Position numbers and translations under genes: made by a program
Part shown: positions 1 through 64,000 of the stretch, one piece after another
Layout of the letters: every line of letters starts with the position of its first letter
Position numbering within the stretch: position 1 is the stretch's first letter
The notes under the pieces: generated by a model
Databases searched by the model: none
What the model was told of the DNA's origin: nothing
The model's input: only the letters and a program-made list of their open reading frames with translations
Source of the DNA: an uncultured Gammaproteobacteria bacterium
GTDB taxonomy: Bacteria > Patescibacteriota > Patescibacteriia > Magasanikbacterales > GCA-002688135
Assembly (NCBI GenBank): GCA_964622665.1
Contig: CAZUUO010000001.1
Coordinates: forward strand, 6,666 to 70,665
Direction of reading: 5' to 3'
Length of the DNA: 64,000 bases

Positions 1-468
1 TTGGGAGTTAACAAAGACATGTTTGCCCTTCTTCCCCAATTTGGTTTTACCTACGATACTTCAATCACCTCCAGCCGCATGGATGCACCACCTACCAAAA
101 ATGCTCAAGGGTTATGGCAATTTTATTTACCCATGATATCGCGAGGTAATGGTAAACGGGTACTTGCAATGGATTATAATTTTTTTGTAGCACAGACTGA
201 TGCAAAAGATTTAGTTTCTCGTACTGACCCTCGATGGCAAGAACTGCATGATGATATGCTCAATGCCTATCGTGCTTATTTTAATCACAATTATCAAGGT
301 AATCGTGCACCCGTATATATTGGTCACCATTTTTCATTGTGGAATAGTGATGTGTATTATGAAGTGTTTAAAGATTTTGCACGCGAGGTTTGTGTACAAC
401 CTGATGTTGCCTGCGTGACCTATAGTGAACTAGTTGATTACTTAAATTCTCAAGAGAAAGCGCAATAA
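1..468 (+). CDS. 5'-truncated ORF (window edge); C-terminal fragment of a possible polysaccharide-deacetylase-like protein
   Basis: The ORF runs in from the window edge. The TTG at position 1 is an artefact of the ORF track, not a real start. The deacetylase resemblance is only a vague by-eye match. A hairpin plus T-run terminator follows at about 470-495. Confidence 0.3.
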   Translation: MGVNKDMFALLPQFGFTYDTSITSSRMDAPPTKNAQGLWQFYLPMISRGNGKRVLAMDYNFFVAQTDAKDLVSRTDPRWQELHDDMLNAYRAYFNHNYQGNRAPVYIGHHFSLWNSDVYYEVFKDFAREVCVQPDVACVTYSELVDYLNSQEKAQ

Positions 469-487
469 AAAAAGATCCCGTGGGATC

Positions 488-898
488 TTACTGCGTTTTT
501 TCTTTCATCATCGTAATGCGTTCATCAACAATTTTTTTTATTTCTCGCCATGTTTTTTTATCTTTCTCACGCATCGCCAGCAATGCTTGTATGAGCGCTT
601 CTTTCATATTATATACATGTGCCGCTCGCTCTACATCAGTGAGTTGTTCAGACAATTCGACACCCTGCCCTTTGTAATATTTGCGACACTGATCCTTAAA
701 TTCTGGTGACAGTTCACAAAACAACAGGTCGGTAGGACTTCGATATGCTGGCCCATTTACTCGCTGTTTAATAAACTGCGTCGAACGATAATAATGAACA
801 TCTTGCAACATACTATCAATTTCTGGAAAAACCCTTTCAGTCATACTCTTATAGAGTCTGTCGCTTGGCATACCAACCTCCTGCTTGGATGTATGCAC
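488..898 (-). CDS. hypothetical protein (136 aa)
   Basis: Intact ORF with no motif I recognise. Its 3' end shares the bidirectional terminator at about 470-495. Confidence 0.35.
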   Translation of the reverse strand: MHTSKQEVGMPSDRLYKSMTERVFPEIDSMLQDVHYYRSTQFIKQRVNGPAYRSPTDLLFCELSPEFKDQCRKYYKGQGVELSEQLTDVERAAHVYNMKEALIQALLAMREKDKKTWREIKKIVDERITMMKEKTQ

Positions 899-964
899 CT
901 CGAAAATATATTAAAAATCAAGTTTTGTAAATATTTTAGCATTCTACAAAAGAAAAAACTCCGA

Positions 965-1327
965 TTACGGAGTTTTTTTCATTGCCAGATAGAGCGTCGC
1001 CATTGATAGTCCCAAGTCCCGCACCATCAGTGGTCCAAAATTCATGAGGAGTGAAATGTGGAGCAAATGGAGACCTAATAACGTCGCGACGATGCGTCTA
1101 TAATAATTGAGCGCCAACATCGTCCCGGTAATTATTTCAAATATACCGTTGAGATATATTATCGTGACATCTGAAACGGGCGACAACTTCACTACAAAAT
1201 CAGGAAGCCAAGAAACCCAATTTTCAGGAGCACTTACTTGTGATATCCCAAAATAGAGAAACACCGCTGCGATTGCAACTCGTAGCACCGTTGGTGCATA
1301 CGAATCGAGTTTTTCTAAAAAACTCAT
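965..1327 (-). CDS. DoxX-family small membrane protein
   Basis: 120 aa with 3-4 predicted TM helices. The N-terminal pattern 'VLRVAIAAVFLYFGISQ' is typical of DoxX. It abuts the cytochrome b5 gene with a 1-nt gap. Confidence 0.5.
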   Translation of the reverse strand: MSFLEKLDSYAPTVLRVAIAAVFLYFGISQVSAPENWVSWLPDFVVKLSPVSDVTIIYLNGIFEIITGTMLALNYYRRIVATLLGLHLLHISLLMNFGPLMVRDLGLSMATLYLAMKKTP

Positions 1328-1328
1328 A

Positions 1329-1826
1329 TTATTTTGCTAAGGTACCGATCTTAAATGATGCGAGTTCACTTGCTGGACGAGCTTGAGTATTGTGTTGGCG
1401 ATCATAAGCAGCTGATGCATCTTTACCACACATCGACATAATAGCTTTCTCACCACCGGGGTGCTTTGAAATCCACGCTGTTACATCATACACACTCCCG
1501 TTGACGACGGTGTAGCAACTACTTCCTGAATTATGTTGTTGCACTTCTGCCATGGTGAATGTTTTTACTGTCTTTGTTGTTTCAACGGTAATGTTTGGTT
1601 TCACAACACTTCCCGGGTTCACTTCAACGGTGACGCCAGATTTTGCATCATCATTGTTACCGTCAGCATCTTGTACCACATTCTTTTTTGTATTCGTGAC
1701 TTGTTGTGATGTTTTGTATGCATCATCATTGTCTCCATCAGGAGTATTTTTGCTTGAGATTACTGCGTAGCTAATACCAATTACCAAAATCAAACCAATT
1801 ATTACTGCAATCATTCTATTATTCAT
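1329..1826 (-). CDS. cytochrome b5-like heme-binding domain protein with N-terminal TM anchor
   Basis: N-terminal TM helix, a low-complexity linker, then a C-terminal domain carrying the 'HPGG' heme-binding motif ('ISKHPGGEKAI'). Confidence 0.6.
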   Translation of the reverse strand: MNNRMIAVIIGLILVIGISYAVISSKNTPDGDNDDAYKTSQQVTNTKKNVVQDADGNNDDAKSGVTVEVNPGSVVKPNITVETTKTVKTFTMAEVQQHNSGSSCYTVVNGSVYDVTAWISKHPGGEKAIMSMCGKDASAAYDRQHNTQARPASELASFKIGTLAK

Positions 1827-1893
1827 ATGTTTAAGTTAACTATGTATATATTACTATAATCCCTCCACTGATAAATTACTTGTTGATAACTAT

Positions 1894-2571
1894 TTATTGC
1901 AGCCGTTTAATTTGAACTGCGACAAATTCTTCATTTGGTTGCTCGTTACCTACCACCAATATTTCATCATCAATTTTTAAATCATACGGCATGCGCGTTA
2001 CCGGAGTTACTATAATCCGTTCGCGTTCTTCATCATGTATTACATAAATATTTCCCTCTTCAAAACTTTCTATAATTCCCGATCGTACCCCATACATTTT
2101 TTTCATATGATATGCACGATAAAGAGGACCACCGAGCGGTAATCGATGTTCGCGAGCCTCTTGCAACATTCCCTCATGAAAGGGAGTTTTCACGAGTAAA
2201 AAACTGCCGATGGCGCATAATAAAATAATTCCAGTTGCGGTATACATGAGTGGACGTTTATATGAAAAGGAGTATCGACGCACGTGTACTTCAAGCAACA
2301 CCATGAACACTACCGCAATCACAATGAGCATCCATGGCGCATTACGCGCAACTAATAACCAACCCAATACCGAGTCCAGCGGAATGCGAGCTATACCATT
2401 GTGCATCATGGTAAAAACAGCAAAACTCGTAACAAATAGGGTCGCAACAATAAGTCCCACAACACCCGTTATCGCTAGTGCCGCATGCAACACAAAGTAC
2501 CACTTTGGTTTCATGGCTATTTTTTTCTCCTCAATTATTTTTAAAATTTTATTAGTAATTTCTTCGCTCAT
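1894..2571 (-). CDS. putative membrane anti-sigma factor (downstream partner of the ECF sigma factor)
   Basis: 225 aa with several TM helices. It overlaps the upstream ECF sigma gene by 4 nt (translational coupling). The anti-sigma call is inferred from position only. Confidence 0.4.
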   Translation of the reverse strand: MSEEITNKILKIIEEKKIAMKPKWYFVLHAALAITGVVGLIVATLFVTSFAVFTMMHNGIARIPLDSVLGWLLVARNAPWMLIVIAVVFMVLLEVHVRRYSFSYKRPLMYTATGIILLCAIGSFLLVKTPFHEGMLQEAREHRLPLGGPLYRAYHMKKMYGVRSGIIESFEEGNIYVIHDEERERIIVTPVTRMPYDLKIDDEILVVGNEQPNEEFVAVQIKRLQ

Positions 2572-3146
2572 ATGTTTTTTCGCGCCATTTCTTTGGCTCT
2601 CTTTATTCTCACTCCAACGGTTGCTATCGGGATGTGGAGCACTTCTGAAATTTCTTTATAATCTAAATCTTGCAAATAATAGAGAATGAGCACTTCACGA
2701 TACTTCGGTGACAATTTTTCAAGCATACTTTCAACTTCTTGCTTGGTTTCTTTTGTTTGTACATATTTATCAGTGGTGTACGGTGAATGTAAATAGGGCG
2801 CGATAACATCAAGATCAAACACGTCAAACGACGAAATTTTTTCTTTCCCTCTTTTTTGAACTTCATTAATACACTCGTTATGAGCAATACGATACATCCA
2901 CGGTGAAAATTTTCGTTGTACATCAAATGACCGTATATTCACATATGCTTTAATAAAAATGTTCTGCACCACATCTTGCGCCTCATCGGTGGTGCGGAGA
3001 AATTTTTGTACATATCTCGTGATTTTTGGTGTATATCGTTCAACCAGCGTGCCAAATTTCTGGAATTCACCGTCAATTACTTGTTGTACTAGTTCTTCAT
3101 CACTCATTACTTCCATACTGAGTATGTATACCACACTACAGGTCAC
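2568..3146 (-). CDS. RNA polymerase ECF-type sigma-70 family factor
   Basis: Sigma-70 region 2 ('WMYRIAHNECINEVQKR') and a region-4 helix-turn-helix ('YKEISEVLHIPIATVGVRIKRAKE'). Confidence 0.75.
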   Translation of the reverse strand: MTCSVVYILSMEVMSDEELVQQVIDGEFQKFGTLVERYTPKITRYVQKFLRTTDEAQDVVQNIFIKAYVNIRSFDVQRKFSPWMYRIAHNECINEVQKRGKEKISSFDVFDLDVIAPYLHSPYTTDKYVQTKETKQEVESMLEKLSPKYREVLILYYLQDLDYKEISEVLHIPIATVGVRIKRAKEMARKNI

Positions 3147-3204
3147 TTTATTTCACACTTTTTATTTTTCTTCTAAATTTAGAAATAAAAAAATGAGCCG
3201 TGGC

Positions 3205-3570
3205 TCATCGTTGTGAAGTAGTATGTGTCACTTCTACACAGGTTTCAACAAATGTTGCATGTTGTATTTCTCCCTCATCACCAAACCGGAGTCTCAACGT
3301 TACGTATTGTGAAAGCGTTGTTTTGATTTGGTTCCCCAAACAATCTCGCAATTCATTGAAACACCAGATATGGTTATTAGAATCAATGATAATATACAGA
3401 TCTTTTTGTTCCCCAATCACTACTGCAACATGTCTCACTTCAATTTCTTTTGTTCTCCCTTGAATTCCCAAATTCCTTCTTTCATATAATTCTTCTGGTG
3501 TTTCCCTCATCCACGATTGATATCCTTCACGGTATTCCATCACTTCCTCCCTCACTGAAGCTGGCCTCAA
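3205..3570 (-). CDS. hypothetical protein (121 aa)
   Basis: Intact ORF with no recognisable motif. A terminator hairpin (tgagccgtggctca) lies at about 3187-3215. Confidence 0.3.
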   Translation of the reverse strand: MRPASVREEVMEYREGYQSWMRETPEELYERRNLGIQGRTKEIEVRHVAVVIGEQKDLYIIIDSNNHIWCFNELRDCLGNQIKTTLSQYVTLRLRFGDEGEIQHATFVETCVEVTHTTSQR

Positions 3571-3645
3571 TCTACTCTATTTCCCCAATTTGAGCAATAC
3601 AACCACTCTGCATCCAGATGACAAATCACCATTACCCCGTTATAC

Positions 3646-4152
3646 TTGCTATATATGCGTCTCCCTACTCGAAAACCAGGAAAATACAGCAACATTGTCC
3701 CTGATACATTTATTACTGCTGATAAACTGAAGGAACTCCAACAAAAACTTGCCCATCTTAAACAACAACACATGCCCGCCGCCAATGAAGTTTCGCGCTT
3801 AGCAGAACTTGGTGATTTTTCAGAAAATGCAGAATATCAAATGGCAAAAGCTCGTTTGCGTAGTATTTTATTCTCGATGTCAAAATTGGAACACCAAATC
3901 CAAAATGCCCAAGTACTCCCTGTTTCTACTGACCATTCGTTTGTATCACTGGGATCAACCGTTACAGTACTTGTTGACGGCGTTTCCAAAACATTTCAGA
4001 TATTAAGCAGTAATGAAACCGATCCTTCTCACAATATTATCTCCCATCATTCCCCTCTTGGCAGTGCATTACTGGGCCACAAACTTGGCGAGACTGTCAC
4101 TATTCCTGTCAAAGGGGTCAATGTTGGGTATACGATTACAAAGATTGCATAA
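3646..4152 (+). CDS. greA: transcription elongation factor GreA
   Basis: GreA N-terminal coiled-coil ('AELGDFSENAEYQMAKARL') and C-terminal FKBP-like domain. The true start may be the ATG at 3655. Confidence 0.8.
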   Translation: MLYMRLPTRKPGKYSNIVPDTFITADKLKELQQKLAHLKQQHMPAANEVSRLAELGDFSENAEYQMAKARLRSILFSMSKLEHQIQNAQVLPVSTDHSFVSLGSTVTVLVDGVSKTFQILSSNETDPSHNIISHHSPLGSALLGHKLGETVTIPVKGVNVGYTITKIA

Positions 4153-4193
4153 GAGGTGTCGGGTTGTAAAACTCATCAAAATCAGGTATACTC

Positions 4194-5711
4194 ATGCCAA
4201 CTACTAGCAGAATTCCTATGGCTAATAACAGCGTACAAATTCGTTTCGACAATGTCTCATTTGCTTACAACGAAGATCATCCTATTTTAGAGGATGCTTC
4301 TTTTTCAGTTCGTGAGAATGCAAAAATCACAATCATGGGACAAAATGGTGCCGGAAAAAGTACTATCTTTAAGTTAATTTTAGGTGCACAGGAAAATCCA
4401 CCGGAGGATGCATTGAAACCTCAACAAGGCAGTGTCCACATCCACAACAACGCATCAATTGCGATTGCGCGCCAAGTTATGCCGAAAGCATGTGAAAGCA
4501 TGACCATTTTGGAATATTTTGAAACAGCGTTTACTGAAAAAAAGTACAATATTGAAAAGTTAATCGCCGATGTGTTGATGGTTGTAAACTTGGAAGTGCC
4601 GCTTGATCGAAAAGTTGGCGCATTGTCAGGTGGTCAGCAAGCTCGTATTTTGCTCGCACACGCACTCATTCAAAAACCTGACATTTTATTACTTGATGAG
4701 CCGACCAACAATCTCGATACTGATGGTATCAACAACCTCACCATGTTTTTGATCATGTATGAAAAAACGGTGATGGTTATTTCTCATGATGCAGGATTTT
4801 TAAATTCATTTACTGACGGCGTGTTACAACTCGATGTCCGCACCCAAAAAGTTGAACAATACGTTGGAAACTATAATGATGTGGTGGAACAAATCGCTGC
4901 ACAAATTGAACGTGAAGAAAAGAAAAATGCACAGTTGCGCCGCAATATTCTTGATCGTAAAGAGAAGGTAAACTTCTTTGCTAATAAAGGTGGTAAAATG
5001 CGCAAACTCGCATCGAAGTTGAAAGATGAAATTGAAGAAGATGAAGAAAACATGGTGGAAGTGAAACAAGATGATCGCACTATTCGCCACTTCACTATTC
5101 CCGCACAACACACGACAGCAGCTGTTGTCACCTTTACTGAAGTTAGCGTGATTAGTAACGGGGAAAAGTTGCAAGTTCCCGTGGACATGAATATTTGGAA
5201 ACGTGATCGCGTGTTGATTACGGGACCAAATGGTATTGGAAAAAGTACGTTACTGAAAGCGCTCGCTGACAAAACGAGTGCTGGTGCCATGATTGCACCA
5301 GATGTCGTCGTTGGATATTACCGACAAGATTTTTCAGGATTGAAATATGATCAAACGGTTTTTGATTCTCTTCTTGAAGTGTCTCAAAGTACCGATCCTA
5401 AAGATATTTATGGAACAGCAGGACATTTCCTCCTCTCTTCTAAATTATTACAAAACACTGTCGCATCATTATCAGAAGGACAGAAAGGTTTGTTATGTTA
5501 CGCACGGTTTGTGTTGCAACGCCCCGGCCTTTTAATTCTTGATGAGCCGACTAACCACATTAACTTCCGTCATTTGCCTATTATCGCTGAAGCTATCAAT
5601 AACTTTGAAGGTGCCGTGATTCTCGTATCGCATATGGAAGAGTTTGTAAACCAAATTTCTATCACCCAAACCCTTGATTTAGCTCACCTCTTAAAGAAGG
5701 CTAAAAAATAA
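4194..5711 (+). CDS. ABC-F family ATPase (two tandem ABC domains, no TMD)
   Basis: Two Walker A motifs ('GQNGAGKST', 'GPNGIGKST'), two ABC signature motifs ('LSGGQQAR', 'LSEGQKG') and Walker B motifs ('LLLDEPTN', 'LILDEPTN'), joined by a charged linker. Confidence 0.8.
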   Translation: MPTTSRIPMANNSVQIRFDNVSFAYNEDHPILEDASFSVRENAKITIMGQNGAGKSTIFKLILGAQENPPEDALKPQQGSVHIHNNASIAIARQVMPKACESMTILEYFETAFTEKKYNIEKLIADVLMVVNLEVPLDRKVGALSGGQQARILLAHALIQKPDILLLDEPTNNLDTDGINNLTMFLIMYEKTVMVISHDAGFLNSFTDGVLQLDVRTQKVEQYVGNYNDVVEQIAAQIEREEKKNAQLRRNILDRKEKVNFFANKGGKMRKLASKLKDEIEEDEENMVEVKQDDRTIRHFTIPAQHTTAAVVTFTEVSVISNGEKLQVPVDMNIWKRDRVLITGPNGIGKSTLLKALADKTSAGAMIAPDVVVGYYRQDFSGLKYDQTVFDSLLEVSQSTDPKDIYGTAGHFLLSSKLLQNTVASLSEGQKGLLCYARFVLQRPGLLILDEPTNHINFRHLPIIAEAINNFEGAVILVSHMEEFVNQISITQTLDLAHLLKKAKK

Positions 5712-5752
5712 ATAAAAAACCACCGGATCTCGGTGGTTTTTTATTTTGTGAT

Positions 5753-6757
5753 TTATACTACCGTAAATGCACCATCTCGATAAATCACCTCGTCATCAAC
5801 GGTTATAGTTTCAATATCAATAAATACATCCACGTGATAGCGGCCGGTTTTTCTGTTTAATCCTGGTTTTGGATAAATAGCGTGTTTAGCTCCCAACGAT
5901 AAATGTAATCCCAGTTGTCGTTCAAATGCGGTAATATCATTCACCACCATTTCTTTTCCTAATGCTTTATTTAAACCTAATCCAAACTCGCGAACCAACA
6001 CTTCTTCATCCTCAGCAATCATTTTCAAAATATCTTGAAATTCTTGTGGTGCATCAGGTGCGGTTAATACTCCATCAGTTACCAATGCAGTAAATGGTGT
6101 TACAATGCGCATTTTGTGATCCTTACCTGCGTATGCAAAAATTTTCACCGCACCATTCACTTTAGTTAAATCTTTACTTTCGGTAAACACTTCACCAATT
6201 GGAAATGTTCCTCCTACATTTTTCATTCCCGTATAATCTCCAATATTCAACTTGGAACTTTCCATGCCTACGGGGTATATCAACTCTGTTCCCTCACATA
6301 CAACACTTACTTTTTCACAAGCATCAAGACGTTGTTTGAGTGCTGCACCTAAAGGTCGATAAAATTGTGCATCATAATATAACGCGTTCACATAGGTTTC
6401 AAACTGTGACTCATCGATGCGTGCCAAATGAATGTGTTCGATAGTTTTCAATCCTCGTTCAAACAACTCAATACGAAAACGAAATTCATTCAAACGAAAG
6501 TTGGTTGATTGTAATAACACAACCAAATCTCCACGATTGAGGGTATTTATTTTTTCACGGACACTTTCCACCGTCACTGAGCGGAAATCAATAAATTCAG
6601 CTTCGGGAATTGCTTGTTTATATCCTTCCAAAATAAGCGCCGTTAATGGTGCTTCGGTATCATAAATCACAACCGCTTTCTCAGTTGGTTGTAAATTGAT
6701 AGCCGTGTATACGGTATCATGTAAATTTTTTGCTGCTACTTCAATAATAGATTGCAT
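5753..6757 (-). CDS. possible M29-family (aminopeptidase T-like) metallopeptidase
   Basis: 334 aa cytosolic protein. Length and overall pattern are loosely reminiscent of aminopeptidase T/PepS. This is a weak call from by-eye similarity. Confidence 0.35.
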   Translation of the reverse strand: MQSIIEVAAKNLHDTVYTAINLQPTEKAVVIYDTEAPLTALILEGYKQAIPEAEFIDFRSVTVESVREKINTLNRGDLVVLLQSTNFRLNEFRFRIELFERGLKTIEHIHLARIDESQFETYVNALYYDAQFYRPLGAALKQRLDACEKVSVVCEGTELIYPVGMESSKLNIGDYTGMKNVGGTFPIGEVFTESKDLTKVNGAVKIFAYAGKDHKMRIVTPFTALVTDGVLTAPDAPQEFQDILKMIAEDEEVLVREFGLGLNKALGKEMVVNDITAFERQLGLHLSLGAKHAIYPKPGLNRKTGRYHVDVFIDIETITVDDEVIYRDGAFTVV

Positions 6758-6801
6758 AGGAGCTGTATCGTATCACATTTCGTGATTTTGCCTAGTCCTT
6801 C

Positions 6802-7374
6802 CTAATTAAATATAATTTCGTGACCAAATTCTGCCACGCCAATATTCTTAATAATCGCGCAGGGAAATACCGGTGTTCCAGAGAATGTTTTTCGAATTGC
6901 GGCAATTTTTGCTTCCAATTCTGATTTTTTTATTTTATCAATTTTATTTGCCACAACGACAATATTTTTCTGGTTGTCTTGTAGAGCGGTAAACATTTCC
7001 ATGTCATCTTTAGTTGGGCCAACATTTGCATCAATAATCATGACCACTCGTTTAATCGCGCATTCACTTTCAAATAAATACCAATCAATTAACTCTTGAA
7101 TTTCTTCCTTACGATCTTTACCCACCCGCGCAAATCCATAGCCAGGAATATCCATGAGATACCAAGAATTATTAATCAAAAACATGTTTATCTGTTGGGT
7201 ACGACCCGGTGTATTACTGACGCGAGCCAAAGCCCCGTTTTTCGTAAACGCGTTTACCAAGCTTGATTTCCCCACATTTGAACGCCCAATAAAGACAACT
7301 TGTGGTTTGCCGTCATACAATATAGGGTCATCCCCTACAATTCCTTTGATAAATGTTGCCGTCGTAATTTTCAT
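6802..7374 (-). CDS. engB: ribosome biogenesis GTP-binding protein EngB/YsxC
   Basis: G1 motif 'GRSNVGKSS', the 'DIPGYGFA' motif and the 'NKID' G4 motif, at the typical ~190 aa length. Confidence 0.8.
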   Translation of the reverse strand: MKITTATFIKGIVGDDPILYDGKPQVVFIGRSNVGKSSLVNAFTKNGALARVSNTPGRTQQINMFLINNSWYLMDIPGYGFARVGKDRKEEIQELIDWYLFESECAIKRVVMIIDANVGPTKDDMEMFTALQDNQKNIVVVANKIDKIKKSELEAKIAAIRKTFSGTPVFPCAIIKNIGVAEFGHEIIFN

Positions 7375-7416
7375 AGATTTACCCTATCATAGTTTTTCGT
7401 ATAACTAAAGGATCGG

Positions 7417-8100
7417 CTATTTTTTTCGCAATACCCACATTTTTGTGTATGAAAAAAATCTATTTCTTGGCAACCAGGAATATAGCCATTTTGGACGAAT
7501 CCCCGGAATCCATACTCGTCCATATTCCACCGCTATTTCATCAAACAAAGCACGAACCGTTTTTGTATAAACAGAATCTAACATAAATGAGATGTGGTTA
7601 TTTTTTTCGTGATACGATAGCAATCCCCCATTAACCACAAAATTAATTTTATCAAAAATCGAATTACCGCTGGGTATTGCCACCACACACAACCCTCCTT
7701 TTTTAAGAACACGACAACATTCACGAAAAAAATGAAATGGATTTTCAAGATGTTCTACGACATATACCGCGGTCACCACATCAAAACTTCCATCATCAAA
7801 TGGGAACTTCTCTTTATTTACATCACAAATCTTTAAATTCGTTGTAGCAGTGTCTACCCGATAATCATCGATATCAACACCCCACAGATTATCTTTTACA
7901 TAACCTGCTTCTTGTGCAAGATGAAACAGGTTCCCTGTTGAACAACCTACATCAAGGAGAGTTGCTGACTTGCTTGCCTGTTGCTCCAATATTTTTTGAA
8001 TCTCACCACTCTCTATAAAATCCGGAATTTTTCCCATCACTTTTTTTATTCCTGATTTATTATTATTGATTTCTTCCCCGGTAAAATATTGCACTCCCAT
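7417..8100 (-). CDS. class I SAM-dependent methyltransferase
   Basis: Motif I 'LLDVGCSTGN' and an acidic motif II/III region ('FDVVTAVYVVEHL'). It looks like a small-molecule/UbiE-type fold rather than a DNA methyltransferase. Confidence 0.7.
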   Translation of the reverse strand: MGVQYFTGEEINNNKSGIKKVMGKIPDFIESGEIQKILEQQASKSATLLDVGCSTGNLFHLAQEAGYVKDNLWGVDIDDYRVDTATTNLKICDVNKEKFPFDDGSFDVVTAVYVVEHLENPFHFFRECCRVLKKGGLCVVAIPSGNSIFDKINFVVNGGLLSYHEKNNHISFMLDSVYTKTVRALFDEIAVEYGRVWIPGIRPKWLYSWLPRNRFFSYTKMWVLRKK

Positions 8101-8145
8101 ATAATGACTATCATATTCTCAAAAAAAATAATGACAAGGGATACT

Positions 8146-9969
8146 TTACCTATTGAGCACATCACATAATTTACCTTCCCCCACCAGAAATAACTCATCA
8201 CGAGCACGAGTTAATGCCACATAGAGCAAATCTTGGTTGATTTTTTTCTTTTGTATGCGGTGTTCTTCAGATAATGATGCCGACACCTCAAACATATCGC
8301 GAGTAATTCCCACCACACAGACGATATCAAACTCAACACCCTGCGATTCTACCATCGTCATGACATGTACATTCTCCTGTTCTGCAAATATTTTTTTATA
8401 TTCGGTAAGATCGTTTTGTTCTTTTGCAATGATTGCAATCTGTTGTCCAGCGTGATCACTCGCAATCTTTTCTACTATTTTTTGTTGGTCCGCAACAGAA
8501 CCTACCACCTCCATTACCGGATTTCCCGTTTTTACACCGTGTGGAATACTCACCTCATATCCCAATGATTGAATATATTCCAAAATTTCTTTGGTATTGC
8601 GATATACTTTTTGCAATACTACCTGTCGATCCTCAGGAATTATTTCATTAATTTGTTCCCAATCACGCAACGTGCCGATATAAATTTGTTGCGCTTTGTC
8701 CCCCACATACACCATGGAATTGTTTTCTTTGTGTATACAGTTTCGGATGAGTTGTAATTGTGCGGGAAGATAATTTTGAAATTCATCAACGAGAATCAAC
8801 GAATACTCAATAGGAAATTTTTTCATCTTTCGTTCAAACTCTCCATTTTTCTTGGGCACGATATATGATTCGGTGCGATGTAATTTTCCAAATCGCGCTT
8901 TCAATGCAGACAACAACAAGGTGACATCATATCTGTCGAGGATTTTTTGTTTTTTCTGTTCCTTCCATACGCGTAACAACTCAGGCGCAAAATATTCTGT
9001 GTAGATTTTTTCAAGGGTGTTCCATGGATTTACTCCAATCACTACTTCCACGCCCTTTTCCACCACTTCCAATTTTTTCCACGCATAACTATCATGCAAA
9101 GTTCCCGCACCATAACTATTCACCACAGAAACATCATCACCAAATTCCAAAATTTCTTTTGCCCAATCACCAAACGTACTAATCGTCACATCGGTAATTC
9201 CTAACTCTGGCAACACATGAGAAAAATATGCTTTCGTACCAAGATCTTGTACAAGTACCAACACCGAACTTCCTCTAAATTTTTCTGCCGTGTCAGGAGA
9301 TTGCGCGAGATATGCTATGCGGTGGAGCGCCAGCGTTGTCTTTCCTGAACCCGCAGGACCCGTAATAACAAACGGTCCTTTGTACGAAACCCGTACCACT
9401 TGATCTTGTGCTTTTTCCATTTGTGCAACAATTTCAGGTAACACAAATCCTTGTTTTCTTGTGGTAAAATGTTCCTGATGTATAAGTTCTCGGGGTGTAT
9501 CAGTATTTTCGGTTGCAAAAAATACCAAGTTACCTTCCACGATCATGTACTGATCTTTACGCAACAAGGTTCCTCGTTGTATAGTTCCATCATTTTTTTG
9601 GTATGAAAATTTTCCCGGACTTTCAAACCGAATTGAAGCCGCCGGTGCCACCCACCAATATATTGATTTCTCGGTAAACGGAAATTTGGCAAAGTACATT
9701 GTCTCGAGTCCCTTACCTTCCAACTCCACATCACAGCGCACAAAATAAGGTGCAGGCAACAATGCCGCCAATTCATCAAGACGTTTTTGGTTATAGATTG
9801 TGAGCGTCCGTTGAACCATTTGATCTGCAAAAGCCAACTTCCACATTTCATGACTTCCTGATGCTAGTTTTTTCTCTGTAGCAACCAATGCTTCACCCAG
9901 TGCCACCGTCGTGTCAGCAAGATGTGTTTGTACTTCTTCCAACAATTGTTTTTTATGTGAGGCATCCAT
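8146..9969 (-). CDS. UvrD/Rep-family (HelD/helicase IV-like) DNA helicase
   Basis: An N-terminal domain of about 200 aa followed by Walker A 'GPAGSGKTT'. A later 'ILVDEFQN' (helicase motif II) and UvrD-C-like C-terminus ('LLYVALTRARDELFLV'). Confidence 0.65.
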   Translation of the reverse strand: MDASHKKQLLEEVQTHLADTTVALGEALVATEKKLASGSHEMWKLAFADQMVQRTLTIYNQKRLDELAALLPAPYFVRCDVELEGKGLETMYFAKFPFTEKSIYWWVAPAASIRFESPGKFSYQKNDGTIQRGTLLRKDQYMIVEGNLVFFATENTDTPRELIHQEHFTTRKQGFVLPEIVAQMEKAQDQVVRVSYKGPFVITGPAGSGKTTLALHRIAYLAQSPDTAEKFRGSSVLVLVQDLGTKAYFSHVLPELGITDVTISTFGDWAKEILEFGDDVSVVNSYGAGTLHDSYAWKKLEVVEKGVEVVIGVNPWNTLEKIYTEYFAPELLRVWKEQKKQKILDRYDVTLLLSALKARFGKLHRTESYIVPKKNGEFERKMKKFPIEYSLILVDEFQNYLPAQLQLIRNCIHKENNSMVYVGDKAQQIYIGTLRDWEQINEIIPEDRQVVLQKVYRNTKEILEYIQSLGYEVSIPHGVKTGNPVMEVVGSVADQQKIVEKIASDHAGQQIAIIAKEQNDLTEYKKIFAEQENVHVMTMVESQGVEFDIVCVVGITRDMFEVSASLSEEHRIQKKKINQDLLYVALTRARDELFLVGEGKLCDVLNR

Positions 9970-10146
9970 ACCGTATGTCGATTAAAAAACCGCCATTACG
10001 GCGGTATTCTTGCGATTGTAACTAATGGTAGCGTGATTCTTTTTCAGTAGTACCATACCCTGTTTATAATATCATGCTCCCTTATTATTTACAATTATCC
10101 TATTTTGTGCTAGATTTTTGGTGTCTTTAACTCATAGGAGTTGGAC

Positions 10147-10548
10147 ATGGCAAGAAAAAGAACTAGTGGTAGTAAACTAATCAGCAATCCCAAGTTCGGT
10201 CTCAATGACCTTTGGAAACGTCGCTCTAAAGGTGAACCAAATAGCACCAAAAATATCAAAGTAACGATGCACCGAGGAATACTTGGTAAACCAGGAAGAA
10301 TATTTCTTGATCTGCAAGATCGTCTCTGGTATGTCCCCATTACCGTAGATCGTGATGGTGATCCAAAGCCTCATGTTGATTACCCCCTGCAACTTCACTT
10401 TGACGAACAGGGCGAAGTAATCAAAGGTGTCGTGCTACATCCTTACTATGACCCCAACATTCCCGTTGATGATGCAACTGCTGCACTCGGTCAAGCACTC
10501 GGTCTAAGTCCCGCAAACGCAGGACTGAACGAGCCCTACGAAACCTAG
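10147..10548 (+). CDS. hypothetical protein (about 133 aa)
   Basis: AGGAG Shine-Dalgarno sequence 6 nt upstream of the ATG at 10147. The track start at 10141 is a TTG. A perfect hairpin terminator (acgaatc-cacgc-gattcgt plus T-run) lies at 10548-10575. Confidence 0.4.
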   Translation: MARKRTSGSKLISNPKFGLNDLWKRRSKGEPNSTKNIKVTMHRGILGKPGRIFLDLQDRLWYVPITVDRDGDPKPHVDYPLQLHFDEQGEVIKGVVLHPYYDPNIPVDDATAALGQALGLSPANAGLNEPYET

Positions 10549-10571
10549 ACGAATCCACGCGATTCGTTTTT

Positions 10572-10757
10572 TTATTTCTTACCACGAAATAATTTTTTTA
10601 TAAGTGCGATAATCCCGTATCCCATCGTTGCAATCGTTACCATAATTCCAATCCATACCATCAGTAATGCAGGTAGCATCACCAAGTGCGTAGGAATATA
10701 CAGCGGTGAAGATTCCTCAATTAACAAATCGGCCATTTTAATGATAGCTAGCCCCAC
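10572..10757 (-). CDS. small hydrophobic membrane protein (61 aa)
   Basis: Two predicted TM helices. It sits distal to the copper operon. Confidence 0.3.
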   Translation of the reverse strand: MGLAIIKMADLLIEESSPLYIPTHLVMLPALLMVWIGIMVTIATMGYGIIALIKKLFRGKK

Positions 10758-10811
10758 AAAAGTAATAAGTGGCCCACTGTAATACTAGTATGTTTTGATA
10801 TGCATATATTG

Positions 10812-11198
10812 TTATTGAAAGTTTATTGCAAAGTTATACATTCCCATCGAACACGTTCCTTGCAAAACCGTTCCTGACTTTTGAGGTGGAATTGCTATGT
10901 TGGTTACACCACTCGGTGGAAGATTGGTGCGATATCCAATACTTGGTATTACTAAAGCCGATGAACAATCAAAGGTGCCGCGCGTAGTTACTTGCAACAC
11001 CGTTTCCGTATTAGCTTTTGCAACACTGTTACTTGGTGAATATCCTCCTTTTGCAGTAACAGCAACTACTTGTGCACCATTTTCTATGCGCACATTACTA
11101 TTTCCCGCAATTTCTTTTTCAATACCACCGGTACCCAAAAATAATATTCCAATTCCTATAATAAATGCACAGATAAATATCGCCGCAATAATTTTCAT
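10812..11198 (-). CDS. small secreted/membrane-anchored Cys/Met-containing protein, last gene of the copper operon
   Basis: N-terminal signal/TM segment and a C-terminal 'GTCSMGMY' motif. It lies 3 nt downstream of the HMA-permease gene. A metal-related role is inferred from operon context only. Confidence 0.35.
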   Translation of the reverse strand: MKIIAAIFICAFIIGIGILFLGTGGIEKEIAGNSNVRIENGAQVVAVTAKGGYSPSNSVAKANTETVLQVTTRGTFDCSSALVIPSIGYRTNLPPSGVTNIAIPPQKSGTVLQGTCSMGMYNFAINFQ

Positions 11199-11201
11199 AG
11201 A

Positions 11202-12212
11202 TTATAAGGTAAAGAATGGTCGTATTAATCCTGCCGCCACCAAACTATTAATAAGATTAAACACTCCAAAGAATAGTACCACAATGCCAGCTGTTTTATA
11301 AAATACCCCCGATCGTTTACTGCTGGTAATTTTAGAAGAACCAAAACTTAAGAGAGCGAGTACTGGTAGTGTACCGAGTGCAAAGAAAAACATTATCATT
11401 CCACCATTCCAAAAACTTCCCGCACTCAATGTGTATATTTGCATGGATTGCGTAAAGCCACAGGGCATGAAAAATGTTGCAGCCCCAAGCAATAAGGGCA
11501 TCACCCCACTTTGCCAATTTTTTAGTGCATTAATTCCCTTTCCTAAAAAATTCGGCAATGAGAATTGTAATTTTTTCGTTGGAAAAATATCGAGTAAATT
11601 AATCCCCAATACCAACAATACACTCGCAACCAAGAGCCCAATGACCAAAGTACCAATTCTTCCCAATTGAAAGGTAGTACCAATCGCTCCTATCACTCCC
11701 CCCAACACAAAAAATCCAATTAACCGACTCACATGAAAAATTACATGAGGACGTATTGATGATTTTTGTTTTGCATAATTTGCTGATAGCGATAAAACCA
11801 AACCACCAACTACCGCCATACATGATGATAATGACGCGATCACTCCAATAATAAACGCGCTACCATATCCCACCTCTGAACTCGTAATAAGATTTACAAT
11901 TCCTAATTTCTGCAACGCAATAAATAATCCAATACCAAGCATTGCAAATGGAATTGCATATTGAAACTCATGCCATGCAATCTTTTTTTGCGTTTGCTCG
12001 ATACTCAATGAATGTTGTGACAACAAGGGAATCAACTCACGCATTATTTCTTCTTTACTTTTTTCTCCAAATTCACCCGTCACCTCAACACTCGTTGAAG
12101 ATAACTGTGATTTTACATTCGTTACTAATGGATGTTCGTGCAATTCTGTTTCCGTAAGTAACACACACGCATTACAATGCATGCCCGTTACAAAGTAGGT
12201 ATACGATTTCAT
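11202..12212 (-). CDS. fusion of heavy-metal-associated (HMA) domain and TauE/CcdA-like permease
   Basis: N-terminal HMA metal-binding motif 'GMHCNACV'. A polytopic membrane domain of about 260 aa with 'FMPCGF' follows. It lies 1 nt after the copA stop. Confidence 0.55.
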   Translation of the reverse strand: MKSYTYFVTGMHCNACVLLTETELHEHPLVTNVKSQLSSTSVEVTGEFGEKSKEEIMRELIPLLSQHSLSIEQTQKKIAWHEFQYAIPFAMLGIGLFIALQKLGIVNLITSSEVGYGSAFIIGVIASLSSCMAVVGGLVLSLSANYAKQKSSIRPHVIFHVSRLIGFFVLGGVIGAIGTTFQLGRIGTLVIGLLVASVLLVLGINLLDIFPTKKLQFSLPNFLGKGINALKNWQSGVMPLLLGAATFFMPCGFTQSMQIYTLSAGSFWNGGMIMFFFALGTLPVLALLSFGSSKITSSKRSGVFYKTAGIVVLFFGVFNLINSLVAAGLIRPFFTL

Positions 12213-12213
12213 A

Positions 12214-14472
12214 TTATAGTTTTTTTCCTTTGATTCTTAATGAATTAGAAACCACGGAGACTGATGACATTGCCATTGCAAATCCCGCAAACACCGGATT
12301 CAACAACCAACCAAAGAAAGGATACAATGCACCCGCAGCAAGTGGAATACCTACAACATTATAGATGAATGCCCAGAATAAATTTTGCTTGATTCCGCGC
12401 ATCGTCATTTTTGAGAGTTTAATTGCTTTTACTAACTTTGAAATGTCTCCACCTAACAATGTAATACCCGCAGATTCTATCGCTACATCAGTACCCGTAC
12501 CCATAGCAATTCCTACATCAGCAGCCGCGAGTGCTGGCGCATCATTAACACCATCACCTGCCATCGCAACAATCTTACCGTGAGATTGTAAATCTTTTAT
12601 CTTAGCCAATTTATCTTGCGGTAATACATGTGCAACTACATCATCAATACCAACTAATGAAGCAATATATTTTGCCGTCATTTCATCATCACCAGTCAAC
12701 ATCACCACTTCAATTCCCAAATTATGCAGATCAGCAACCGCTTGCCTTGATTCAGGTTTTATTTCATCTGCAACCATCATGAATCCAAGGAATGTATCCT
12801 TAGTACTTACTAATACCGGAGTTTTTCCTTGCATGGTGAATTTTTTTATCCGCTTTTGATCAAAGGTAACACCTAGATCTTCTACCAATGTGGTATTACC
12901 TACAAAATATTCTACGCCCTCAACACTTCCTTTCAATCCTTTTCCTTGTATGATTGAAAAATCAGAAGGTTTTTTCAGTGAGATATTTTTATTTTTTGCA
13001 TACCGCACAATAGCATGCGCGATCGGATGTTCTGACTTATTTTCGAGTGACGCAACAATACTTACTAATTCCTCCTCACGTATCTTTGATTCATTTTGAA
13101 TATCAACAACCGTGGGTTTTCCAACGGTGATGGTTCCTGTTTTATCAACCACTACAGTATTTACTTTGTGTAAATGTTCCAGTGATGCTGCATCTTTTAT
13201 CAAAATACCATTTCGTGCACCTTTCCCAACACCCACAATAATTGCGGTTGGTGTTGCAAGACCCAATGCACAAGGACATGCAATTACCAACACACTCACA
13301 AATGAGAGAATACCTAAGGATAATGCCTGTGAAGATCCAATAAACAACGGCCCAATACTAATCCAAGCCAACAGAGAACCGAATGCAATTACTAATACCA
13401 CCGGCACAAATATACTTGATACTTTATCTGCCAATGCTTCAATAGGTGCTTTACTACCCTGTGCATCTTCCACCATCTTTATAATTTGTGAAAGCAATGT
13501 TTCTTTTCCAACTTTTTTTGCTTCGATAATACACGAGCCTGTGGTATTCATAGTACCTGCCACCACCCCGTCACCCATCTTTTTTTCAACCGGAATTGGT
13601 TCACCGGTAATCATGGATTCATCAACATATGAACTACCTTCTGCAATTGTTCCATCAACCGGGATTTTACTTCCTGGCTTGATTACTACCAAATCCCCTA
13701 ATACTACTTGCTCAATGGTAACTTCCAGTTCTACACCATCTCTTACAACTAACGCCGTCTTCGCTTGAAGGTTTAATAATTTTTCAATCGCGTCGCCAGT
13801 TTTTTTCTTTGAACGTGCTTCTAAATATTTTCCGAGTGTTATAAAACCAATCACCACAATGGTCACATCAAAGTATGTGTATTCAGGGACACGCAACAGA
13901 GTTCCAATAGATGGTAGTAACGTCACGATCATGCTGTAGGTATACGCAACCAACGTGCCAATACCGATAAGTGTGTCCATGTTTGCGACTCTATATTGTA
14001 TAAATCGCACCACACCCAACAAATATGACTTACCCACCCAAAATAACATCACCGTCGCCAAGACCATGGAAATAGTATTAAACAGTGTCATTGGAATAGG
14101 AAGATTGGGCATCCACGACATTGTGCGCGCTAGAATATCCCACATCATGAACACAAACACCGTGATCGTGATTGGTATACTAAACTCAGTTTTATTTTTG
14201 AGTTCATCCGATTCCTCCTCCCTTGTTTCCGTATGATTGTGTGATGAATTCATTTCTTTCTCATCTAATACCAATGAATAACCCAATTCATTTATTTTTT
14301 TATTCATGGTTGCAAGAGTCACCTTTTCCTCATCGTAGTCAATTTTTGCTTTTTCATTTGCATAATTAACTGAAACTGCATTGACATGAGGCAGTGCTGA
14401 AAGTTTCTTGGTAATGATCGATGCACAACTCGCACAATGCATTCCTTTTACCGTAATATTTTTAGTTGCCAT
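12214..14472 (-). CDS. copA: copper-translocating P1B-type ATPase
   Basis: N-terminal HMA 'GMHCASCA', the transmembrane 'CPC' motif ('[10 protein letters not shown]'), phosphorylation site 'DKTGTIT' and hinge '[10 protein letters not shown]'. 752 aa. Confidence 0.9.
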
Positions 14473-14475
14473 ATG

Positions 14476-15036
14476 TTATTTGTTGTACCAGGTGCTTCTT
14501 AAATTTTTGAGCGTTTGTAGGCCATTTGAAAGAAATGCTTCAACTGCATCAGCATTATCCAATATTTCAGCACGACTTGATTTCAATCGTGTTTCTTTGG
14601 TCATAACAATACCCGCTTCATGATGCGCGATGATAGCGTTTAAAAAACGTAAATCAAAGGTGTCGCCGGCAGGTCCAAGATTTGCAACCTGAGGATCGCG
14701 CACGGTTTTAGTATCTCCATACCATTCTTTTTTCCACGCGTACAATTCAGCAATCGCTTTGGGTTCATCTTGCAAAATATTTTGTGAAAGCGTCTTTAAA
14801 TCAGGGCGTGTGGTATTTTTGCCAAGTTGCTCAGCCAACAACATAGCACCCCGATGATGTGCGATCATCGCGTTTATATATCGTAAATCAAACGTTCTAT
14901 CTGCTTGTCCTAAACTCATCGTATTTTTTTCGTACATGGAAACTTTGTATTCGGGTGTTAGATAATATCCAAAACTAACTCCTAATACACCGACTACAAT
15001 CATTAAACTCAAAGCTACGTATACTGAAATTTTCAT
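14476..15036 (-). CDS. DUF305-domain protein (copper-resistance-associated, secreted)
   Basis: N-terminal TM/signal segment and two repeats of the DUF305 signature ('DLRYINAMIAHHRGA' and 'DLRFLNAIIAHHEAG'). Confidence 0.7.
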   Translation of the reverse strand: MKISVYVALSLMIVVGVLGVSFGYYLTPEYKVSMYEKNTMSLGQADRTFDLRYINAMIAHHRGAMLLAEQLGKNTTRPDLKTLSQNILQDEPKAIAELYAWKKEWYGDTKTVRDPQVANLGPAGDTFDLRFLNAIIAHHEAGIVMTKETRLKSSRAEILDNADAVEAFLSNGLQTLKNLRSTWYNK

Positions 15037-15037
15037 A

Positions 15038-15313
15038 TTATTTTCTTTTTAATTTATAAACTTTTAAAATTTCACCTTTTGCTTTTTCTGTTTGTCCTGA
15101 TTTTATTTGATGGATGATGCAGGTTCCCAGATGACCTTCAAGTAAAATATCTTCAACCCCTGACAATCCTTGTTTGACCGCCGATGTTTGCGTGATAACA
15201 TCAATGCAATAGCTATCTTCTTCTATCATTTTTTGCAGACCGCGTATTTGCCCTTCAATAAGCTTCAATCGCCGGATTACTTTTTCTTTGTGATTGGTAT
15301 GATTGTGTTCCAT
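15038..15313 (-). CDS. csoR: CsoR/RcnR-family metal-sensing transcriptional repressor
   Basis: 91 aa all-alpha protein with the conserved 'RL.RIEGQ.RG' region ('RRLKLIEGQIRGLQKMIEED') and a C..H..C-type metal site ('YCIDVITQ... HLGTC'). It is the first gene of the copper operon. Confidence 0.8.
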   Translation of the reverse strand: MEHNHTNHKEKVIRRLKLIEGQIRGLQKMIEEDSYCIDVITQTSAVKQGLSGVEDILLEGHLGTCIIHQIKSGQTEKAKGEILKVYKLKRK

Positions 15314-15326
15314 ATGTTTTTATTAT

Positions 15327-15346
15327 ATACCCCCTAGGGGGTATAT
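15327..15346. promoter_or_regulatory. perfect 20-bp palindrome TATACCCCCTAGGGGGTATA; predicted CsoR operator overlapping the -10 box (TATAAT on the minus strand) of the csoR-copA operon
   Basis: A GC-rich inverted repeat of the TACCC...GGGTA type characteristic of CsoR operators. It lies 14 nt upstream of the csoR start, and the right half contributes the TATAAT. Confidence 0.55.
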
Positions 15347-15476
15347 GCAAGTTCATAAAAAATTCAATAAAATATTGACAAAATCGCTTTTTTCTGATAT
15401 GCTTTCCCCACTTCGTATCTGCGCCATGGTGGCGTTTATCGCGAAGTAAGACTTTCACAAACTCAGAGGAGTTAGC

Positions 15477-16343
15477 ATGAAAGCAATCAACATCATCGTT
15501 CTTTTGATAATTGTATTTGCAGGATGTAGTAAAAAAATTCCACAACACAACCGTGCTCCAGAGCAAGTGGTCGAAATGACCAATGGCATTGATCGTGCCA
15601 TTATCATGCGTGATAAATATATGAGTGTACTTCCCCTCAGTGACCTCCCTCACGGAAATGAGTACACGAAGTCATATTTTGATAAGCTGAAGAAACGCAA
15701 GCAAACAGTCATTGCGTGGTTGCAGCAAAATCCCGTGACCATTATGTTCATCGGGCAGATGCACATTGATTTGACGGGTGATAATACAACAGAGTCAATG
15801 CAGTCTGTTGAAAAGTCGCAACAATGGGTTTACGAACAACTTGAAAAAGTTGCATCAAAAATCCAACTCATTACGTTTGAAGAACCTGGTAACACAGAAG
15901 TGGTCACCCCTTATGTCATGCAAAAACACGTGCTTGATGAGCTTGCATATGTGAAACCATTCATCGGTGATTTTCCTACCCCATCAACCGATGAGGTTTG
16001 GAAAACACTCCAAGAAGATGGAGATGGCGTACTTCAATTCATGCGTACACCCACCAATCCTCCCATCTACTTTGGCGAGGAGTGGCCGTGCTCTCTTGAA
16101 TCAAATCTCCTAATGATAGTAAACCAACTCCCACAGGGAGAACCACAAATCGCCGCCGAATCATTCATCAACGATTTCAACCATTTGCGTTCAGAGATTA
16201 TCGTGATTCGTACCCTTGAATTTCTCATGGAAAGAAATGGAAAACATGCTGCCATTGTGCAAGGCGCATGGCACACCGACGACATGATTCGTATCGCTCC
16301 TGAATACGGTTTTACGTTGGACCTCGCGTCTAACGTGAAGTAA
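15477..16343 (+). CDS. hypothetical lipoprotein
   Basis: Lipobox-like N-terminus ('LLIIVFAGCSK'). A possible sigma-70 promoter (TTGACA, 17 nt, TATGCT) lies at about 15375-15404. Confidence 0.4.
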   Translation: MKAINIIVLLIIVFAGCSKKIPQHNRAPEQVVEMTNGIDRAIIMRDKYMSVLPLSDLPHGNEYTKSYFDKLKKRKQTVIAWLQQNPVTIMFIGQMHIDLTGDNTTESMQSVEKSQQWVYEQLEKVASKIQLITFEEPGNTEVVTPYVMQKHVLDELAYVKPFIGDFPTPSTDEVWKTLQEDGDGVLQFMRTPTNPPIYFGEEWPCSLESNLLMIVNQLPQGEPQIAAESFINDFNHLRSEIIVIRTLEFLMERNGKHAAIVQGAWHTDDMIRIAPEYGFTLDLASNVK

Positions 16344-16404
16344 CCGATAAACGACCCACGATGGGCCGTTTTTTTATTATTTAATTACAGTATCATTATG
16401 CAAC

Positions 16405-16460
16405 AAAAAACCGCCACACGCGTGACGGTTTTTCATTATGTTGCATTTTCTATTTACGAA
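16405..16460. repeat. about 55-nt repeated intergenic element, copy A (A-run, CGCCAC-N4-GTGACG hairpin, T-run, then TTATGYTGCATTTTCTATTT)
   Basis: Near-identical copies lie at 17195-17250 and, hairpin half only, at 18172-18209. All are immediately 3' of minus-strand transcription units (glsB-like, PPase, tRNA-Asn). Confidence 0.45.
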
Positions 16461-16698
16461 TCATTTTTACCACACTTATACATATCACCGCGCCAAATAA
16501 CGCCACCAAGAAACTGTAGATATTGAATCCGGTGACAGGGTACTTCCCAATCATACTCATAATCCAACCACCGATAGCAGCCCCAACAATACCTACCACG
16601 ATGTTGAGTACCATTCCTTGTGATTTATCCGTATTCATCACCAACGACGCAACCCAACCAACAATTCCCCCAAATATAACCCAAAGAAAAAATCCCAT
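16450..16698 (-). CDS. GlsB/YeaQ/YmgE-family transglycosylase-associated small membrane protein
   Basis: 82 aa with the characteristic 'GGIVGWVASLVM' glycine-zipper TM pattern. Confidence 0.7.
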   Translation of the reverse strand: MGFFLWVIFGGIVGWVASLVMNTDKSQGMVLNIVVGIVGAAIGGWIMSMIGKYPVTGFNIYSFLVALFGAVICISVVKMIRK

Positions 16699-16749
16699 AT
16701 TATTACCCGTTATAATATCTAATTATCCACAAAAACTTTTCCAAATTTC

Positions 16750-17058
16750 CTATGATATTTTTTCTTTCATAGTAACCCATCGAGCTTTTAAGGTTTCAAT
16801 GATGTCATCTTTGTAATCTTGCAGATCTTCTTTTCCCTCAAGATATTCATCTACTAACCGGTCAATTGTTTGGTTATAAGATTCACGCGTCACTTCAGCC
16901 ATTTCACCCAATTTTTCTTCCACAATACTGTATATGTGCGCAATATCTCTTTCTGCCGACTTTTGTAACGAGCGTCCTTTTCGTGCTTTCACAAAAAGTA
17001 ATGCAGCACCTACTGCGATAGCCCCCCAGGCTATTGTTTTTCCGAATCCTTTTTTCAT
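16750..17058 (-). CDS. hypothetical membrane-anchored protein (YtxH-like)
   Basis: N-terminal TM ('TIAWGAIAVGAALLFV') then a charged helical domain. The start is probably the ATG at 17058 ('MKKGFGK'), not the track start at 17085. Confidence 0.35.
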   Translation of the reverse strand: MKKGFGKTIAWGAIAVGAALLFVKARKGRSLQKSAERDIAHIYSIVEEKLGEMAEVTRESYNQTIDRLVDEYLEGKEDLQDYKDDIIETLKARWVTMKEKIS

Positions 17059-17194
17059 AGTGGTGCAGGGTTGAGAGACGCACAAAAGTATGTCTTACAC
17101 TATCAATGGTAGTCCTTACTGAGCATTTGTCAAAGATTCTGACGCGTATTTTTTTACTAGTTCCCGTAATGTTTGTATTTGCTGGGTATAAACA

Positions 17195-17250
17195 AAAAAT
17201 CGCCACTTTCGTGACGAGTTTTTATTATGCTGCATTTTCTATTTGCCAGT
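17195..17250. repeat. repeated intergenic element, copy B
   Basis: aacaaaaaatcgccactttcgtgacgagtttttattatgctgcattttctatttgcc matches copy A at more than 85% identity. Confidence 0.45.
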
Positions 17251-17278
17251 ATGTCTGCCTTTACGTGAAATGACGTTT

Positions 17279-17629
17279 TTAATTACGTACGACCCTACCG
17301 GAAAAAAACTGTTCCTGAAAATAAGTCGCAGCAATAATTTGCTCATCGGTTAGCAATGGATCATCAGTAACTACCAATTTGTCATCATCGTCGTCATCAC
17401 GATGTATAACAGCAATACAAAACCCAAAAAATTCAGACATCGGCTCAGTTGGACCAATCACATATGCATCAATAGGCTCACCATCAGGCGCAACCGTATT
17501 TGGAATATAGCCATAATTGATAGGATAGATATATCCATATTTTGGATGTTGTGACCCAAGAGGTCGTTCAATTACCACGTGTACTTTTTGACCAATGTAA
17601 CGATGTGAGTAGTCAGCACTTGATTCCAT
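17279..17629 (-). CDS. short family-I inorganic pyrophosphatase-like protein (116 aa)
   Basis: Matches the PPase core 'YPxNYGxIPxT...DGDPxDxxV' ('YPINYGYIPNTVAPDGEPIDAYVIG') and an Asp-rich segment. It appears to lack about 50 N-terminal residues of canonical PPases. Confidence 0.55.
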   Translation of the reverse strand: MESSADYSHRYIGQKVHVVIERPLGSQHPKYGYIYPINYGYIPNTVAPDGEPIDAYVIGPTEPMSEFFGFCIAVIHRDDDDDDKLVVTDDPLLTDEQIIAATYFQEQFFSGRVVRN

Positions 17630-17701
17630 AGTAGATACAGTATTTCAAAATAAATATCATTACGCAATAAAAAAAGTGAGCCCATGGCTCACACTCCTAT
17701 A

Positions 17702-18100
17702 TTACAAATACTCGTCTATGAATTTCCTGATCGCAATTCGCCCACCGTCTGTCAAATAATATGAAAGAACGTGTTGTATTGGAACCCAATCAAATCCCTG
17801 ACCTTCTCCCAGTACAAAATCGCTCTTTTCCTGATTATTTTTTGTTAAAAAAATATGATAGTCTGGTTTTTCAGGTCGTTTGATTGCAAATAAGAACTCA
17901 ACATGTGAAGCAGACACCCTTACACCCAATTCTTCGTAAAGCTCACGAATCAGTGCTTCTATTGGTTCCTCACCTTCCTCATTATGACCACCAAACAATC
18001 CCCATTTCCCATTGTACGGTGCGTGTTCATCACGATGCTGCATCAGTACTGATTTTCTTTCCTCACTATAGATAATCGCGGAAACAATAAAATTGTTCAT
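17702..18100 (-). CDS. NUDIX hydrolase
   Basis: Nudix box 'GGHNEEGEEPIEALIRELYEELGV' (Gx5Ex7REUxEExGU). Confidence 0.75.
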   Translation of the reverse strand: MNNFIVSAIIYSEERKSVLMQHRDEHAPYNGKWGLFGGHNEEGEEPIEALIRELYEELGVRVSASHVEFLFAIKRPEKPDYHIFLTKNNQEKSDFVLGEGQGFDWVPIQHVLSYYLTDGGRIAIRKFIDEYL

Positions 18101-18171
18101 GCATTCCTCCTAATTCATAGGAAAGCATATTGGTAAACTATCACACCCCTCACAAATACTCAATAATCAGC

Positions 18172-18209
18172 GACAAAAACAAAAAATCGCCACTTTCGTG
18201 ACGACTTTT
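18172..18209. repeat. repeated intergenic element, copy C (hairpin/terminator half only), abutting the 3' end of tRNA-Asn
   Basis: aaaaaatcgccactttcgtgacgacttttt is identical to the copy B hairpin. The tRNA follows directly. Confidence 0.4.
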
Positions 18210-18284
18210 TGGCTCTGAGGGTGGGGATCGAACCCACGACCAATACGTTAACAGCGTACTGCTCTGCCGCTGAGCTACCTCAGA
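18210..18284 (-). tRNA. tRNA-Asn (anticodon GUU)
   Basis: The reverse complement folds as a 75-nt cloverleaf: acceptor TCTGAGG/CCTCAGA, D-arm GCTC-AGCGGCA-GAGC, anticodon stem-loop GTACG-CTGTTAA-CGTAT, T-arm GTGGG-TTCGATC-CCCAC, discriminator G and an encoded CCA. Confidence 0.85.
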
Positions 18285-18392
18285 ATATCTCCCTTTTGGG
18301 GATGTCCCTATAATACAAAGTAGCCGTTTCTCTGTCAACTTACATTTCCACAACATTATTCCCCTTTAAAAATGCAAATTCCAATTGTTTTC

Positions 18393-19235
18393 CTACTTCT
18401 CTTGCTCTTCTTGTTGTTCCATCACCCCGGTATTGTCTGTAATGACCTCTAGAATCCTTTCTTCGTCTGGATGTTCACCTTCCAATAAACTTGGATCAAA
18501 AAATATGGCATGTCCATAGATTACCTTAAACAACTCACCTCTTTCCTTACTCGCCACATCTTTTTCATCAAAGAGATTTCGAATCAATTGTTTATTTGTT
18601 TTATATGCTAATGAATTTTGATATTCACGTTGTCTCTCTGTGATTTTTTCATTTGCCTCATGGTTTCCCAGATACATCTCATACACAGACCTATCCCTGG
18701 TAATGGAACTGCTTTTCTCAACAATTGCTCCTTCAAAACCTCGAAGATCCTCCTCCATTTTTTTAATTTTTTCGCGGTTTAGTAATCCCGGAATTCCCCA
18801 AAAACCCTTCAATACCTTTATTTGTTTTTTTAGCTCGATAACTTTTTCATTCCAATGTTTCACATCTGCCTTTTCTCTTTCATGTCTACGAATTAAATCA
18901 GTATTGACATATTCCCATTGCCCCTTAGGTAACTCAAGCTCCTCTTGAGCGCGTACTTCATTAATTTGCGCCTGTAGTCTTTCAATTTTCTCGTCCAAAC
19001 GTTGTAATTTTTTTATATCATCAAACGCCATTTTTTTCTTTAATTCCCTAATTTTTTCGTATACTTCAAAAGAACTCCCTCCGAGTCTTTCCTTATGTTT
19101 CGCGATCCAATCATGGACACTTTCAGGATCCCACAAATATATTATTTCTTCCACATCAGATTCAGTAAACCCTTCTTTTTGTGGAAGCATTACATTATCT
19201 TTTATTACACCAACCTTCTCTCCTCTTTTGTCCAT
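18393..19235 (-). CDS. hypothetical coiled-coil protein (280 aa); third gene of the Pif1-associated module
   Basis: Highly charged K/E-rich heptad-like sequence in the central region with no catalytic motif seen. It lies 42 nt downstream of the Pif1-like gene. Confidence 0.4.
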   Translation of the reverse strand: MDKRGEKVGVIKDNVMLPQKEGFTESDVEEIIYLWDPESVHDWIAKHKERLGGSSFEVYEKIRELKKKMAFDDIKKLQRLDEKIERLQAQINEVRAQEELELPKGQWEYVNTDLIRRHEREKADVKHWNEKVIELKKQIKVLKGFWGIPGLLNREKIKKMEEDLRGFEGAIVEKSSSITRDRSVYEMYLGNHEANEKITERQREYQNSLAYKTNKQLIRNLFDEKDVASKERGELFKVIYGHAIFFDPSLLEGEHPDEERILEVITDNTGVMEQQEEQEK

Positions 19236-19277
19236 ATTTTTTGTATTGCAGATATACTTGGCATTAGTATACCATAT

Positions 19278-20552
19278 CTACACTGACTCGAGGAAAACGC
19301 GCACACGGTCATCCACCATTACGTCACGGGGGCGCAATGGGCGTGCCAAGGTAATGCCATGTAATGAAGTGGCGCGTGACAGAGCAACATAGGTTTGGCC
19401 GTTTGCAAAGGCACCACTACCTAAATCGATGTGTAATTTATCAAAGGTTTTACCTTGTGATTTATGAATCGTTACAGCGTAGGCCAACTTCAAGGGAAGT
19501 TGTACAAATGTTCCCCTTTGTTTTTGATCAAGAGCATTTTTTTCTTCATCAAAAACGGTTTCATACATCGTCCATGTATGTGGCATGACTTCGATTGTTT
19601 TCCCATCGTCGGTTTGCACCATCACTCGTCTATCAATAATATCTTTCACAGACCCTAACGTTCCGTTCACGTACAATCCATTTTGCGTGTCATTTGCGAC
19701 AAACATTACCCGCGCCCCAACTTTTAACACGAGGTCAGTTTCGGTTGGTGCATTTTTATCATCAAACTTTCCCGTTGTTTTGGAAGGAAATCGAACAGCC
19801 TTAGCACCTAATTCATTGAGACGTTGTTCATTAATTGTTTTAGCGGTGTCATTTCTCCCCGTTAAAATTAAGGTGTCACGATCGGTCATGGAAAACACTC
19901 GTTCATGCAACATTTCAAAATGATATTGTTCAATACTTTTTTCTCGAATCGCGTGGAGTAATTCCAAAAAATCTGCATCTTTTTGGCGAAATACATGTTC
20001 CAATTCAATGCGATGTAACAAATTAAATTCGCGCAATCGTTTAATTACTTGAGCATCAAAAAAATATTCCGATGCGTATAATTTTTTAAACGCTTCCATC
20101 TCATCAAATTTAATAATCGGTGGGAGTTGGTATAAATCTCCAAACATAAGCACTTGCACGCCCCCAAATGGTCGTTCATCTTTTCGTACCGCACGCAAAA
20201 ATACATCGATGCAATCGAGTAAATCAGCCCGCACCATGGATATTTCATCAATGATGAGGGTGTGCAATTCTTTAAATAGTTTTTTCTTTTGAGAAAAATT
20301 TGCCTCTTTTCGGGCACGAGGCACACTGACACTGGGCGCAAAACCAAAACATGAGTGAATTGTTTCACCCCCCACATGCAACGCCGCAACACCCGTTGGT
20401 GCTACGGTAATGCAATTTTTAGTTGTATTGAGTCGGTACTGTGTTAATAGCGTGCTTTTCCCGGTTCCTGCTTTCCCGTGAACAAATACACATCCACTAT
20501 TTTCCTGTAGAAAATCCAGTGCTTCCTGCCATGTCGCGTTTTTTCCATCCAT
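19278..20552 (-). CDS. Pif1/RecD-like SF1B DNA helicase
   Basis: Walker A 'GKAGTGKST', motif Ia 'VAPTGVAA', Walker B 'LIIDEISMV' and a C-terminal Pif1-type region 'AVTIHKSQGKTFD'. The start overlaps the upstream ORF by 56 nt. Confidence 0.7.
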   Translation of the reverse strand: MDGKNATWQEALDFLQENSGCVFVHGKAGTGKSTLLTQYRLNTTKNCITVAPTGVAALHVGGETIHSCFGFAPSVSVPRARKEANFSQKKKLFKELHTLIIDEISMVRADLLDCIDVFLRAVRKDERPFGGVQVLMFGDLYQLPPIIKFDEMEAFKKLYASEYFFDAQVIKRLREFNLLHRIELEHVFRQKDADFLELLHAIREKSIEQYHFEMLHERVFSMTDRDTLILTGRNDTAKTINEQRLNELGAKAVRFPSKTTGKFDDKNAPTETDLVLKVGARVMFVANDTQNGLYVNGTLGSVKDIIDRRVMVQTDDGKTIEVMPHTWTMYETVFDEEKNALDQKQRGTFVQLPLKLAYAVTIHKSQGKTFDKLHIDLGSGAFANGQTYVALSRATSLHGITLARPLRPRDVMVDDRVRVFLESV

Positions 20553-21951
20553 AGTCTACATCGCGTAAATATCTTCTAAAGAGATAATCCCCTACTTCCA
20601 CTCTATTGTCAAAGTGTGGAGAATTAGGTAATTGATCCCACATTTTTTCAATCTCACGATACAATACATTTACATCTCGTTCTTCACCATTAAAAATAAA
20701 TGGATAGATTACTGATTTTGATTCTACCGGTGTGAGGTACAAATTATTTAGTAAACATTGGCGAAGTAATATTTTGTATTCTTTATCCGTAAGGGTATAC
20801 GGATCATGGGTCTCATCAAATATTCCCCCTTTTTTCCTATAGTACTCTCGTGTACCTTGTACTATCTCATTTCGCAAAATTGCTTCTTTCTCTAAAATTT
20901 CTTTCTCTATGACTCTATCTATATTTTGAACACTATCCCTACTTACTTCATCAAGTATTTCTTTAGCCAGATCCCCATTTACCTCATTGATTTTACCGCC
21001 AGGGACTTCAATAAAATAAAATACCTGCATTCTTTTGTTACCCGCCTTTATTGTTTTCTTCATTTTCTCCCGAAATTCATTAAAGACCTTTAACCCATTC
21101 ATCATCTCAAATACTCCATTGAGATTTTTTTTCTCATCAAGAGAAACTTCTCCGCGCAATATACGGAGTGAGTCCTTGGTTTTATACTGGAGAATTTCAC
21201 CATGGCGTCCATATTCATCAATTCCCTGCAATGCGTCTTCTGTTGGTTTTGAAGTGCGCGGTTTTAACTGTAATTTCTCGGCAACTTGATGCGCACCAAT
21301 ATGTGACAACACACCAGACTTTAAACCGCTATATTCTTTTTTATACCCCGAACTTTCAGCAATTTCTTCCAAAATACTCCAAAATACTTTTAAAAACTCT
21401 TTGTCATCTCTATTTGCCTGAACAAAATTAATAAGAGTATTTGTGTACTCTACAATTCCCACAATGTCACTTTGTACTTCCGCCAATTTAGTTCTTGTTC
21501 TATTTTCATTTAAGTAAATTTGTGATTCTAGAGTTGATTTTAAACCGAATAATAATTCAATCCCTTGTATTTGATCAGGAAATTTTGCAATAAACTGTTC
21601 TTTGAGTTTTTTATTTTCCTCATCACTTAAACCAAACCTGACATGCTCTAAATATCTTTCTTGTAAATCAGTTTCTGGTGACTCCTCTAATCCATTAAGA
21701 ATTTTATTTCTACTCAATATATCATCAAAATTTGCATCAAAACTTTTCTTCCACCAATCACGAAGAATATGCTCAACTTCGGATCGTTCATAGGGTGTTA
21801 ACCAATTCCCCTCTACATAATCGCGTATATATTCACGATCTTCTTCTGAAAAGTCACGAATGGAAGCTAACACTACTTTTTTCAATAGTGTTTCTGGTGA
21901 TCGTAATTCTTTTTTTTCTTGTTTTGGATGGACAAAATCTCTAAATTCCAT
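20497..21951 (-). CDS. hypothetical protein (484 aa); first gene of the Pif1-associated module
   Basis: Long, charged, soluble protein with no motif I recognise. Its stop lies inside the Pif1 start region, consistent with translational coupling. Confidence 0.4.
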   Translation of the reverse strand: MEFRDFVHPKQEKKELRSPETLLKKVVLASIRDFSEEDREYIRDYVEGNWLTPYERSEVEHILRDWWKKSFDANFDDILSRNKILNGLEESPETDLQERYLEHVRFGLSDEENKKLKEQFIAKFPDQIQGIELLFGLKSTLESQIYLNENRTRTKLAEVQSDIVGIVEYTNTLINFVQANRDDKEFLKVFWSILEEIAESSGYKKEYSGLKSGVLSHIGAHQVAEKLQLKPRTSKPTEDALQGIDEYGRHGEILQYKTKDSLRILRGEVSLDEKKNLNGVFEMMNGLKVFNEFREKMKKTIKAGNKRMQVFYFIEVPGGKINEVNGDLAKEILDEVSRDSVQNIDRVIEKEILEKEAILRNEIVQGTREYYRKKGGIFDETHDPYTLTDKEYKILLRQCLLNNLYLTPVESKSVIYPFIFNGEERDVNVLYREIEKMWDQLPNSPHFDNRVEVGDYLFRRYLRDVDYGWKKRDMAGSTGFSTGK

Positions 21952-22037
21952 AGTACACCCAGTATACCATTTTTAACGGTTTCACCTTGGGGAAAAGTAA
22001 TAAAAAATCTCAGTAGTAACACTGAGATTTCAAGCTG

Positions 22038-23366
22038 CTAGTAATCTTTCAATTTTTCAATTCCCTTCATTTTCTGAATCTTTTCAAGAGCTTTTGCTTC
22101 AATCTGACGAATACGTTCTCGGGTCACATTAAATTCTTTACCCACTTCTTCGAGCGTATGCGCCACTCCATCCACTAACCCAAACCGCATTTCCAAAATC
22201 TTTTGTTCACGAGGGGTTAAATCTTTAATGATGTTCTGAACATAATCACGTAACAATTCCAATGCCGCTGCGCGATCAGGCGTGATATTTTTAACGTCCT
22301 TAATGAAGTCTTGTAATGATGAGTCCTCTTCGTCATCACCCACGCTCGTTTCCAATGAAACGGTTTCTTGTGAGATTTTAATGATGTGACGAACTTTCTC
22401 CACCTCTTCATTCATTTCAGCGGCAATTTCTTCAGCAGTGGGTTCACGTCCTAAATCTTGAATAAGCTGACGTTCAATTTGTTGAAATTTATTAATCGTT
22501 TCCACCATGTGCACAGGAATACGAATGGTGCGGGATTGATCAGCGAGTGCACGAGTAATTGCTTGGCGAATCCACCATGTTGCGTAGGTTGAAAATTTAA
22601 AACCTTTGCGATATTCAAATTTTTTCACTGCACGAAACAACCCAATGTTTCCTTCTTGAATTAAATCGAGCAATGTCAATTGTTTTCCTACAAATTTCTT
22701 TGCAATAGAAACCACCAAACGCAAGTTTGCTTCAATCAATTTTCGCTCAGCATTACGTTCACCCCGTTCTTTACCTTTTGCCAAATTAACTTCTTCTTCA
22801 CCGTTCAATAACGGGATTTTACCAATCTCACGCAAATACATTTGAATAGAGTCGGCCGTCAATTCAGGAATTTCAAAACTCTTATTAGTTTCAACGTTCA
22901 ATGAAGTTAAAATTTTATTATCTCGTTCTCGATTTCCCAATAATGATTCACGACCTTCAATGAGTGCGAGGCCGTGTTTCTCTAAATCTTGTAAAAACTT
23001 TTCATAGTCTTCCACGTAATCTTCTACTTCGGGAAAGGTAAACAAGACTTCTTGTTCGGTAACAAACCCGCGTTTACGTGCTTTTTCAATCAGTGCGTTG
23101 AGGGCAGCTTCTTGAGGTGGTAATCCTTTGGGAAATACTCGATCAAAGTAGGGTGAGCCGTGTTTTTTTGCAGGAAGTTTTTTTACTACTTTTTTAGGTG
23201 CCACCTTTACTTCTTTTTTTGCTACAACCTTAAGTGGTGTTACTTTTGTAGTAACTTTTTTAACTGGCACCACCTTTTTTACTACTTTTGCAACCACCTT
23301 CTTAATTGCTTTTTTGATGGGAGCTTTTGTAGGTTTTTTAATTTGTTTTTTTGACTTGTTTTGCAT
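22038..23366 (-). CDS. rpoD: primary RNA polymerase sigma factor RpoD with a Lys/Val/Pro-rich N-terminal extension
   Basis: Region 2.4/-10 recognition ('[16 protein letters not shown]'), region 3, region 4.2 ('[23 protein letters not shown]'), and an about 65-aa KKxxKK-repeat N-terminus. Confidence 0.9.
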
Positions 23367-23419
23367 AAACCATAATGAACGTGATTGCTCACGTGTCAGG
23401 GGAAAGTTACATCTGAAAC

Positions 23420-25189
23420 TCAGAGTGTATCATTGAGTTTTTGATAATATTCAAGTAATTGAGCCGCTTTTTCACGGTCTCCCTGCGCCTCAGCAAGTCG
23501 AAGTTGCTGTTCTATATGCGCTTTTTTGGCTTGCAAAAACAATTGTTTGCAGCGTGCAGTAAGGCGCTCATACTCTTGAAGCTTTTCTGATTGTGGCAGG
23601 GTACCATAGAGGTGGTCTGCCAAAAGCATGAGTATGTGGTGTGGCTCTTCTGCTTCACTTTTTTGTGTAGTCTCAGTGTACCCGTTTTTAAGGGTCGCGT
23701 AAAGTGGACGGTAGTTTTCAGGAAAAACCAGGTCAGTGACATCCAAAAAGTCTTTCATTGGTTTTTGGAGCATAATATGAAGCGCCAACAATCTCACAAA
23801 TGGTGAGGTAACCACTTTTTCTTCACTTGTTACTTGTTTTTTTGGCGCAATTGCTCCTCGTTGCGGAATAATTGCTTTTTTACTTTTTACGGCCTGTAAT
23901 TCTTGTTCTAATGTTTCCAAACGCACCCCCACCTTTTGTGATAACGTTTGCATCCAAGCCTCACGTTCAATATTAGAAGGAATCGCTTGCAAGTATGGTA
24001 ACACCGCACTAACAATTGCTTGTTTTCCTTTTGGATCCTCGATGTTATTTTGAGCAATTGCATTATGAATAACAAACGTAATAAACGGCACTGCTTGTGC
24101 AATGGCATTATTCCATGCGTCTTTATTTTTTCTAATTATCTCATCAGCATCTTTTCCAAGATTTGCATCAGGCATAATTACCTTCGTATCAAATCCTAAC
24201 GATAACGCCATCATAATTCCTCGTAGTGCCGCATTTTTTCCCGCACCATCTTGATCAAATGCAAACAACAACGTACCCGCATGATGTTCATCTTTTTGTG
24301 TATACCGACGAATGAGACGTAACTGTTCATCAGTCAACGCCGTCCCCGACGATGCAACGGTATGTTCAAATCCAAATTGATGTGAGGTTATTACATCCAT
24401 TTGTCCTTCAACAATAATACACGTACGCGTTTTGCGCATCGTATGTTTAGCAACATGTAACCCATATAACAGCGCGCTTTTATCAAATACTGCTGTTTGA
24501 GGTGTATTCACATACTTTCCCTGATTTTCTTTTTCTTCCAACAACCGACCAGTAAATCCAACAACTGCACCATGATGATCAAAAATTGGAAACATTACTC
24601 TATCACGAAATCTATCATAAAATGTCCCGCGATCACTTTTTCCCACAAGTCCCGCTGAAACTAAATCGTCAACGGACACTCCCCGCTTCATACAAAAACT
24701 AAACAGTGCATTAAAACTATCGGGAGCATACCCCACATGCCACTCTCGCACTGTTTTTTCATCAAGCCCTCGACGAGCCACATAGTCTCGCGCTTTCTGT
24801 GCTACCTCATGCTGTTGCAACACCGCTTCAAAAAATTGTGTAGCTAAATGCAGTGCATCTTTACTTCTATTTTTTTCTGATGCTTGATATTCGACATCAC
24901 GACGATTGGGCAGCACCACACCAGCACGTTGTGCTAAAATTTTTAAACTTTCAACAAATGATAACCCTTCAGATTTTTGTAAAAAAGTAAAAATATCTCC
25001 TCCTTCATTACAACCAAAACAATGCCACGATTGTCGTTCTCGTGACACCATAAATGATGGCGACTTTTCATTGTGGAAGGGGCATCGCGCTTTAAAATTT
25101 GTACCGCTGCGCGTTAACGTTATATATTCCCCCACAAAATCCACAATATCCACCTTATCTTTAATTTGTTGAATAGGGGTATTGTCCAT
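23420..25189 (-). CDS. dnaG: DNA primase DnaG
   Basis: Zinc-binding '[11 protein letters not shown]...WHCFGC' and a TOPRIM region ('IIVEGQMDV', '[12 protein letters not shown]'). It lies immediately upstream of rpoD in the classic dnaG-rpoD arrangement. Confidence 0.9.
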
Positions 25190-25240
25190 ACGTTTGTTGT
25201 TACTCTAGCACCCTCCCTATCACTTGTCACCCAATACTTC

Positions 25241-25594
25241 TTACCCCAATAATCCTTTCCAAAATGACTTTTTTTGTTTAATCACTTGTGGGTCGTTTTG
25301 TATCCAATGTGCCTCAAAACTATTTCTAATTCTATCTCCTTCATGCAAAACAATGGGCGAATCATATTCACCTTGATGACGTGATGATCCACTATACGTA
25401 TGCTCTTTTTGATCAATGTGCAATGAAACTTCAACTTCAGTATTACGTTCAGTGACGTACACATGAAATCGTGGATACCACGCGCCACCAATGCGTTTCA
25501 TATATGACTCACCGTGGGGATGACGCGCATATCCACTGCGCAACATTATAATGTCAGCATTTTCCTCGAAGGGACCTTTGACAATAAATTTCAT
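25241..25594 (-). CDS. hypothetical protein (117 aa)
   Basis: Intact ORF 1 nt downstream of the first O-antigen-ligase-like gene. No recognisable motif. Confidence 0.3.
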   Translation of the reverse strand: MKFIVKGPFEENADIIMLRSGYARHPHGESYMKRIGGAWYPRFHVYVTERNTEVEVSLHIDQKEHTYSGSSRHQGEYDSPIVLHEGDRIRNSFEAHWIQNDPQVIKQKKSFWKGLLG

Positions 25595-25595
25595 A

Positions 25596-27650
25596 TTACT
25601 TTTTTAGTATAATTTGAATCCCTTTTACGGTAACTTCTTGCAACTGGCCACTTGCTAATGCTTGCGCTAAATTTTGTTGTGCGACAGTGTTTTGTGGATT
25701 TTGCGCAACCAGACATGCGAGTGCATATGCGAGTAAATCTATGTCGTGTATTTCTACCGCACTTTGAGCAATTTTAGATAATTCCTTTTCGTTTGTTGGT
25801 ATAAATTGCATTTTTTTATCAGCAAATGAATTAAAATATGCTCGTAACACGGTTGCACTTTCATAGGCACGATCAAAGGTTAATAATGCATATCCAAATT
25901 GATAGGCAATCAGATGATTATCTGTATCAAGTTCATAGGCGCGTGCCCACAATTGTTCAGCCATTTCAAAATCCTTTTGTAACACTTTGCCATTTGCGCG
26001 TTGCAAATACATAGTTTGTTTATTTGGTGCCAGTTCACTAGCACGCGCATACAACGTATCAGCTTTTTCTAATGTGGCTTCATCAGAAAATATCATCGCC
26101 AATTTTAATTGTATATTTGCGTTTGCCACAATCATTGCAACATCCGTTGGATACTTCTGCAGATACCGTTCTATTGCCGCTACCACAGCATCTGCTTGCC
26201 GCTTATCAGTATCAGTTTTTTGCATAGTACGAAATGCAAGATCTGCCATACGCAATAGGTAGTCACGCTTGAATATGTTCGTCGTATTAATTTTTTCCAA
26301 GGCAACCGTACTAGCTTCACCTGCTAATGGCTGAGAAATGGCATATGCAACGCTCTGCGAGGTGATATACCATTGATGTACTGTCATGATACTCAATAAG
26401 GGAATAACAAACAGCACGGCGATTTCTTTGGGTATTGTCTTCTCCTCTCGCTGTGGTTCAAATATAAGATGTAGTAAGACAACGAGTAATACTGTGTCAG
26501 CAACTCCCGTGAATTCAAATAAATATGCAACACCAAAACCAATCACGATTGCAATAATTTCATTTCTCTTTTCTAAGGTACGTAGTTTTTTTATCGCGAA
26601 CACAAAACAACCACCATATACTATTACTCCCAATATTCCATACATCACCAAAATATCAAGGTAGACATTGTGAGCCCGATCAGACCACACTTGAGAAAAT
26701 CCATAGCGTGTTAGTCGTGCATCATAGTGGGCATCAAATGCTTCATAAAACATTTGAGATCCATATCCCAACCATGGGCGCTGTACAAATGCGTCCCATC
26801 CCGTGTTCCAAATAAATACGCGCTGTTTATCACTATCTAAAGTATTGTCGAGCGAAACGATACGATGCATGAATGGTAATTTTTTTTGAAAAAACTGGGT
26901 ATGCGTATCAATGTAACGTAGACCACCACCCATAATCATCAAACCAACTAAACTACTGACAATTATTTTTTGTTTCGCAACAGAACTACTTTTTATTATC
27001 TGCAGTATTCCCCACACCACTGCCGCCACCAGTACCGCAAGCAAAATGCCGCGTGTTTGTGTCGCCAATAATGAGCCTAAACTTAACACCAGTGGAATTC
27101 CCAACCATTTTTTCTTTTCGGTAGTATACAGCACGGTACCAATCGCCAGAATACTCAAGCAGTACAGGGCAAATAAAATAGAATTACCATGAAACCCCTC
27201 ACTTCTGTGTGCGGTATCACGAAGCAATTCATATACTCCGTATGTTGTTACCACGGTTGAGAGTGCGACAATTTTTTCTCCCATCCATCTTTTTTCACGA
27301 ACTTCCAATTGATCAATAAAAAAAGACAGGATGCTTATTATCATTACTAAATAAAATCCTTCTCCTCGTCCATCACTTCCCCACATACTCACCCACACAT
27401 TACTACTCCAAGTAGTTGATAGTAAGGTGAGCATCGTAATTACCCACAATCCTTTAGTGATCCATGACGGTTTTGCAATAGATTTTTTTTGTGCCACTAT
27501 TACCGAAAAATAAACTGAAAGCAGTACCATTCCTACAACCGCAATCATTAACTTCCCCGCCACATACGGAAACATGACCCCCGGTATAAAACCGAGGGTG
27601 ATTACCGTAATTACTGCCGTCAGTGTTCCTTTGAAATATTCTTTTTTCAT
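25596..27650 (-). CDS. O-antigen ligase (Wzy_C)-like polytopic membrane protein with C-terminal TPR repeats (paralog 1 of 3)
   Basis: About 12 TM helices with a periplasmic loop ('WLGYGSQMFYEAFDAHYD...RAHNVYLD') then TPR-like repeats ('AYQFGYALLTFDRAYESATVLRAY'). Confidence 0.6.
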   Translation of the reverse strand: MKKEYFKGTLTAVITVITLGFIPGVMFPYVAGKLMIAVVGMVLLSVYFSVIVAQKKSIAKPSWITKGLWVITMLTLLSTTWSSNVWVSMWGSDGRGEGFYLVMIISILSFFIDQLEVREKRWMGEKIVALSTVVTTYGVYELLRDTAHRSEGFHGNSILFALYCLSILAIGTVLYTTEKKKWLGIPLVLSLGSLLATQTRGILLAVLVAAVVWGILQIIKSSSVAKQKIIVSSLVGLMIMGGGLRYIDTHTQFFQKKLPFMHRIVSLDNTLDSDKQRVFIWNTGWDAFVQRPWLGYGSQMFYEAFDAHYDARLTRYGFSQVWSDRAHNVYLDILVMYGILGVIVYGGCFVFAIKKLRTLEKRNEIIAIVIGFGVAYLFEFTGVADTVLLVVLLHLIFEPQREEKTIPKEIAVLFVIPLLSIMTVHQWYITSQSVAYAISQPLAGEASTVALEKINTTNIFKRDYLLRMADLAFRTMQKTDTDKRQADAVVAAIERYLQKYPTDVAMIVANANIQLKLAMIFSDEATLEKADTLYARASELAPNKQTMYLQRANGKVLQKDFEMAEQLWARAYELDTDNHLIAYQFGYALLTFDRAYESATVLRAYFNSFADKKMQFIPTNEKELSKIAQSAVEIHDIDLLAYALACLVAQNPQNTVAQQNLAQALASGQLQEVTVKGIQIILKK

Positions 27651-27652
27651 AG

Positions 27653-29884
27653 TTACTTGTTTTGAAAAAAGTCACTCGCTTCATCAAAGGTAAACGGCAT
27701 TGTTGATGACCCCGCTGGTAATAAGGTTATAAGTTTTGACGCTTCATCCTTTTTTGGTCCATTCAAGGTGGTCATGTAGTGCAATGCTTCATAGGCTTCG
27801 CGATATAATTGCGCACGATAGGCACTTGCCGCAAATAACAATAAAATATTTTCATTATTTTTATTCTCCCTTACTCCAACCAAGTAATAGAATGCTGAAG
27901 AACGATATTCTCCCCATTTTGCGAGACTGTTTGCTAATATTTGCCAATCCTGAAACGCATTCACATACTCTTCATTTTTTAGGAGCGGTAAAATAAGTTT
28001 TTTTGCTTCTTCATCTTTCCCCAATACTATCAACGATACACCTTTGTAGAGTTTCATGAGTAAAACATTTGGTGCAAATGAAAGTGCTTTTGTATATTGC
28101 TCGTCTGCCAATTCAAATTTTCTTTGTAAATTGTAAATTTGTGCAATAGCTAAATAATAAGACTGGCGTTTTGGAGAAAGTTCACGTGCCTTCTCATATT
28201 GTGCGAGGGCTTGCGCACTATAATCACCACCTTCATACAAACGGGTTATATATAAATTTCCTTTTAACTCGTAATAATGAGAATAATACGGATTTTTAGC
28301 AATCAGTTCATCTACGAGTTGATGAGATCGTGCGTACAACCATTCACGAGCTGCAACATCTGTAATAGAGGGTGATTGCAAAATATTTGCCGCAGTTGTT
28401 AAAAATTCTTCACGAGGTGAGGGGAAATACATTGAGGGGGTACGTAATGCCAACTCATAGTAGGGCAACGCACGCGTATATAATCCGCTATCTGCTAATG
28501 AAAACCCTTTTACAATATAATTACTACTAATATAGGGATATACCACGGCGTACATAAGGGGAATTATTGATAATAGAATCGCAGCACCAAGTCCCCCGTA
28601 TACATTTTTAGGTTCAACTATTTCAAGTTCAACGTCATGTGCAACAAAATAAAACAGTGTTAGCTGTAGTAATACCGATAATGCTGTATCAAATGCCAGC
28701 AATAAATGGACATGATTAGCACACCAAATTCCTGCGAATATCATTTTTTTGGTAGTATGAATTTTTTTATGATTTAACACCACCCACAACATACCAAAAA
28801 AATATGCACCATAGGTCAGCAATCCGATTGCACCAAAATTCACCAGACGTTCTACAATGATATTATGAGCTCGATCAAAGTGCGTTTCCGAATATCCAAA
28901 TTGCAACAACGCTGGCTCGTAATACTTATCAAAGGCATATTTAAAATTTTCATTCCCCCATCCAAGAAATGGGCGTTCATAAAATGCATTGATACCTGCT
29001 TTCCATGCCAATACACGAGTGGTTAAGGTGATTTCACTGAGTGAAAATTTGGTGAGACGACCTAAATCACTGTTATTTTTTAAAAAGGTTACCGAAGAAC
29101 CTAACAATATAATTAGTAAAAGTGCGAGAGCTCCAAAACCTTTCTTTACTCTTCCTCGCCACTCTTTGTGATTCCACACTACATATATTCCACACACTCC
29201 AGCAAATACCAGTAATGCAATAAACGTACCACGCGTTTTACTTAAAATAACTCCTACCACATGGAGCAAGGCAACAGCAGCTGCACCGTAACGAATCCAT
29301 TTCTTTTCGTGTTCATCCACAATAAGCAACAGCGCTGCTGCAATGTAGAGTAATTCAATTTGTGCAAAGAAAATTGCATTTGCAATCGTTCCTGAGATAC
29401 GAAACCCCGTATCAATGCCATACAATATAACACCGACATATCGCAAAAATGCTGCTCCCACAACCGCTGCACTTGTTGCTACAACCGTGTACAACACGAT
29501 TTTCTTTTCTTTTGCTGTAGGAAAAAAAATCCAAACCGACAGATAGATGCTCATGACTGACCACAGTTGCAACAATCCCATGCCCCGCTCTTCATTACCC
29601 ACAAAACTTCGTACCACATCAATACCTAACAAAGAAATTATGGTGTCTACCAGTAATAAACTGATCGGTAGAGCAACCATCGGGTTTTTAATTATTTTTC
29701 CCAGTTGATTTCTATTTTCTTTATTCGTCATTAACACCATCATCAATGACAATAGTACTATGGATATCGTCATCAAAAATAACGTTTTCCCAAAAATGAA
29801 CGGATAACTCACGTACGGAATTACCACCAATGGTGTTGCGGCTAATCCTAGTAACGTCATTATTTTGGCAATTTTTTTAATCAT
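27653..29884 (-). CDS. O-antigen ligase-like membrane protein with C-terminal TPR repeats (paralog 2 of 3)
   Basis: Same architecture and the conserved loop 'FLGWGNENFKYAFDKYYE...RAHNIIVE'. It lies 2 nt from paralog 1. Confidence 0.6.
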   Translation of the reverse strand: MIKKIAKIMTLLGLAATPLVVIPYVSYPFIFGKTLFLMTISIVLLSLMMVLMTNKENRNQLGKIIKNPMVALPISLLLVDTIISLLGIDVVRSFVGNEERGMGLLQLWSVMSIYLSVWIFFPTAKEKKIVLYTVVATSAAVVGAAFLRYVGVILYGIDTGFRISGTIANAIFFAQIELLYIAAALLLIVDEHEKKWIRYGAAAVALLHVVGVILSKTRGTFIALLVFAGVCGIYVVWNHKEWRGRVKKGFGALALLLIILLGSSVTFLKNNSDLGRLTKFSLSEITLTTRVLAWKAGINAFYERPFLGWGNENFKYAFDKYYEPALLQFGYSETHFDRAHNIIVERLVNFGAIGLLTYGAYFFGMLWVVLNHKKIHTTKKMIFAGIWCANHVHLLLAFDTALSVLLQLTLFYFVAHDVELEIVEPKNVYGGLGAAILLSIIPLMYAVVYPYISSNYIVKGFSLADSGLYTRALPYYELALRTPSMYFPSPREEFLTTAANILQSPSITDVAAREWLYARSHQLVDELIAKNPYYSHYYELKGNLYITRLYEGGDYSAQALAQYEKARELSPKRQSYYLAIAQIYNLQRKFELADEQYTKALSFAPNVLLMKLYKGVSLIVLGKDEEAKKLILPLLKNEEYVNAFQDWQILANSLAKWGEYRSSAFYYLVGVRENKNNENILLLFAASAYRAQLYREAYEALHYMTTLNGPKKDEASKLITLLPAGSSTMPFTFDEASDFFQNK

Positions 29885-29887
29885 ACG

Positions 29888-32107
29888 TTATTTTATTTTA
29901 CTGTGGAGTGTTTCTATGAAAGCTTCAACTTTTTGTTTATAGGTTGGGTCTTTTTCAAGAACACTTGTTGCTGCACTAATACTCTCATCATATCGCCCCA
30001 CATTTGCTAATGCCATCGCCAATTGCAAACGTTGACTTGCAGTATCAATAAATTCTCCTGCATCATTAGGACGAGCAACTGCTTGTAACATCAGTACAAT
30101 TTCTTCATAATACCCATTTTTCTCAAAAATACCGATGAGATACTGAACCAATTCTTCGTTGGGTTGTATGGTGTAGCCCTCTCTTAGAGCAATAGATAAA
30201 TTTCTCGCTGCTTCTCCGCTATTTCCTACGGCATCTTGTGCAAGCCCTTGTAAAAAATACATGAGGGGCGGCGCACCAATTTTTTCCATATTTTTTCCAA
30301 TGAGTAATGCTTCATTTGGTTTTGCTAACGACAAGAGCATTCGTACCTCTGCAATATCAATCACATGACGGTCTGGTGACAATTCTCGTGCACGCGTAAA
30401 TAATGCTCGCGCTTTTTGTTCGTGACTTGCTTGATTTGCAGTATCAAACTCCGCAAGAAATCCTTCAACCTGTGCCAAACGTAAAGTTAAAGAAAAGAGA
30501 TGGGGGTTTTTTTCAAGTTCTTCTTGTAATCCCTTCTCTAAATTCTGTAATACTAACGAACGCACATCAGGACTCATGAGTCGTGCATTGTTTATCGTAT
30601 CATCGGCAATTGTTTTTAAGGTATCTCGATGGAAAATACTGTTTGATGAAAATAAATCTTTCACTTCATTTTCATACGTTGTTGAAAGTGCTCGGGCATC
30701 TAATCCACTTTGTACTACACCAGCTTTCTTCATTTCTTGTAGTGGCAATATTACCCCAAACAATATAAACCACACCGCAAAACCACCCAATACCACGGGA
30801 AAACTTGACTGTACCATGTTGGGGAGTCTTATTTCTTTTTCTAACGAGATAAGTACCGCAAGTCCCAGAAACACCGCAAATAAGATTGATGGCGTATCAA
30901 ACGTCAAACTTCCAAATGCAATGTATGCAACGATCAATGCAGCAACCGTACGAGCACTATATTTTTCATCACCCTTATACACACGAATTCTCCACAACAA
31001 TAAGCCGAGTGCTACCACAAAAAATAATAATCCAATAATTCCTTGGCTTGCCAAATATTCAAAGAAGATACTGTGTGGACGTTCTCCCCATGTTTCATAA
31101 AGTGATGCGTGTGCTCGCGCAATTAATCCCACCGGATAATGACGATCATACGCAACCTCATAATTTTCTGGTCCCCAACCAAGTAGAGGTTTTTCTAAAA
31201 ATGAGACGTACGCTGTTTTCCAAAAATAAATACGCGTGTCGATACCACTCACACTCAATAATTTTTGTGCCACACTATCAACGGTGCCAAAAAATTCGCG
31301 TTGAGCTACCACCCACAACGAACCAACCGTAAAAATAGCGACAAGTCCGACAGTTGCACCAACTTTTAGTAATTTAGATTTTTGTTCGTACAAGGCATAC
31401 CCAAAAAATGTCAGCACACCGGCGATCAACCCAATACCACCTGCACGTGTTTTAGCAACTAGCACCGTCACGACAACAAACATCGTCAACAATGTTGCCC
31501 ATATTTTTTTTGTTTTATTTTTTTCTTCCCACCACAACGGAATACCAGCTAATGCCGACATCATCACGTGTGCCCCAAAATAAGTTTCATTACCAAATAA
31601 ACCGATAAATCGTCCACTCAATCCAGGAACACCAACATGCACGTCAAATAATCCGTTATTAAATTGGATGAGCCACGCAACTATTGATGCGAACACCCCT
31701 GAATATAATAAGGTATACCACGCCAATTTTCGGTGCTCGGGATTTTTTCGTAAGTATGCCCCAAATACCACTGCACCACTTAATAATACGATCCAGGTAG
31801 TTGTACCACTTAACCGAAGTGCATCACCAAAAAAACTTTTAGCAACATCAACCCCAGTGAAACCTGAAATTAATCGAATTCCAATTATAGTGAGTACTCC
31901 CAATACTGTTGCAGTAATTGGTAACGATGACTTTTTTTGCAATGCTTTCATGCAACTGACTCCCACAACCATCGCAATCAATCCAAAAGCAATCAACCAT
32001 TTTCCGATATGATACGGAAAAATAGTTTGATATGTTACGATAGTAGGTAATATTGCCAATATCCCCAAAATAATTACGAGAATATTTTTTTCAAACCATT
32101 GTCTCAT
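29888..32107 (-). CDS. O-antigen ligase-like membrane protein with C-terminal TPR repeats (paralog 3 of 3)
   Basis: Same architecture with loop 'LLGWGPENYEVAYDRHYP...RAHASLYE'. It lies 3 nt from paralog 2 and overlaps the Ig-like gene by 4 nt. Confidence 0.6.
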   Translation of the reverse strand: MRQWFEKNILVIILGILAILPTIVTYQTIFPYHIGKWLIAFGLIAMVVGVSCMKALQKKSSLPITATVLGVLTIIGIRLISGFTGVDVAKSFFGDALRLSGTTTWIVLLSGAVVFGAYLRKNPEHRKLAWYTLLYSGVFASIVAWLIQFNNGLFDVHVGVPGLSGRFIGLFGNETYFGAHVMMSALAGIPLWWEEKNKTKKIWATLLTMFVVVTVLVAKTRAGGIGLIAGVLTFFGYALYEQKSKLLKVGATVGLVAIFTVGSLWVVAQREFFGTVDSVAQKLLSVSGIDTRIYFWKTAYVSFLEKPLLGWGPENYEVAYDRHYPVGLIARAHASLYETWGERPHSIFFEYLASQGIIGLLFFVVALGLLLWRIRVYKGDEKYSARTVAALIVAYIAFGSLTFDTPSILFAVFLGLAVLISLEKEIRLPNMVQSSFPVVLGGFAVWFILFGVILPLQEMKKAGVVQSGLDARALSTTYENEVKDLFSSNSIFHRDTLKTIADDTINNARLMSPDVRSLVLQNLEKGLQEELEKNPHLFSLTLRLAQVEGFLAEFDTANQASHEQKARALFTRARELSPDRHVIDIAEVRMLLSLAKPNEALLIGKNMEKIGAPPLMYFLQGLAQDAVGNSGEAARNLSIALREGYTIQPNEELVQYLIGIFEKNGYYEEIVLMLQAVARPNDAGEFIDTASQRLQLAMALANVGRYDESISAATSVLEKDPTYKQKVEAFIETLHSKIK

Positions 32108-33639
32108 ATAACAAGCGGAGAAACCGAGATTACTCCAATATCAATAATATCTACTCCGTCAATGCGCGCGGTTACCCAAGCGGTTCCCGCCACTTTCGTA
32201 CTAAACATAAACACCGCTTCCCCATTTTCATTTGTCACACTTTCTTTTGGAATTATCACATCGCCATTTCGGTTACTGCTCAGGGCAACTTTTGCATTTT
32301 GTATACGCGCACCAATTGCATTACGTGCGGTTACCGTTACCGTAACTTTTTCAATACCATCTGCTAAAATTGGAGAAATACTTGTTGCAATTGTTGAGCG
32401 TGTTGCACTTGCTGGCACATTACTTGTTACTGGTGGTTCAGCAAAATATACTTTCATAGTTCCAATCCACACACTGTTTGCGTACACATCCAGGTACGCA
32501 CTTCCCATTTGAGTTGAAGTAATAAATGCCGTTACGATACCACTTGAGTTGGTAATTTTTTGAGGAATAGAAATCACATCAACACCACCTCGATTTGATT
32601 TTACGTCTACCGTCACATCACGGAGCCGTGTGCTTGTGCCGTCTCCACTGATGACTTCTACCTGAATTTGTCCATTGGTCGCACCATCAGCGATGTACCC
32701 ACCAATTTGGCGAATACGGGAATCTTGTGGAGAAATTTTTGATCCATTTATTTTTTCAATGGTAATTACTTTTTCTTTTGCTACATTCCCTACGGTAATT
32801 GTAAATAATACATCATTAAAATTTCGCGTTACCACTTTTCCTCGGTATGTCCCAGGTGCAACGGCAAATTTTTGTTCGCCACCCACTTGTGTCATCAATA
32901 CGTTAGTAAAATCGAAATCCTTATACAAAGTTACTGAGGCTGCTGGTACCGGCATACCCGCTTCATCAATCACTCGTATAGTAAGTGGTTTTGTTAAAGC
33001 TGCGCAATTCATGGATGTACTCGCTACCGTGCAAGGAGTATTGCCCTGTAAACGTACGGTTGTCACGGTATTTTTTTGCACCAACACGCGTGATAATGCT
33101 GTGTTAGTTGTTACATTTCCAAAACCATCTGCAAATATCACCAATGCCTTTTCACCATTTTCTGAAAAATAGTATGTATTATTTATTTTTTTTGCCGCTT
33201 GTACGCCGCCAAATTCAACAACTGCATTATTAATTGGCAATTGTGATTCATCGTACACCGAAACTACGAGTGGGTATGCAAGGCGAAAGGGAGTATTAAT
33301 ATTTTTAGTACTTCCTACATCCAAAATACCTGTTTCTTGTGTCCCCCCAGTCACATATCCTCGTGCCCCAACCGTAAATGAGCATGAACGATCCTCAAAA
33401 TTTTTCCATGCGATTGTAGCAGTAAATTGTCCAGGTACTCCATTTGATTTTACACTTTCTACACTATCAACTGAACAATTACCCACTTCAATTTCAGGAA
33501 TGCGAGATGTTAATGGTTCATTAAATTCATCAACTACTGAAAAAGTTACCGTTGATACCGCCGCCGCCCTTGCCCCCAACGGCAGTGCTATATATAAAAC
33601 CCCCCCAGCAATAAGCCCTACAATATTGCGTAATTTCAT
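32104..33639 (-). CDS. secreted protein with repeated Ig-like/beta-sandwich domains
   Basis: Signal peptide ('LIAGGVLYIALPLGARAAA') then repetitive T/V/S/N/G-rich segments. It is transcriptionally linked to the three ligase-like genes. The Ig-like call is inferred from the compositional pattern. Confidence 0.5.
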   Translation of the reverse strand: MKLRNIVGLIAGGVLYIALPLGARAAAVSTVTFSVVDEFNEPLTSRIPEIEVGNCSVDSVESVKSNGVPGQFTATIAWKNFEDRSCSFTVGARGYVTGGTQETGILDVGSTKNINTPFRLAYPLVVSVYDESQLPINNAVVEFGGVQAAKKINNTYYFSENGEKALVIFADGFGNVTTNTALSRVLVQKNTVTTVRLQGNTPCTVASTSMNCAALTKPLTIRVIDEAGMPVPAASVTLYKDFDFTNVLMTQVGGEQKFAVAPGTYRGKVVTRNFNDVLFTITVGNVAKEKVITIEKINGSKISPQDSRIRQIGGYIADGATNGQIQVEVISGDGTSTRLRDVTVDVKSNRGGVDVISIPQKITNSSGIVTAFITSTQMGSAYLDVYANSVWIGTMKVYFAEPPVTSNVPASATRSTIATSISPILADGIEKVTVTVTARNAIGARIQNAKVALSSNRNGDVIIPKESVTNENGEAVFMFSTKVAGTAWVTARIDGVDIIDIGVISVSPLVI

Positions 33640-33759
33640 AACTGATAATCAATAATATATTGCTTTTAGTATCTCATATTTTCGTGATTATTTACAGTGG
33701 AGGGAAACCTATCACCTAAAACATAAAACCACCCTTTTGGGGTGGCCTTATTGAGTGTA

Positions 33760-34074
33760 TTACGCAGCAATTGAAACGATTTTCAATGCGGTAAATGGTT
33801 GGCGGTGACCAACAGTTCGACGATAGCGAACCTTGCGTTTGTATTTCACCACTGAAACCTTAGCAGCACGATCTTGTGCTTCTACCACTGCTTTAATTGT
33901 GACATTCACGCTTGGAGTACCTACTTTTACATCACTTCCATCATCATTACCAATAAGTAATGCTTCTTTCATGATAATTTCAGAACCAACTTCAGCAAGC
34001 ATTTTTTCTACTTTAACTGTTTGGCCTTCGCGTACAATGTATTGTTTTCCACCTGTTGTTATTACCGCAAACAT
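33760..34074 (-). CDS. rplU: 50S ribosomal protein L21
   Basis: Classic L21 N-terminus 'MFAVITTGGKQYIVREGQ' and 'KVSVVKYKRKVRYRRTVGHRQPFT'. Confidence 0.9.
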   Translation of the reverse strand: MFAVITTGGKQYIVREGQTVKVEKMLAEVGSEIIMKEALLIGNDDGSDVKVGTPSVNVTIKAVVEAQDRAAKVSVVKYKRKVRYRRTVGHRQPFTALKIVSIAA

Positions 34075-34149
34075 ATGTGCTAATATCCAGTATTTCGCTG
34101 GAAGTACGTTATTTTGTGGTCCTACTATATCGCATAGACCCCTCTGCTG

Positions 34150-35154
34150 TCAAGCCTTTTGTACCCTTTTTTCAACATAAACTATCATGATGAGTGATAG
34201 GACCAATAACACCCCCAAAAGTGCGTATTTTTGGGCGGAAGTTAATATTAAGGTCACCCCACTAATGAGGAGTGCTACCCCATAATATACCCAAACCGTC
34301 TTTTCATCCCCAAGGTAATTCCGCAATCGAAAGTGTAAATGGGTGTCATCCCCTTCCCACGGTTTTTTCCCATTTTTCAGTCTTTTGAGCACGACATACA
34401 AAAAATCTATGCTGGGTAATGCCAAAATTAAGCTTGCGGCGGCAAATTTGATTCCACCGAGTAATGCCAAGAGCGCCAACATAAACCCTGTCCACGTACT
34501 CCCGATATTGCCCAAAAATACCTGTGCCGGCTTATAATTCCATACCAAAAACCCCAGACAACTTGCACCAAATAATGCTGATAAGATGGCAATATTTTTA
34601 TCAAAATAGGGGGTTGCTAATGAAAACGCAGCAATACCAAACCCACCAATCGCACTAATTCCCGTCACCAATCCATCCAATCCATCCAATATCTTTGTCA
34701 CCATAGTCATCCCCACAAGCCACACAAATGACACAATACCACTGACCCAGAGTGATAATACTAGCATTCCACCAAAAGGATTTGAAATGACAATTTCTTT
34801 ATTGAGCCAAAGTACCACCCATAATGCCGCACCAATTACAGCTGCCAATTGTTTTCGTGATGAAATGTTGTATCTATCATCTTGATAACCCGAAATACCG
34901 AGCACCATTGTTGCCCCCACACAGGCTATAACATAGGACGCGGGAATTTCTAAACGCCCACTTATTACACAAAACCCAGAAACCACTAAAAAGGCGAATA
35001 TAATGCCAGCGCCTCCCAATAATGGTGTTGGGGTGGTATGTTTTTTTCGTGGTAGATTTGGTTTATCAACAATTCCGTACGCCCGCGCAAATGCAGTTAT
35101 TATTCGCGTACTTATCACTGCCAAGCAGAATGTTGTGAGTAACAATGACACCAT
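34150..35154 (-). CDS. glycosyltransferase family 4 polyprenyl-phosphate sugar-1-phosphate transferase (MraY/WecA family)
   Basis: 10-11 TM helices and the 'DKPNLPRKKHTTPTPLLGG' cytoplasmic-loop signature shared by MraY/WecA/TagO. Confidence 0.75.
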   Translation of the reverse strand: MVSLLLTTFCLAVISTRIITAFARAYGIVDKPNLPRKKHTTPTPLLGGAGIIFAFLVVSGFCVISGRLEIPASYVIACVGATMVLGISGYQDDRYNISSRKQLAAVIGAALWVVLWLNKEIVISNPFGGMLVLSLWVSGIVSFVWLVGMTMVTKILDGLDGLVTGISAIGGFGIAAFSLATPYFDKNIAILSALFGASCLGFLVWNYKPAQVFLGNIGSTWTGFMLALLALLGGIKFAAASLILALPSIDFLYVVLKRLKNGKKPWEGDDTHLHFRLRNYLGDEKTVWVYYGVALLISGVTLILTSAQKYALLGVLLVLSLIMIVYVEKRVQKA

Positions 35155-35161
35155 AGTACGC

Positions 35162-37834
35162 TTAGCGTACCGTTACTTTCTCCCCTTCGTCAATTTCTAT
35201 GGTTCCATTGCGTTGTACTTTTTGTGCCAATAAGAGGTCGGCTACTACTGTTTCAATAGTATCAGTAATTACTCGTCGCAGAGGTCGAGCACCAAACTCA
35301 GGGCTGTACCCTCTGTTTGCCAGTGATGTAACTTCAGCATCGGTAACCACCAAGGTAATTCCTTCTTTTTCTTTCAATTTTTCTGCAATCGATGACACCA
35401 ACATATGTGCAATTTCTTCGATATGCTCTCGTTGTAATGGTCTAAATACAATTACCCCATCAAAACGATTGAGTAACTCTGGTTTATAGACTCCCTGTAG
35501 TTCTTTTTGCATGAGTGCCGTCTTCATGTTTTCATGACTTTCTCCTCGCGCTACCGCATTTTGAATATACTGACTTCCTGCATTTGAGGTTGCAATTACC
35601 ATTACATTAGTACAATCAATCGTTTGTCCCACACTATCAGTAATTCTTCCATCATCCAACAACTGCAAAAATACATTGAGCACTCGCGCATCCGCTTTTT
35701 CAAACTCGTCGAGTAACAAAATAGCAAATGGTTTTTGTTTAATACTTTCTGTTAGTAATCCAGTGCCTTGTTTATTGGTTTCCCCCAATAATCGCGTAAT
35801 AGCATTCGCATCTTGAAATTCAGACATGTCAAACCGAATCATGCGGTCTTCCCCACCAAAATATGAACGCGCCAACATTTTAGTTGTTTCTGTTTTTCCT
35901 ACACCCGTTGGACCCAAGAATAAAAACGAAGCAATGGGACGATTGCCACTACGCATATTTGTGCGAGCACGACGCAACGCTGAACTCACCGCTTTTACTG
36001 CTTCATCTTGTCCCACCACACCTTTTTTCATGGTTTCTTCTAACGCCAATAACGTGTCTCGTTCATCCGTGTTAACACTTTGTACGGGAACATTTGCTTT
36101 TTGTGATGCAATAAAACCAACATCTTGATCGCGTACCAATTGTCCTTTTCCTCGCGTTGATGCAACACTAGCACACACCTCTTCAATTAAACGGATACAT
36201 TTTTCAGGTGCGGCCATATCATGAAATAATTTTCGCGATAAACTTACGGCTTGTGCAATCGCTTGATAGGTGACGTACACTCCATGACGATTTTCAATTA
36301 TGGCTGTTTTTGATTCCACCGCTTGAATACAACCTCCTTCATCTAATTCATTGAGTTGCACTCGTGTTAATAAACTACCCAATCGGGTACGCGCAACGGT
36401 TGTTTTATACGCACCTTCACTACAAGTTCCCAACAACATGATTCCTGTTTTCTCAATTACTTCTGCCAATGTTTCACTTAAATCTTGGCCTCCACCACCA
36501 CCTGCTTTAATACCTATCAAACCATCAATATCTTCAAACACTAACGCCACATTTCCCGAACGAGAAGCTTCGCCGATTATTTGCATGAGTCGCACATAAT
36601 ACATGGAAGGGTTTTCACCACTGACAATAAATGCAATGGGCACCACAATGATACGTTTGTTAGCAAGCGCTTTTGATGCCGTTGCACCTGCAATTTTTTG
36701 TGCGATCATTTCAATGAGTGCCATTTTACCCACCCCTCTATCTCCCGTAATTAAAACACCACGTGCTCCACTATCAAAGGCACGCATCACTCCTTCTATT
36801 TCGCTTTCCCGTTGTACAACTGGTAACAATCTTCCCGCAACGGCTAATTTTATTAAATCTTTCCCCACACTATTTAATAACGGTGTTGCCAATCCCGTCA
36901 TCGCTTCGCCAGCATCACTGAGTGAGTGGAGTGCTGCCTTTTGCCAATATGCGCGATAGGAACTTGATAACATGCGCGTAAATCTCATCCATGCCACTCC
37001 ATGTTCTCGCATCGTTTGTGTGATGCCGACATGTTCTAAAATTTGAGCAACATACTCATTATGCATCATGGCACTTTCAGCGATATGTGACACTCGCACC
37101 AATTCTTCACCTTGTTGTGATGCTAAAATGTACGCATGTGCTAATGTTTCGTAAAATCTCGATTCAGCAATATTTTCTTTCGTTGCACTACTGACCGTTG
37201 CAATACTTTGTATGAGCGTGTCTTGTAATTGCTTGGGAGGTAACTCAAATCGAATACACAATTCCTTCAATTCTTTTTCATCAAGTAACCGAATAAAGAG
37301 ATGTTGTTCGTTGGTATGTTCTTTTCTTTTGTTTGCAAGTAAGATTGCATCTTCAACTACTTTTTTTGCGCGTTGGTCAAAACTATACGCAATATTATGA
37401 TACGCACCGCCATGAAATTTTCGCGCAACCTCCCACGTCATTCCTGATTCTATATTTTGTAGTGTTACCCCTTTTTTAACCGGCAACACATTACTTCCTT
37501 CACGACGCAGCGACGCAATTGCTATCCACATTAATATTCCCGCACCCGTTAGTGATAGGTAGTGAGATTCCTGCAGCACCTCTTGTTGCAAAAATACCTG
37601 CACCGCCACTAACCCTACTAACAATCCCGCTAACAAAAAAAATATAACATTTTTAGTAATGAGTAATACCCGAGCCATTCTTCGTGCGCGGATTTCATCA
37701 ACCCGTAACCCTTCTTGCCATGCAAAAAAATGAGGGCCGTTTACAAATCCCATATATGCACCGCGACATTGCGCGCGAATTTCGTGATCATTCTTTCCAT
37801 CACAGATCAGTAGTGGAATATTAGGCAGCGACAT
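35162..37834 (-). CDS. Hsp100/Clp-family double-AAA+ ATPase with N-terminal transmembrane segments and a degenerate D1 Walker A
   Basis: D2 has Walker A 'GPTGVGKTE', Walker B 'ILLLDEFEKA' and sensor-2 'GARPLRRVI'. D1 has 'GDRGVGKMA' (Met at the Ser/Thr position) and 'LVFEDIDGL'. Two hydrophobic helices occupy about aa 55-110. Confidence 0.75.
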   Translation of the reverse strand: MSLPNIPLLICDGKNDHEIRAQCRGAYMGFVNGPHFFAWQEGLRVDEIRARRMARVLLITKNVIFFLLAGLLVGLVAVQVFLQQEVLQESHYLSLTGAGILMWIAIASLRREGSNVLPVKKGVTLQNIESGMTWEVARKFHGGAYHNIAYSFDQRAKKVVEDAILLANKRKEHTNEQHLFIRLLDEKELKELCIRFELPPKQLQDTLIQSIATVSSATKENIAESRFYETLAHAYILASQQGEELVRVSHIAESAMMHNEYVAQILEHVGITQTMREHGVAWMRFTRMLSSSYRAYWQKAALHSLSDAGEAMTGLATPLLNSVGKDLIKLAVAGRLLPVVQRESEIEGVMRAFDSGARGVLITGDRGVGKMALIEMIAQKIAGATASKALANKRIIVVPIAFIVSGENPSMYYVRLMQIIGEASRSGNVALVFEDIDGLIGIKAGGGGGQDLSETLAEVIEKTGIMLLGTCSEGAYKTTVARTRLGSLLTRVQLNELDEGGCIQAVESKTAIIENRHGVYVTYQAIAQAVSLSRKLFHDMAAPEKCIRLIEEVCASVASTRGKGQLVRDQDVGFIASQKANVPVQSVNTDERDTLLALEETMKKGVVGQDEAVKAVSSALRRARTNMRSGNRPIASFLFLGPTGVGKTETTKMLARSYFGGEDRMIRFDMSEFQDANAITRLLGETNKQGTGLLTESIKQKPFAILLLDEFEKADARVLNVFLQLLDDGRITDSVGQTIDCTNVMVIATSNAGSQYIQNAVARGESHENMKTALMQKELQGVYKPELLNRFDGVIVFRPLQREHIEEIAHMLVSSIAEKLKEKEGITLVVTDAEVTSLANRGYSPEFGARPLRRVITDTIETVVADLLLAQKVQRNGTIEIDEGEKVTVR

Positions 37835-38186
37835 ATGCAGAAAGATTCATTACAAAATATCCTAATAAAAATAAGGGAACGGTGATGTACGCAACAAATC
37901 CAATCAATATGCATACTGTACCAAGTATGGCACCAATACTACGTACTACTACTTGAAATAATCGCATGAAAAAACTGATGATGCGTCCTTGCCAATCATA
38001 CTGTTGAAACATGGGTGTAAAAATATGACGCGTCCACATCCACACACCCATCGCACGCCACACACCAACCACCATCGCAACAACCGTGTTGTACGCGCTT
38101 GCCAAACCACGACCATACCACCACAACGGCGCAATGATAGTGTCCAGTAGTGTTACTCGTATTGCATTTTTTACATATGCTACCAT
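37821..38186 (-). CDS. small membrane protein (121 aa) upstream of and overlapping the Clp-like gene
   Basis: Three predicted TM helices. It overlaps the Clp-like ORF by 14 nt. Confidence 0.35.
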   Translation of the reverse strand: MVAYVKNAIRVTLLDTIIAPLWWYGRGLASAYNTVVAMVVGVWRAMGVWMWTRHIFTPMFQQYDWQGRIISFFMRLFQVVVRSIGAILGTVCILIGFVAYITVPLFLLGYFVMNLSAYVAA

Positions 38187-38294
38187 ATAGCATTAGTATA
38201 CCACACTCTTTATTTTCCTGAATGTTGAAAAATAAAAAAACCGCACCAACTTTCTACTGACGTATCAGTATAATTGATGCGGAACGATGTTTTA

Positions 38295-38981
38295 CTAACT
38301 CTGTGTTACTGATTGCTCTTCTAAATCATACACAAGGAAATGAGCGTGGCGCTCCCATTCAGTGTCCCACCGCTCGACATTGAGATGGCGGCCCTGACTA
38401 CGATTCAGGCACAGCACATAGAAACTCCAATTGGCATTAAGCGCGACAACTGCAACTATATTTTGGATATCGGGATACCTTGCTCCAAAAGCTAGGATTT
38501 GTCCTGTGTATGCAGGCCAGAAACCCCTACGGATAATTTCATCGATTGCTTCCTGTGTTGAAATTCGCCGATGAAAACCAATAAGTCGAAGTTTAAAATC
38601 ACCACGAGGACCCACGTAGTTACGGTTATCAGCAAAGGCATATGCATCGACCATATCACTTACCCAGTGGTAATCACCTGACGTAACCAACTGATCAAAA
38701 GTTTGATCATTACCGACCGTGACAGGATATACCGCTTGTTCTGCTGATAGGACGAGTTTATGTTCACTGGATTCAGCTTTGGATAGTTCCAAGATTAGTT
38801 CAGCAATCCGTTTTTGATTTTCTGTTTGTGAAATAACTTTTTCCGCTTCTACCTTAGATAGACCCTCAATATTAAGGAGTGTTGAGATTTCCATATTTGC
38901 CTCACCGGAAATCCAGAATCCACAAAAACCTCTCTTCATAGGAACCTCCTTTAGGTCCATGGTGCTGAATGAAAATTCCAT
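38295..38981 (-). CDS. hypothetical protein (228 aa)
   Basis: Intact ORF whose real start may be internal (MKRGF... or MEIST...). A bidirectional terminator lies at about 39080-39112. Confidence 0.3.
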   Translation of the reverse strand: MEFSFSTMDLKEVPMKRGFCGFWISGEANMEISTLLNIEGLSKVEAEKVISQTENQKRIAELILELSKAESSEHKLVLSAEQAVYPVTVGNDQTFDQLVTSGDYHWVSDMVDAYAFADNRNYVGPRGDFKLRLIGFHRRISTQEAIDEIIRRGFWPAYTGQILAFGARYPDIQNIVAVVALNANWSFYVLCLNRSQGRHLNVERWDTEWERHAHFLVYDLEEQSVTQS

Positions 38982-39112
38982 TCAGTAGTGGGATTATGCG
39001 TAAAAATATCGATTTTGTCAATAAAAATATGTCACACTACTTTTATTACCAGATTGCCACTTTCCCACACAAGCAACAAACAACAGAACAAAAAACCGGT
39101 GGTTAGCCGGTT

Positions 39113-39436
39113 TTACTTTAATGCGACGTAATCTTCTGAATTAACTTTGATGTATTCTACTTTTCCTTCAAGGGTTAATCCGAGCTGTGCAATTTTTTCA
39201 CTAATGACCGTGCTTGCTTGTAGTTGTGCAATATCACGCTCAATTTTTCTATTTTGTTTTTCTAAATTTTGCACCATTTCTTGCACATCCTGTAATGCAA
39301 ATCCTTTTACCGTGAGTGCATTCACTTGAAATACATATAACAATACCACCACAATACCAACTCCAAACACTGCCCCATTGCGTAGGTACACTGTTTTTAA
39401 TGAAACGGTTCGTGTGGTAGCAATATGTCCCTCCAT
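39113..39436 (-). CDS. FtsL-like septum-formation initiator (single-TM coiled-coil protein)
   Basis: 107 aa with one TM ('AVFGVGIVVVLLYVF') and a coiled-coil ('QEMVQNLEKQNRKIERDIAQLQ'). Its position directly after rsmH is as in dcw clusters. Confidence 0.5.
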   Translation of the reverse strand: MEGHIATTRTVSLKTVYLRNGAVFGVGIVVVLLYVFQVNALTVKGFALQDVQEMVQNLEKQNRKIERDIAQLQASTVISEKIAQLGLTLEGKVEYIKVNSEDYVALK

Positions 39437-39448
39437 ATAGTACGTCTA

Positions 39449-40318
39449 TTACTTCTTTTGTGCGACGCGCAATTTTGCACTGCGTGATCGCGGATTTTGT
39501 TTAATTTCTTCGTCACTGGGAGATAACGGTTTTGGTGTTATTACTTCCAATGATTCGTTGCGAGCAAATTGCAATTTTACAATTTTATCTTCTAACGAGT
39601 GAAACGTGAGAATAGCGATGCGTCCTCCTGGTTTAAGCAGTGACACCATTTTAGGAATTGCTTCCTTTAAATTATCCAGTTCATCATTCACAGCAATGCG
39701 CAACGCTTGAAATACGCGTGTTGCTGGATGAATGGTACCTCGAGGCACATGTGACATTTCTTTTTCAATGATTGCCACCAACTCACTCACTCTTGTGATA
39801 CGTTTTTTACGACGATGTTCTACAATAGCGTGGGCAATTTTTCTCCAGTATCGTTCACCACCCAATTGTCGAAATATTTGTCCCAATGATGATTCCTTTT
39901 CTTTATCAAGAATGTCAGCTGCAGTTACCTCCAATGAATCATTAAGACGCATGTCGAGCGGACCATCTTTCATGAATGATAATCCTTGTTCATCATTCAA
40001 TTGTGATGACGACCATCCCAAGTCGAGCAAAATCGCATCCACACTTTCAACATCTTTCGGTAATATCGTATCAATATACTTGAAATTACCAGGCAAAATG
40101 GTGAGAGAGTGTTTGTATTTTTTCAATCGTTCCTCTGCGCGTTTTCGTGATTCTTTATTTTGGTCGATTCCATAGACATGACCCAATGGTGCAACTTTTT
40201 GCAAAAAAAGTTCGGTGTGTCCCCCATCTCCGAGTGTTCCATCAATAACAACAGCTGAATCATCAATGTTCAATAGTTCTAGAATTTCTTTACTCATGAT
40301 CGGTACGTGGTAGGTCAT
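39449..40318 (-). CDS. rsmH: 16S rRNA (cytosine1402-N4)-methyltransferase RsmH (MraW)
   Basis: 'VVIDGTLGDGGHTELFL' and 'DLGWSSSQL' signatures. It overlaps mraZ by 4 nt. Confidence 0.9.
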   Translation of the reverse strand: MTYHVPIMSKEILELLNIDDSAVVIDGTLGDGGHTELFLQKVAPLGHVYGIDQNKESRKRAEERLKKYKHSLTILPGNFKYIDTILPKDVESVDAILLDLGWSSSQLNDEQGLSFMKDGPLDMRLNDSLEVTAADILDKEKESSLGQIFRQLGGERYWRKIAHAIVEHRRKKRITRVSELVAIIEKEMSHVPRGTIHPATRVFQALRIAVNDELDNLKEAIPKMVSLLKPGGRIAILTFHSLEDKIVKLQFARNESLEVITPKPLSPSDEEIKQNPRSRSAKLRVAQKK

Positions 40319-40746
40319 ATGCCAAAAGGAGTCAGTGTGGCAGCGAGTTCATTTGCCGTTTGTGCGGTTTTACTTTGATATTCTCGCCACTTCGTTTCAT
40401 CCCACAATTCAATGCGAGTATTAAGACCCGCGAATACGACAGTTTTACCTGAGAAAGCGAATTCCCGCAAATATAGCGGAATCATGATGCGTCCCTGTGC
40501 ATCAGGTTCTACTTCAATAGCGCCTGATAACATGTGTCGGGTAAATGCACGAGCCTGCTCATTGGAAATGGGTAATTGGGAAATCTTTTCTATAAAAATA
40601 TTCCAATCTTCTCTTGTATATAAAAAGAGCGCGCCATCTAAACCGCGGGTCAGTACGGCACTATTTCCTAATGTGTTGCGAAACGTACTCGGTACTGCAA
40701 CCCTCCCTTTTGCATCGAGTGCATGTGTAAATTCTCCAATAAACAT
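40315..40746 (-). CDS. mraZ: transcriptional regulator MraZ
   Basis: Two MraZ/SpoVT-AbrB repeats containing 'LDAKGRVAVP' and 'DAQGRIMIP'. Confidence 0.85.
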   Translation of the reverse strand: MFIGEFTHALDAKGRVAVPSTFRNTLGNSAVLTRGLDGALFLYTREDWNIFIEKISQLPISNEQARAFTRHMLSGAIEVEPDAQGRIMIPLYLREFAFSGKTVVFAGLNTRIELWDETKWREYQSKTAQTANELAATLTPFGI

Positions 40747-40854
40747 AGAGAGTGCGGGTAGTGATCACCTTTTGTGGGACTTTTCAGTTATGAATCACCT
40801 TCTTTGTGTTTCAACACGTGAGGAGGTATTGAGAACATATTCACAACTGAAAAG

Positions 40855-40884
40855 TTACCCCACAATTCCCCACTTTTCACCACT
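40855..40884 (-). promoter_or_regulatory. three direct GTGG(G/T)G repeats with 10-bp periodicity (MraZ boxes) just downstream of a TATACT -10 element
   Basis: The minus strand reads GTGGTGAAAA GTGGGGAATT GTGGGGTAAC, the canonical MraZ operator architecture. It lies about 110 nt upstream of the mraZ ATG, with TATACT at about 40893-40898. Confidence 0.55.
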
Positions 40885-40966
40885 ACAACTTTAGTATAGC
40901 CCACTTTACCCTTCTTGAGCAGGGATGTTATCCACATAAATTAAAAAAGACCCCCGTAGGGTCCCG

Positions 40967-41377
40967 TTACAGTGCAACTCGCGTCAGTTCTCTTTCCGTG
41001 ATATACACACCGGTCAAATCCACCTGACGTCCTTCAACCCAATAATTTACTAACAGTGCACCCTCCGTTAGCGGAATGATGACATTATAATGTGCGAATC
41101 CATTTATATCCCATGAGGATTCATCAAATCTCTCAACAGTTACGAGGCAGAGCGGGTCTCTTCTCAACTCCACAACTCTTGGTGACTTGATAAAAATACA
41201 CCTTCTTATATTTGTTTCGGTGGGGCTAAAAACTCCCACCGCAATCTCCCAAATTTTCTCGTCGCCACTTTTGTACACCTGAATCCTGATTTTCAAGATT
41301 GTTCCCTCTAAATCCAAAAAACCAGATTCATCGCCAGATTCATCGTCTATATCTATGTAGCTTTTCGACATGACCAT
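40967..41377 (-). CDS. hypothetical protein (136 aa)
   Basis: Intact ORF. A terminator hairpin (gacccc-gtag-gggtc) lies at about 40937-40960. Confidence 0.3.
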   Translation of the reverse strand: MVMSKSYIDIDDESGDESGFLDLEGTILKIRIQVYKSGDEKIWEIAVGVFSPTETNIRRCIFIKSPRVVELRRDPLCLVTVERFDESSWDINGFAHYNVIIPLTEGALLVNYWVEGRQVDLTGVYITERELTRVAL

Positions 41378-41433
41378 CTCCTTGCCCTATGGCAGTGAAG
41401 ATACCCAAAACCTAGACCGATACATCCATTTTG

Positions 41434-42699
41434 TCAACCACCCAATAAACTTTTTCGATGTTTTTGTTGATAAAAACTTTTGGCAAATCTATGTGATTCA
41501 TCGCGCACTGCTACAAGAATATGTTCATGCAATCGTGCTAATTGTATGAGTTGTTGTCGTTCACTCACTTTTTTTGTCGCAACCACAAACTCAATTTTTT
41601 TTCGCGTTGGTCCTTTTGCAAGACCAATAATTGGGACATCAATTCCCATTCGCTCCAATACACTTTGTGCACGATTCACTTGTGGTAATCCGCCATCCAT
41701 GAGTAACAACGTCGGCATACCCCAATCAAGATGCGTAAATCGACGACTGAGTACCTCATCCATCATCGCCACATCGTTAGCGCCTTCCACGGTTTTAATT
41801 GAAAATTTTCGGTAATGCGAGGATGCTTTTTCACCATCAATAAACACCACCATGCTTCCCACCGCATGGACGCCGCTAATATTTGAAATGTCATATCCTT
41901 CCACCCGCGCAAACAATGGATGATTTACCGTTTCATCATGATCTTGTGTAATGACTGATACATCTTGAATGTGTTCCAAGTGTTCAATTTTATTGCGCAC
42001 CTGTGCCGCCTCTTCAAAATTTTCATTTTTTGCGGCAAACGCCATTTCTTTTTTCAACTCTTTCAAAATATCAACTCGTTTTCCTTCAAAAAATTGCACA
42101 AGATGACGAATGTTCTTTTTGTATGCGGTTGGCGTGATACTGCCATCACACACTCCTGGGCACAAACCGATATGTTTATTAAAACACGCTTTCCCCACCT
42201 TTCCTTCAGCGGGTGGATTACAACTTGAGTATGGAAATAATCGTCGCATGATACGCAACGCTTCACGAATTGCCCGCGCACTCACAAACGGTCCGTACAC
42301 GCGTGCAAAACTTTTTTCTCCCACATGTTCCAATTCATTTCCTCGAACAAGCTCAATTTTGGGATATTCATCTTTGGTAATTGCCACATACAAAAATGTT
42401 TTGTTGTCTTTACCGAGCACGTTAAAATGAGGCCAATACTCTTTTATCAATTGTGCTTCAAGAATGAGTGCTTCAATGACGGTTCCCGTTTTAACGGTTT
42501 CAATATCTGTCACTACCGCAATTGCTTCTTCGATGGGACGCTTCACTTCGTTCGTATTTTTTTTAAAGTATGACGACACTCGATTTTTTAAATTCGTCGC
42601 CTTCCCCACGTACACCACGGTGTTGCGTGCATCTTTAAACAAGTACACCCCTGGTGACTGTGGCAATAATCGCAGTTGTGACTTGATATCGAGTTTCAT
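41434..42699 (-). CDS. uvrC: short UvrC homolog (GIY-YIG + Cys-rich + UVR + RNase H-like endonuclease domains; C-terminal HhH region apparently absent)
   Basis: GIY-YIG motif 'GVYLFKDARNTVVYVGKATNLKNRVSSYF', a Cys cluster ('CNPP...CFNKHIGLCPGVC'), a UVR helix pair and an endonuclease domain 'EGYDISNISG...GLAK'. At 421 aa it is about 190 aa shorter than canonical UvrC. Confidence 0.7.
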   Translation of the reverse strand: MKLDIKSQLRLLPQSPGVYLFKDARNTVVYVGKATNLKNRVSSYFKKNTNEVKRPIEEAIAVVTDIETVKTGTVIEALILEAQLIKEYWPHFNVLGKDNKTFLYVAITKDEYPKIELVRGNELEHVGEKSFARVYGPFVSARAIREALRIMRRLFPYSSCNPPAEGKVGKACFNKHIGLCPGVCDGSITPTAYKKNIRHLVQFFEGKRVDILKELKKEMAFAAKNENFEEAAQVRNKIEHLEHIQDVSVITQDHDETVNHPLFARVEGYDISNISGVHAVGSMVVFIDGEKASSHYRKFSIKTVEGANDVAMMDEVLSRRFTHLDWGMPTLLLMDGGLPQVNRAQSVLERMGIDVPIIGLAKGPTRKKIEFVVATKKVSERQQLIQLARLHEHILVAVRDESHRFAKSFYQQKHRKSLLGG

Positions 42700-42704
42700 A
42701 ATTA

Positions 42705-44000
42705 CTATTTCAATTGCATGGTGAGTACGAGTTCTACGTGAGGCGTATGTGGGAACATATCAAATGCCCGCACGTTTTTTATTGCAAATACTTCTAAAAA
42801 TTTTGGTAACTCTTCCACAAGTTTGCTCGGATTACATGATACGTACACTAATGTTTTAGGTTGTACCTCACATAACTTCTCAATTACTTTGGGGTGAAGA
42901 CCAGCACGTGGTGGATCAATAATGATAATATCATGTTCATCTTTTTTCATCGACTTGATATGATCTTCGGCTTTGAGTGCAATAAACTCTGCGTGCACGT
43001 TATTTGCAATCGCATTTTCTTTTGCTTTGACAATCGCTGCCTCTACCAACTCAACACCTTTCACTTTCACGTTCTTTTGTGCGAGCGGTAATGTTAAAAA
43101 TCCGGTGCCACAATACATATCGAGTACGTATGAATCACTACTCGTTGCTTGCATTACTTCATCAACGACATATGCCTGTAGTTTTTCTGCCGCTTTCGTG
43201 TTGGTTTGAAAAAATGAGAAGGGAGAAATAGCAAATGTAATGCCGCCCGCGATTTCATGCAATTCTTCTTTTCCGTACAACAATTCTACATCGTTTGTTT
43301 CTGAAATATCAGTGATACTTGTTTGCATGCCACGATACAGTGTTGTAACGAATGGTTGCAGACGAGTAACAAGATCATCCCACACTTTTTGTACGTCGAT
43401 ATTTTCAGGATGACTGTTGCAAATTATGGTGATCATCCGTTCGTTGGTTCGTTTTCCTTCACGAATTACCACATAGCGAATGTATCCCGTATGTTTCACG
43501 GCGTCCCAACCAGTTAGTGTATGAGCACTCATCCAATCGCGCACTGTTTGTAAAATTGTTGGCGTTTCTTCTGATAACAAAAAGCACTCCGTGAGATTCA
43601 ATACCGATTTCCACATCCCTGCTGGTTTCAACCCAATTTCTCCATTTCGCCCAACCGGATAATCCATGCGGTTGCGGTAATAAAAGGTGTCGGGGCTATG
43701 CACTACCTCGCCAATTTCTAAGGGAATGTTATTTTTTTCAAATAAACTCGTGAGAAATTTTTGTTTGGCTTGTACCTGATCTTCATAGGCAACATGCTGC
43801 ATGAAACAACCCCCACAACTTCCCGCGAAGGAACATTTGGGTGGTACTTTGGGGATATTCTCAATAATGCCACGGAGTATGTCTTTCTTTTCTCGTTTTT
43901 TCATATTACCCATTATTTTATAGTGTTTTTGATGATTTGGCAATAATAATGTCCAGTGGCGTATTGACAAAACACTGTTTTTATGATAGTATTTCTCCAT
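42705..44000 (-). CDS. 23S rRNA (uracil-C5)-methyltransferase, RlmD/RumA family
   Basis: N-terminal Fe-S/TRAM region ('CSFAGSCGGC'), class-I MTase motifs ('LDMYCGTGF', 'IIIDPPRAG') and a catalytic Cys near the C-terminus ('YVSCNP'). The true start is probably internal (MGNMKK... or later). Confidence 0.75.
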   Translation of the reverse strand: MEKYYHKNSVLSIRHWTLLLPNHQKHYKIMGNMKKREKKDILRGIIENIPKVPPKCSFAGSCGGCFMQHVAYEDQVQAKQKFLTSLFEKNNIPLEIGEVVHSPDTFYYRNRMDYPVGRNGEIGLKPAGMWKSVLNLTECFLLSEETPTILQTVRDWMSAHTLTGWDAVKHTGYIRYVVIREGKRTNERMITIICNSHPENIDVQKVWDDLVTRLQPFVTTLYRGMQTSITDISETNDVELLYGKEELHEIAGGITFAISPFSFFQTNTKAAEKLQAYVVDEVMQATSSDSYVLDMYCGTGFLTLPLAQKNVKVKGVELVEAAIVKAKENAIANNVHAEFIALKAEDHIKSMKKDEHDIIIIDPPRAGLHPKVIEKLCEVQPKTLVYVSCNPSKLVEELPKFLEVFAIKNVRAFDMFPHTPHVELVLTMQLK

Positions 44001-44034
44001 CGTTTCTCGGCGGTTTACCGCTAAAGGAGGGATC

Positions 44035-44184
44035 CATGTCGACCGACTTCAAGAAGGATGCCAACTGCCCACACTGTCTGGGACGCACATCGCACGCACT
44101 GAGTGGTCGCCCACGCTGCCGCAAGCGGATGGCGAAGGGCGGCAAGCAGAAGAACAAGGAGGTGAAGAAGCAGAAGAAGTAATC
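44035..44184 (+). CDS. GC-rich 49-aa highly basic Cys/His-containing small protein (MSTDFKKDANCPHCLGRTSHALSGRPRCRKRMAKGGKQKNKEVKKQKK)
   Basis: Strong Shine-Dalgarno AAAGGAGGG 5 nt upstream of the ATG and an intrinsic terminator immediately downstream. It sits antisense between two minus-strand genes, and all lysines use AAG. Confidence 0.45.
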
Positions 44185-44198
44185 GTCGGTGTCACAAC

Positions 44199-44227
44199 TC
44201 CGACAGCAAGGACCGCCCACGGGTGGT
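44199..44227 (+). terminator. intrinsic terminator (GGACCGCCC-ACG-GGTGGTCC followed by TTTTT)
   Basis: A 9-bp GC-rich stem with a T-run on the plus strand. It is oriented to terminate the small plus-strand gene. Confidence 0.55.
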
Positions 44228-44232
44228 CCTTT

Positions 44233-46836
44233 TTAATTTCCTAAAACTTTTTTCAAGTATAGTCCGGTATACGATCCTTTTTTCTTGGAAACTTGTAGCG
44301 GTGTTCCAGTTGCAATAATTTCACCGCCATTGTCTCCCCCTTCCGGACCCAAATCAATAACGTAATCTGCACATTTGATGACATCGAGATTATGTTCAAT
44401 CATCAACACTGAATTTCCACGATCTACCAATCGTTGTACGACATGTAATAATTTGCGTACATCCTCATAGTGTAATCCAACCGTTGGTTCATCCAACACG
44501 TACAATGTTTTACCGGTTTGTCGTTTGGATAATTCAAACGCGAGTTTAATACGTTGTGCTTCACCACCTGATAACGTCGTCGCGCTTTGTCCCAACTCTA
44601 AATATCCGAGTCCCACCTCGTTTAAAATATTCATGACGTCGGCGATCACCGGAATATCTTTAAAAAATATTCCCGCCTCTTCAATCGTCATTTTCAACAC
44701 TTCGTAAATTGATTTTCCATTAAAGTGAACAGCGAGTGTTTCGGTATCAAATCGTTTCCCATGACACACATCACATTGCACAAACACGGTCGGCAAAAAA
44801 TGCATTTCAATAGCGAGTTGTCCATTTCCTTCACAGTGATCACATCGTCCTCCACCTCGTTGTCGGGGAACGTTAAATGAAAATCTTCCTGCCTTATATC
44901 CTTTCACCCGCGCGTCAGCAGTTAATGCAAACAAATCGCGAATATGTGAAAACACGCCCGTGTAGGTTGCGGGATTTGAACGGGGTGTACGACCAATAGA
45001 TCCTTGATCCATCAAAATAATTTTATCGAGATATTCAGTTCCCAATACTTCTTCAACACCTTCAACTTTTGCGCGCGTTCGTTGGAGCTTTGCATTCACC
45101 GATGCAAAAATAATGTCATGCACGAGCGTTGACTTCCCACTTCCTGACACTCCCGTCACGCACACAAATCGTTTCAATGGCACTTCAACGGTGATATTTT
45201 TTAAATTATTTGCCCGCGCATTTTTTACTTTTAAGCGTGGCACATTTTCCACCGAACGATACGTTGGAATCTCAATTACTTTTTTCTTTTGCAAGTAATC
45301 AATGGTCAATGATTGTTCTTTATTTTTTCCTGCTAGTAATTTCTTTGTTTCCCCTGATGCAACAACATTTCCTCCATGAATTCCCGCTCCCGGCCCAATA
45401 TCAAGTAAAAAGTCGGACGCCAAAATTGTGTCTTCATCATGTTCCACCACGATAATAGAATTTCCTAAATCACGAAGTTCGAGTAATGTTTTAATTAATT
45501 TTTCGTTATCTCGTTGGTGTAATCCAATCGTTGGTTCATCCAGTACATACAGCGTACCTGTTAGTTTAGAACCAATTTGTGATGCAAGACGAATACGTTG
45601 TGCTTCTCCTCCCGACAATGTTCCTGCGGTACGTGACAATGTCACATAATGCAACCCCACATCCATCATGAACGTTAATCGATCAATAATTTCACGTAAC
45701 ACGGTTGCCGCGATCGTATACTGCGTTTCATTTAATACACCCGTTCCTTTCCCAGGAATTAAATCCATGAAAAATTGTAACGCTTGTGTGATTGATAAAC
45801 TTGTCACTCCCACAATATTTTTCTTCCCGATTGTCACTTCCAAACTTTCTTTACGCAACCGTGCCCCATGACATTCACCACATAACTCATCTGAAAATAG
45901 TTCGGCTGTTCCCAAACCCATACATGCAGCACATTGTCCGTAGGGTGAATTAAAACTAAACAAGCGCGGTTCAATTTCAGGAAACGCAAAATCATGTTCA
46001 GCACATGAAAATTTGGTTGAGTAGGTGATTTCTTTTCCATCAGGAAAAAGTATTGTTACTGTTCCCTGACTTTTACTGATCGCCATTTCAATTGCTTCCA
46101 ATAACCGAGAAGTGTCTGCTTGGCGCGCCAACAAAATTGCAGACAATTCATCAACAATTAAATCGATATTGTGTTGTGTATTACGTTCTAACACTAAACG
46201 GTTTTTAAGGGTGCGGACTTTACCATCAACACGCACCTTCATGAATCCGGCATTATATAAATCGTACAACATTTGGTGGTACTCGCCTTTACGACCCCGC
46301 ACCACACTCGCCATAATCGTCACTACTTTTCCATTTTCTGTTTCATCTTTTACATGAGATAAAATTTGGGTTGCAATTTCGTCAGGTGTCATCTTGGTGA
46401 TTTCTTTGTGACAGACAATACAATGTGGCGTTCCCACACGTGCAAACAACACCCGCAAATAATCATAAATTTCGGTAATAGTGGCAACCGTTGAACGAGG
46501 ATTACTCGAATGTGCCTTTTGGTCGATGGAAATTGCTGGTGACAATCCTGAAATTTCATCAACGTCTGGTTTGGGCATTTGACCCAAAAATTGGCGTGCA
46601 TATGCCGACAAACTTTCCACATAGCGTCTTTGACCTTCTGCAAAAATGGTATCAAACGCCAAAGATGACTTCCCACTTCCTGAAAGTCCCGTAAACACGA
46701 CTAATTTGTGACGCGGCAAGGTCACGGAGATATTTTTGAGGTTGTGCTCGCGCGCACCTTTAATAATGATAGAGTTTTCCATAGGTGTATCCAGTATACA
46801 AGTCTGTTGCCTGATTTGACAAACAACGCTACTCAC
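44233..46836 (-). CDS. uvrA: excinuclease ABC subunit A
   Basis: 867 aa with two ABC ATPase modules (Walker A 'GLSGSGKSS' and 'GVSGSGKST'), zinc-finger Cys clusters ('CIVCHKE', 'CDHCEGNG', 'CDVCHGKRF') and signature motifs 'LSGGEAQRI'. Confidence 0.95.
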   Translation of the reverse strand: MSSVVCQIRQQTCILDTPMENSIIIKGAREHNLKNISVTLPRHKLVVFTGLSGSGKSSLAFDTIFAEGQRRYVESLSAYARQFLGQMPKPDVDEISGLSPAISIDQKAHSSNPRSTVATITEIYDYLRVLFARVGTPHCIVCHKEITKMTPDEIATQILSHVKDETENGKVVTIMASVVRGRKGEYHQMLYDLYNAGFMKVRVDGKVRTLKNRLVLERNTQHNIDLIVDELSAILLARQADTSRLLEAIEMAISKSQGTVTILFPDGKEITYSTKFSCAEHDFAFPEIEPRLFSFNSPYGQCAACMGLGTAELFSDELCGECHGARLRKESLEVTIGKKNIVGVTSLSITQALQFFMDLIPGKGTGVLNETQYTIAATVLREIIDRLTFMMDVGLHYVTLSRTAGTLSGGEAQRIRLASQIGSKLTGTLYVLDEPTIGLHQRDNEKLIKTLLELRDLGNSIIVVEHDEDTILASDFLLDIGPGAGIHGGNVVASGETKKLLAGKNKEQSLTIDYLQKKKVIEIPTYRSVENVPRLKVKNARANNLKNITVEVPLKRFVCVTGVSGSGKSTLVHDIIFASVNAKLQRTRAKVEGVEEVLGTEYLDKIILMDQGSIGRTPRSNPATYTGVFSHIRDLFALTADARVKGYKAGRFSFNVPRQRGGGRCDHCEGNGQLAIEMHFLPTVFVQCDVCHGKRFDTETLAVHFNGKSIYEVLKMTIEEAGIFFKDIPVIADVMNILNEVGLGYLELGQSATTLSGGEAQRIKLAFELSKRQTGKTLYVLDEPTVGLHYEDVRKLLHVVQRLVDRGNSVLMIEHNLDVIKCADYVIDLGPEGGDNGGEIIATGTPLQVSKKKGSYTGLYLKKVLGN

Positions 46837-46875
46837 GGCAACCTACAGGTAGTTCTTTCTCAGTAGGAGGAAGCC

Positions 46876-47313
46876 ATGAATCCTGACATTGGACAAATAC
46901 TTGCAGCGGCTAGTGATGCACTACGTTCACAATTCAAACCTGAATTTATTGCGCGTGTTGATATTATCCTTCACAATCAACGTCTTGCTGAAGTCAATAA
47001 AGCCGTTGCTGATTTCTTTATAGCTAATCTGGCGGATACTCATCACACACTCATTACTGAATTTCGTCGTTGGGTGAACCACACTATGCGGTTGGTGTAT
47101 CGTAGCCATCTCAAGAGTAGCATCCCTACGGTTCAATTATTTCGTAAAAACTACTTGGGTAGTGCTCTGGGTGATGTGTTTCTATGCTGTGCTGAAGTGG
47201 CGCGTGTCGTGTTTTATGCCTACAACATCGAGGTTGAAAAAATCGATCAACAGGGATTTGTTGAAGTAACGATCAACAAAGAACTTGGCAACACTATTTT
47301 CTTGTTTGCCTAA
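46876..47313 (+). CDS. hypothetical 145-aa protein (tandem paralog A; possibly an all-alpha MazG-like NTP-pyrophosphatase fold)
   Basis: Divergently transcribed from uvrA. The C-terminal segment 'ALGDVFLCCAEVARVV' loosely resembles the MazG 'EIGDVLFxLVxLA' helix. The domain call is weak. Confidence 0.35.
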   Translation: MNPDIGQILAAASDALRSQFKPEFIARVDIILHNQRLAEVNKAVADFFIANLADTHHTLITEFRRWVNHTMRLVYRSHLKSSIPTVQLFRKNYLGSALGDVFLCCAEVARVVFYAYNIEVEKIDQQGFVEVTINKELGNTIFLFA

Positions 47314-47406
47314 TCCAATAACCCCGCCATGTGCGTGGTTTTTTATTTATTGACTTTACCCGCTAAAGCGAATAGGATTTTTATTGTCCCGTACTAAGGA
47401 GGGTGT

Positions 47407-47844
47407 ATGTTGACAATTTTGCACTCTGTCTCGGAATTAATTGAATCTTATCTGCGTCATTTGCAGCAACTTTTTTTTCAAAATAAAAATGTTGATTTTT
47501 CAAATGAACACTGCAGCAAAATTGCCGCAGAATATACTCCCCACTTTGAAGGAATAAGTGCGGCTGAATTAGCACGTATCGGGAGAGAACACTGTAGTTT
47601 TGTTACCAAAAAACTGCGCGAGGTTCTTGAGAATCGTCACCTTATGAATCGTAGTACTGCTATGGTTCAACTCTATTCACGGACCGATCCTCCAGAAACA
47701 ATGCAAGAAGTATTTGCAAACCTTTTTGCTGACATTGTGATCTTGCTAGGAAGTATCAATCATTGTGTTGTGGTAAAGAAAAAAGAGCGCACTGAACTTA
47801 CCGTCACGGCAAGCAGAGAATTTGTAAACGCGCTGCATTTGTAA
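47407..47844 (+). CDS. hypothetical 145-aa protein (tandem paralog B of the preceding gene)
   Basis: Same length as paralog A with alignable blocks ('TVQLF' vs 'MVQLY', 'DVFLCCAEVARVVF' vs 'EVFANLFADIVILL'). Strong Shine-Dalgarno AAGGAGGG precedes it. Confidence 0.35.
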   Translation: MLTILHSVSELIESYLRHLQQLFFQNKNVDFSNEHCSKIAAEYTPHFEGISAAELARIGREHCSFVTKKLREVLENRHLMNRSTAMVQLYSRTDPPETMQEVFANLFADIVILLGSINHCVVVKKKERTELTVTASREFVNALHL

Positions 47845-47871
47845 GACTACATAAACACCCACGGGTGTTTT

Positions 47872-49932
47872 TTATTTTTTCTTTGTGGTGCGGACGCGTT
47901 GTTTTGCTTCCTTCCCTTGTTTACTGAGTTTCTTTTGCAACTCACGAATTTCATCACGTAAAATTGCAGCAACTTCAAATTGTAATTGTGATGACGCTTC
48001 TTTCATTTGTTTTTCTTTTATTTTAATACGCTCCTCAACAGTTTTATCTTGTTCTCCAACTTCTTCAAACGCAATTACATCCTTAATATTTCCCAATTTT
48101 CCCTGTGGATCCTCTGATAAACCAAACTCTTCACTGTAATCAACAATATTTTTAATAATAGTTTTTGGCGTAATTCCATGTTTCTCGTTGTACGCCAATT
48201 GTTTTTCGCGACGACGTTCTGTTTCATCCATCGCCCGTTTCATAGAACCCGTAATGGTGTCCGCATAGAGCACCACTTGCCCGTTTACATTACGAGCCGC
48301 ACGACCAATGGTTTGTATGAGTGATGTATCGGAGCGCAAAAAGCCTTCTTTGTCAGCATCAATAATGGCAACCAATGAAACTTCTGGTAAATCGAGACCC
48401 TCACGCAACAAGTTAACACCCACCAACACATCATAGGTTCCCCGTCGAAATTCGGTTAAAATTTTCAACCGATCAACAGTATCAACATCACTGTGTACAT
48501 ACACTGCTTTAATTTTGCGTTTACGTTTTTTACCTTCGGTATTAATATACTCCGTTAAATCTTCTGCCATTTTTTTGGTTAACGTGGTAACGAGTGCACG
48601 CTCTTCACGATCAACGACAATGTCGATGCGTGCAAATAAATCTTCAATTTGTCCTTTGCTACCATGCAAAATTAATTCAGGATCTACAAGACCCGTTGGA
48701 CGAACAATCATTTCAGCAATATGTGCCGATTGTGCGCGTTCATAATTCCCTGGCGTTGCTGAGACAAAAATTGTTTGCTTAATCAAATGTTCAAATTCAG
48801 CAAATCGTAAGGGGCGATTATCGATAGCACTGGGCAATCGAAATCCGTATTCAATTAATGTTTTTTTACGTGCTTTATCCCCTTCACTCATTCCGCCAAT
48901 TTGAGGAACCGAAACATGTGACTCATCAATAATGGTAATAAAGTCATCAGGGAAAAATGAAATTAACGTGTTGGGTGCTGCACCACTTTCCCGTCCATCA
49001 AAGTGTCGTGAATAATTTTCAATACCATGACACATCCCCAACTGTGCAATCATGGAAATATCGTTCTTCGTGCGTCGTTCTAATCGTTCAGCTTCGAGCA
49101 ACAATCCGTTCTTATTAAAGAAAGCAAGACGTTCCTTCAACTCTTTTTTAATTGATGCGATTGCAGTTTCACGAACTTCTGGCGGTGCCACGTAATGTCG
49201 TGCTGGGAAAATATAGAGCGTTTCTCGTTCTTCTATTGTTTTGCGTGTGATGGGATCTATAACTTCCAGTTCATGTACACGACCCCCTTCAACACTAAAC
49301 CGATAAATATGTGAGGCACTTTCTGCACCATGCACTTCAAACACATCGCCTCGTACGCGAAATTGTGCACGCAAGACATCGGCATTCGTCCGTTCAAATT
49401 GCGCTTCCACTAAAAATTTCATCACGTTGTCACGAGTCATTTCCATTCCTTCCACCAATTTCAACGCGCCACGTTCATATTCTTCGCTCGATCCCAAATT
49501 ATAAATACATGAAACTGACGCCACAATAATCGTATCGCGTCGGGTCAAAATTGCTTGGGTGGCACTGTGGCGTAATCGATCAATTTCATCATTAATCATC
49601 GCTTCTTTTTCAATGTAGGTGTCACTCCCCGGCATGTATGCCTCTGGTTGATAGTAGTCGTAATAGGAAACAAAATATTCCACGGCGTTATGTGGAAATA
49701 GCGTTCGCAACTCACTACATAATTGTGCGGCGAGAGTTTTATTATGCGCAATAACCAAAGTTGGTCGTTGAGTTTTTTCAATTACTTGCGCCATGACATA
49801 GGTTTTACCGGTTCCTGTTGCACCGAGCAATGTTTGAAATTGCATGCCCTTATTTACATTTTCAACCAATTCTTTGATCGCTTTCCCCTGATCTCCCGCA
49901 GGTTTATATTTTGATACGAGTTGGAATTTCAT
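47872..49932 (-). CDS. uvrB: excinuclease ABC subunit B
   Basis: Walker A 'GATGTGKTY', the beta-hairpin/'YYDYYQPEAY' signature, helicase motifs ('IIDESHV', 'VSATPG', 'TIGRAARN') and a C-terminal UVR domain ('AAILRDEIRELQKK'). Confidence 0.95.
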   Translation of the reverse strand: MKFQLVSKYKPAGDQGKAIKELVENVNKGMQFQTLLGATGTGKTYVMAQVIEKTQRPTLVIAHNKTLAAQLCSELRTLFPHNAVEYFVSYYDYYQPEAYMPGSDTYIEKEAMINDEIDRLRHSATQAILTRRDTIIVASVSCIYNLGSSEEYERGALKLVEGMEMTRDNVMKFLVEAQFERTNADVLRAQFRVRGDVFEVHGAESASHIYRFSVEGGRVHELEVIDPITRKTIEERETLYIFPARHYVAPPEVRETAIASIKKELKERLAFFNKNGLLLEAERLERRTKNDISMIAQLGMCHGIENYSRHFDGRESGAAPNTLISFFPDDFITIIDESHVSVPQIGGMSEGDKARKKTLIEYGFRLPSAIDNRPLRFAEFEHLIKQTIFVSATPGNYERAQSAHIAEMIVRPTGLVDPELILHGSKGQIEDLFARIDIVVDREERALVTTLTKKMAEDLTEYINTEGKKRKRKIKAVYVHSDVDTVDRLKILTEFRRGTYDVLVGVNLLREGLDLPEVSLVAIIDADKEGFLRSDTSLIQTIGRAARNVNGQVVLYADTITGSMKRAMDETERRREKQLAYNEKHGITPKTIIKNIVDYSEEFGLSEDPQGKLGNIKDVIAFEEVGEQDKTVEERIKIKEKQMKEASSQLQFEVAAILRDEIRELQKKLSKQGKEAKQRVRTTKKK

Positions 49933-50022
49933 ATAGAAATATCATACCCATTTTCCGGTTTTTTGTCATTATTTCCCACAATTAAAAAATCCCCAATTTC
50001 TTAGGGATACTTTTTATACCAC

Positions 50023-50667
50023 TTATATTCCAAAATCAAACGGCCGAGGTGATGGTTTTAAGTACCAATACATACCCGCGAATAAACCACCAAAAATAAA
50101 TCCAAATAATGCCCGTAGTGGAATGTTGGGACGCACTGGATATTGTGTTGAGAGAGCTGGGTCAACGATACGCACTGTTACTTTTCCCGGTACATAGTTG
50201 GGAACTTCTTGAATTGCCACATTTGCCACCATAGTCGCCAATTGTTCTGCATGTAACTTATCGACATCAAACGTAGAAATGGTTAGAATTCCCGTTCCTT
50301 TTAAAACGAGTGGATCAACTTGTGATTGCCACTTCGTGCGGCGCACATACTGGTCATCTGACGCCGCAACAACGTCATGCAACGCACTATCTTTTGCATC
50401 AGTAATCGCCGCGATAACTTTATCTTGAAATAAGGTGGTACGAATAACATTGGAAAGTGTTTGCCCAATTTGTTCAGCACTTTTTAACGCCGTATAGTCA
50501 TCATACAATACTCCGCTTGGTGAAACGGTCGGAGAAATAAACAACCGCACTTGTGCTCGATATTCTAGTGGAGACAACAATAAACTTACCACCACTGCCA
50601 ATACTGCGGTTAATAGAGAAACGGATAAAATAAATTTCCAATGTCGATGTATTGCAGGTTGTGCCAT
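50023..50667 (-). CDS. Wzz-like polysaccharide chain-length-determinant/co-polymerase-like membrane protein (short form)
   Basis: N-terminal TM then 'PLEYRAQVRLFISP'. The C-terminal 'VTVRIVDPALSTQYPVRPNIPL' is followed by a second TM ('ALFGFIFGGLFAGMYWYL'). Confidence 0.5.
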   Translation of the reverse strand: MAQPAIHRHWKFILSVSLLTAVLAVVVSLLLSPLEYRAQVRLFISPTVSPSGVLYDDYTALKSAEQIGQTLSNVIRTTLFQDKVIAAITDAKDSALHDVVAASDDQYVRRTKWQSQVDPLVLKGTGILTISTFDVDKLHAEQLATMVANVAIQEVPNYVPGKVTVRIVDPALSTQYPVRPNIPLRALFGFIFGGLFAGMYWYLKPSPRPFDFGI

Positions 50668-50673
50668 ATGTTA

Positions 50674-51699
50674 TTAATATACCACACTCGTTTTTTGACC
50701 ACCAAGCTCAATTTCTTTAACAACACCATTTACAGTAACTGAAATTTTCTTACCTTTCTTATATTGCAAAATAATCTCTGATAAACTGTAATTTCTTCCC
50801 ACACTCTTTCCTTCGATAGATGTGATTTTATCAAGTACTTTAATGCCAGCGAGATCTGCAGGACTTCCTTTTGCAACTTCACCAACCACCACTTCATTAT
50901 CAGATCCAAAGTCATACGCGGTAATCCCCAACCGTGAACGTTCTACACCACCTTCTTTTACTAACGGTTTGTACACTTCCATGATACGTGAAATGGGAGT
51001 GAATGTTGCAAAACCTTGTGGTGTTTTTGTTTCACCGATAATTCCCACACAGTCGCCATTTGCTGTAAACACAGGACCACCCACCAGTACATTTTCTTTA
51101 GCAATCGCAAGCGGAATAACACGATCATAACTATCACTCGTCATCGTGTGACCCGTATCCTTTATAAAGAATCGCGCCGTTGCTGCAGTTTCAACAATTC
51201 CTGTTTGTGGAACGTAGACAAACAATCGAATTCCTAACACTTCGGTAACATCTGCTGTTTTTGCAATTCCTCGTGATGTTTCTGGTGTTGCAATAATTGC
51301 AAGTCCCGAAACCATATCAACGAGTGATCGTGTTGCGACTCTTATTGTTTTATTTTCAGAAACTTCAATATTTTTACCTGCCAAACTTGCATCAGTAATT
51401 ACCAGTCCATCATTGCTAATACTGACACCACCACCTACTATTTTATGATTTTTCATGACATCGACCACTACTTGTTCCATCGTTTCATATGCAACTTTTT
51501 CAGGAGCTTTTTCAACAGTTACCATGGTGCGCAGTGGTGCAACTATCGTTGTTAATACGTCGGGCAACGCATAATACATAAGTATTGCGCCACCACAAAG
51601 ACCAGCAACCAACGAAAGTATCACAATGCGGAAAACGGGAAATACTGCTACTGTAGATAATTTTTCTTCGTCAGGAAGATGAGGAGGTGTTTTTTTCAT
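50674..51699 (-). CDS. HtrA/DegP-like trypsin-fold + PDZ protein, apparently lacking catalytic His and Ser (possible pseudo-protease)
   Basis: N-terminal TM, trypsin-like core and a C-terminal PDZ ('GEVAKGSPADLAGIKVLDKITSIEG'). 'NVLVGGPVF' replaces the 'GNSGGPL' Ser motif. No His is seen in the 'TNxHV'-equivalent segment ('GLVITDASL'). Confidence 0.55.
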   Translation of the reverse strand: MKKTPPHLPDEEKLSTVAVFPVFRIVILSLVAGLCGGAILMYYALPDVLTTIVAPLRTMVTVEKAPEKVAYETMEQVVVDVMKNHKIVGGGVSISNDGLVITDASLAGKNIEVSENKTIRVATRSLVDMVSGLAIIATPETSRGIAKTADVTEVLGIRLFVYVPQTGIVETAATARFFIKDTGHTMTSDSYDRVIPLAIAKENVLVGGPVFTANGDCVGIIGETKTPQGFATFTPISRIMEVYKPLVKEGGVERSRLGITAYDFGSDNEVVVGEVAKGSPADLAGIKVLDKITSIEGKSVGRNYSLSEIILQYKKGKKISVTVNGVVKEIELGGQKTSVVY

Positions 51700-51700
51700 A

Positions 51701-52447
51701 TTATGACCAGCGCGTTGTCGTTAATAACACTATAAGTAATAAAATTATGTACACTGCTTGTAGGCCTGCCTGTTTCATGTCAATTTCTTGCAATAATCGA
51801 TCTCGCTCTACTCCCAGCAGATACAGCACCGGTGCAAGTACCAGTAGAGATTTGGTCAGTGGTGCAAATGGTAGCATGTTCATGATCCACCAAAATGGTA
51901 AGGCAACAATAACTTGTACCAACACACTTGCCAACCGTAGTTCTTTTGGGATACGGAGCGCACTAATGTACCAATAGACTATTGCCGCATGAGTAATCGA
52001 GGCCGCAATAATCCACATGCCAATCGTTTGTATTGAAACAATTCCAATTAAAGCAAGAGGCATCCCAATCGCTAGCAATACCACCATAATACTGACCTGT
52101 AATAATTTGCGATATGCGGGTGGACGCGCTCGGAAATCTCCTTTTAATTGTAACGTGTAATAAAAAAATAGTGACAAGAGCAGTGAACTTACTACCGCAA
52201 TCTGTAACTGCATCCACCAGTATTCAAAGGTATATCCAATAAGAGGCATTGCAATAATGAGTAGCCAGATACCACCTAGTAATGGTTTCACGTTTTCACT
52301 TTCTTTTCCCATTGATTGTTTCCACCACCACGTACTGTATCCAAGCATTCCTATCACCAACAGTGGTAACGCATAATAATAGGAGGTCGCGTAGATCATC
52401 CCACAAGAATATGCCGTTACAATGAGTGGGGTGTACCACTGTTTCAT
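51701..52447 (-). CDS. hypothetical polytopic membrane protein (248 aa)
   Basis: Seven or more predicted TM helices. It lies 1 nt from the HtrA-like gene. Confidence 0.35.
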   Translation of the reverse strand: MKQWYTPLIVTAYSCGMIYATSYYYALPLLVIGMLGYSTWWWKQSMGKESENVKPLLGGIWLLIIAMPLIGYTFEYWWMQLQIAVVSSLLLSLFFYYTLQLKGDFRARPPAYRKLLQVSIMVVLLAIGMPLALIGIVSIQTIGMWIIAASITHAAIVYWYISALRIPKELRLASVLVQVIVALPFWWIMNMLPFAPLTKSLLVLAPVLYLLGVERDRLLQEIDMKQAGLQAVYIILLLIVLLTTTRWS

Positions 52448-52456
52448 ACATTTACA

Positions 52457-52852
52457 TTATTGAGCCATGTTTCGTGACACTACCTCGAGTGCATCAATCC
52501 ATTGGGCTTTTTCACTACTTTGCAACACGTGTAATAAAGTCTCAAGTGCCGTAACCCGAGAAAGCTGTTGTGCTACTTGTGCCGCATCGACGCGCATTGC
52601 AATCACTTTTTCTTGTAATTGTTTCACCATTGCTTGCGCACTTTGTTCATCACCACTTTGTATAGCGCGACTTAATGGTTCTTTTACTTGACCCCACAAT
52701 GCGCTTGTTGTTTGTGCATCTTCATTAAATGTTTGCACGCGCAATATTTCTCCACCCCCAGCAAAAGTTGGCATTTTTAAATATCCCGTAATAACAACCC
52801 CCAGTGCAATAATTGTCACCATTAAAATTCCCACTACCATTGAATGTTTCAT
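52457..52852 (-). CDS. hypothetical secreted/anchored protein (131 aa)
   Basis: N-terminal TM/signal segment then an A/Q-rich helical region. Confidence 0.3.
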   Translation of the reverse strand: MKHSMVVGILMVTIIALGVVITGYLKMPTFAGGGEILRVQTFNEDAQTTSALWGQVKEPLSRAIQSGDEQSAQAMVKQLQEKVIAMRVDAAQVAQQLSRVTALETLLHVLQSSEKAQWIDALEVVSRNMAQ

Positions 52853-52867
52853 AGTACCCCATTTAAA

Positions 52868-53890
52868 TTATGATTCATTTCTAAAATATTCTAAACAGAC
52901 GTATAACGCCGTTACTGCTGGAATCGCGATCAAACCTCCTACGATACCTCCTAATTTTACACCCATTACGATTGAAATGATAGAGGCAATTGGATTGATA
53001 CCCACAGCCTTCTGCATTACCTTTGGTACTAAAATGTGGTTTTCGATTTGTTGAATTACCACAAACAATCCTCCCACCATGATTGCCGGTATCACTGATT
53101 CAGGATGTTGTGCTAATGCAAGAAAAATAGCTGGTAATGCTGCAATCGTTGGGCCAATATACGGTACCGCCTCCAATAATGCCGCAAGTACGGCTAACAA
53201 CGCTGCATACGGAACTCCCAAAATTGTCAGACCAACATACACTAAAATACCAATAGACACCGAAAGAATCATTTGGCCACGTAACCATTTACCTAATTTA
53301 TCCTTTATAAGATGTACCAACTCAAGAATTTTTGTACGATATTTTGGTGGCGCAACAAATTCAAGAAAATTTTTCATCATACTGTCTTCAATCACCAAAT
53401 AAAAAGTGAGCACAAAAACAAAGATAATACTAAAGATACTGCGCAATGCTTCTCGCACAGTACTAAATAACTCTCCACTTGCTTGGCTTAATGTTTGTGT
53501 CAATGAAACACCTTCTCCCGATAACACCGGAAACGATCCTCCGCCAATTCGTATACCTTGCAAACGATGAGTTACTGACTCTAATAAATGTCCAAAACTT
53601 CCCGCGAATGCAGAACTTTGATCAATTAAAATAGGAACGAGTTGCGAAAGAATAAGACCTAACAATCCAAATAAAACACCAAAAATAAACAAGACCCCAA
53701 ACGCACGAGGAATTTTGTATTTTTCACACCACGTAGCAAAGGGATCAATGAGTGATGCTAAAATCACCGCTATAAAAAACGAAAACACTAGGTCACGTAA
53801 AAAATAGAGCACCCATACACCCGCAACAAATCCAACCACTTTAAAGAGTGTTTTTGTAGAAATAGTGATAACTTGTTCCTCATTCTTCAT
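52868..53890 (-). CDS. AI-2E family transporter (PerM/YhhT-like permease)
   Basis: 340 aa with about 8 TM helices and the typical layout ('FIAVILASLIDPF...', C-terminal 'LGGIVGGLIAIP'). Confidence 0.7.
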   Translation of the reverse strand: MKNEEQVITISTKTLFKVVGFVAGVWVLYFLRDLVFSFFIAVILASLIDPFATWCEKYKIPRAFGVLFIFGVLFGLLGLILSQLVPILIDQSSAFAGSFGHLLESVTHRLQGIRIGGGSFPVLSGEGVSLTQTLSQASGELFSTVREALRSIFSIIFVFVLTFYLVIEDSMMKNFLEFVAPPKYRTKILELVHLIKDKLGKWLRGQMILSVSIGILVYVGLTILGVPYAALLAVLAALLEAVPYIGPTIAALPAIFLALAQHPESVIPAIMVGGLFVVIQQIENHILVPKVMQKAVGINPIASIISIVMGVKLGGIVGGLIAIPAVTALYVCLEYFRNES

Positions 53891-53949
53891 ATAGAAAAGT
53901 ATACCATGAAGTTGTAATTTTTTTCAAAAAACAGTACGCTACCTATTGT

Positions 53950-54402
53950 ATGGTAACCATTATCGCCAGCAATAAACAAGCGATGTTTGATTACACCCTT
54001 CTCAAACGTTTTGAGGCAGGGATTGTTTTACATGGTCATGAAGTGAAATCAGTAAAAACGGGGCACGCCCAACTGAAAGGCGCATATGTCACTATTATGC
54101 ACGGTGAAGTGTTTCTGTTTAATGGTCACATTCCTGCGTATGCCCGTTCACGAGTGAGTGCAACGTATGACCCATACCGTAGCCGCAAGTTACTGCTTAA
54201 CAAAAAAGAAGTAATGGAACTTATTGGCAACAAAGCTATGCAAGGTATGTCAGTTGTTCCCCTCTCCATTTATCTGTCACACAATAAAATAAAAGTGGAA
54301 ATTGCACTGGCTCGCGGTAAAAAACAATTTGAAAAACGTGACTCCATTAAAAAACGAGAAACAGATCGAGAGATACGACGTGCGCTCAAAACATCGTTCT
54401 AA
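53950..54402 (+). CDS. smpB: SsrA-binding protein SmpB
   Basis: 'IASNKQAMFDYTLLKRFEAGIVLHGHEVKS' and 'NGHIPAY...KLLLNKKE' signatures with a basic C-terminal tail. Confidence 0.9.
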   Translation: MVTIIASNKQAMFDYTLLKRFEAGIVLHGHEVKSVKTGHAQLKGAYVTIMHGEVFLFNGHIPAYARSRVSATYDPYRSRKLLLNKKEVMELIGNKAMQGMSVVPLSIYLSHNKIKVEIALARGKKQFEKRDSIKKRETDREIRRALKTSF

Positions 54403-54442
54403 CATCCCCCAATCATTTCACATTTACGAGAACGTGAATGTG

Positions 54443-54839
54443 AAACCGTTGTGGGGATGAAGGGAATCGATTGGGTCGAATTCGTGCCATGCATGTCGCA
54501 GGTGCTCATACTTGCGTTATCACTATGAGCAAAAACAAATGTCAACGTTTCAAACGTACGCGCAGCACTTGCAAAAGTGTTCGCTATGACACCTGTAGCA
54601 GCTTAATTGCAGCTACCATCGTCTCTTTCTCGCCAAGGAGCAAGAGTAACGGTGTAATACAATCTTGGATTCTTACAAAGAACTCACGACACTTTGTAAT
54701 GAATACATGCGTCGTGTAGAATGTTTCGTATTTCGTAACTTGTTTTAAGCGAAACATCGACAACCTACAAGTTACTACACACGTAGAGTGGTAACGACAC
54801 TACGTCTCAAGACGCGGGTTCAACTCCCGCCATCTCCAA
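54443..54839 (+). ncRNA. ssrA: tmRNA (ssrA); predicted tag reading frame ...AAL AKV FAM TPV AA* ending at TAA about 54625-54627
   Basis: It lies immediately downstream of smpB. The 5' GGGGATG pairs with the 3' CATCTCC, including a G3:U70 Ala-identity pair. A tRNA-like T-arm 'GCGGGTTCAACTCCCGC' is present. The internal ORF ends in 'PVAA' then TAA. CCA is not encoded. Confidence 0.75.
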
Positions 54840-55103
54840 CAAAAAAAGTTTGCGCATTTGTGCAAGCTTTTTTTGTTTATGGGAGTTGAACAAGGAAGGC
54901 ACAGGAAACCTTGGTTTCTTGTCTGCAGAAGTATTGAAACCGATGGTTTCAAAGCACAGCGCGAAGCTGCGAGCAGTAAAACTCCGCCATCTCCAATAAA
55001 AAATCCTACTTTATCGGTAGTATTTTTTATTTTACATTGACAAAATCAACTTTTTTTCCTATTATGAAGTGTCATTGGACCCCAAACCCCAAACCAAAAG
55101 GAG

Positions 55104-56675
55104 GTGGCGGCAATGACAACTGTACCCCCCAAAATTCTTGGGAATTATAAAGTAATTAGTGAGCTCGGTGAAGGCGCGATGGCGAAAGTATATCTCGCCT
55201 CTCACACCAGAATCCCTGAACTTACGGTTGCTATAAAGGTCGTTGACAACAAACATCCTGAATCAGAAACATTACTGGGACGTTTTGAACGAGAGGCTCG
55301 ACTTCTTGCATCAGTGAAACATCACCACTTGGTGCGAATCTACGATTTTGGAAAAACCATCTCTGGTTCTTTCTATATTGCCATGGATTTCATCAAGGGA
55401 TATGACCTGCGAACACTTATTGATTCCTATATCACAAGTGGAACGCGGTTTGATCCCCTTTTGATAATCAAGATTGCTAAAGAAATTTGTGAGGCACTCG
55501 AGGTAATACATGATGCAGGTATTGTTCATCGCGATCTTAAGCCTGAAAATATTATGCTTGAAGAAACTCGACGCGATCCTCATTTTGTGCGCGTGTTGGA
55601 TTTTGGTATCGCAAAAATGCTTGATACTGAAGACAATCCCAAACGCTTTCAAACGGCAGTTGGCATGATTTGTGGGACACCACAATATTTGTCACCCGAA
55701 CAAGCCAAAGGTGAAACACTTGATGGTCGTAGTGATTTGTATGCACTCGGTTGTATTTTGTATGAAATGCTTTCATTGCAACTTCCGTTTACTGCTGACA
55801 ATCCTGTTGCATATTTAACCAAGCATATCACCGAACCACCGTTCCCCCTTGACTTTCGAGCACCTGATAGTAATCAAAAGCTGCGACTATTAGCACATCT
55901 CCTTCTTTCTAAGGATCCTGATGATCGTCCTTACGATGCTTTCGAAGTATATGATGCATTGTTGGATATCGAAGATGGGATTGCAAAACAACGTAGCCCT
56001 CGTCGCAATTCCAGAATCATGCGCATGTTCACTCCACCACCAACTCCCAATACTACGTCACTCGCTGGACTTGTTTCAGAAGTTTCGATGCCAGTTGGTG
56101 TTGCAGTTGATGATGACCACGAGTCAGCAGCCACTAACACCGAAGAGATTTTTTTTCCTGTATCACTGTGGCGTAGTTTTTTCACTAATCACTACGCAAA
56201 GTTGAGTGCTGCACTTGCGGTAATTATTCTGGCAACAGCAGCTCTTTTTTCTTCAAACAAGGAGCAACTCATTGATTTTGGAAACTATTTTTCTCCAATT
56301 GCTGAGTCTCAGGCTAAGGTGGTTCTGCGTCCCGTTACTCCCTATTCATTTGAAGAACAAGGTCTTACACGACCACGTCGTGCTCCTGCTCTTGCTCCAA
56401 GTGTTACTGCACCTTCCTACATTGGTGCAACTATGCGAGGTGAACAAGACACCGAAGACGCACTACCGCGTCGAACTATTGCAACAACCTTTATAGCACC
56501 AGTCGTTGCTGTTAGTAAACCGACGCGTTCACCCGCACAAAAGTTGGCAACAGCCAAAGTAGCGACAAAAAACGCAGCAACACGCACTCATGGTTGCGCA
56601 CAACTAAAAGGCCTGTTCTCTACTACGGTAGGCAGTGAAGCTCGATCGTTTTATAATGTGTACTGTTCTCAATAA
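55104..56675 (+). CDS. Hanks-type serine/threonine protein kinase with C-terminal TM and extracytoplasmic low-complexity domain
   Basis: ATP lysine 'VAIKVV', catalytic loop 'HRDLKPENIML', 'DFGIAK', 'GTPQYLSPE', and a TM at about aa 365-385. No PASTA repeats are evident. A candidate promoter (TTGACA, 17 nt, TATTAT) lies at about 55040-55068. Confidence 0.85.
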   Translation: MAAMTTVPPKILGNYKVISELGEGAMAKVYLASHTRIPELTVAIKVVDNKHPESETLLGRFEREARLLASVKHHHLVRIYDFGKTISGSFYIAMDFIKGYDLRTLIDSYITSGTRFDPLLIIKIAKEICEALEVIHDAGIVHRDLKPENIMLEETRRDPHFVRVLDFGIAKMLDTEDNPKRFQTAVGMICGTPQYLSPEQAKGETLDGRSDLYALGCILYEMLSLQLPFTADNPVAYLTKHITEPPFPLDFRAPDSNQKLRLLAHLLLSKDPDDRPYDAFEVYDALLDIEDGIAKQRSPRRNSRIMRMFTPPPTPNTTSLAGLVSEVSMPVGVAVDDDHESAATNTEEIFFPVSLWRSFFTNHYAKLSAALAVIILATAALFSSNKEQLIDFGNYFSPIAESQAKVVLRPVTPYSFEEQGLTRPRRAPALAPSVTAPSYIGATMRGEQDTEDALPRRTIATTFIAPVVAVSKPTRSPAQKLATAKVATKNAATRTHGCAQLKGLFSTTVGSEARSFYNVYCSQ

Positions 56676-56772
56676 GATATAGCTACTCCACGTGGGTAGC
56701 TTTTTTAATTCCTTGTAGAAAATTTATAAAATTTTTATACTATACGTAGTTCTTTCCGTTATGGAGGAATGT

Positions 56773-56952
56773 ATGGAAAAAAATATCAGCGATCCGCCCC
56801 TGCTGAAGGAAAAAGAATTTATCCCAGAAATCCCGACTGACTTTATCAATCACCAACAACTCCCCTTTGGTATTTCCCCCAACATCAATGAGCTAACTAC
56901 TAAGGAAAAGCCAAAACTTTCTCCAAAAATAGAGGTTCCCTCAAATAATTAA
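56773..56952 (+). CDS. small hypothetical protein (59 aa)
   Basis: GGAGG Shine-Dalgarno 6 nt upstream of the ATG at 56773. A bidirectional terminator (tcacccatcgggtga plus T-run) follows at about 56958-56985. Confidence 0.3.
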   Translation: MEKNISDPPLLKEKEFIPEIPTDFINHQQLPFGISPNINELTTKEKPKLSPKIEVPSNN

Positions 56953-56981
56953 CACGCTATCACCCATCGGGTGATTTTTTA

Positions 56982-58430
56982 TTACCATGAACTGGGCACC
57001 GGTTTACCTTCTTCAAATCCTGCCGATGTTTGTACGCCAATAACCGCATTTGCATACAGCTCTTCCAAACTTTTTGCGTTTGAATAGGTGCAGGCGCTGC
57101 GCACTCCCGCCATAATACTATCAATAATATCTTCCGCACTTTCTTGTCCTTCTTTTATATACATGCGAGAGCTGCTAATTCCCTCTTCGAAATATTGTTT
57201 ACGATATCCTTCAAACGAATTTTCATCATCAATGCGTCCTTGTACCGCACGACGTGAGGCCATACCGAAATTTTCTTTATACCATTTGCCTTGTGCGTCC
57301 TTCATTATGTCTGCTGGACTTTCAAAGGTTCCTGCCCACAACGAACCAAACATAACATGAGACGCTCCTGCAACTAACGACAGCACGATGTCTCGAGGAT
57401 GACGTACACCGCCATCAGCCCACACTTCTTTGTGTAATGCACGCGCTTCTTGTGCACACTCGTACACTGCACTCCACTGCGGACGTCCAATTCCCGTCAT
57501 CATGCGCGTAGTACACATTGCCCCCGGCCCAATTCCCACTTTTACAATTGATGCACCTGCATCACATAAATCTCGCACCGCTTCTTTAGTAACAACATTA
57601 CCAGCAACTAACGGCCGTTGTGTTCCTACAATCGCACGAGCTCGACGAATCACCTCAATCATTTTCTTTTGATGTCCATGCGCTGTATCTAAAACTATAA
57701 CATCCACACCTATCGTTAGTAATTGTTTAATACGTGCTTCAACATCACCATTAATACCCACTGCAACTGCGGTTGCTAATGTCCCTTGTTCATTCAATGC
57801 TGGTTTATAAATTGAAGAGCGAACTAAACCTTTTTTGGTTACAATTCCTTTCAAAGTCCCATTGCCTGCAATAATAGGTAGTACACTTACGCGACGAGCC
57901 TGCATTACCTCAAACAACTCTTGGATGTTTTCTGTTTCGTGATACATGATCATGTCTTTTGACATCACTTGTGACAGTGGTGTGTAGCGATCGCGATTTC
58001 TTCCGTCATGTTCCGTATAAATACCCAATGGTCGCTGTTGTTCATCAACGACAATAATTGCCCCATGAGCACGTTTATACATGAGTGCGTTGGCTGTTTG
58101 AATGGATTCAGAGTGCAGTAATTGCACAGGGGTTTCAAATATACTATGTCGGGTGTGAATATCCCCAATGATCTCTTCTATCCGTTCCATCGTCATATCC
58201 TGGGGTAACACCACGAGACCCCCTCGTCGCGTTACCGTTTCAGCCATACGACGTCCCGCCACCGCGTTCATATTTGATACAATTAACGGTATTGTCGTGG
58301 GTAACTGGCTGTTTGGTTTACAATCAACCTCCATGCGACTTGCCATCTCTGTTAACCGAGGAACCAAGAAAACGTCTGAAAATGTGAGTTCTTTGTTACT
58401 ATCGTGTGCGTGTAAAAATTCCATACCCAT
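56982..58430 (-). CDS. guaB: inosine-5'-monophosphate dehydrogenase
   Basis: Catalytic Cys loop 'GIGPGAMCTTRMMTGIGRPQ', an inserted CBS pair, and the TIM-barrel phosphate-binding 'GGVRH'/'GSLWAG'-type segments. Confidence 0.9.
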   Translation of the reverse strand: MGMEFLHAHDSNKELTFSDVFLVPRLTEMASRMEVDCKPNSQLPTTIPLIVSNMNAVAGRRMAETVTRRGGLVVLPQDMTMERIEEIIGDIHTRHSIFETPVQLLHSESIQTANALMYKRAHGAIIVVDEQQRPLGIYTEHDGRNRDRYTPLSQVMSKDMIMYHETENIQELFEVMQARRVSVLPIIAGNGTLKGIVTKKGLVRSSIYKPALNEQGTLATAVAVGINGDVEARIKQLLTIGVDVIVLDTAHGHQKKMIEVIRRARAIVGTQRPLVAGNVVTKEAVRDLCDAGASIVKVGIGPGAMCTTRMMTGIGRPQWSAVYECAQEARALHKEVWADGGVRHPRDIVLSLVAGASHVMFGSLWAGTFESPADIMKDAQGKWYKENFGMASRRAVQGRIDDENSFEGYRKQYFEEGISSSRMYIKEGQESAEDIIDSIMAGVRSACTYSNAKSLEELYANAVIGVQTSAGFEEGKPVPSSW

Positions 58431-58547
58431 CCATCATCCCACACGTTGCCCCCTTAGTCTCCCCCATTTTTCCACACCTCATAAAACATATTCTTTGACG
58501 TTTCTCTGTTTTTTTAGTATCATTTTGACACATCTTATACATAAACT

Positions 58548-59165
58548 ATGCGTATTTCACGACATCGTCGCAGAAAACCTACCGTCTCGGATAAAGTGCG
58601 TGCACGCATTAACGAGTACATCAAAGCAGATGAGGTTCGCGTTGTTGATGCTGAAGGAGAATATGTGGGTATCATGACCCTCCCTGAAGCACTAACAATC
58701 GCTCGAGAACAAGAGTTGGACCTCGTTGAAATCAATCCAGCGGCTGTTCCTCCGGTATGTAAAATCATGTTGTACGGACAATATAAGTACCAACAGGAAA
58801 AACAAGAACGAACCCGCCGAGCCAAACAAAAGGAAGTCCTTTTGAAAGGTATTCGCCTTTCAGCCCGCATCGGTGACCACGACTTGGAAATCCGCAAAAA
58901 TCAAGCGGTTTCCTTCCTTCAAAAGGGTAATAACGTTAAAATCGAAATTATCTTACGGGGCCGTGAAAAAGGACACACCGATATTGCTCGCAATGTGGTC
59001 CGTGACTTTATTGCAGCCATTCAAGCGGAATGTGGGGCTAAAGTGGAACAACCGGTCATGCAACAAGGACCCCGAATTACCTCTATAATTACTCCACAGG
59101 CTGGGGCAAAACCCGCTCAAAGTGGCGAAAATAAAGAGGAAGATGAACTTGACGAATTAGAATAA
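58548..59165 (+). CDS. infC: translation initiation factor IF-3 with acidic C-terminal tail
   Basis: N-domain 'INEYIKADEVRVVDAEGEYVGIMTLPEALTIAREQELDLVEI' and C-domain 'KEVLLKGIRLSARIGDHDLEIRKNQ'. It ends in 'ENKEEDELDELE'. The start codon is uncertain because IF-3 often uses non-ATG starts. Confidence 0.85.
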   Translation: MRISRHRRRKPTVSDKVRARINEYIKADEVRVVDAEGEYVGIMTLPEALTIAREQELDLVEINPAAVPPVCKIMLYGQYKYQQEKQERTRRAKQKEVLLKGIRLSARIGDHDLEIRKNQAVSFLQKGNNVKIEIILRGREKGHTDIARNVVRDFIAAIQAECGAKVEQPVMQQGPRITSIITPQAGAKPAQSGENKEEDELDELE

Positions 59166-59186
59166 TAAGTGTATAACATTAGCGCT

Positions 59187-59384
59187 ATGCCAAAACATGG
59201 AAAGACAAGAAAATCGGTCGCAAAACGTTTTGCTATTACTCGTAATGGTAAAGTTAGCCATCGAACATCAGGCCAAGATCACTTTAATGCGCGCGAACGC
59301 AGCAAAGTGACTCGTGCTAAACGCCAAGATCGCGCGTTAACCTCAACGCTCACAAAGACGATCACATTGGCTATTAATAAATAA
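59187..59384 (+). CDS. rpmI: 50S ribosomal protein L35
   Basis: 'MPKHGKTRKSVAKRFAITRNGKV' is the canonical L35 N-terminus. The track ORF starts earlier at a GTG. Confidence 0.85.
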   Translation: MPKHGKTRKSVAKRFAITRNGKVSHRTSGQDHFNARERSKVTRAKRQDRALTSTLTKTITLAINK

Positions 59385-59399
59385 TGAGGTTGAAATAAT

Positions 59400-59744
59400 A
59401 TGCCACGCGTAAAACGAGGTACCACCCATACCAAGGCTCGTCGTAGTCTTTTGAAAAAAACTAAGGGTTACATGTGGGGACGCAAGAGCAAAGTTCGTCT
59501 TGCCCACACCGCTGTAATGAAAGCAGGCAGTTACGCCTACCGTGATCGTCGCAATAAAAAGCGTTCAATTCGATCATTGTGGCAAATCAAAATTAACGCC
59601 GCTTCTCGACAATTGGACACTACCTACTCAAAACTTATCGGTGCTCTTAAAAAAGCTAACATTACTATCGATCGCAAGATCTTAGCTCATTTAGCTGAAA
59701 AGCACCCAGAAGTATTTGCAAAAGTAGTCTCTGCTGCAAAATAA
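59400..59744 (+). CDS. rplT: 50S ribosomal protein L20
   Basis: 'MPRVKRGTTHTKARRSLLKKTKGYMWGRKS' is the canonical L20 N-terminus, completing the infC-rpmI-rplT operon. Confidence 0.9.
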   Translation: MPRVKRGTTHTKARRSLLKKTKGYMWGRKSKVRLAHTAVMKAGSYAYRDRRNKKRSIRSLWQIKINAASRQLDTTYSKLIGALKKANITIDRKILAHLAEKHPEVFAKVVSAAK

Positions 59745-59785
59745 AAACAGGCGCCGCAAGGTGCTTGTTTTTTTGTTCTCTATCA

Positions 59786-59814
59786 TTGACACTGAAACCC
59801 TCTTTTGTTATAGT
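59786..59814 (+). promoter_or_regulatory. near-consensus sigma-70 promoter (TTGACA, 17 nt, TATAGT) driving a 240-nt leader upstream of the RimK-like gene
   Basis: Exact TTGACA at 59786-59791, a 17-nt spacer and TATAGT at 59809-59814. Confidence 0.45.
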
Positions 59815-59945
59815 AACCACGTCTTAGAAAATCTAAGGCAGACATGAATCAATAAATAAACACACACGTTTTCTCAATCTAAACGAAAAAGTTTACCCTA
59901 AAATAAACCATTGTATCGTCGTTGTTGTGTATTTGTGTTGATCTC

Positions 59946-60061
59946 ATGTTTGCGGAAGTTCACAAGGCTCTTGTCAGGGCTCAGTGTCTCCCCCTTCATG
60001 CGTACCCTCCTTCGCGTGAAGTGGTGGTTTCATTGGGCCCTGAGAAGAGCTTTTACTTTTT
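59946..60061 (+). other. GC-rich nested-helix RNA element, coincident with a 39-codon uORF, immediately upstream of and overlapping the start (ATGA) of the RimK-like gene
   Basis: Outer helix GCTCTTGTCAGGGC (59967-59980) pairs with GCCCTGAGAAGAGC (60037-60050). Inner helix CTTCATGCG pairs with CGCGTGAAG. TTTTACTTTTT follows. The uORF is MFAEVHKALVRAQCLPLHAYPPSREVVVSLGPEKSFYFL, with its stop in ATGA. Confidence 0.4.
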
Positions 60062-61000
60062 ATGAAAATATATACCCTTGCTTACATTAAAGCAGAGAAA
60101 AAATCAGACAAACCATCTTCAATCGACATGATTGAAGCGGCTGCTATTGCTCGTGGTCATGAATTTGAAGTTATTCTTGCGCGCAATTGCCAAGCATTTT
60201 TTCTTGAGCAACCTTCATTTCAAGTGAATGGTATCGAGCGCTCTGATATTTCTTTACTACTCCATCGTCCCAACTTTAAAAGTGCTGATGCTGAGTTGCA
60301 TCAATGGATTGTAAATCAATTTGATTTAATGGGTGTCTCTATTATCAATCCATCACGCGGGGTACAAATTGCAAAAAATAAACTTCGCCAACTCCAATTG
60401 TTTACCAAACATGATGTACCCATGCCTCGTTCATGTGTGATTCAAAATGGTGAGGGTGTTGAACATGCAACGAAAAATCTCCGTGGTGATTCATTTATCA
60501 TCAAAATCCTCGGCGGCTCACAAGGTATCGGTGTCATGATTGCTGAATCAAAGCGATCTCTTCGTTCAGTAGTTGATTTGTTGACTAACGACGAAAATGC
60601 CTCCCCTATTATTATTCAAGAATACATCAAAGAAGGTTCAGGTAAAGATTTGCGCTTATTTGTTATTGGTAATGAAGTTGTCGCGGCCATGGAACGTACT
60701 GCAGCAAATCCTGAAGAATTCCGCTCAAACTTTAGTCTTGGTGGATCAGTAGCAGCTATTACCCCAACACAAGAAGAAATTGATTTAGCACTTCGTGCAA
60801 GTAAACTTGCAAAATTAGACATCGCCGGCGTTGATATTATTCGTACCAACGAAGGTCCCAAACTCTTAGAAATCAATTCTTCACCTGGTCTTGAAGGTAT
60901 TACTACTGCAACTAGTATTGATATCGCTGGAAAAATCGTTGAATACTACGTTGCTGTTGCTGAAGGTCGCGCAAGTAGCTATGGCAAAAAAGATGAATAA
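60062..61000 (+). CDS. RimK-family ATP-grasp alpha-L-glutamate ligase
   Basis: ATP-grasp layout with 'IIKILGGSQGIGV', 'DLRLFVIGNEVVAAMER' and 'DIAGVDIIRTNEGPKLLEINSSPGLEGI', typical of RimK-like ligases. 312 aa. Confidence 0.75.
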   Translation: MKIYTLAYIKAEKKSDKPSSIDMIEAAAIARGHEFEVILARNCQAFFLEQPSFQVNGIERSDISLLLHRPNFKSADAELHQWIVNQFDLMGVSIINPSRGVQIAKNKLRQLQLFTKHDVPMPRSCVIQNGEGVEHATKNLRGDSFIIKILGGSQGIGVMIAESKRSLRSVVDLLTNDENASPIIIQEYIKEGSGKDLRLFVIGNEVVAAMERTAANPEEFRSNFSLGGSVAAITPTQEEIDLALRASKLAKLDIAGVDIIRTNEGPKLLEINSSPGLEGITTATSIDIAGKIVEYYVAVAEGRASSYGKKDE

Positions 61001-61048
61001 GTTTCCAAACAAAAAATCCCGTCATACTAACGGGATTTTTTAATATTT

Positions 61049-61477
61049 CTAGAAGAACATTTGTTCACCCATGTATCCAATGATTGCCCCAGCAATAAGG
61101 AGTGCAACAAGTTGAAACCCGACATTGATCCAAAAACCTGCATTCACACGGCGTTCAAATACCGCATTGGTTCCATTACTCGTCAACACAAATCCCAACC
61201 AGCACCAGAATCCTCCTTGCATACCCGGAATTACACCATACATACCCTCTGTGAATACAGCGATAACATGTTGCAATACAAATACCGTTACAAAAGATGC
61301 AGCAAGCATCAATACCATACTTTTCCCCTGATTTCCCTTCTTCATATCTTTATCGGTCCATCCCAGTGATTTCATCCAGGCACCTCCAAAGACGCCCTTT
61401 GTGTACCAGACAAATCCCACCACCATATATGCCAATGTTCCTAATACCACACTTTGCCACGTTAATGATAGATCCAT
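61049..61477 (-). CDS. small polytopic membrane protein (DUF1761-like)
   Basis: 142 aa with four TM helices and a 'WYTKGVFGGAWMKSLGW' pattern. Confidence 0.4.
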   Translation of the reverse strand: MDLSLTWQSVVLGTLAYMVVGFVWYTKGVFGGAWMKSLGWTDKDMKKGNQGKSMVLMLAASFVTVFVLQHVIAVFTEGMYGVIPGMQGGFWCWLGFVLTSNGTNAVFERRVNAGFWINVGFQLVALLIAGAIIGYMGEQMFF

Positions 61478-61528
61478 ACGTATGAATTATGTAATATATA
61501 CAGTATAACATGCTTGGCCTCCACCAAA

Positions 61529-62290
61529 CTAATTATTTTCTTGCATATCACAATAATGAATCATCGCACCACTCAAAAATTTTGCTAACCCTGGTGTTAT
61601 ACGTTCATAAAACTCCGTAAACCGCGGATCTTGTACATACATCTGCGCTAAACCACGGTACAGTTCAAGGGTTGGTGTGTAGAAATGATGAAGATGCATG
61701 AAATGTTTGTGGATGATATGTTGCACATCAGCATGTGACACCTCTAACCCCATCTTCTCACACAACTCCACCAAAATTACCTTTCCTTCATCCATCACCT
61801 TTTGCAAACCCTCCTTACCCATTTTTTCTACATTCTTCTGTGATTGTTTATAGAAATCGGTATTCCCCCAGCGTTCTTTTGCCTCCGCTTCATACGCAGC
61901 CATTTTTTCTTTGTCTAACCCTTCAAATAACTCTTCATCATTCATAGTATTGTTTTGTTCTATGCGTTCAATTGTTTTTTCAATCGTGCGCACTATTTTT
62001 TTCAAATTCCCTTGTTTTTTCTCTAACAACATTTTTTGCTTATGCAACGAGTTGAGCAGTGAAAAATCTTTTGCCTGCAGTACTTTTTCTATTTCTTCAA
62101 GTGACATCTCAAGAGCGCGATAAAATAAAATTTGCTGCAAGTGTAGCACATCATTTTCATTGTATATTCGGTATCCATTTTTCGGATTACGAGTTGCACG
62201 AAGCAAACCAATCTCATCATAATAATGAAGTGTTCGTACACTCACTCCCGACATTCCCGCTAACTGTTGTATTGAATAATGCATAGACAT
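61529..62290 (-). CDS. MerR-family transcriptional regulator with TipAS-like C-terminal domain
   Basis: N-terminal MerR helix-turn-helix 'YSIQQLAGMSGVSVRTLHYYDEIGLL', a coiled-coil linker and a C-terminal all-helical effector domain of about 110 aa. Confidence 0.75.
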   Translation of the reverse strand: MSMHYSIQQLAGMSGVSVRTLHYYDEIGLLRATRNPKNGYRIYNENDVLHLQQILFYRALEMSLEEIEKVLQAKDFSLLNSLHKQKMLLEKKQGNLKKIVRTIEKTIERIEQNNTMNDEELFEGLDKEKMAAYEAEAKERWGNTDFYKQSQKNVEKMGKEGLQKVMDEGKVILVELCEKMGLEVSHADVQHIIHKHFMHLHHFYTPTLELYRGLAQMYVQDPRFTEFYERITPGLAKFLSGAMIHYCDMQENN

Positions 62291-62487
62291 ACGTATATCT
62301 TCCTATACCATACACCCTTACGCAAGGTGAGAGTCAATACACCATTTTATTGCTATTTCAATAATCTATTTTAATTTAAATTCATTGACATGATAACGTT
62401 TTTTTGTTATTATTTTTAGTCATGTTTGGGGAATAAAGACACTCAGTCATTTCCCAACAAGACAATCCCTCAAAAGGAGATCGATCC

Positions 62488-63300
62488 ATGAAAAAAATAG
62501 CAAGTGACACACGAGCATACTTCAATTGCATTTATGTGGAGAACAACCTCACGCTTTCTGATCGAGAAGTCATTGATACTGTCACATCACAAATTTCCTC
62601 AACAATTCCTGATGTAGACACATCTTATCTATTTCATAGAAGAGAGTTGCAAATCATTGATGTGTTGCTGGAAGCAGCTATAACAGCCTCCCGAAACTTT
62701 GGCGTGACTGTTACCACTCGACCAGCCAGTCATCTCGTACTTACCAATGAAATGAAAATTGGTTCACAACAGAGAAATGGTTCGTATATCCCTGGTAATA
62801 TCTTTTTACGGAGACGACAAAAACATCTCGCATTTGCTGCAACGGCTGCCCATGAACTTTCACATTTTGTTTCATTTCATGCTCGTCATCAGTCATCTGA
62901 CAAATACACTCGAGTTGGCATGTGTTTGTACTCAAAAAAAATGTTCACCGGTTTAAACGAGGGTGTGACCGATATTTTTGCAAAATATCTTTTGACACAC
63001 ATCCCTCCAGATTCTTTCCTACACGAAATGTCAACTTCTTTGATCTGTGGCTACGAACTACACGCAGCGCTGATTGTTCAATTTATTGAAGACTTGGCAC
63101 TTCATTTTGGAATAGAAACCACATTGCTCACTCACATATTACTCAAAGATTTCCTTACAGGTAGTATCAATTTTCTTCGATTACTGCACGCTTGGCAGCC
63201 AGGCATACTGATACCTCTTTCACAACTTGATACGACCGTGTACTCAATAGGATATTTCTGCAGGACAATCAATTATCCTCTTCGCTGTATGCACGATTAG
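62488..63300 (+). CDS. hypothetical protein with HExxH zinc-metallopeptidase-like motif
   Basis: 'AATAAHELSHFVSF' (HExxH) is followed about 30 aa later by 'NEGVTD', a possible third ligand Glu. The call rests on the motif only. Confidence 0.4.
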   Translation: MKKIASDTRAYFNCIYVENNLTLSDREVIDTVTSQISSTIPDVDTSYLFHRRELQIIDVLLEAAITASRNFGVTVTTRPASHLVLTNEMKIGSQQRNGSYIPGNIFLRRRQKHLAFAATAAHELSHFVSFHARHQSSDKYTRVGMCLYSKKMFTGLNEGVTDIFAKYLLTHIPPDSFLHEMSTSLICGYELHAALIVQFIEDLALHFGIETTLLTHILLKDFLTGSINFLRLLHAWQPGILIPLSQLDTTVYSIGYFCRTINYPLRCMHD

Positions 63301-63351
63301 TCAACCCTTACTACGGTAAGGGTTTTTATTTACAATAAAAAACTGCAGCAC

Positions 63352-63972
63352 TTATGCTACAGTTACGCTTTTAGCGATATTTCTTGGAGTATCTACTTTA
63401 TGATTCAATTCTTTTGCAACAAAATACGCTAATAGTTGGAGAGGGACAATGAAAACATGCGGCTCCAATTCTTTCGCAGTATTTGGCACAACCACTATTG
63501 ATGCCCTCGGAAACATCGCAGCTGTTCTTTTGTAATGTTCTTCTGTAACCACCATCACCATAGCACATCCAATAACCTGTACCTCCTGTGCTGTCACGAG
63601 TATACTATCAATATTTTCATTGTCACAGAGTATAATTACTGTAGATTTCTTTGAGATTACTGCTAGCGGACCATGTTTTAGCTCACCCGCAGGAAATCCT
63701 TCTGATGGAATATAGGTTATCTCCTTCATTTTTAATGCACCCTCTTGTGCAATATATTTCAACATTCCTTTGCCAACAAATGCGATGTAATTGCTACGTT
63801 TCACTTTTTTAGCAATAGACACCATTGATTCTCTTGTATTTTTGTATATTGCAGGAATTACTTCTATCAATGACATTACATGGTGCAATTGTCGCTTACC
63901 TTCTCTTACGCTCATTTTTCTCATCCGCCCCATATACAGCGCAAGCAAAAAACCAATGGTAATTTGTGACAT
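63352..63972 (-). CDS. SIS-domain protein resembling the C-terminal isomerase half of GlmS; the reading frame stays open to the window edge, so it is probably 5'-truncated here
   Basis: 'EGFPAGELKHGPLAVI' matches the GlmS C-terminal SIS signature ('AGELKHGPLALI'). No in-frame stop lies between 63972 and 64000. Confidence 0.5.
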   Translation of the reverse strand: MSQITIGFLLALYMGRMRKMSVREGKRQLHHVMSLIEVIPAIYKNTRESMVSIAKKVKRSNYIAFVGKGMLKYIAQEGALKMKEITYIPSEGFPAGELKHGPLAVISKKSTVIILCDNENIDSILVTAQEVQVIGCAMVMVVTEEHYKRTAAMFPRASIVVVPNTAKELEPHVFIVPLQLLAYFVAKELNHKVDTPRNIAKSVTVA

Positions 63973-64000
63973 GAATACTTTAGTAGACGCAACACTTACT

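Follow-up and report, generated by a model that had tools for sequence, protein, structure and literature searches.

A Pif1-family helicase gene overlapping a hyperdivergent gene of a Patescibacteria-restricted family

Genes and signals between rpoD and tRNA-Asn

The window analyzed here, a stretch of 64,000 nucleotides, contains three open reading frames on the minus strand between rpoD and a tRNA-Asn gene, which we refer to as X, pif1 and CC (Table 1). The three frames, the overlap between the first two, the gap before the third and the adjacent tRNA gene were all found exactly as an earlier note on this DNA had claimed. Open reading frames of such lengths that also have homologs do not arise by chance. 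Extended -10-like boxes such as the one preceding X are common upstream of genes in this genome and Shine-Dalgarno sequences are rare; the lack of the latter before pif1 is uninformative, as most genes here also lack one. The hairpin that follows the rpoD stop codon suggests that X and pif1 form a transcription unit apart from dnaG-rpoD.

Table 1. Features of the locus, with positions in the window and residue numbers of the X protein
Feature	Position	Strand	Remarks
gene X	20497-21951	minus	484 aa, ORF call
pif1	19278-20552	minus	424 aa, ORF call
CC	18393-19235	minus	280 aa, E/K-rich, ORF call
rpoD	22038-23366	same as X	upstream of X
dnaG	23420-25189	same as X	upstream of rpoD
tRNA-Asn(GTT)	18210-18284	minus	
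tRNA-Asn promoter-like site	18310-18338		
tRNA-Asn terminator hairpin	18180-18211		
Terminator-like hairpin	22004-22031	minus	directly 3' of rpoD stop
Extended -10-like box TGGTATACT	21961-21969	minus	10-18 nt 5' of X ATG
X/pif1 overlap, dual coding	20497-20552	minus	56 nt, pif1 in +1 frame relative to X
pif1-CC intergenic gap	19236-19277		42 nt
Hyperdivergent allelic cassette (X body)	20600-21985	minus	51-70% nt identity to close relative L001
Constant C-terminal handle of X	20527-20613	minus	residues ~447-475, FDN..VGDYLFRRYLRDVDYGWKKRDMA
Promoter-like TTGACA-17-GATTAT	20584-20612	minus	inside X 3' end, ~30 nt 5' of pif1 ATG; consensus match only
A6 run (TGG AAA AAA CGC)	20539-20544	minus	inside X/pif1 overlap
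X helical N-domain			residues 19-226, AF2 model
X alpha/beta core	20923-21261	minus	residues 231-343, AF2 model
X helical C-extension			residues 344-462, AF2 model
X disordered tail			residues 465-484, AF2 model

All relatives recovered in the analysis of related genomes share the gene order dnaG-rpoD-X-pif1-tRNA-Asn. All six related loci, with four X alleles among them, retain the X-pif1 pair and an identical 56-nt overlap. When metagenome contigs were scanned for the DNA of this invariant junction, only the JGI contig already known was matched. Conservation of the neighborhood, a point raised in the earlier note, was confirmed for X and pif1 but not for CC. The latter, an orphan specific to the strain, occupies a variable slot between pif1 and tRNA-Asn. 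The close relatives L001 and L027 lack it, and in L026 its position is occupied by an unrelated 330-aa membrane gene. No homolog of CC was found outside its own 90% cluster, and no family match in Pfam, NCBIfam, PADLOC or PHROG. Assignment of CC to Wadjet JetA (DUF3375) was rejected, as the match scored 18.1 bits against a cutoff of 28.6 and covered 46 residues only, with no jet genes nearby. Only CC and the cassettes 3' of tRNA-Asn are polymorphic among the relatives, the region around the tRNA being variable. The proposed three-gene module could not be upheld; instead of an inserted three-gene island, the region is a conserved chromosomal neighborhood in a narrow lineage of Patescibacteria.

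The 424-aa protein matched PF05970 (PIF1) in Pfam with 107.5 bits (cutoff 25.9, E 1e-30) and phrog_325, 'Dda-like helicase', in PHROGs (E 4.7e-75). Its translation contains Walker A (G26KAGTGKS), LIIDEISM (DEIS), GDLYQLPP, ...RPFGGVQVLMFGDLYQLPP, TIHKSQG and YVALSRA; the naming of these SF1 motifs, and of the Pif1 signature located between motifs II and III, follows established knowledge. With Walker A and B, the SF1 motifs and the signature present, the protein is by its sequence an intact Pif1-family SF1B helicase, in agreement with the type assigned earlier. Comparison with L001 gave a dN/dS of 0.014, indicating strong purifying selection. Helicases of this type occur throughout Patescibacteria (more than 8000 Pif1 matches); the size and N-terminus of pif1 agree with thousands of these homologs at ~50% identity, and it aligns from residue ~1 with 430-aa stand-alone homologs. 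Elsewhere in Patescibacteria pif1 genes stand alone and their neighbors assort independently, and no X-like partner was seen at the other Patescibacteria pif1 loci inspected.

Divergence of X between constant flanks

The nucleotide identity profile of the window against L001 showed sharp edges at ~21985 and ~20600, which enclose the X body; identity in the flanks was 86-95%. The breakpoints are fixed: in an independent pair, L003 and L026, identity broke at the same place, with pif1 94.6% and the X body 40-71% identical in nucleotides. Between the window and L001, dS was 0.33-0.59 and dN 0.005-0.034 in the flanks; in the X body dS ranged from about 1.3 (1.26) to saturated with dN of 0.38, and in the last 36 codons of X dS was 0.29. 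X was the only such outlier over about 12 kb of aligned sequence. Overall, at least four allele classes with 40-52% amino acid identity were found in genomes whose flanks are 83-95% identical.

The X alleles align over their full length with no frameshifts and a dN/dS of at most 0.2, indicating that all of them are functional genes. Synonymous sites are saturated along the entire X body, and on this ground both in-place positive selection and DGR-type hypermutation were discarded as sources of the divergence. In a GC comparison of the kind suggested earlier, X also has the lowest GC (0.342) and GC3 (0.258) of 16 genes. Deep alleles between conserved flanks are a signature typical of conflict or specificity genes, and an arms-race or specificity role is hinted at by the presence of such divergent versions in relatives that are otherwise nearly identical.

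At the 3' end of X a different pattern was observed. The four alleles share an identical or almost identical C-terminal handle, and the 43 nt before the pif1 ATG carry seven synonymous changes and one conservative change in the X frame. In the overlap, neither frame shows any change over the first 21 nt following the ATG region; further on, only the pif1 frame is constrained and the X tail is unconstrained. The A6 run is invariant in all loci; dual coding explains this, since a change at any position would be non-synonymous in one frame or the other. Also invariant in all loci are both hexamers of the promoter-like TTGACA-17-GATTAT. A conserved overlap of the X stop with the pif1 start, as in translationally coupled pairs, was seen in six loci and is consistent with coupling, which the earlier note had proposed; a possible internal promoter exists.

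Family and predicted structure of X

X is a long-form member of an uncharacterized, Patescibacteria-restricted family with 222 cluster representatives. Profile searches, proposed in the earlier note for the 484-aa and 280-aa proteins, were run and no family was found for either; the description of the former as uncharacterized stands, as neither X nor any of the 41 aligned family members gave a consistent match in Pfam, NCBIfam, PADLOC or PHROG. A match to 'Replication initiator protein A' (Pfam, E 0.035) occurred in only one of the 41 members and was rejected as noise. Sequence searches of the PDB gave no match with the full-family profile and none at E ≤10 with a core-only profile. Structure prediction, likewise proposed, yielded a confident AF2 model (pLDDT 88, pTM 0.74), and fold searches with it revealed no structural neighbor. 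An earlier AF2 run from three sequences (pLDDT 60) was too poor for use.

The C-terminal extension of X (residues 340-484, 145 aa) is present only in the pif1-adjacent subfamily. The alpha/beta core contains a family-invariant cluster, P236, (E238), D239, D245 and Q255-x-K257: P236, D239, D245 and Q255 are found in 41/41 members and K257 in 38/41. In the model a short strand follows D245 and the next strand carries Q255-x-K257, giving a short strand-hairpin-strand. In motif and predicted topology only, this D-x9-Q-x-K hairpin is compatible with a PD-(D/E)xK-type site; fold searches did not confirm it, and by profile no Pfam or NCBIfam nuclease family was matched among the 41 members.

In the wider X family none of 18 loci adjoined Pif1 and no conserved neighbor genes were found. 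The earlier note had itself named independently assorting neighbors of the helicase as an outcome that would refute its proposal; what was seen elsewhere in Patescibacteria and in the wider X family partly corresponds to this. In other lineages members of the family are conserved like housekeeping genes and sometimes adjoin nfo, a dNMP nucleotidase gene or dnaB. Domain fusions in long family members were uninformative, one match being a probable gene-call artifact with a pilin motif, and an extra 358-aa gene in L001 was rejected as an X paralog.

Interpretation and comparison with known systems

The reading that we prefer, tentatively and with limited confidence, is that X consists of a variable head and a constant handle and is partnered with a constant Pif1 motor. 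The anatomy, synteny, allele divergence, constant handle, dual coding and family membership are observed; docking of X on Pif1, catalysis by X and a conflict-related role are inferred. X behaves like an allelic cassette that homologous recombination swaps between constant ends: on one side the intergenic region next to rpoD with the first X codons, on the other the last ~100 nt of X with pif1. The constant element is pif1, a predicted Pif1-type 5'-3' DNA helicase. The head, comprising the helical domain and the alpha/beta core with D239/D245/Q255-x-K257, possibly carries a metal-dependent phosphodiesterase or nuclease site and would choose the nucleic-acid or protein target of the pair. The handle, apparently held by protein-level selection, would tie X to Pif1 via co-expression and probably physical docking. 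The long-lived allelic diversity may then reflect frequency-dependent selection, as in genes of restriction specificity and immunity. Should the pairing prove real, a core-type Pif1 helicase would be given changeable specificity by an exchangeable partner protein, and a Patescibacteria-restricted family with neither library model nor structural neighbor would gain its first functional context. Even with no known function, the locus is a clean testable case of long-lived allelic polymorphism in ultra-small-genome bacteria, whose defense and conflict genes are poorly known.

It is possible, although on balance we doubt it, that there is no functional pairing and that X, an accessory gene in its own right, happens to precede a core pif1; the overlap would be overprinting in a genome that is compact. 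In that case the 3' end of X would be constant because the promoter, 5' UTR and start of pif1 lie in it and because allele swaps would have to resolve in that DNA. The promoter-like element with its invariant hexamers, the unconstrained distal X tail, the stand-alone pif1 genes of CPR bacteria and a wider X family that is never near Pif1 all agree with this explanation, as does the position of the locus among other variable slots, which implies that local recombination is frequent. However, seven of the eight substitutions before the pif1 ATG are synonymous for X, which argues for constraint on the protein and not only on the DNA; the C-terminal extension is confined to the pif1-adjacent subfamily; and the overlap is unchanged across alleles whose divergence is older than that of the flanks. 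If the pairing is not real, what remains is an ordinary Pif1 gene with lineage-specific hypothetical genes on either side.

Rather unlikely, in our view, is a role of X and Pif1 in ordinary replication or repair (flap, G-quadruplex or R-loop processing, Dna2-like), with the allelic divergence as a by-product of recombination. The pair directly follows dnaG and rpoD, genes of macromolecular synthesis on the same strand, but the hairpin after rpoD splits the transcription units. The very strong purifying selection on pif1, the housekeeping-like behavior of the wider X family and the absence of a defense context would all fit. Yet housekeeping partners of a constant enzyme are not expected as four alleles with 40-52% identity and saturated dS, and the X family is sporadic, its 222 representatives standing against more than 8000 Pif1 matches.

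A narrower version of the preferred partnership, about which we are more doubtful still, would make X and Pif1 an undescribed two-component conflict (immunity/restriction-like) system, in which a novel-fold, nuclease-like specificity subunit with several ancient alleles docks through its handle and an otherwise ordinary Pif1 is redirected against foreign DNA. The earlier note had suggested an undescribed defense or conflict system; the conflict-type divergence of X speaks for it, but no defense genes near the locus and no defense-library matches (PADLOC) were found, and neither tblastn of X and CC against phages nor an IMG/VR scan for the X family revealed phage relatives. In the literature, no defense system combining Pif1 with an unknown partner was found, Pif1 being named only with WYL domains.

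We regard as very improbable a recoding fusion, in which a +1 frameshift or transcriptional loss of one A at the A6 run would give an ~890-aa X(1-471)-Pif1 protein beside the separate proteins. The helicase does lie in the +1 frame, the invariant run is inside the overlap and no stop separates it from the helicase frame; long Pif1/RecD-like proteins with ~500-aa N-terminal regions also exist in profile libraries (the helicase occupies 480-888 of 986 in phrog_325 and 500-836 of 900 in PDC-S53). However, dual coding fully accounts for the invariance, six A residues make a short run for slippage, pif1 starts at an ATG of its own and shows the stand-alone alignment described above, X is dissimilar to the N-terminal parts of phrog_325 and PDC-S53, and a fused ORF was present in no locus. 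Finally, a three-gene defense island integrated at tRNA-Asn, as the earlier note had it, is hardly credible and a tRNA-linked island was rejected: the variable surroundings of the tRNA and the low GC of X would suit it, but all three genes are located 5' of the tRNA, no integrase among the neighbors and no att-like repeat around the trio were found, CC is missing or replaced in relatives, all of which have X-pif1, and the helicase is a lineage-wide gene.

Among known systems, bacterial Pif1 SF1B helicases (~430 aa when stand-alone; ~510 aa with a C-terminal WYL domain in Bacteroides and Thermotoga) share the PIF1 domain, motifs and size of the protein described here, which differs in that its coding sequence begins 56 nt within a preceding gene with a co-conserved constant C-terminus. 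In PADLOC searches none of Gabija, Hachiman, Zorya and Druantia fitted, as had been supposed. Hachiman (HamA-HamB) and Gabija (GajA-GajB) resemble the X-pif1 pair in having a poorly conserved, fast-evolving partner with a possible PD-(D/E)xK-like site and an adjoining helicase; their helicases are island genes, whereas the one here is core-like and lineage-wide. HamB is an SF2 (DExH) helicase and HamA is DUF1837, unlike the SF1B Pif1/RecD-like helicase and its partner; no HamA match was obtained for X or 41 family members (Pfam/PADLOC) and no HamB match (PADLOC). GajB is UvrD-like (SF1A) and GajA an OLD-family ATPase-Toprim nuclease; in PADLOC there was no GajA match, and GajB scored 12 bits (E 0.016), no stretch passing. 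Dna2, AddAB and Nhi likewise combine a D..D..(E/Q)xK-type site, possible in X, with an SF1 motor that works on DNA ends or flaps. They are single polypeptides or obligate heterodimers with a recognizable RecB/Cas4-type nuclease, whereas two ORFs are present here; no sequence or fold similarity of X to RecB/Cas4-type nuclease domains was detected, and the Nhi model matched the helicase only in the P-loop region (E 0.0011).

In evolutionary pattern a parallel can be drawn with the target-recognition domains of hsdS. In type I restriction-modification systems hsdS genes occur as deep alleles at a fixed locus, swapped via conserved flanks beside conserved enzymatic subunits, and the X locus shows a similar pattern. 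X differs in having no HsdS homology and no methyltransferase or restriction subunit nearby, its conserved neighbor being Pif1. Extreme local variation in a CPR gene has also been described for a hypervariable gene of Gracilibacteria (BD1-5), the function of which is not known and for which a pressure to diversify was proposed (PMC6851277). That gene varies in 9-mer (PTD) tandem repeats (PMC6851277), whereas X is free of repeats and varies by replacement of whole alleles.

Locus organization in the window and its relatives

The three open reading frames that the earlier note had described beside tRNA-Asn are present as claimed, and their coordinates match. X, the gene for a 484-aa product, overlaps the helicase gene pif1 by 56 nt, the helicase frame being +1 relative to X, and 42 nt separate the helicase stop from the start of CC, which encodes an E/K-rich orphan. 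Both rpoD and dnaG are located upstream of X on the same strand, and a hairpin is present 3′ of rpoD.

Coordinates of the X-pif1 locus and adjacent features in the window
Feature	Position	Strand	Description
X	20497-21951	minus	484 aa ORF
pif1 helicase	19278-20552	minus	424 aa ORF
CC	18393-19235	minus	280 aa ORF
tRNA-Asn(GTT)	18210-18284	minus	
TGGTATACT -10-like box	21961-21969		just upstream of X

Most genes of the window lack a Shine-Dalgarno sequence, and in many of them a -10 box of the TGGTATACT or TATAAT-like type lies only ~7-18 nt before the ATG (e.g. the box listed for X and another at 19262-19270). This spacing suggests that mRNAs in this genome may be leaderless or have very short leaders. 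A tmRNA gene with the tag peptide AKTNVNVSNVRAALAKVFAMTPVAA was found at 54453-54838.

Close relatives were located using the few X homologs and the 90%-identity cluster of the helicase. In one related locus, L001, the rpoD, pif1 and copper cluster sequences are 87-95% identical to the window at the nucleotide level; the gene order is rpoD-X-pif1-tRNA-Asn-CsoR-DUF305-CopA and CC is missing. It is likewise missing from L027, and in L026 its slot is filled by a gene on the opposite strand that encodes an unrelated multi-pass membrane protein of 330 aa. CC corresponds to an indel of ~890 nt without flanking repeats; among 5.8 billion proteins no homolog was found outside its own 90% cluster, and it has no phage match. 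X, pif1 and CC are placed 5′ of tRNA-Asn, with no integrase among the neighbouring genes. The three genes form neither a unit nor an insertion: the distribution of CC contradicts the proposed three-gene module, while the position of the genes and the lack of an integrase leave insertion at the tRNA, and a tRNA-inserted defence island of three genes, unsupported.

The interval from the pif1 stop to the tRNA-Asn promoter (window 18353-19277; L026 2440-3432) is a second variable slot. It contains the orphan in the window and the membrane protein in L026, and measures only ~36 nt in both L001 and L027. A terminator hairpin directly 3′ of tRNA-Asn (18177-18210) has copies at 17190-17223 (97%) and 16401-16434 (76%). 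These copies (window 16401-18211) bracket small gene cassettes encoding, in order, NUDIX and pyrophosphatase-like proteins, a 111-aa protein and an 82-aa Transgly_assoc protein, and a 288-aa lipoprotein-like product. The ~2.8-kb block is missing from L001, and L027 keeps the pyrophosphatase-like cassette only. No integrase was found at these cassettes; the arrangement looks like serial cassette insertion with a duplicated, putatively att-like terminator 3′ of tRNA-Asn. L001 also has an extra ~1.25 kb (8317-9570) in place of 34 nt at window 10578-10611. This segment encodes a 358-aa gene product that has no Pfam match and is not a member of the X family.

Divergence of X alleles and the constant end

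Identity between the window and L001 was computed per 100 nt. It was 86-95% in rpoD and pif1 and 51-70% in the X body, the transitions at ~21985 and ~20600 being abrupt; the final 100 nt of X were again 92% identical. Nei-Gojobori analysis of the same pair gave dS of 0.33-0.59 and dN of 0.005-0.034 for the flanks of X, dS from 1.26 to saturated and dN of 0.38 for its body, and dS of 0.29 for its last 36 codons. Because synonymous sites are also saturated, the X alleles are of far greater age than the genome around them, and this saturation indicates that they were replaced by recombination and did not evolve fast in place. Four allele classes were distinguished (the window/L027 type, that of L026, and those of the homologs P0002 and P0003), with mutual identity of 40-52%. 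In an independent pair, L003 and L026, pif1 is 94.6% identical in nucleotide sequence and the X body 40-71%, and the right-hand breakpoint is shared with the first pair. The GC content of X (0.342) and its GC3 (0.258) are the lowest among 16 genes examined. The wider X family is not hypervariable: amino acid identity is 95% between loci L011 and L013 and 77% between L018 and L020, near the flank values.

Every X allele terminates in FDN..VGDYLFRRYLRDVDYGWKKRDMA. The 43 nt that precede the pif1 ATG contain 8 variable sites, of which one changes Y to F and 7 are synonymous for X, a codon pattern that shows protein-level constraint on this end. The following 21 nt do not vary, and any substitution there would alter the protein encoded in one frame or the other. 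In the distal overlap, most changes leave the pif1 product unaltered and replace X residues; the extreme X tail is therefore unconstrained read-on.

The Pif1 helicase and the X family

The helicase belongs to the Pif1 family of SF1B (Pfam PIF1, 107.5 bits at a cutoff of 25.9; phrog_325, 4.7e-75), and the complete set of SF1 motifs can be read in its translation. At least 8000 homolog candidates were scored, all with E <=1e-30. The best are from Patescibacteria, with 45-52% identity and end-to-end query coverage. Two sizes occur among them: proteins of ~430 aa consist of the core alone, as in the window, and those of ~510 aa often bear PF13280 (WYL). In published work, WYL domains in Pif1 proteins are tied to ssDNA or ligand sensing. 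The helicase gene of the window is of an ordinary kind, found throughout the lineage, with dN/dS of 0.014 relative to L001; the neighbourhoods examined around its Patescibacteria homologs differ among themselves and include no X-like gene.

X and CC had been noted as lacking a recognisable motif, and indeed neither has a match in Pfam, NCBIfam, PADLOC or PHROGs. Word-indexed search returned only three X homologs (99, 52 and 41% identity). Exhaustive profile search gave a family of 222 cluster representatives, 35 of them below 1e-30; most members are stand-alone proteins of 270-390 aa aligning to X residues ~10-340, and residues 340-484 are found in the X subfamily only. The 18 genomic loci retrieved are almost all from Patescibacteria, and the relatives of the helicase and of the X family together point to a Patescibacteria source for the window. 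The family, which is undescribed, was not found in viral contigs or phage genomes, and none of the four libraries contains a model for it. In a Sungbacteria locus (L024, 5773-8245) the family appears split across two genes: a 308-aa gene aligns only with the C-terminal two-thirds of the profile, and a 456-aa gene two positions downstream bears the N-terminal WW..(K/R)(Y/F)G motif region.

An AlphaFold model of X, built from a 41-sequence alignment, was confident (pLDDT 88.3, pTM 0.74) and predicts a helical N-domain, an alpha/beta core (residues 231-343), a helical C-extension and a disordered tail. Within the core P236, D239, D245 and Q255 are invariant in 41/41 members and K257 is conserved in 38/41, and the D-x9-Q-x-K spacing maps to consecutive predicted strands. 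On motif and topology only, this cluster is compatible with a putative PD-(D/E)xK-type site. Profile searches gave no support for nuclease membership of the core. Two polar residues conserved elsewhere in the family, H235 and D322, are replaced in the X subfamily.

Possible roles of X and Pif1

The best single explanation, which we hold tentatively, is that X and Pif1 are functionally paired, with a role in specificity or conflict; all evidence for the pairing is drawn from about six contigs of a single lineage. A constant Pif1 motor would act with an X partner whose head varies and whose handle (residues ~447-475) is constant, and X would be swapped as a cassette. It is possible, and nearly as likely, that X works as an accessory gene on its own, its 3′ end being kept for the sake of pif1. 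A promoter-like TTGACA-17-GATTAT (20584-20612), both hexamers of which are invariant, lies within the constant end, and among the 18 wider-family loci there is neither a Pif1 within 6 kb (0/18) nor a conserved neighbour; the protein-level constraint on the same end speaks against this reading. A housekeeping pairing of X and Pif1 in replication or repair is a less likely possibility. A +1 shift at an invariant A6 run in the constant end would fuse X and Pif1, but we give this little weight because dual coding accounts for the invariance.

Defence-library scans excluded the known helicase-containing defence systems as families, in agreement with the earlier observation that the trio matches none of Gabija, Hachiman, Zorya and Druantia.

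What the first reader, a model, noticed from the sequence alone, without database searches (positions are those of the whole stretch)
35162..38186. Membrane-anchored double-ring Hsp100/Clp-type ATPase with a degenerate first nucleotide-binding domain, coupled to a small membrane protein
The 890-aa protein has a canonical D2 AAA+ module (GPTGVGKTE, DEFEKA, GARPLRR). Its D1 Walker A reads GDRGVGKM, with Met where the Mg-coordinating Ser/Thr should be, and its Walker B region reads FEDIDG. This suggests D1 is a non-hydrolysing or regulatory ring. Uniquely, about 55 residues of N-terminal hydrophobic helices (aa about 55-110) predict membrane anchoring. A 121-aa 3-TM protein overlaps the start by 14 nt. 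Clp/Hsp100 unfoldases are normally soluble. A membrane-tethered version with an inactive D1 could be a dedicated extractase/disaggregase for membrane or secretion substrates. No ClpP-binding loop (IGF/LGF tripeptide) was spotted by eye, which would make it ClpB-like rather than protease-coupled.
Basis: partly seen in the sequence, partly recalled or inferred. Interest (0 to 1): 0.5.

Follow-up and report, generated by a model that had tools for sequence, protein, structure and literature searches.

The report
Membrane-anchored Clp-like ATPase with small partner
This is a real, widely conserved pair of genes in candidate-phyla-radiation bacteria: a membrane-tethered relative of the ClpB/ClpC protein-unfolding motors and a tiny membrane protein. 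The motor has a dead first engine and has lost the loops that normally grip substrates, so it probably remodels cell-envelope machinery rather than acting as a classical unfoldase.

Summary
On the minus strand, a 121-aa hydrophobic ORF (37821-38186) overlaps by 14 nt an 890-aa double-ring Clp/Hsp100 homologue (35162-37834). That homologue has an N-terminal two-helix membrane hairpin, a degenerate D1 and an intact D2.

The pair is not a one-off. It defines a large CPR/Patescibacteria family:
- In 73 of 75 informative species loci, the small gene is followed directly by the Clp-like gene.
- A WecA/MraY-like glycosyl-phosphate transferase usually comes next (53 of 70 loci).
- mraZ-rsmH-ftsL often lies upstream (35 of 70).

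Family-wide motif pattern:
- D1 keeps its P-loop glycines and lysine but has lost the catalytic Glu (kept in 4 of 104), the Arg fingers and the pore loop.
- D2 keeps every catalytic motif, but the GYVG pore loop is deleted or degenerate in 98 of 104.
- There is no ClpB middle domain and no ClpP-docking loop.
- Canonical ClpB sits beside the gene in one related genome, with similar second Clp hits in three more.

Best reading: a non-proteolytic, membrane-bound Hsp100 paralogue. D1 acts as a nucleotide-binding scaffold and D2 as the only motor. It works with its small partner as a remodeller or regulator at the cytoplasmic membrane face, probably on envelope or division machinery. The client is inferred, not shown. 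I found no published description. It is a new variant of a known kind.

The parts
37821..38186 (-). Small membrane partner, 121 aa. The basic N-terminal ~82 aa carry the conserved motifs P[VIL]WWY.xG and F.PM[FY]GQYDWQGR.IS.FMR. The C-terminal ~35 aa are uncharged and hydrophobic.
   Evidence: ORF. Family alignments A1/A4. 1379 clusters, all 'hypothetical', no Pfam. AF2 pLDDT 93, all-helical. Charge and hydropathy.
35162..37834 (-). Membrane-anchored double-ring Clp/Hsp100-like ATPase, 890 aa.
   Evidence: Pfam AAA_2, ClpB_D2-small and AAA_lid_9. PDB phmmer to ClpC/ClpB/ClpA. AF2 pLDDT 92 / pTM 0.86. Foldseek to ClpC/ClpB/ClpA protomers, TM(target) ~0.8.
37703..37834 (-). aa 1-44: cytoplasmic N-terminal mini-domain (beta-hairpins 28-39). 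It is a degenerate zinc ribbon: only C11 and C23 remain of CxxC...CxxC.
   Evidence: 50 of 104 family members carry CxxC(8-25)CxxC in the first 80 aa. AF2 strands.
37493..37702 (-). aa 45-114: two-helix membrane hairpin. TM1 is ~56-82, the short outside loop is QQEVLQESHY, and TM2 is ~91-109.
   Evidence: Hydropathy. AF2 helices 45-82 and 89-114. Family-wide K+R density is 0.224 per residue in the flanks against 0.079 in the loop.
36932..37393 (-). aa 148-301: eight-helix Clp_N-type N-domain.
   Evidence: The NCBIfam ClpA model aligns from aa 154. Pfam Clp_N is recorded for close homologues P0002, P0004 and P0009. AF2 helices.
36152..36883 (-). aa 318-561: D1 AAA+ module, catalytically degenerate. 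Walker A GDRGVGKM is at nt 36722-36745 and Walker B LVFED at nt 36530-36544. The Arg-finger pair ERRFQ reads LTRVQ, and the pore loop KYRGEF reads N-PSMYY.
35165..36130 (-). aa 569-890: D2 AAA+ module plus D2-small domain, catalytically intact. Walker A is at nt 35888-35914 and Walker B at nt 35693-35719. Pore loop 1 is shortened by 4 aa and lacks the Tyr (GETNKQGTG, nt 35759-35785).
34150..35154 (-). Conserved downstream neighbour: GT4 polyprenyl-phosphate glycosyl-1-phosphate transferase (WecA/MraY family), 334 aa.
   Evidence: Pfam Glycos_transf_4. NCBIfam WecA 91.7 bits, MraY 49.8 bits, both below cut-off. PDB MraY/GPT. Adjacent to the Clp-like gene in 53 of 70 loci.
38295..38981 (-). 228-aa ORF upstream, probably in the same transcription unit. 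It is lineage-specific and not part of the conserved module.
   Evidence: No Pfam, NCBIfam or PADLOC hit. No tblastn hit in any of the 86 loci then held. Promoter-like site 39021-38993 upstream and terminator-like site 39114-39092 before it.
39113..40746 (-). Upstream division/cell-wall cluster head: mraZ (40315-40746), rsmH (39449-40318) and an FtsL-like 107-aa protein (39113-39436).
   Evidence: ORFs. Pfam MraZ and Methyltransf_5 on the orthologous genes in related loci. rsmH lies within 4.5 kb upstream in 35 of 70 loci.

Best explanation
The two genes encode a two-component, membrane-bound, non-proteolytic Hsp100-type machine specific to CPR/Patescibacteria.

Architecture. The 890-aa subunit is held in the cytoplasmic membrane by an N-terminal helical hairpin with N-in/C-in topology. 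Its (degenerate) zinc-ribbon head, Clp_N domain and both AAA+ rings are therefore cytoplasmic, and the N-domain/D1 face is tethered close to the membrane.

D1. It keeps the phosphate-binding glycines and lysine but has lost the catalytic glutamate, the Arg fingers and the pore loop. It most likely binds nucleotide, or is simply structural, and serves as a non-hydrolysing assembly or regulatory ring, like NSF-D2 or Pex1/6-D1.

D2. It keeps every catalytic motif and is the only motor.

Mechanism. The aromatic pore-loop-1 residues of both rings are missing and the D2 loop is short and unconstrained. The machine therefore probably does not thread polypeptides processively. It more likely uses D2 ATP hydrolysis as a switch or remodeller acting on membrane-embedded partners, analogous to Torsin with its membrane cofactors.

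Partner and client. The co-translated small membrane protein is its obligate partner (adaptor, regulator or stator). The most likely field of action is cell-envelope and division machinery: the adjacent WecA/MraY-like glycosyl-phosphate transferase and/or proteins of the mraZ-rsmH-ftsL cluster.

Shown: architecture, motif states, conservation and synteny. Inferred: hexamer formation, nucleotide binding by D1, physical interaction with the small protein, the non-threading mode, and the envelope or division client.
For: - Homology and fold: Pfam and NCBIfam, PDB phmmer, AF2 pLDDT 92, Foldseek to ClpC/ClpB/ClpA.
- Membrane hairpin: hydropathy, AF2 helices and the positive-inside rule across 104 members.
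- D1 degeneracy under selection. Among 104 50%-identity cluster representatives, the P-loop Gly columns are at least 90% conserved (G369 invariant) and the Lys position is K 87 / R 13. The catalytic Glu is kept in only 4 (N 39, D 34, G 12). The residue after Lys is T/S in 43 and otherwise M/K/R/E/Q/D. The Arg-finger pair is lost. A D1 pore-loop aromatic is present in 14 of 104 (76 genome loci).
- D2 intact: GPTGVGKTE in 71 of 76; the Walker B DE is kept in every listed variant; TSN sensor 1 in 75 of 76; NR[FY]D Arg finger in 75 of 76; GARP[LMI]RR in 76 of 76.
- D2 pore loop: a canonical G-aromatic-x-G is present in only 6 of 104. The loop is 4-6 residues shorter in most, including the window.
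- No M-domain: ClpC residues 403-465 have no counterpart, and the AF2 helices run straight from the D1 lid into D2.
- No ClpP loop: 1 of 104 has the tripeptide, and the segment is a constant 32-34 aa.
- Partner coupling: 73 of 75 loci found with the small protein carry the Clp-like gene directly downstream, mostly -26 to +26 nt apart. A remote member with canonical D1 Walker A and a canonical D2 pore loop also has the partner upstream (hhalign 99.85%).
- Envelope context: GT4 within 600 nt in 53 of 70 loci, rsmH upstream in 35 of 70. One natural Clp-GT4 fusion ORF exists.
- Paralogue status: canonical ClpB next door in L059, and similar second, opposite-strand Clp hits in L049, L070 and L085.
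- Torsin precedent for a Clp-related ATPase without aromatic pore loops that is controlled by membrane cofactors: PMC5425593.
Against: - No experiment or complex model was available.
- About 40% of family members carry a Tyr immediately before the LTE helix (G-Y-LTE), which might substitute as a gripping residue. Six of 104 keep a canonical pore loop. Threading may therefore be ancestral and not fully lost. The window's clade has Leu there.
- The window's D1 keeps one basic residue at the second Arg-finger position (K/R in 64 of 104 members).
- The GT4 and dcw neighbourhood is conserved gene order in small, syntenic genomes and need not mean a functional link. GT4 was not found downstream within the held locus in 9 of 70 loci, and rsmH is not within 4.5 kb upstream in half.
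- The Clp-GT4 fusion is a single sighting (P0058 is identical to the L013 ORF) and could be a deletion artefact.
- Transmembrane topology rests on hydropathy, charge bias and AF2, not on a dedicated predictor.
Confidence: 0.45

Rival explanations
1. Classical membrane-protein extractase or unfoldase. The hexamer sits with its N-domain/D1 entry face at the membrane, like FtsH or Msp1. It pulls membrane or secretion substrates through the central pore and releases them in the cytoplasm. The small protein would be an adaptor or a substrate.
For: - The N-terminal membrane tether lies next to the N-domain, as in FtsH and Msp1.
- The D2 motor is intact and D2 pore-loop-2 / DDGR.TD is conserved.
- A Clp_N domain is present.
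- Six of 104 members keep a canonical GY.G loop, and ~40% have a Tyr next to the LTE helix.
Against: - The pore-loop-1 aromatic is absent from both rings in the window protein and in most of the family.
- The D2 loop varies in length and sequence, which is a sign of relaxed constraint.
- From established Hsp100 biochemistry (my knowledge), mutating the D2 pore Tyr of ClpB or Hsp104 abolishes translocation.
Confidence: 0.25
2. ATPase partner of a ClpP-type protease: a membrane-bound ClpAP/ClpCP analogue that substitutes for or supplements FtsH.
For: The best PDB and Foldseek matches are ClpC protomers. ClpA-like length with no M-domain.
Against: - No [ILVMF]G[FLIM] docking tripeptide in the sensor-1 to Arg-finger segment (1 of 104). 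The segment is ~7 residues shorter than in ClpC.
- No ClpP gene in the window or in the listed loci.
- NCBIfam ClpA score is 388 against a cut-off of 993.
Confidence: 0.04
3. The organism's general ClpB-type disaggregase, which merely happens to have a hydrophobic N-terminus.
For: The highest NCBIfam score is to ClpB (412.8 bits). There is no ClpP loop.
Against: - The score is far below the ClpB cut-off of 1232.
- No M-domain for DnaK coupling, and no pore-loop tyrosines.
- A canonical ClpB is encoded next to the gene in L059, with the same kind of second Clp hit in L049, L070 and L085.
- The membrane hairpin is conserved family-wide.
Confidence: 0.04
4. Decaying or non-functional paralogue, or a mobile anti-phage defence ATPase.
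For: D1 motifs and pore loops are degenerate. PADLOC DolB and PDC-M37B hit the D2 at ~120 bits.
Against: - D2 catalytic motifs are near-invariant, and many N-domain and D1 scaffold positions are at least 90% conserved across 104 clusters.
- The gene sits at a fixed housekeeping position between ftsL and GT4/rplU in dozens of species.
- The PADLOC hits cover only the generic AAA_2 region, and the small partner has no PADLOC hit.
Confidence: 0.03

Closest known systems
Class I Clp/Hsp100 ATPases (ClpC, ClpB, ClpA)
   Same: Clp_N domain, then D1, then D2, then the D2-small domain. D2 shares about 40% identity in aligned homologues. The AF2 protomer superposes on ClpC/ClpB/ClpA (TM(target) ~0.8). 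All D2 catalytic motifs are kept.
   Different: It has an N-terminal zinc-ribbon remnant and a two-helix membrane anchor. D1 lacks the catalytic Glu, Arg fingers and pore loop. The D2 GYVG pore loop is deleted. There is no M-domain (unlike ClpB and ClpC) and no ClpP-docking loop (unlike ClpA and ClpC). It has an obligate small membrane partner.
Torsin ATPases with LAP1/LULL1 (eukaryotic ER/nuclear envelope)
   Same: Clp/Hsp100-related AAA+ proteins that lack aromatic pore loops, are membrane-associated through an N-terminal hydrophobic segment, and work with membrane-spanning cofactors. They are thought to be non-threading (PMC5425593).
   Different: Torsins have a single AAA+ ring, lack their own Arg finger (the cofactor supplies it), and are luminal. 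Here D2 keeps its Arg finger, there is a second (dead) ring, and the small partner is not an AAA+-like fold.
FtsH and Msp1/ATAD1 (membrane-anchored AAA+ machines)
   Same: N-terminal transmembrane anchoring places the ring's entry face at the cytoplasmic membrane surface. FtsH likewise has two N-terminal TM helices.
   Different: Those are single-ring classical-clade AAA proteins with aromatic pore loops, and FtsH has a fused M41 protease. None of these features is present here.
Double-ring AAA+ proteins with one non-hydrolysing ring (NSF D2, Pex1/Pex6 D1)
   Same: One ring keeps the nucleotide-binding fold but not catalysis and serves assembly or regulation. The other ring is the motor.
   Different: They belong to a different AAA+ clade, are soluble, and the active ring keeps functional pore loops.

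Membership tests
Clp/Hsp100 class I (two AAA+ modules) | Tandem D1 and D2 AAA+ modules with a C-terminal D2-small domain | tested here: met
   Pfam AAA_2 1.5e-46, ClpB_D2-small 1.4e-21, AAA_lid_9. D1 aligns to ClpC D1 at 1e-22. AF2 and Foldseek.
Clp/Hsp100 class I (two AAA+ modules) | Clp_N N-terminal domain | tested here: met
   The NCBIfam ClpA model aligns from aa 154. Pfam Clp_N is recorded for homologues P0002, P0004 and P0009. AF2 shows eight helices at 148-301. Pfam Clp_N itself did not reach E 0.01 on the window protein.
Clp/Hsp100 class I (two AAA+ modules) | Aromatic pore-loop-1 residues in D1 (KYRG) and D2 (GYVG) | tested here: not met
   D1 reads N-PSMYY and D2 reads GE----TNKQGTG when aligned to ClpC. 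Family-wide, 6 of 104 have a canonical D2 loop and 14 of 104 have any aromatic in the D1 loop.
ClpB / Hsp104 disaggregase | Coiled-coil middle (M) domain inserted in the D1 small subdomain | tested here: not met
   ClpC residues 403-465 have no counterpart and the query has 5 residues there. AF2 helices 544-561 lead directly to D2 helix 569-580.
ClpB / Hsp104 disaggregase | Reaches the NCBIfam equivalog cut-off (TIGR03346) | tested here: not met
   412.8 bits against a cut-off of 1232.1.
ClpA / ClpC (ClpP-activating unfoldases) | ClpP-docking hydrophobic-Gly-hydrophobic loop in D2 | tested here: not met
   No [ILVMF]G[FLIM] between sensor 1 and the Arg finger. Only 1 of 104 family members has one, and the segment is 32-34 aa.
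ClpA / ClpC (ClpP-activating unfoldases) | Reaches the NCBIfam ClpA equivalog cut-off (TIGR02639) | tested here: not met
   388.5 bits against a cut-off of 993.15.
ClpA / ClpC (ClpP-activating unfoldases) | Both rings catalytically competent (Walker B Glu, Arg fingers) | tested here: not met
   D1 Walker B is ED rather than DE and the RR finger reads TR. The D1 Glu is kept in 4 of 104.
FtsH | Single AAA module fused to an M41 zinc protease behind two N-terminal TM helices | tested here: not met
   The two N-terminal TM helices are present, but there is no peptidase domain and there are two Clp-type AAA+ modules.
Torsin | Single Clp-like AAA+ module lacking its own Arg finger, activated by a LAP1/LULL1-type cofactor | tested here: not met
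   The D2 Arg finger NR[FY]D is kept in 75 of 76. The protein is double-ring. The partner is a 121-aa helical protein with no AAA-like fold. The resemblance is functional only.
Dodola DolB / PADLOC ClpB-like defence ATPases | Full-length match plus the partner gene of the defence system | tested here: not met
   The DolB hit covers only D2 (aa 584-869; 120.7 bits). The partner and neighbour have no PADLOC hit. The chromosomal context is a fixed housekeeping position.
New CPR family (small partner + membrane Clp) | Small WWY/PM[FY]GQYDWQGR protein encoded immediately upstream of a Clp-like gene with an N-terminal TM hairpin | tested here: met
   The window pair overlaps by 14 nt. 73 of 75 loci show the pair. 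The hairpin is family-wide.
New CPR family (small partner + membrane Clp) | Physical complex between the two proteins; hexameric assembly; ATPase confined to D2 | not testable with these tools

The most novel reading that the evidence does not exclude
A bacterial counterpart of the Torsin principle. An Hsp100 that has given up polypeptide threading would use ATP hydrolysis in a single live ring to move a ring of membrane hairpins and small membrane partners. This would gate or regulate the first membrane step of envelope-glycan or peptidoglycan precursor synthesis (the adjacent WecA/MraY-type enzyme), or divisome assembly, in CPR bacteria. That would be a previously unrecognised, lineage-wide control module for cell-envelope biogenesis in a superphylum that makes up a large share of bacterial diversity.
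Probability: 0.2. Interest if true: 0.8.

Novelty: new variant of a known kind. Interest (0 to 1): 0.6.

Why it matters
Hsp100 machines are textbook soluble, pore-loop-driven unfoldases. This is a large natural family, in hundreds of CPR/Patescibacteria lineages, that is membrane-inserted, keeps only one live ring, has discarded the gripping loops, and is always paired with a tiny membrane protein at a fixed position in the division/cell-wall cluster. It is therefore a natural experiment on what an Hsp100 motor can do without threading. It also gives a concrete, testable handle on envelope and division biology in CPR bacteria, where most conserved membrane proteins have no known function. In addition, it assigns a partner and a context to a 'hypothetical' small-protein family of about 1,400 clusters.

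Tried and rejected
- AF2 of a linker fusion (small protein + Clp aa 1-135, 31 paired rows) to test for a complex.
- Foldseek of the small-protein model against the PDB. Nothing below E = 1.
- Per-member Pfam scan of the small family. Only sub-threshold DUF4873 hits (27 of 69, best E 0.0028), treated as noise.
- PADLOC. Only generic D2 matches, so a defence role was rejected.
- Literature searches, plus reading PMC8871954, PMC10936435 and PMC6744442. No description of a membrane-anchored Hsp100 or of this pair in CPR was found in the searchable library.
- The Clp-GT4 fusion as 'Rosetta stone' evidence. P0058 turned out to be identical to the L013 ORF, so it is a single sighting and is used only as a weak hint.
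- The two loci without a Clp-like gene after the small gene (L014, L057). Both carry Sua5/TsaC there instead, so this is a shared rearrangement and not a different ATPase partner.
- A second MraY or any Clp/ClpP elsewhere in the window. None was found among the ORFs scanned.
- No model coordinates were available to the scripts, so channel lining and the membrane-to-ring geometry could not be measured.


Full report
**1. What is in the sequence**

The window has about 40% G+C with strongly negative GC skew throughout, and nearly all genes lie on the minus strand. The minus strand carries two overlapping ORFs. One is an 890-aa ORF at 35162-37834. The other is a 121-aa ORF at 37821-38186. They overlap by 14 nt.

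The neighbours, all on the same strand, are:
- mraZ (40315-40746), rsmH (39449-40318) and an FtsL-like 107-aa protein (39113-39436);
- a 228-aa ORF with no homologues (38295-38981), then the pair itself;
- a GT4 WecA/MraY-family transferase (34150-35154) and rplU (33760-34074).

Consensus scans place a terminator-like hairpin right after the FtsL-like gene and a promoter-like site before the 228-aa ORF. A second promoter/terminator pair brackets rplU. In this genome the unit may therefore be 228-aa ORF, small gene, Clp-like gene, GT4. These are consensus matches only.

**2. The large protein is a class I Hsp100 with an unusual N-terminus**

Pfam finds AAA_2 (aa 632-792), ClpB_D2-small (800-881) and AAA_lid_9 (503-562). 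The NCBIfam ClpB, ClpA, ClpV, ClpG and ClpK models all match but fall far below their cut-offs. ClpB scores 412.8 against 1232, and ClpA scores 388.5 against 993. The ClpA model covers aa 154-882 in one stretch. phmmer against the PDB gives ClpC, ClpB, ClpE and ClpA at E values down to 1e-101.

AlphaFold2 was run with a 104-sequence family alignment. It gives mean pLDDT 92 and pTM 0.86. The predicted layout is:
- short beta-hairpins at aa 28-39;
- two long helices at 45-82 and 89-114;
- an eight-helix N-domain at 148-301;
- D1 at 318-561 and D2 at 569-890.

Foldseek superposes the model on ClpC, ClpB and ClpA protomers with TM(target) about 0.8.

**3. Motif states in the window protein**

Against ClpC and canonical homologues:

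| Element | Canonical | Window protein |
|---|---|---|
| D1 Walker A | GEPGVGKT | GDRGVGKM |
| D1 Walker B | ILFIDE | ALVFED |
| D1 Arg-finger pair | ERRFQ | LTRVQ |
| D1 pore loop | KYRGEFEERL | N-PSMYYVRL |
| D2 pore loop | GAPPGYVGHDDGG | GE----TNKQGTG |

D2 retains GPTGVGKTE, LLLDEFEKA, the TSN sensor 1, the NRFD Arg finger and the GARPLRR sensor 2. Only its pore loop is lost.

ClpC's middle-domain residues 403-465 have no counterpart, so there is no M-domain. The segment between D2 sensor 1 and the Arg finger is 33 aa and lacks a hydrophobic-Gly-hydrophobic ClpP-docking tripeptide.

**4. Membrane anchoring**

Hydropathy peaks lie at aa ~56-82 (Kyte-Doolittle 2.75) and ~91-109 (1.45). Both coincide with the AF2 helices. 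Homologues have two hydrophobic stretches at the same place, often more hydrophobic than here.

Across 104 members, K+R density is 0.224 per residue in the 15 residues flanking the hairpin and 0.079 in the connecting loop. In the window protein the counts are 5 and 4 in the flanks against 0 in the loop. This indicates N-in/C-in topology with cytoplasmic AAA+ rings.

The first ~45 residues are a remnant of a CxxC...CxxC zinc ribbon. That motif is intact in 50 of 104 members, and the window keeps two of the four cysteines.

**5. It is a family, and the pairing is the rule**

Close full-length homologues (38-99% identity; P0005 is labelled Parcubacteria group bacterium) and more distant ones such as P0010 (Nealsonbacteria, 30%) and P0011 share the architecture. 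A profile of the N-terminus-to-D1 region was searched against 1.84 billion cluster representatives. The best 150 hits all have E < 1e-81, and most are 850-940 aa.

Genomic look-ups show the order small gene (118-135 aa), Clp-like gene, GT4, often behind mraZ-rsmH-ftsL.

The small protein's conserved peptide was then used to search one genome per species (185,579 species). This gave 300 relatives. Every informatively named title is CPR/Patescibacteria: Parcubacteria, Magasanik-, Buchanan-, Uhr- and Falkowbacteria. Many 'uncultured Gammaproteobacteria ... binchicken' titles carry the same CPR gene order and look like placeholder labels.

Among the 80 loci retained:
- 73 of 75 with enough downstream DNA have the Clp-like gene directly after the small gene, mostly -26 to +26 nt apart;
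- 53 of 70 have GT4 within 600 nt after it, and 61 of 70 have it somewhere in the locus;
- 35 of 70 have rsmH within 4.5 kb upstream.

The two exceptions (L014, L057) share a Sua5/TsaC gene at that position.

A remote member keeps a canonical D1 Walker A and a canonical D2 pore loop, yet it also has the partner upstream (hhalign probability 99.85%). The pairing is therefore ancestral to the family.

**6. Family-wide motif statistics**

In the 76 genome-derived sequences (the window protein plus 75 locus ORFs) and the 104 cluster representatives:
- D1 P-loop glycines are at least 90% conserved, and G369 is invariant. The lysine position is K 87 / R 13.
- The residue after the lysine is T/S in only 43 of 104.
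- The D1 catalytic Glu survives in 4 of 104 (N 39, D 34, G 12).
- The D1 Arg-finger pair is gone.
- D2 motifs are near-invariant.
- A canonical G-aromatic-x-G D2 pore loop occurs in 6 of 104, and the loop varies in length. About 40% have a Tyr directly before the LTE helix. The window's clade has Leu there.
- The ClpP tripeptide occurs in 1 of 104.

The pattern is selection for a nucleotide-binding-shaped but non-catalytic D1, a fully catalytic D2, and relaxed constraint on the gripping loops.

**7. The small partner**

It has 1379 relatives at 90% clustering, all about 116-147 aa, all annotated 'hypothetical' and all without a Pfam domain. The invariant or near-invariant motifs are P.WWY..G and W..N.F.PM[FY]GQYDWQGR.IS.FMR.

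AF2 gives pLDDT 93 with helices at 2-46, 48-53 and 65-120. The N-terminal ~85 residues carry about 10 K/R. The last ~34 residues carry essentially no charge and have mean hydropathy 2.17.

I read this as a basic, cytoplasmic or interfacial N-terminal part followed by a C-terminal membrane segment. Whether that segment is one long TM helix or a tight hairpin around the conserved Pro is not resolved. No structural neighbour was found.

**8. What it is not**

It is not the organism's disaggregase. A canonical ClpB (879 aa, with KFRG, ERRFQ, M-domain and GYIG) lies divergently next to the pair in L059. Similar second Clp hits occur in L049, L070 and L085.

It is not a ClpP partner, because there is no docking loop and no ClpP gene in any neighbourhood examined.

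It is not a defence gene. The PADLOC matches cover only the generic D2, the partner has no hit, and the locus is a fixed housekeeping position.

It is not a decaying gene, given the conservation described above.

**9. How it most likely works**

Shown:
- the domain architecture and motif states;
- the inferred N-in/C-in topology;
- family-wide conservation;
- obligate gene pairing;
- the envelope and division neighbourhood.

Inferred:
- It forms an Hsp100-type hexamer whose N-domain/D1 face is tethered to the membrane.
- D1 is a non-hydrolysing scaffold or regulatory ring, comparable to NSF-D2 or Pex1/6-D1 (established knowledge).
- D2 is the sole motor.
- The small protein is a stoichiometric membrane partner.

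Pore-loop-1 aromatics are what canonical Hsp100s use to grip and thread substrates, and their mutation abolishes translocation (established knowledge). Torsins are Clp-related, lack these loops, and are considered non-threading, cofactor-controlled machines (PMC5425593). For these reasons I favour an ATP-driven switch or remodeller over a processive extractase.

The client is the weakest step. Gene order points to the adjacent WecA/MraY-type enzyme and/or divisome components. One lineage encodes a Clp-GT4 fusion that is topologically sensible, because GT4's first TM helix is deleted and the cytoplasmic loop follows D2 directly. It is a single sighting.

**10. Novelty and score**

No paper in the searchable library describes a membrane-anchored Hsp100 or this gene pair. 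It belongs to the Hsp100 superfamily but fails the defining tests of ClpB, ClpA/ClpC, FtsH and Torsin. I rate it a new variant of a known kind.

Interest is 0.6. The architecture and the loss of the gripping loops would surprise a specialist, and the family is large and lineage-defining. The function remains inferred.

Noticed in passing
window 34150-35154 (-); 65 related loci: The GT4 (WecA/MraY-family) enzyme next to the Clp-like gene has Asn (VFLGNIGS) where MraY and GPT have the conserved Asp of FMGDxGS. Most orthologues in related loci have Glu (IFLGEGGS in 35 of 65). DGLDGL and the HLH[FHY]RL motif are kept. This looks like a distinct CPR subfamily whose activity or substrate is unclear.
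   Followed up: partly
L013 4231-7935 (identical to P0058): A single 1234-aa ORF fuses the Clp-like ATPase to the GT4 enzyme. GT4's first TM helix is deleted, so D2 runs straight into the cytoplasmic loop before TM2. It is topologically plausible, but it has been seen only once.
   Followed up: partly
L059 3047-5686 (-); also L049, L070, L085: In L059 a canonical ClpB lies divergently upstream of the small/Clp-like pair, with an M-domain, both pore-loop aromatics (KFRG in D1, GYIG in D2) and both catalytic rings. L049, L070 and L085 show the same kind of second, opposite-strand Clp hit.
   Followed up: partly
window 25596-33639 (-): Three tandem paralogous Wzy_C (O-antigen-ligase / O-oligosaccharyltransferase-like) membrane proteins of 684-743 aa, two of them with weak sub-threshold TPR matches (25596-32107). 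They are followed by a 511-aa Big_1/invasin-like surface protein (32104-33639). Together with GT4 this suggests a surface-glycosylation locus.
   Followed up: no
window 38295-38981 (-): A 228-aa ORF between the FtsL-like gene and the small partner has no Pfam, NCBIfam or PADLOC hit and no tblastn match in any of the 86 loci then held. It is a lineage-specific insertion into an otherwise conserved gene order.
   Followed up: partly
L014 6646-7746; L057 2917-4082: The only two loci where the small gene is not followed by the Clp-like gene both have a Sua5/TsaC gene there instead. This suggests one lineage in which the pair was separated or the ATPase was lost.
   Followed up: partly
loci L009, L010, L012 and many others: Many genome records titled 'uncultured Gammaproteobacteria bacterium isolate binchicken_...' or 'SRP..._co..' carry typical CPR gene order (mraZ-rsmH-ftsL-small-Clp-GT4-rplU). 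One small-protein homologue is labelled 'Candidatus Methylomirabilis sp.'. These look like placeholder or mis-binned taxonomic labels.
   Followed up: no
window 1-64000: GC skew is negative in every 2-kb bin, cumulative skew falls monotonically, and almost all long ORFs are on the minus strand. The window therefore lies within one replichore, with no origin or terminus.
   Followed up: no
window 40967-41377 (-), 20497-21951 (-), 18393-19235 (-), 51701-52447 (-), 5753-6757 (-), 1894-2571 (-), 15477-16343 (+): Several sizeable ORFs (136-484 aa) have no Pfam match at all, which is typical CPR 'dark matter'. One of them (136 aa) sits between uvrC and mraZ.
   Followed up: no

Follow-up and report, generated by a model that had tools for sequence, protein, structure and literature searches.

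A probable zinc-knuckle micro-protein gene with maintained GC-rich codon bias between uvrA and rlmD in Patescibacteria

Results

The window, the 64-kb stretch of DNA analysed here, contains a mini-gene in the spacer between uvrA and rlmD, a DNA-repair gene and an rRNA gene of this Patescibacteria member with its tiny genome. The ORF runs on the plus strand from an ATG at 44036 to a TAA at 44180-44182 (48 codons plus TAA), and its translation is MSTDFKKDANCPHCLGRTSHALSGRPRCRKRMAKGGKQKNKEVKKQKK. A previous sequence-only reading had recognised the GC-rich ORF but had given it 49 residues instead of 48, and had correctly placed it antisense to both flanking genes. Upstream lies the minus-strand gene for an RlmD/RumA-type methyltransferase (rlmD, 42705-43913) and downstream, also on the minus strand, uvrA (44233-46782, or to 46836 from an upstream GTG). 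The order uvrA-[mini-gene]-rlmD-uvrC is the same in nine other metagenome contigs. The mini-gene appears to be a head-on insertion between the first two genes of a uvrA-rlmD-uvrC string, because in L084, a 65%-identical relative, the uvrA stop codon overlaps the rlmD start and no gene lies between. In L001 and L061, unrelated ORFs occupy the uvrA-rlmD gap. None of 80 GTDB Patescibacteria/archaeal rlmD loci contained the DNA element, the peptide, or a small ORF with a CCHC unit and a K-rich segment, and the region is neither duplicated nor repeated within the window. A protein search for close relatives with the UvrA C-terminus returned the same strain only, UvrA being too conserved for this purpose. 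All members of the mini-gene family seen so far belong to one narrow clade of Uhrbacteria-like Patescibacteria.

The mini-gene has its own transcription signals. A sigma-70-type promoter at 43964..43992 on the plus strand consists of TTGACA at 43964, a 17-nt spacer and an extended -10 element, TG-a-TAGTAT (10 of 12 matches, TG present), with an inferred transcription start near 43999. This canonical promoter is absent from the sequence-only reading. The -35 and -10 elements are conserved in L081, L104, L103 and L098, and the same architecture occurs at three other promoters of the window (families D2 and D14). The promoter spacer was considered as the site of an operator or LexA box, and this was rejected; the A4-N-T4 palindrome found there differs between alleles and is general in promoters of this organism. 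The 5' UTR (43999..44035, plus strand) comprises a hairpin, GGCGG-TTTA-CCGCT, at 44009-44022 and the Shine-Dalgarno sequence AAAGGAGGG at 44023-44031, the GGAGG of which lies 5 nt from the ATG, in agreement with the near-perfect ribosome-binding site and 5-nt spacer described earlier. All alleles keep the hairpin and the Shine-Dalgarno sequence unchanged or almost unchanged; the spacer to the ATG differs among them in sequence, and its length by 1 nt. In three variant folds the GGAG pairs with an upstream CUCC-type run (the pyrimidine run TTTCTC or TTCTCC), and occlusion of the Shine-Dalgarno sequence by this run is predicted.

Two hairpins follow the stop codon. The first, a stem-loop at 44185..44204 (plus strand), folds in the group of the window, L081 and L104, in L103 and in L098; three unrelated sequences occupy the site, each a hairpin (z -2.8 to -4.7). 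The second is the GC-stem intrinsic terminator that had been ascribed to the mini-gene (44208..44236, plus strand), with a 10-bp stem at 44208-44231, a CACG loop and a TTTTT run; directly next to it, on the opposite strand, is the stop codon of uvrA. In L098 the stem contains compensatory double changes at two pairs, and a third change is one-sided, from G-U to A-U. Viewed from the minus strand the hairpin lacks a U tract, and it reads from the sequence as unidirectional. The strong promoter would give an mRNA of about 235 nt, consisting in order of the 5' stem-loop, the strong Shine-Dalgarno sequence, an ORF of 45-51 codons, the post-stop hairpin and the terminator. This layout suggests a stable, well-translated message.

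The product of the window allele is a 5.5-kDa peptide with a pI of 10.6, containing 16 K+R and 3 D+E. It was correctly described before as strongly basic with a Lys-rich tail, and the tail is kept in the other alleles. The peptide is hydrophilic throughout (GRAVY -1.5), which speaks against the suggestion of a small toxin, at least one of the hydrophobic type. A putative zinc knuckle is encoded at 44066..44119 (plus strand) as C11-P-H-C14-L-G-x3-H20-x3-G-R-P-x-C28. The knuckle-like Cys/His N-terminus was thus a sound observation, and its C-x2-C-x5-H-x7-C spacing is unchanged across five alleles. Within it C, P, C, G, H, G, R and C are invariant and most of the intervening residues vary, leaving the conserved pattern C-P-x-C-x-G-x3-H-x3-G-R-x2-C followed by the Lys-rich tail. 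All four candidate Zn ligands (Cys3His) are among the invariant residues, and we infer that the knuckle binds one Zn ion through them. The polybasic tail, residues 29-48 (44120..44179, plus strand), is encoded by a stretch that is 85% purine from 44131 onward. Its length differs among alleles, giving products of 45-51 aa in total; in L103, a CAG to TAG change drops the last three residues. A single-sequence AlphaFold (AF2) model of the product had a pLDDT of 56, too low to use.

Comparison of alleles supports translation of the ORF. The nine further contigs at this locus yielded five distinct alleles of one clade, and all five keep the ATG, the Shine-Dalgarno sequence and the reading frame. 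Samples containing the alleles are SRR12487046, SRR30758783, ERR10034876, ERZ4201065, ERZ3460577 and JGI 3300023179. Indels within the ORF are +3, -3, -3 and +15, all multiples of three, and 1-nt indels occur in the UTRs. Between the window and L098, differences over codons 1-31 fall 4/2/17 by codon position, the best pattern among the six frames, with a pN of 0.10, a pS of 0.70 and a pN/pS of approximately 0.15. Other within-type comparisons gave 8/6/22, 6/4/16 and 9/7/21 (P = 6e-4 to 3e-3 for the excess at position 3). Within types, pN/pS was 0.13-0.26 in pairs that span lineages and 0.40 between the close relatives L081 and L104; these statistics draw on five alleles of one clade, with about 30 synonymous sites for each pair. 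The kept frame, codon-phased substitutions and conserved start signals are those generic to protein-coding sequence, and conservation of the reading frame, by which the sequence-only reading had proposed to judge the ORF, is borne out. Since indels within the ORF are multiples of three only and differences are concentrated at codon position 3, the mini-gene is, on this comparative sequence evidence, a genuine protein-coding gene and not an sRNA. L085, from the same strain at 2.3x coverage, has AGG where ATG is expected, and L105, from another sample, has ATG; the AGG was rejected as an argument against coding and judged to be a low-coverage T to G error, like the errors at the end of the L085 contig.

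The composition of the mini-gene is opposite to that of its genome. At a scale of 200 nt, GC content across the window is highest at the mini-gene (0.60 versus a mean of 0.40, sd 0.038), and at 150 nt it is the only peak of the window above 4.2 sd. GC3 is 0.81 compared to 0.33 for the genome, and GC1 and GC2 are ordinary. All Lys codons are AAG as reported, although they number 11 and not about 12; AAG accounts for 18% of Lys codons elsewhere, in the 37 long ORFs of the window (P ~8e-9). The atypical GC-rich, AAG-only coding is therefore confirmed for the window allele, and across alleles GC3 is 0.80-0.90 and the AAG:AAA ratio 50:1, in loci of 39-42% GC. Three lineages between which rlmD pS is 0.5-0.63 keep this bias, the flanking genes being near synonymous saturation. 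Because GC3 and AAG are kept despite this divergence of rlmD, the bias is, as judged from the alleles, maintained and not the relic of a recent transfer.

Several explanations of the bias were discarded. High-expression codon preference was dropped in view of bL35, bL20 and smpB of the window, which use mostly AAA for Lys, and regional biased gene conversion in view of the adjoining uvrA and rlmD ends, where GC3 is 0.30-0.44. Avoidance of minus-strand intrinsic terminators was also rejected; 284 of 300 recodings sampled from genome codon usage produced none, and none arises when AAG is recoded to AAA. The GC3-rich, AAG-only coding would then be held by a force acting on the mini-gene ORF alone, candidates being selection on the mRNA or DNA of the transcription unit, or a conversion bias restricted to the locus. 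Of the earlier readings of the codon usage, that of unusual expression constraints remains.

The alleles form two classes that are approximately 47% identical. Both classes are present within one 94%-identical clade, with an rlmD pS of 0.17, and both are present in distant lineages at a pS of about 0.6. Between types, pN is 0.30-0.40 versus 0.013-0.08 for rlmD, and L104 combines parts of three alleles in a mosaic. Sequences of the UTRs, the post-stop hairpin and the terminator group by host lineage and not by allele type. The ORF body would thus consist of two old, recombining allele classes within a regulatory scaffold that follows the host lineage. A diversity-generating retroelement target was considered and rejected; the differences lie in contiguous runs with indels that are multiples of three, and the window contains no template repeat.

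Database searches did not link the mini-gene to a known family. The peptide has no match in Pfam, NCBIfam, PHROGs, PADLOC or the PDB, and no homologue in a word-indexed set of 5.8 billion proteins. In an exhaustive phmmer search of 1.84 billion proteins the only matches were P0121 and P0122, both of them junk translations of repeats. With 0 hits in PADLOC and best PHROG E-values of 0.1-0.17, no known defence or phage family is indicated. A scan of viral contigs with UTR, tail and peptide patterns was empty, and 12 other hits in a motif scan were out-of-frame chance matches. Alleles of types 1a, 1b and 2a (0 of 3) are not present among approximately 15 billion called proteins, and no genes are called in the uvrA-rlmD spacers of the recovered contigs. 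The mini-gene was most likely missed by gene callers due to a composition opposite to that of the genome.

Discussion

The results are best described by a gene that is transcribed on its own and belongs to a new micro-protein family, encoding an abundant, polybasic nucleic-acid binder with a Zn knuckle, with a codon bias that is maintained and two recombining allele classes. We hold this composite reading with somewhat better than even confidence. The product would be a hydrophilic peptide of about 5.5 kDa and pI 10-10.6, composed of a Zn knuckle and a disordered Lys-rich tail. The knuckle may make a small, folded contact, with electrostatic affinity coming from the polybasic tail, in an abundant nucleic-acid-binding or chaperoning micro-protein acting on RNA, the ribosome or the nucleoid. 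Because the product is strongly basic, the nucleic-acid or ribosome binder proposed in the sequence-only reading is a reasonable suggestion, and the function is probably that of an abundant nucleic-acid binder of this kind. The small proteins of Patescibacteria/CPR are essentially uncharted, and genes such as this one are systematically overlooked by gene finders trained on composition. GC islands of AT-rich genomes are not necessarily RNA genes or foreign DNA. A bias held this long (GC3 0.8-0.9, AAG 50:1) in a single 150-nt ORF is also a clean natural test case for causes of codon choice beyond tRNA supply, such as mRNA fate, avoidance of A runs and biased conversion.

The same region might instead specify an RNA. 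In that reading the transcript is a structured non-coding sRNA, as had been suggested, or acts in cis as an antisense regulator on the uvrA/rlmD transcript, and the ORF is incidental. It is consistent with a separately promoted and terminated GC island in an AT-rich genome, with an ORF uncalled by every gene caller, with the full complementarity, read from the sequence, to any uvrA-to-rlmD read-through RNA, and with an estimated 20% chance of an open frame of 49 codons in 60% GC sequence. However, Rfam cmscan of 43000-45200 at E <= 10 gave only chance matches of about 17 bits, and the whole window at gathering score only tRNA and tmRNA. Folding does not exceed that of shuffles (z -0.83 and -1.57), the ORF interior lacks consistent covarying helices, substitutions are codon-phased with indels in multiples of three, and the Shine-Dalgarno sequence and ATG are conserved around a spacer that varies. 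An RNA gene is therefore highly improbable; an antisense side-effect of the mini-gene mRNA may be compatible with coding, but does not replace it. The minus strand contains a 'shadow' ORF of 79 aa (43981..44220) that shares wobble positions with the mini-gene and was judged not to be a gene. Were it real, this 67-79-aa ORF with its hydrophobic stretch YFFCFFTSLFFCLPPFAI would encode a type-I-toxin-like peptide translated after uvrA, with the plus-strand RNA as antitoxin. The window, L081 and L098 all have this frame open; AAGGA lies 6 nt 5' of its GTG start as read from the sequence, and its pN/pS is low as well (0.19), which derives from the shared wobble positions. Opposite any GC3-rich gene, however, the antisense frame is expected to be open. 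Its start lies inside the terminator stem, its Cys residues are unconserved, amino-acid changes are 6/30 versus 3/31 in the plus frame, and the promoter, Shine-Dalgarno sequence, ATG and U tract all serve the plus strand. In L098, a 1-nt UTR indel puts the start and the C-terminal 15-20 residues in different frames, so that neither end is conserved. A type I toxin-antitoxin was ruled out on these unconserved ends and on the conserved Shine-Dalgarno sequence, ATG and constrained ORF of the plus RNA, and a real minus-strand gene has next to no likelihood.

Other alternatives accept the peptide and differ on its history or role. Recent horizontal transfer from a GC-rich donor, with the allele classes as separate imports, would account for a GC3 of 0.81 in a 40% GC genome, for the insertion relative to L084 and for allele types incongruent with the host tree. 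However, within-type pS (0.51-0.61) is similar to that of rlmD (0.58-0.63), yet GC3 is still 0.8-0.9 and Lys still AAG, where neutral decay would lead to 0.33. The host-lineage signal of the UTRs, post-stop hairpin and terminator indicates exchange among these bacteria at the locus, and protein searches found no homologue from any GC-rich source. The recent acquisition suggested by the sequence-only reading is thus very unlikely. A determinant of conflict or specificity (towards phage, host or competing strains) under balanced polymorphism, with a role other than general nucleic-acid binding, would fit two such divergent classes within and across lineages, the mosaic L104 and the high between-type pN. 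There is, however, no partner gene, secretion signal or defence-system match, selection within types is purifying and not diversifying, and a weakly constrained peptide with two tolerated forms and ordinary recombination could look alike. Dimorphic, mosaic alleles in a conserved scaffold give a hint of a role in specificity or conflict, but this explanation is doubtful. A further reading, possible but on balance unlikely, combines a long-lived, trans-lineage polymorphism of two alleles with intragenic recombination inside an invariant scaffold; the GC3/AAG bias would stem from locus-restricted GC-biased conversion, or from escape of the mRNA from a fate specific to A-rich messages (ribosome sliding on A runs, HigB-type cleavage). 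If true, the mini-gene would be a determinant of specificity or stress in CPR bacteria that every gene caller overlooked.

The favoured micro-protein, a Zn-knuckle nucleic-acid binder, resembles several known systems, although its 2-5-7 ligand spacing fits none of the families tested. Its Cys-Cys-His-Cys unit in a highly basic peptide recalls the retroviral-type CCHC zinc knuckle of nucleocapsid (zf-CCHC; reviewed in PMC6088434), and like that tiny unit with basic flanks it would be expected to bind nucleic acid non-specifically and act as a chaperone. However, zf-CCHC has C-x2-C-x4-H-x4-C spacing, unlike the C-x2-C-x5-H-x7-C of the five alleles, and the mini-gene product is bacterial, has a single knuckle and no aromatic residue at the canonical position; no relevant Pfam match was found at E <= 10. 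The CPxCG-like zinc-finger micro-proteins of haloarchaea, including Brz of Halobacterium (PMC2253796) and others in the Haloferax small proteome (PMC10117724), are likewise stand-alone proteins of <=70 aa with a C-P-x-C knuckle. They frequently escape annotation or are annotated poorly, and there are regulators among them. They contain two C(P)xCG pairs (Cys4), whereas the mini-gene product has one CPxC, a His and a Cys 7 residues apart, and a Lys-rich tail; host phylum and base composition also differ, and the sequences are not similar. DUF7559, the best match in Pfam, had an E-value of 0.11 (13 bits versus a cut-off of 27). Com of phage Mu activates translation by binding mRNA through a zinc finger (62 aa; PMC6483171), and the mini-gene product would share with it a very small size, basic charge, zinc binding and RNA binding. 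Com, however, is encoded by a phage, its finger is of the Cys4 type and its RNA target is defined, and PDB and PHROG searches found no similarity between the two. Ribosomal proteins bL36, bL34, bL32 and bL33 are similar in size and basic charge, with Cys knuckles in some. The product is not a known small ribosomal protein, an identity the sequence-only reading had allowed for; it has no Pfam or NCBIfam match and no similarity to bL34 or bL36 (hhalign probabilities of 0.4% and 0.2%). Ribosomal proteins are universal and slow-evolving, whereas the mini-gene is clade-restricted, dimorphic and absent from L084, and the ribosomal protein genes of the window, unlike the mini-gene, use ordinary codons.

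The ORF and its locus

The mini-gene occupies 44036 (ATG) to 44182 (TAA) of the plus strand and encodes 48 residues, where the sequence-only reading had counted 49. Its neighbors are the RlmD/RumA-type methyltransferase gene (42705-43913), followed by uvrC (41434-42699), and uvrA, with its start at 46782 (46836 if an upstream GTG is used) and its stop codon at 44233. All three are on the minus strand, and the mini-gene is indeed opposite to both flanking genes, as had been noted. Comparison of its codon use with the genome, a check proposed earlier, revealed a GC3 of 0.81 versus 0.33 genome-wide, with ordinary GC1 and GC2. All lysine codons are AAG as described, but there are 11 rather than roughly 12; AAG accounts for 18% of lysine codons in 37 long ORFs of the window (P ~8e-9 for 11/11). 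The claimed GC richness is evident: window GC is 40.0%, and the highest 200-nt GC of the entire window falls at the mini-gene (0.60 versus a mean of 0.40, sd 0.038), which is also the sole 150-nt GC peak above 4.2 sd. The earlier description was essentially right, with small corrections.

Judged from RlmD, UvrA and UvrC relatives, the host is an Uhrbacteria-like member of the Patescibacteria. Many Patescibacteria-like MAG contigs (L001, L002 and others) bear the title 'uncultured Gammaproteobacteria bacterium' (TPA binchicken assemblies); from their gene content and relatives, they look mislabelled. UvrC of the window is only 421 aa, with GIY-YIG, UVR, UvrC_M and RNase H-like domains; a C-terminal helix-hairpin-helix domain is not recorded, and length is equal in all close relatives. 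Divergent from uvrA, on the plus strand, lie two neighboring ORFs (46876-47313 and 47407-47844), each of 145 aa, that may be paralogues.

Relatives and coding capacity

The peptide had no match in Pfam, NCBIfam, PHROGs, PADLOC or PDB and no homologues among 5.8 billion and 1.84 billion proteins, and Rfam gave no match to the mini-gene region at E of 10 or below (only tRNA and tmRNA in the whole window). The decision between RNA and protein therefore had to rest on DNA-level relatives. Contig L081 was reached via RlmD homologues (96-97% and 65% identity) in public assemblies, L099, L100, L103, L104 and L105 via members of the 90% clusters of those homologues, and L085 via a UvrA fragment search. 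A degenerate Cys/His-motif DNA pattern had 13 matches in JGI metagenomes; one is a true homologue (L098), and the other 12, out of frame and on GC-rich contigs, are chance. All true matches share the gene order uvrA, mini-gene (opposite strand), rlmD, uvrC, and no mini-gene contig has a called gene in the uvrA-rlmD spacer. Five alleles were recovered: 1a (window, L105, L085; MSTDFKKDANCPHCLGRTSHALSGRPRCRKRMAKGGKQKNKEVKKQKK), 1b (L098, L099, L100; MSTDFKKDSLCPYCLGRTSHALSGRPRCRKRTASGSKKNKEAKAKVKNKKK), 2a (L081; MPTLNLGKDLGCPYCHGTNAHGRNGRPNCKAKMSKSSNKSKEVKKSKK), 2b (L104; MPTLNLGKDLGCPYCHGTNAHGRTGRAQCKAKMSKSGNNKNKEVKKQKK) and 2c (L103; MPPQNLGKDPGCPYCGGTNAHGRTGRAQCKAKMSKTGNKNKEVKK). Alleles 1a, 1b and 2a, the three looked up, are absent from a 15-billion-protein collection.

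The sequence-only reading had allowed that the GC-rich block is a structured sRNA, and had proposed weighing conservation of the frame against that of RNA structure. Besides the empty Rfam search, predicted folding of the plus strand is no stronger than that of dinucleotide-shuffled controls (z -0.83 and -1.57), whereas the frame is kept. Indels inside the ORF are all multiples of three (+3, -3, -3, +15); 1-nt indels occur in the 5' UTR and in the spacer between Shine-Dalgarno (SD) and ATG. Over codons 1-31, the window and L098 differ at codon positions 1, 2 and 3 by 4, 2 and 17 changes (pS 0.70, pN 0.10), one change being a Ser TCG to AGC switch, and the plus frame is the best of six. Whole-ORF within-type pairs give 8/6/22, 6/4/16 and 9/7/21 (P = 6e-4 to 3e-3; pN/pS 0.13-0.26). 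The pattern C-P-x-C-x-G-x3-H-x3-G-R-x2-C is invariant in the five alleles, and most residues between ligands differ between types. The SD and ATG are also invariant, with variation in the five bases separating them. L085, which is the same strain as the window at 2.3x coverage, reads AGG for this ATG (T to G, equivalent to window 44037), resembling low-quality end errors on that contig; L105, from another sample, has ATG. These signatures argue against an sRNA and indicate a genuine micro-protein gene that had escaped annotation and represents a new family.

A 79-aa antisense ORF (43981-44220) also has a low pN/pS (0.19). It is open and scores low because its wobble positions are shared with the mini-gene. 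Its start and C-terminal part are in other frames in L098 and it collects more replacements than the plus frame, so it was treated as a shadow ORF.

Expression signals

A sigma-70-type promoter (43964-43992, plus strand; TTGACA, 17-nt spacer, TG-a-TAGTAT) precedes the gene. The near-perfect SD (AAAGGAGGG, 5 nt ahead of ATG) and the gene's own intrinsic terminator (44208-44236, plus strand) were found as described. Promoter, SD and a 5' hairpin, GGCGG-TTTA-CCGC(C/T), are kept in all lineages, except that in L104 a C to G change in the hairpin stem turns GGCGG into GGGGG. A CUCC-type run upstream is a predicted pairing partner of the SD in every variant. The hairpin after the stop codon occurs as three unrelated sequences that all fold (z -2.8 to -4.7), and the terminator stem has compensatory double changes. 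This layout suggests a stable, well-expressed small mRNA.

The promoter architecture recurs at three further places in the window and is probably the strong-promoter consensus of this organism; the form TATTGACAAAA..TTTTT..TGATA(T/G) is at 15373-15410, 43962-43999 (the mini-gene's), 55036-55062 and 62384-62410. A terminator-like hairpin repeat family (AAACAAAAAATCGCCAC..GTGACGA..TTTT; 16401-16455, 17190-17244, 18177-18210) comes after several small genes beside tRNA-Asn. smpB (53950-54402, plus strand) directly precedes tmRNA (54453-54841, plus strand; 111 bits; tag peptide AKTNVNVSNVRAALAKVFAMTPVAA).

Allele classes and codon bias

The rlmD gene groups the window, L081 and L104 as one clade (pS ~0.17), with L098 and L103 each at pS of about 0.55-0.63 from it and 0.51 from each other. 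Type 1 is found in the window and L098 and type 2 in L081, L104 and L103; thus, each type is represented both within the close clade and in a lineage far from it. The types are ~47% identical in amino acids (pN 0.30-0.40), compared to an rlmD pN of only 0.013 within the clade. L104 is mosaic, matching L081 exactly over its 5' third and the window exactly over its tail, with a middle section resembling L103. Promoter, UTR hairpins, SD and terminator track host lineage, not allele type. Across the five alleles available, the pattern points to long-lived polymorphism, exchange by homologous recombination within a conserved scaffold, or both.

Recent horizontal acquisition had been offered to explain the codon usage. 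However, GC3 is 0.80-0.90 in all five alleles, which together contain 50 AAG and 1 AAA codons; the loci themselves have 39-42% GC. Within-type synonymous divergence is 0.61 (1a/1b) and 0.51 (2b/2c), as high as the rlmD pS between the same lineages (0.63 and 0.58), so synonymous sites turned over yet stayed G or C. The bias is thus a maintained rather than a recent one, and the suggestion of recent transfer is not supported. It does not extend beyond the ORF: GC3 is 0.30-0.44 in the neighboring 50-codon blocks of uvrA and rlmD, and GC content is 29% in the promoter region. A high-expression preference was rejected because bL35, bL20 and smpB, also in the window, encode lysine mostly with AAA (GC3 0.35-0.37), and recoding simulations gave no support for avoidance of minus-strand intrinsic terminators. 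Candidate causes are a need to avoid A runs, where ribosomes slide (PMC4363877), or to escape HigB-type mRNA cleavage specific to A-rich sequence (PMC4931118). Further candidates are mRNA stability, an antisense stretch rich in pyrimidines and in C over G that would act on the transcript of uvrA (C/G ratio 3.5 opposite the Lys-rich tail), and GC-biased conversion (PMC4450053) limited to the exchanged ORF body.

Product and origin

The allele products have masses of 4.8-5.7 kDa, pI values of 10.0-10.6 and GRAVY scores between about -1.3 and -1.5, and no hydrophobic segment or signal peptide was found in them. The knuckle-like Cys/His N-terminus and Lys-rich tail of the earlier description hold as a conserved Cys3His pattern with a basic tail, which resembles zinc-knuckle nucleic-acid binders in overall plan, but the product does not fit the families tested. 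It differs from retroviral zf-CCHC in spacing and profile, and falls outside the haloarchaeal CPxCG micro-proteins and the zinc or polybasic ribosomal proteins; a known small ribosomal protein, the identity raised earlier as a possible refutation, was not matched. Our tentative best guess is a micro-protein that is abundant, stabilised by Zn and active in nucleic-acid binding or chaperoning. The main alternative is a role in conflict or specificity, which the two allele classes and the mosaic would favor. A small zinc-finger basic protein is a familiar kind of product; what is unusual is the long-maintained, ORF-restricted GC3/AAG bias within AT-rich genomes, together with a conserved expression scaffold that houses dimorphic, mosaic alleles.

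The element is absent from GTDB species representatives found with RlmD (at most 52% identical). In L084, whose RlmD is 65% identical, the stop of uvrA overlaps the start of rlmD, with no mini-gene between them, and L001 and L061 (45-52%) have unrelated ORFs in the gap, indicating that the mini-gene is a clade-specific insertion into a variable uvrA-rlmD spacer. L083 and L102 (~92% nucleotide identity to the window) have a GC-rich palindromic repeat directly upstream of rlmD, within which both contigs end (L083 1-121, L102 1-41). This repeat is REP/MITE-like, of the GTCATCC..GCGAAGGCGGGGATC type, and the type also occurs in frame inside RlmD of L061 (about 6800-6900), giving the peptide VIPAKAGIQ.
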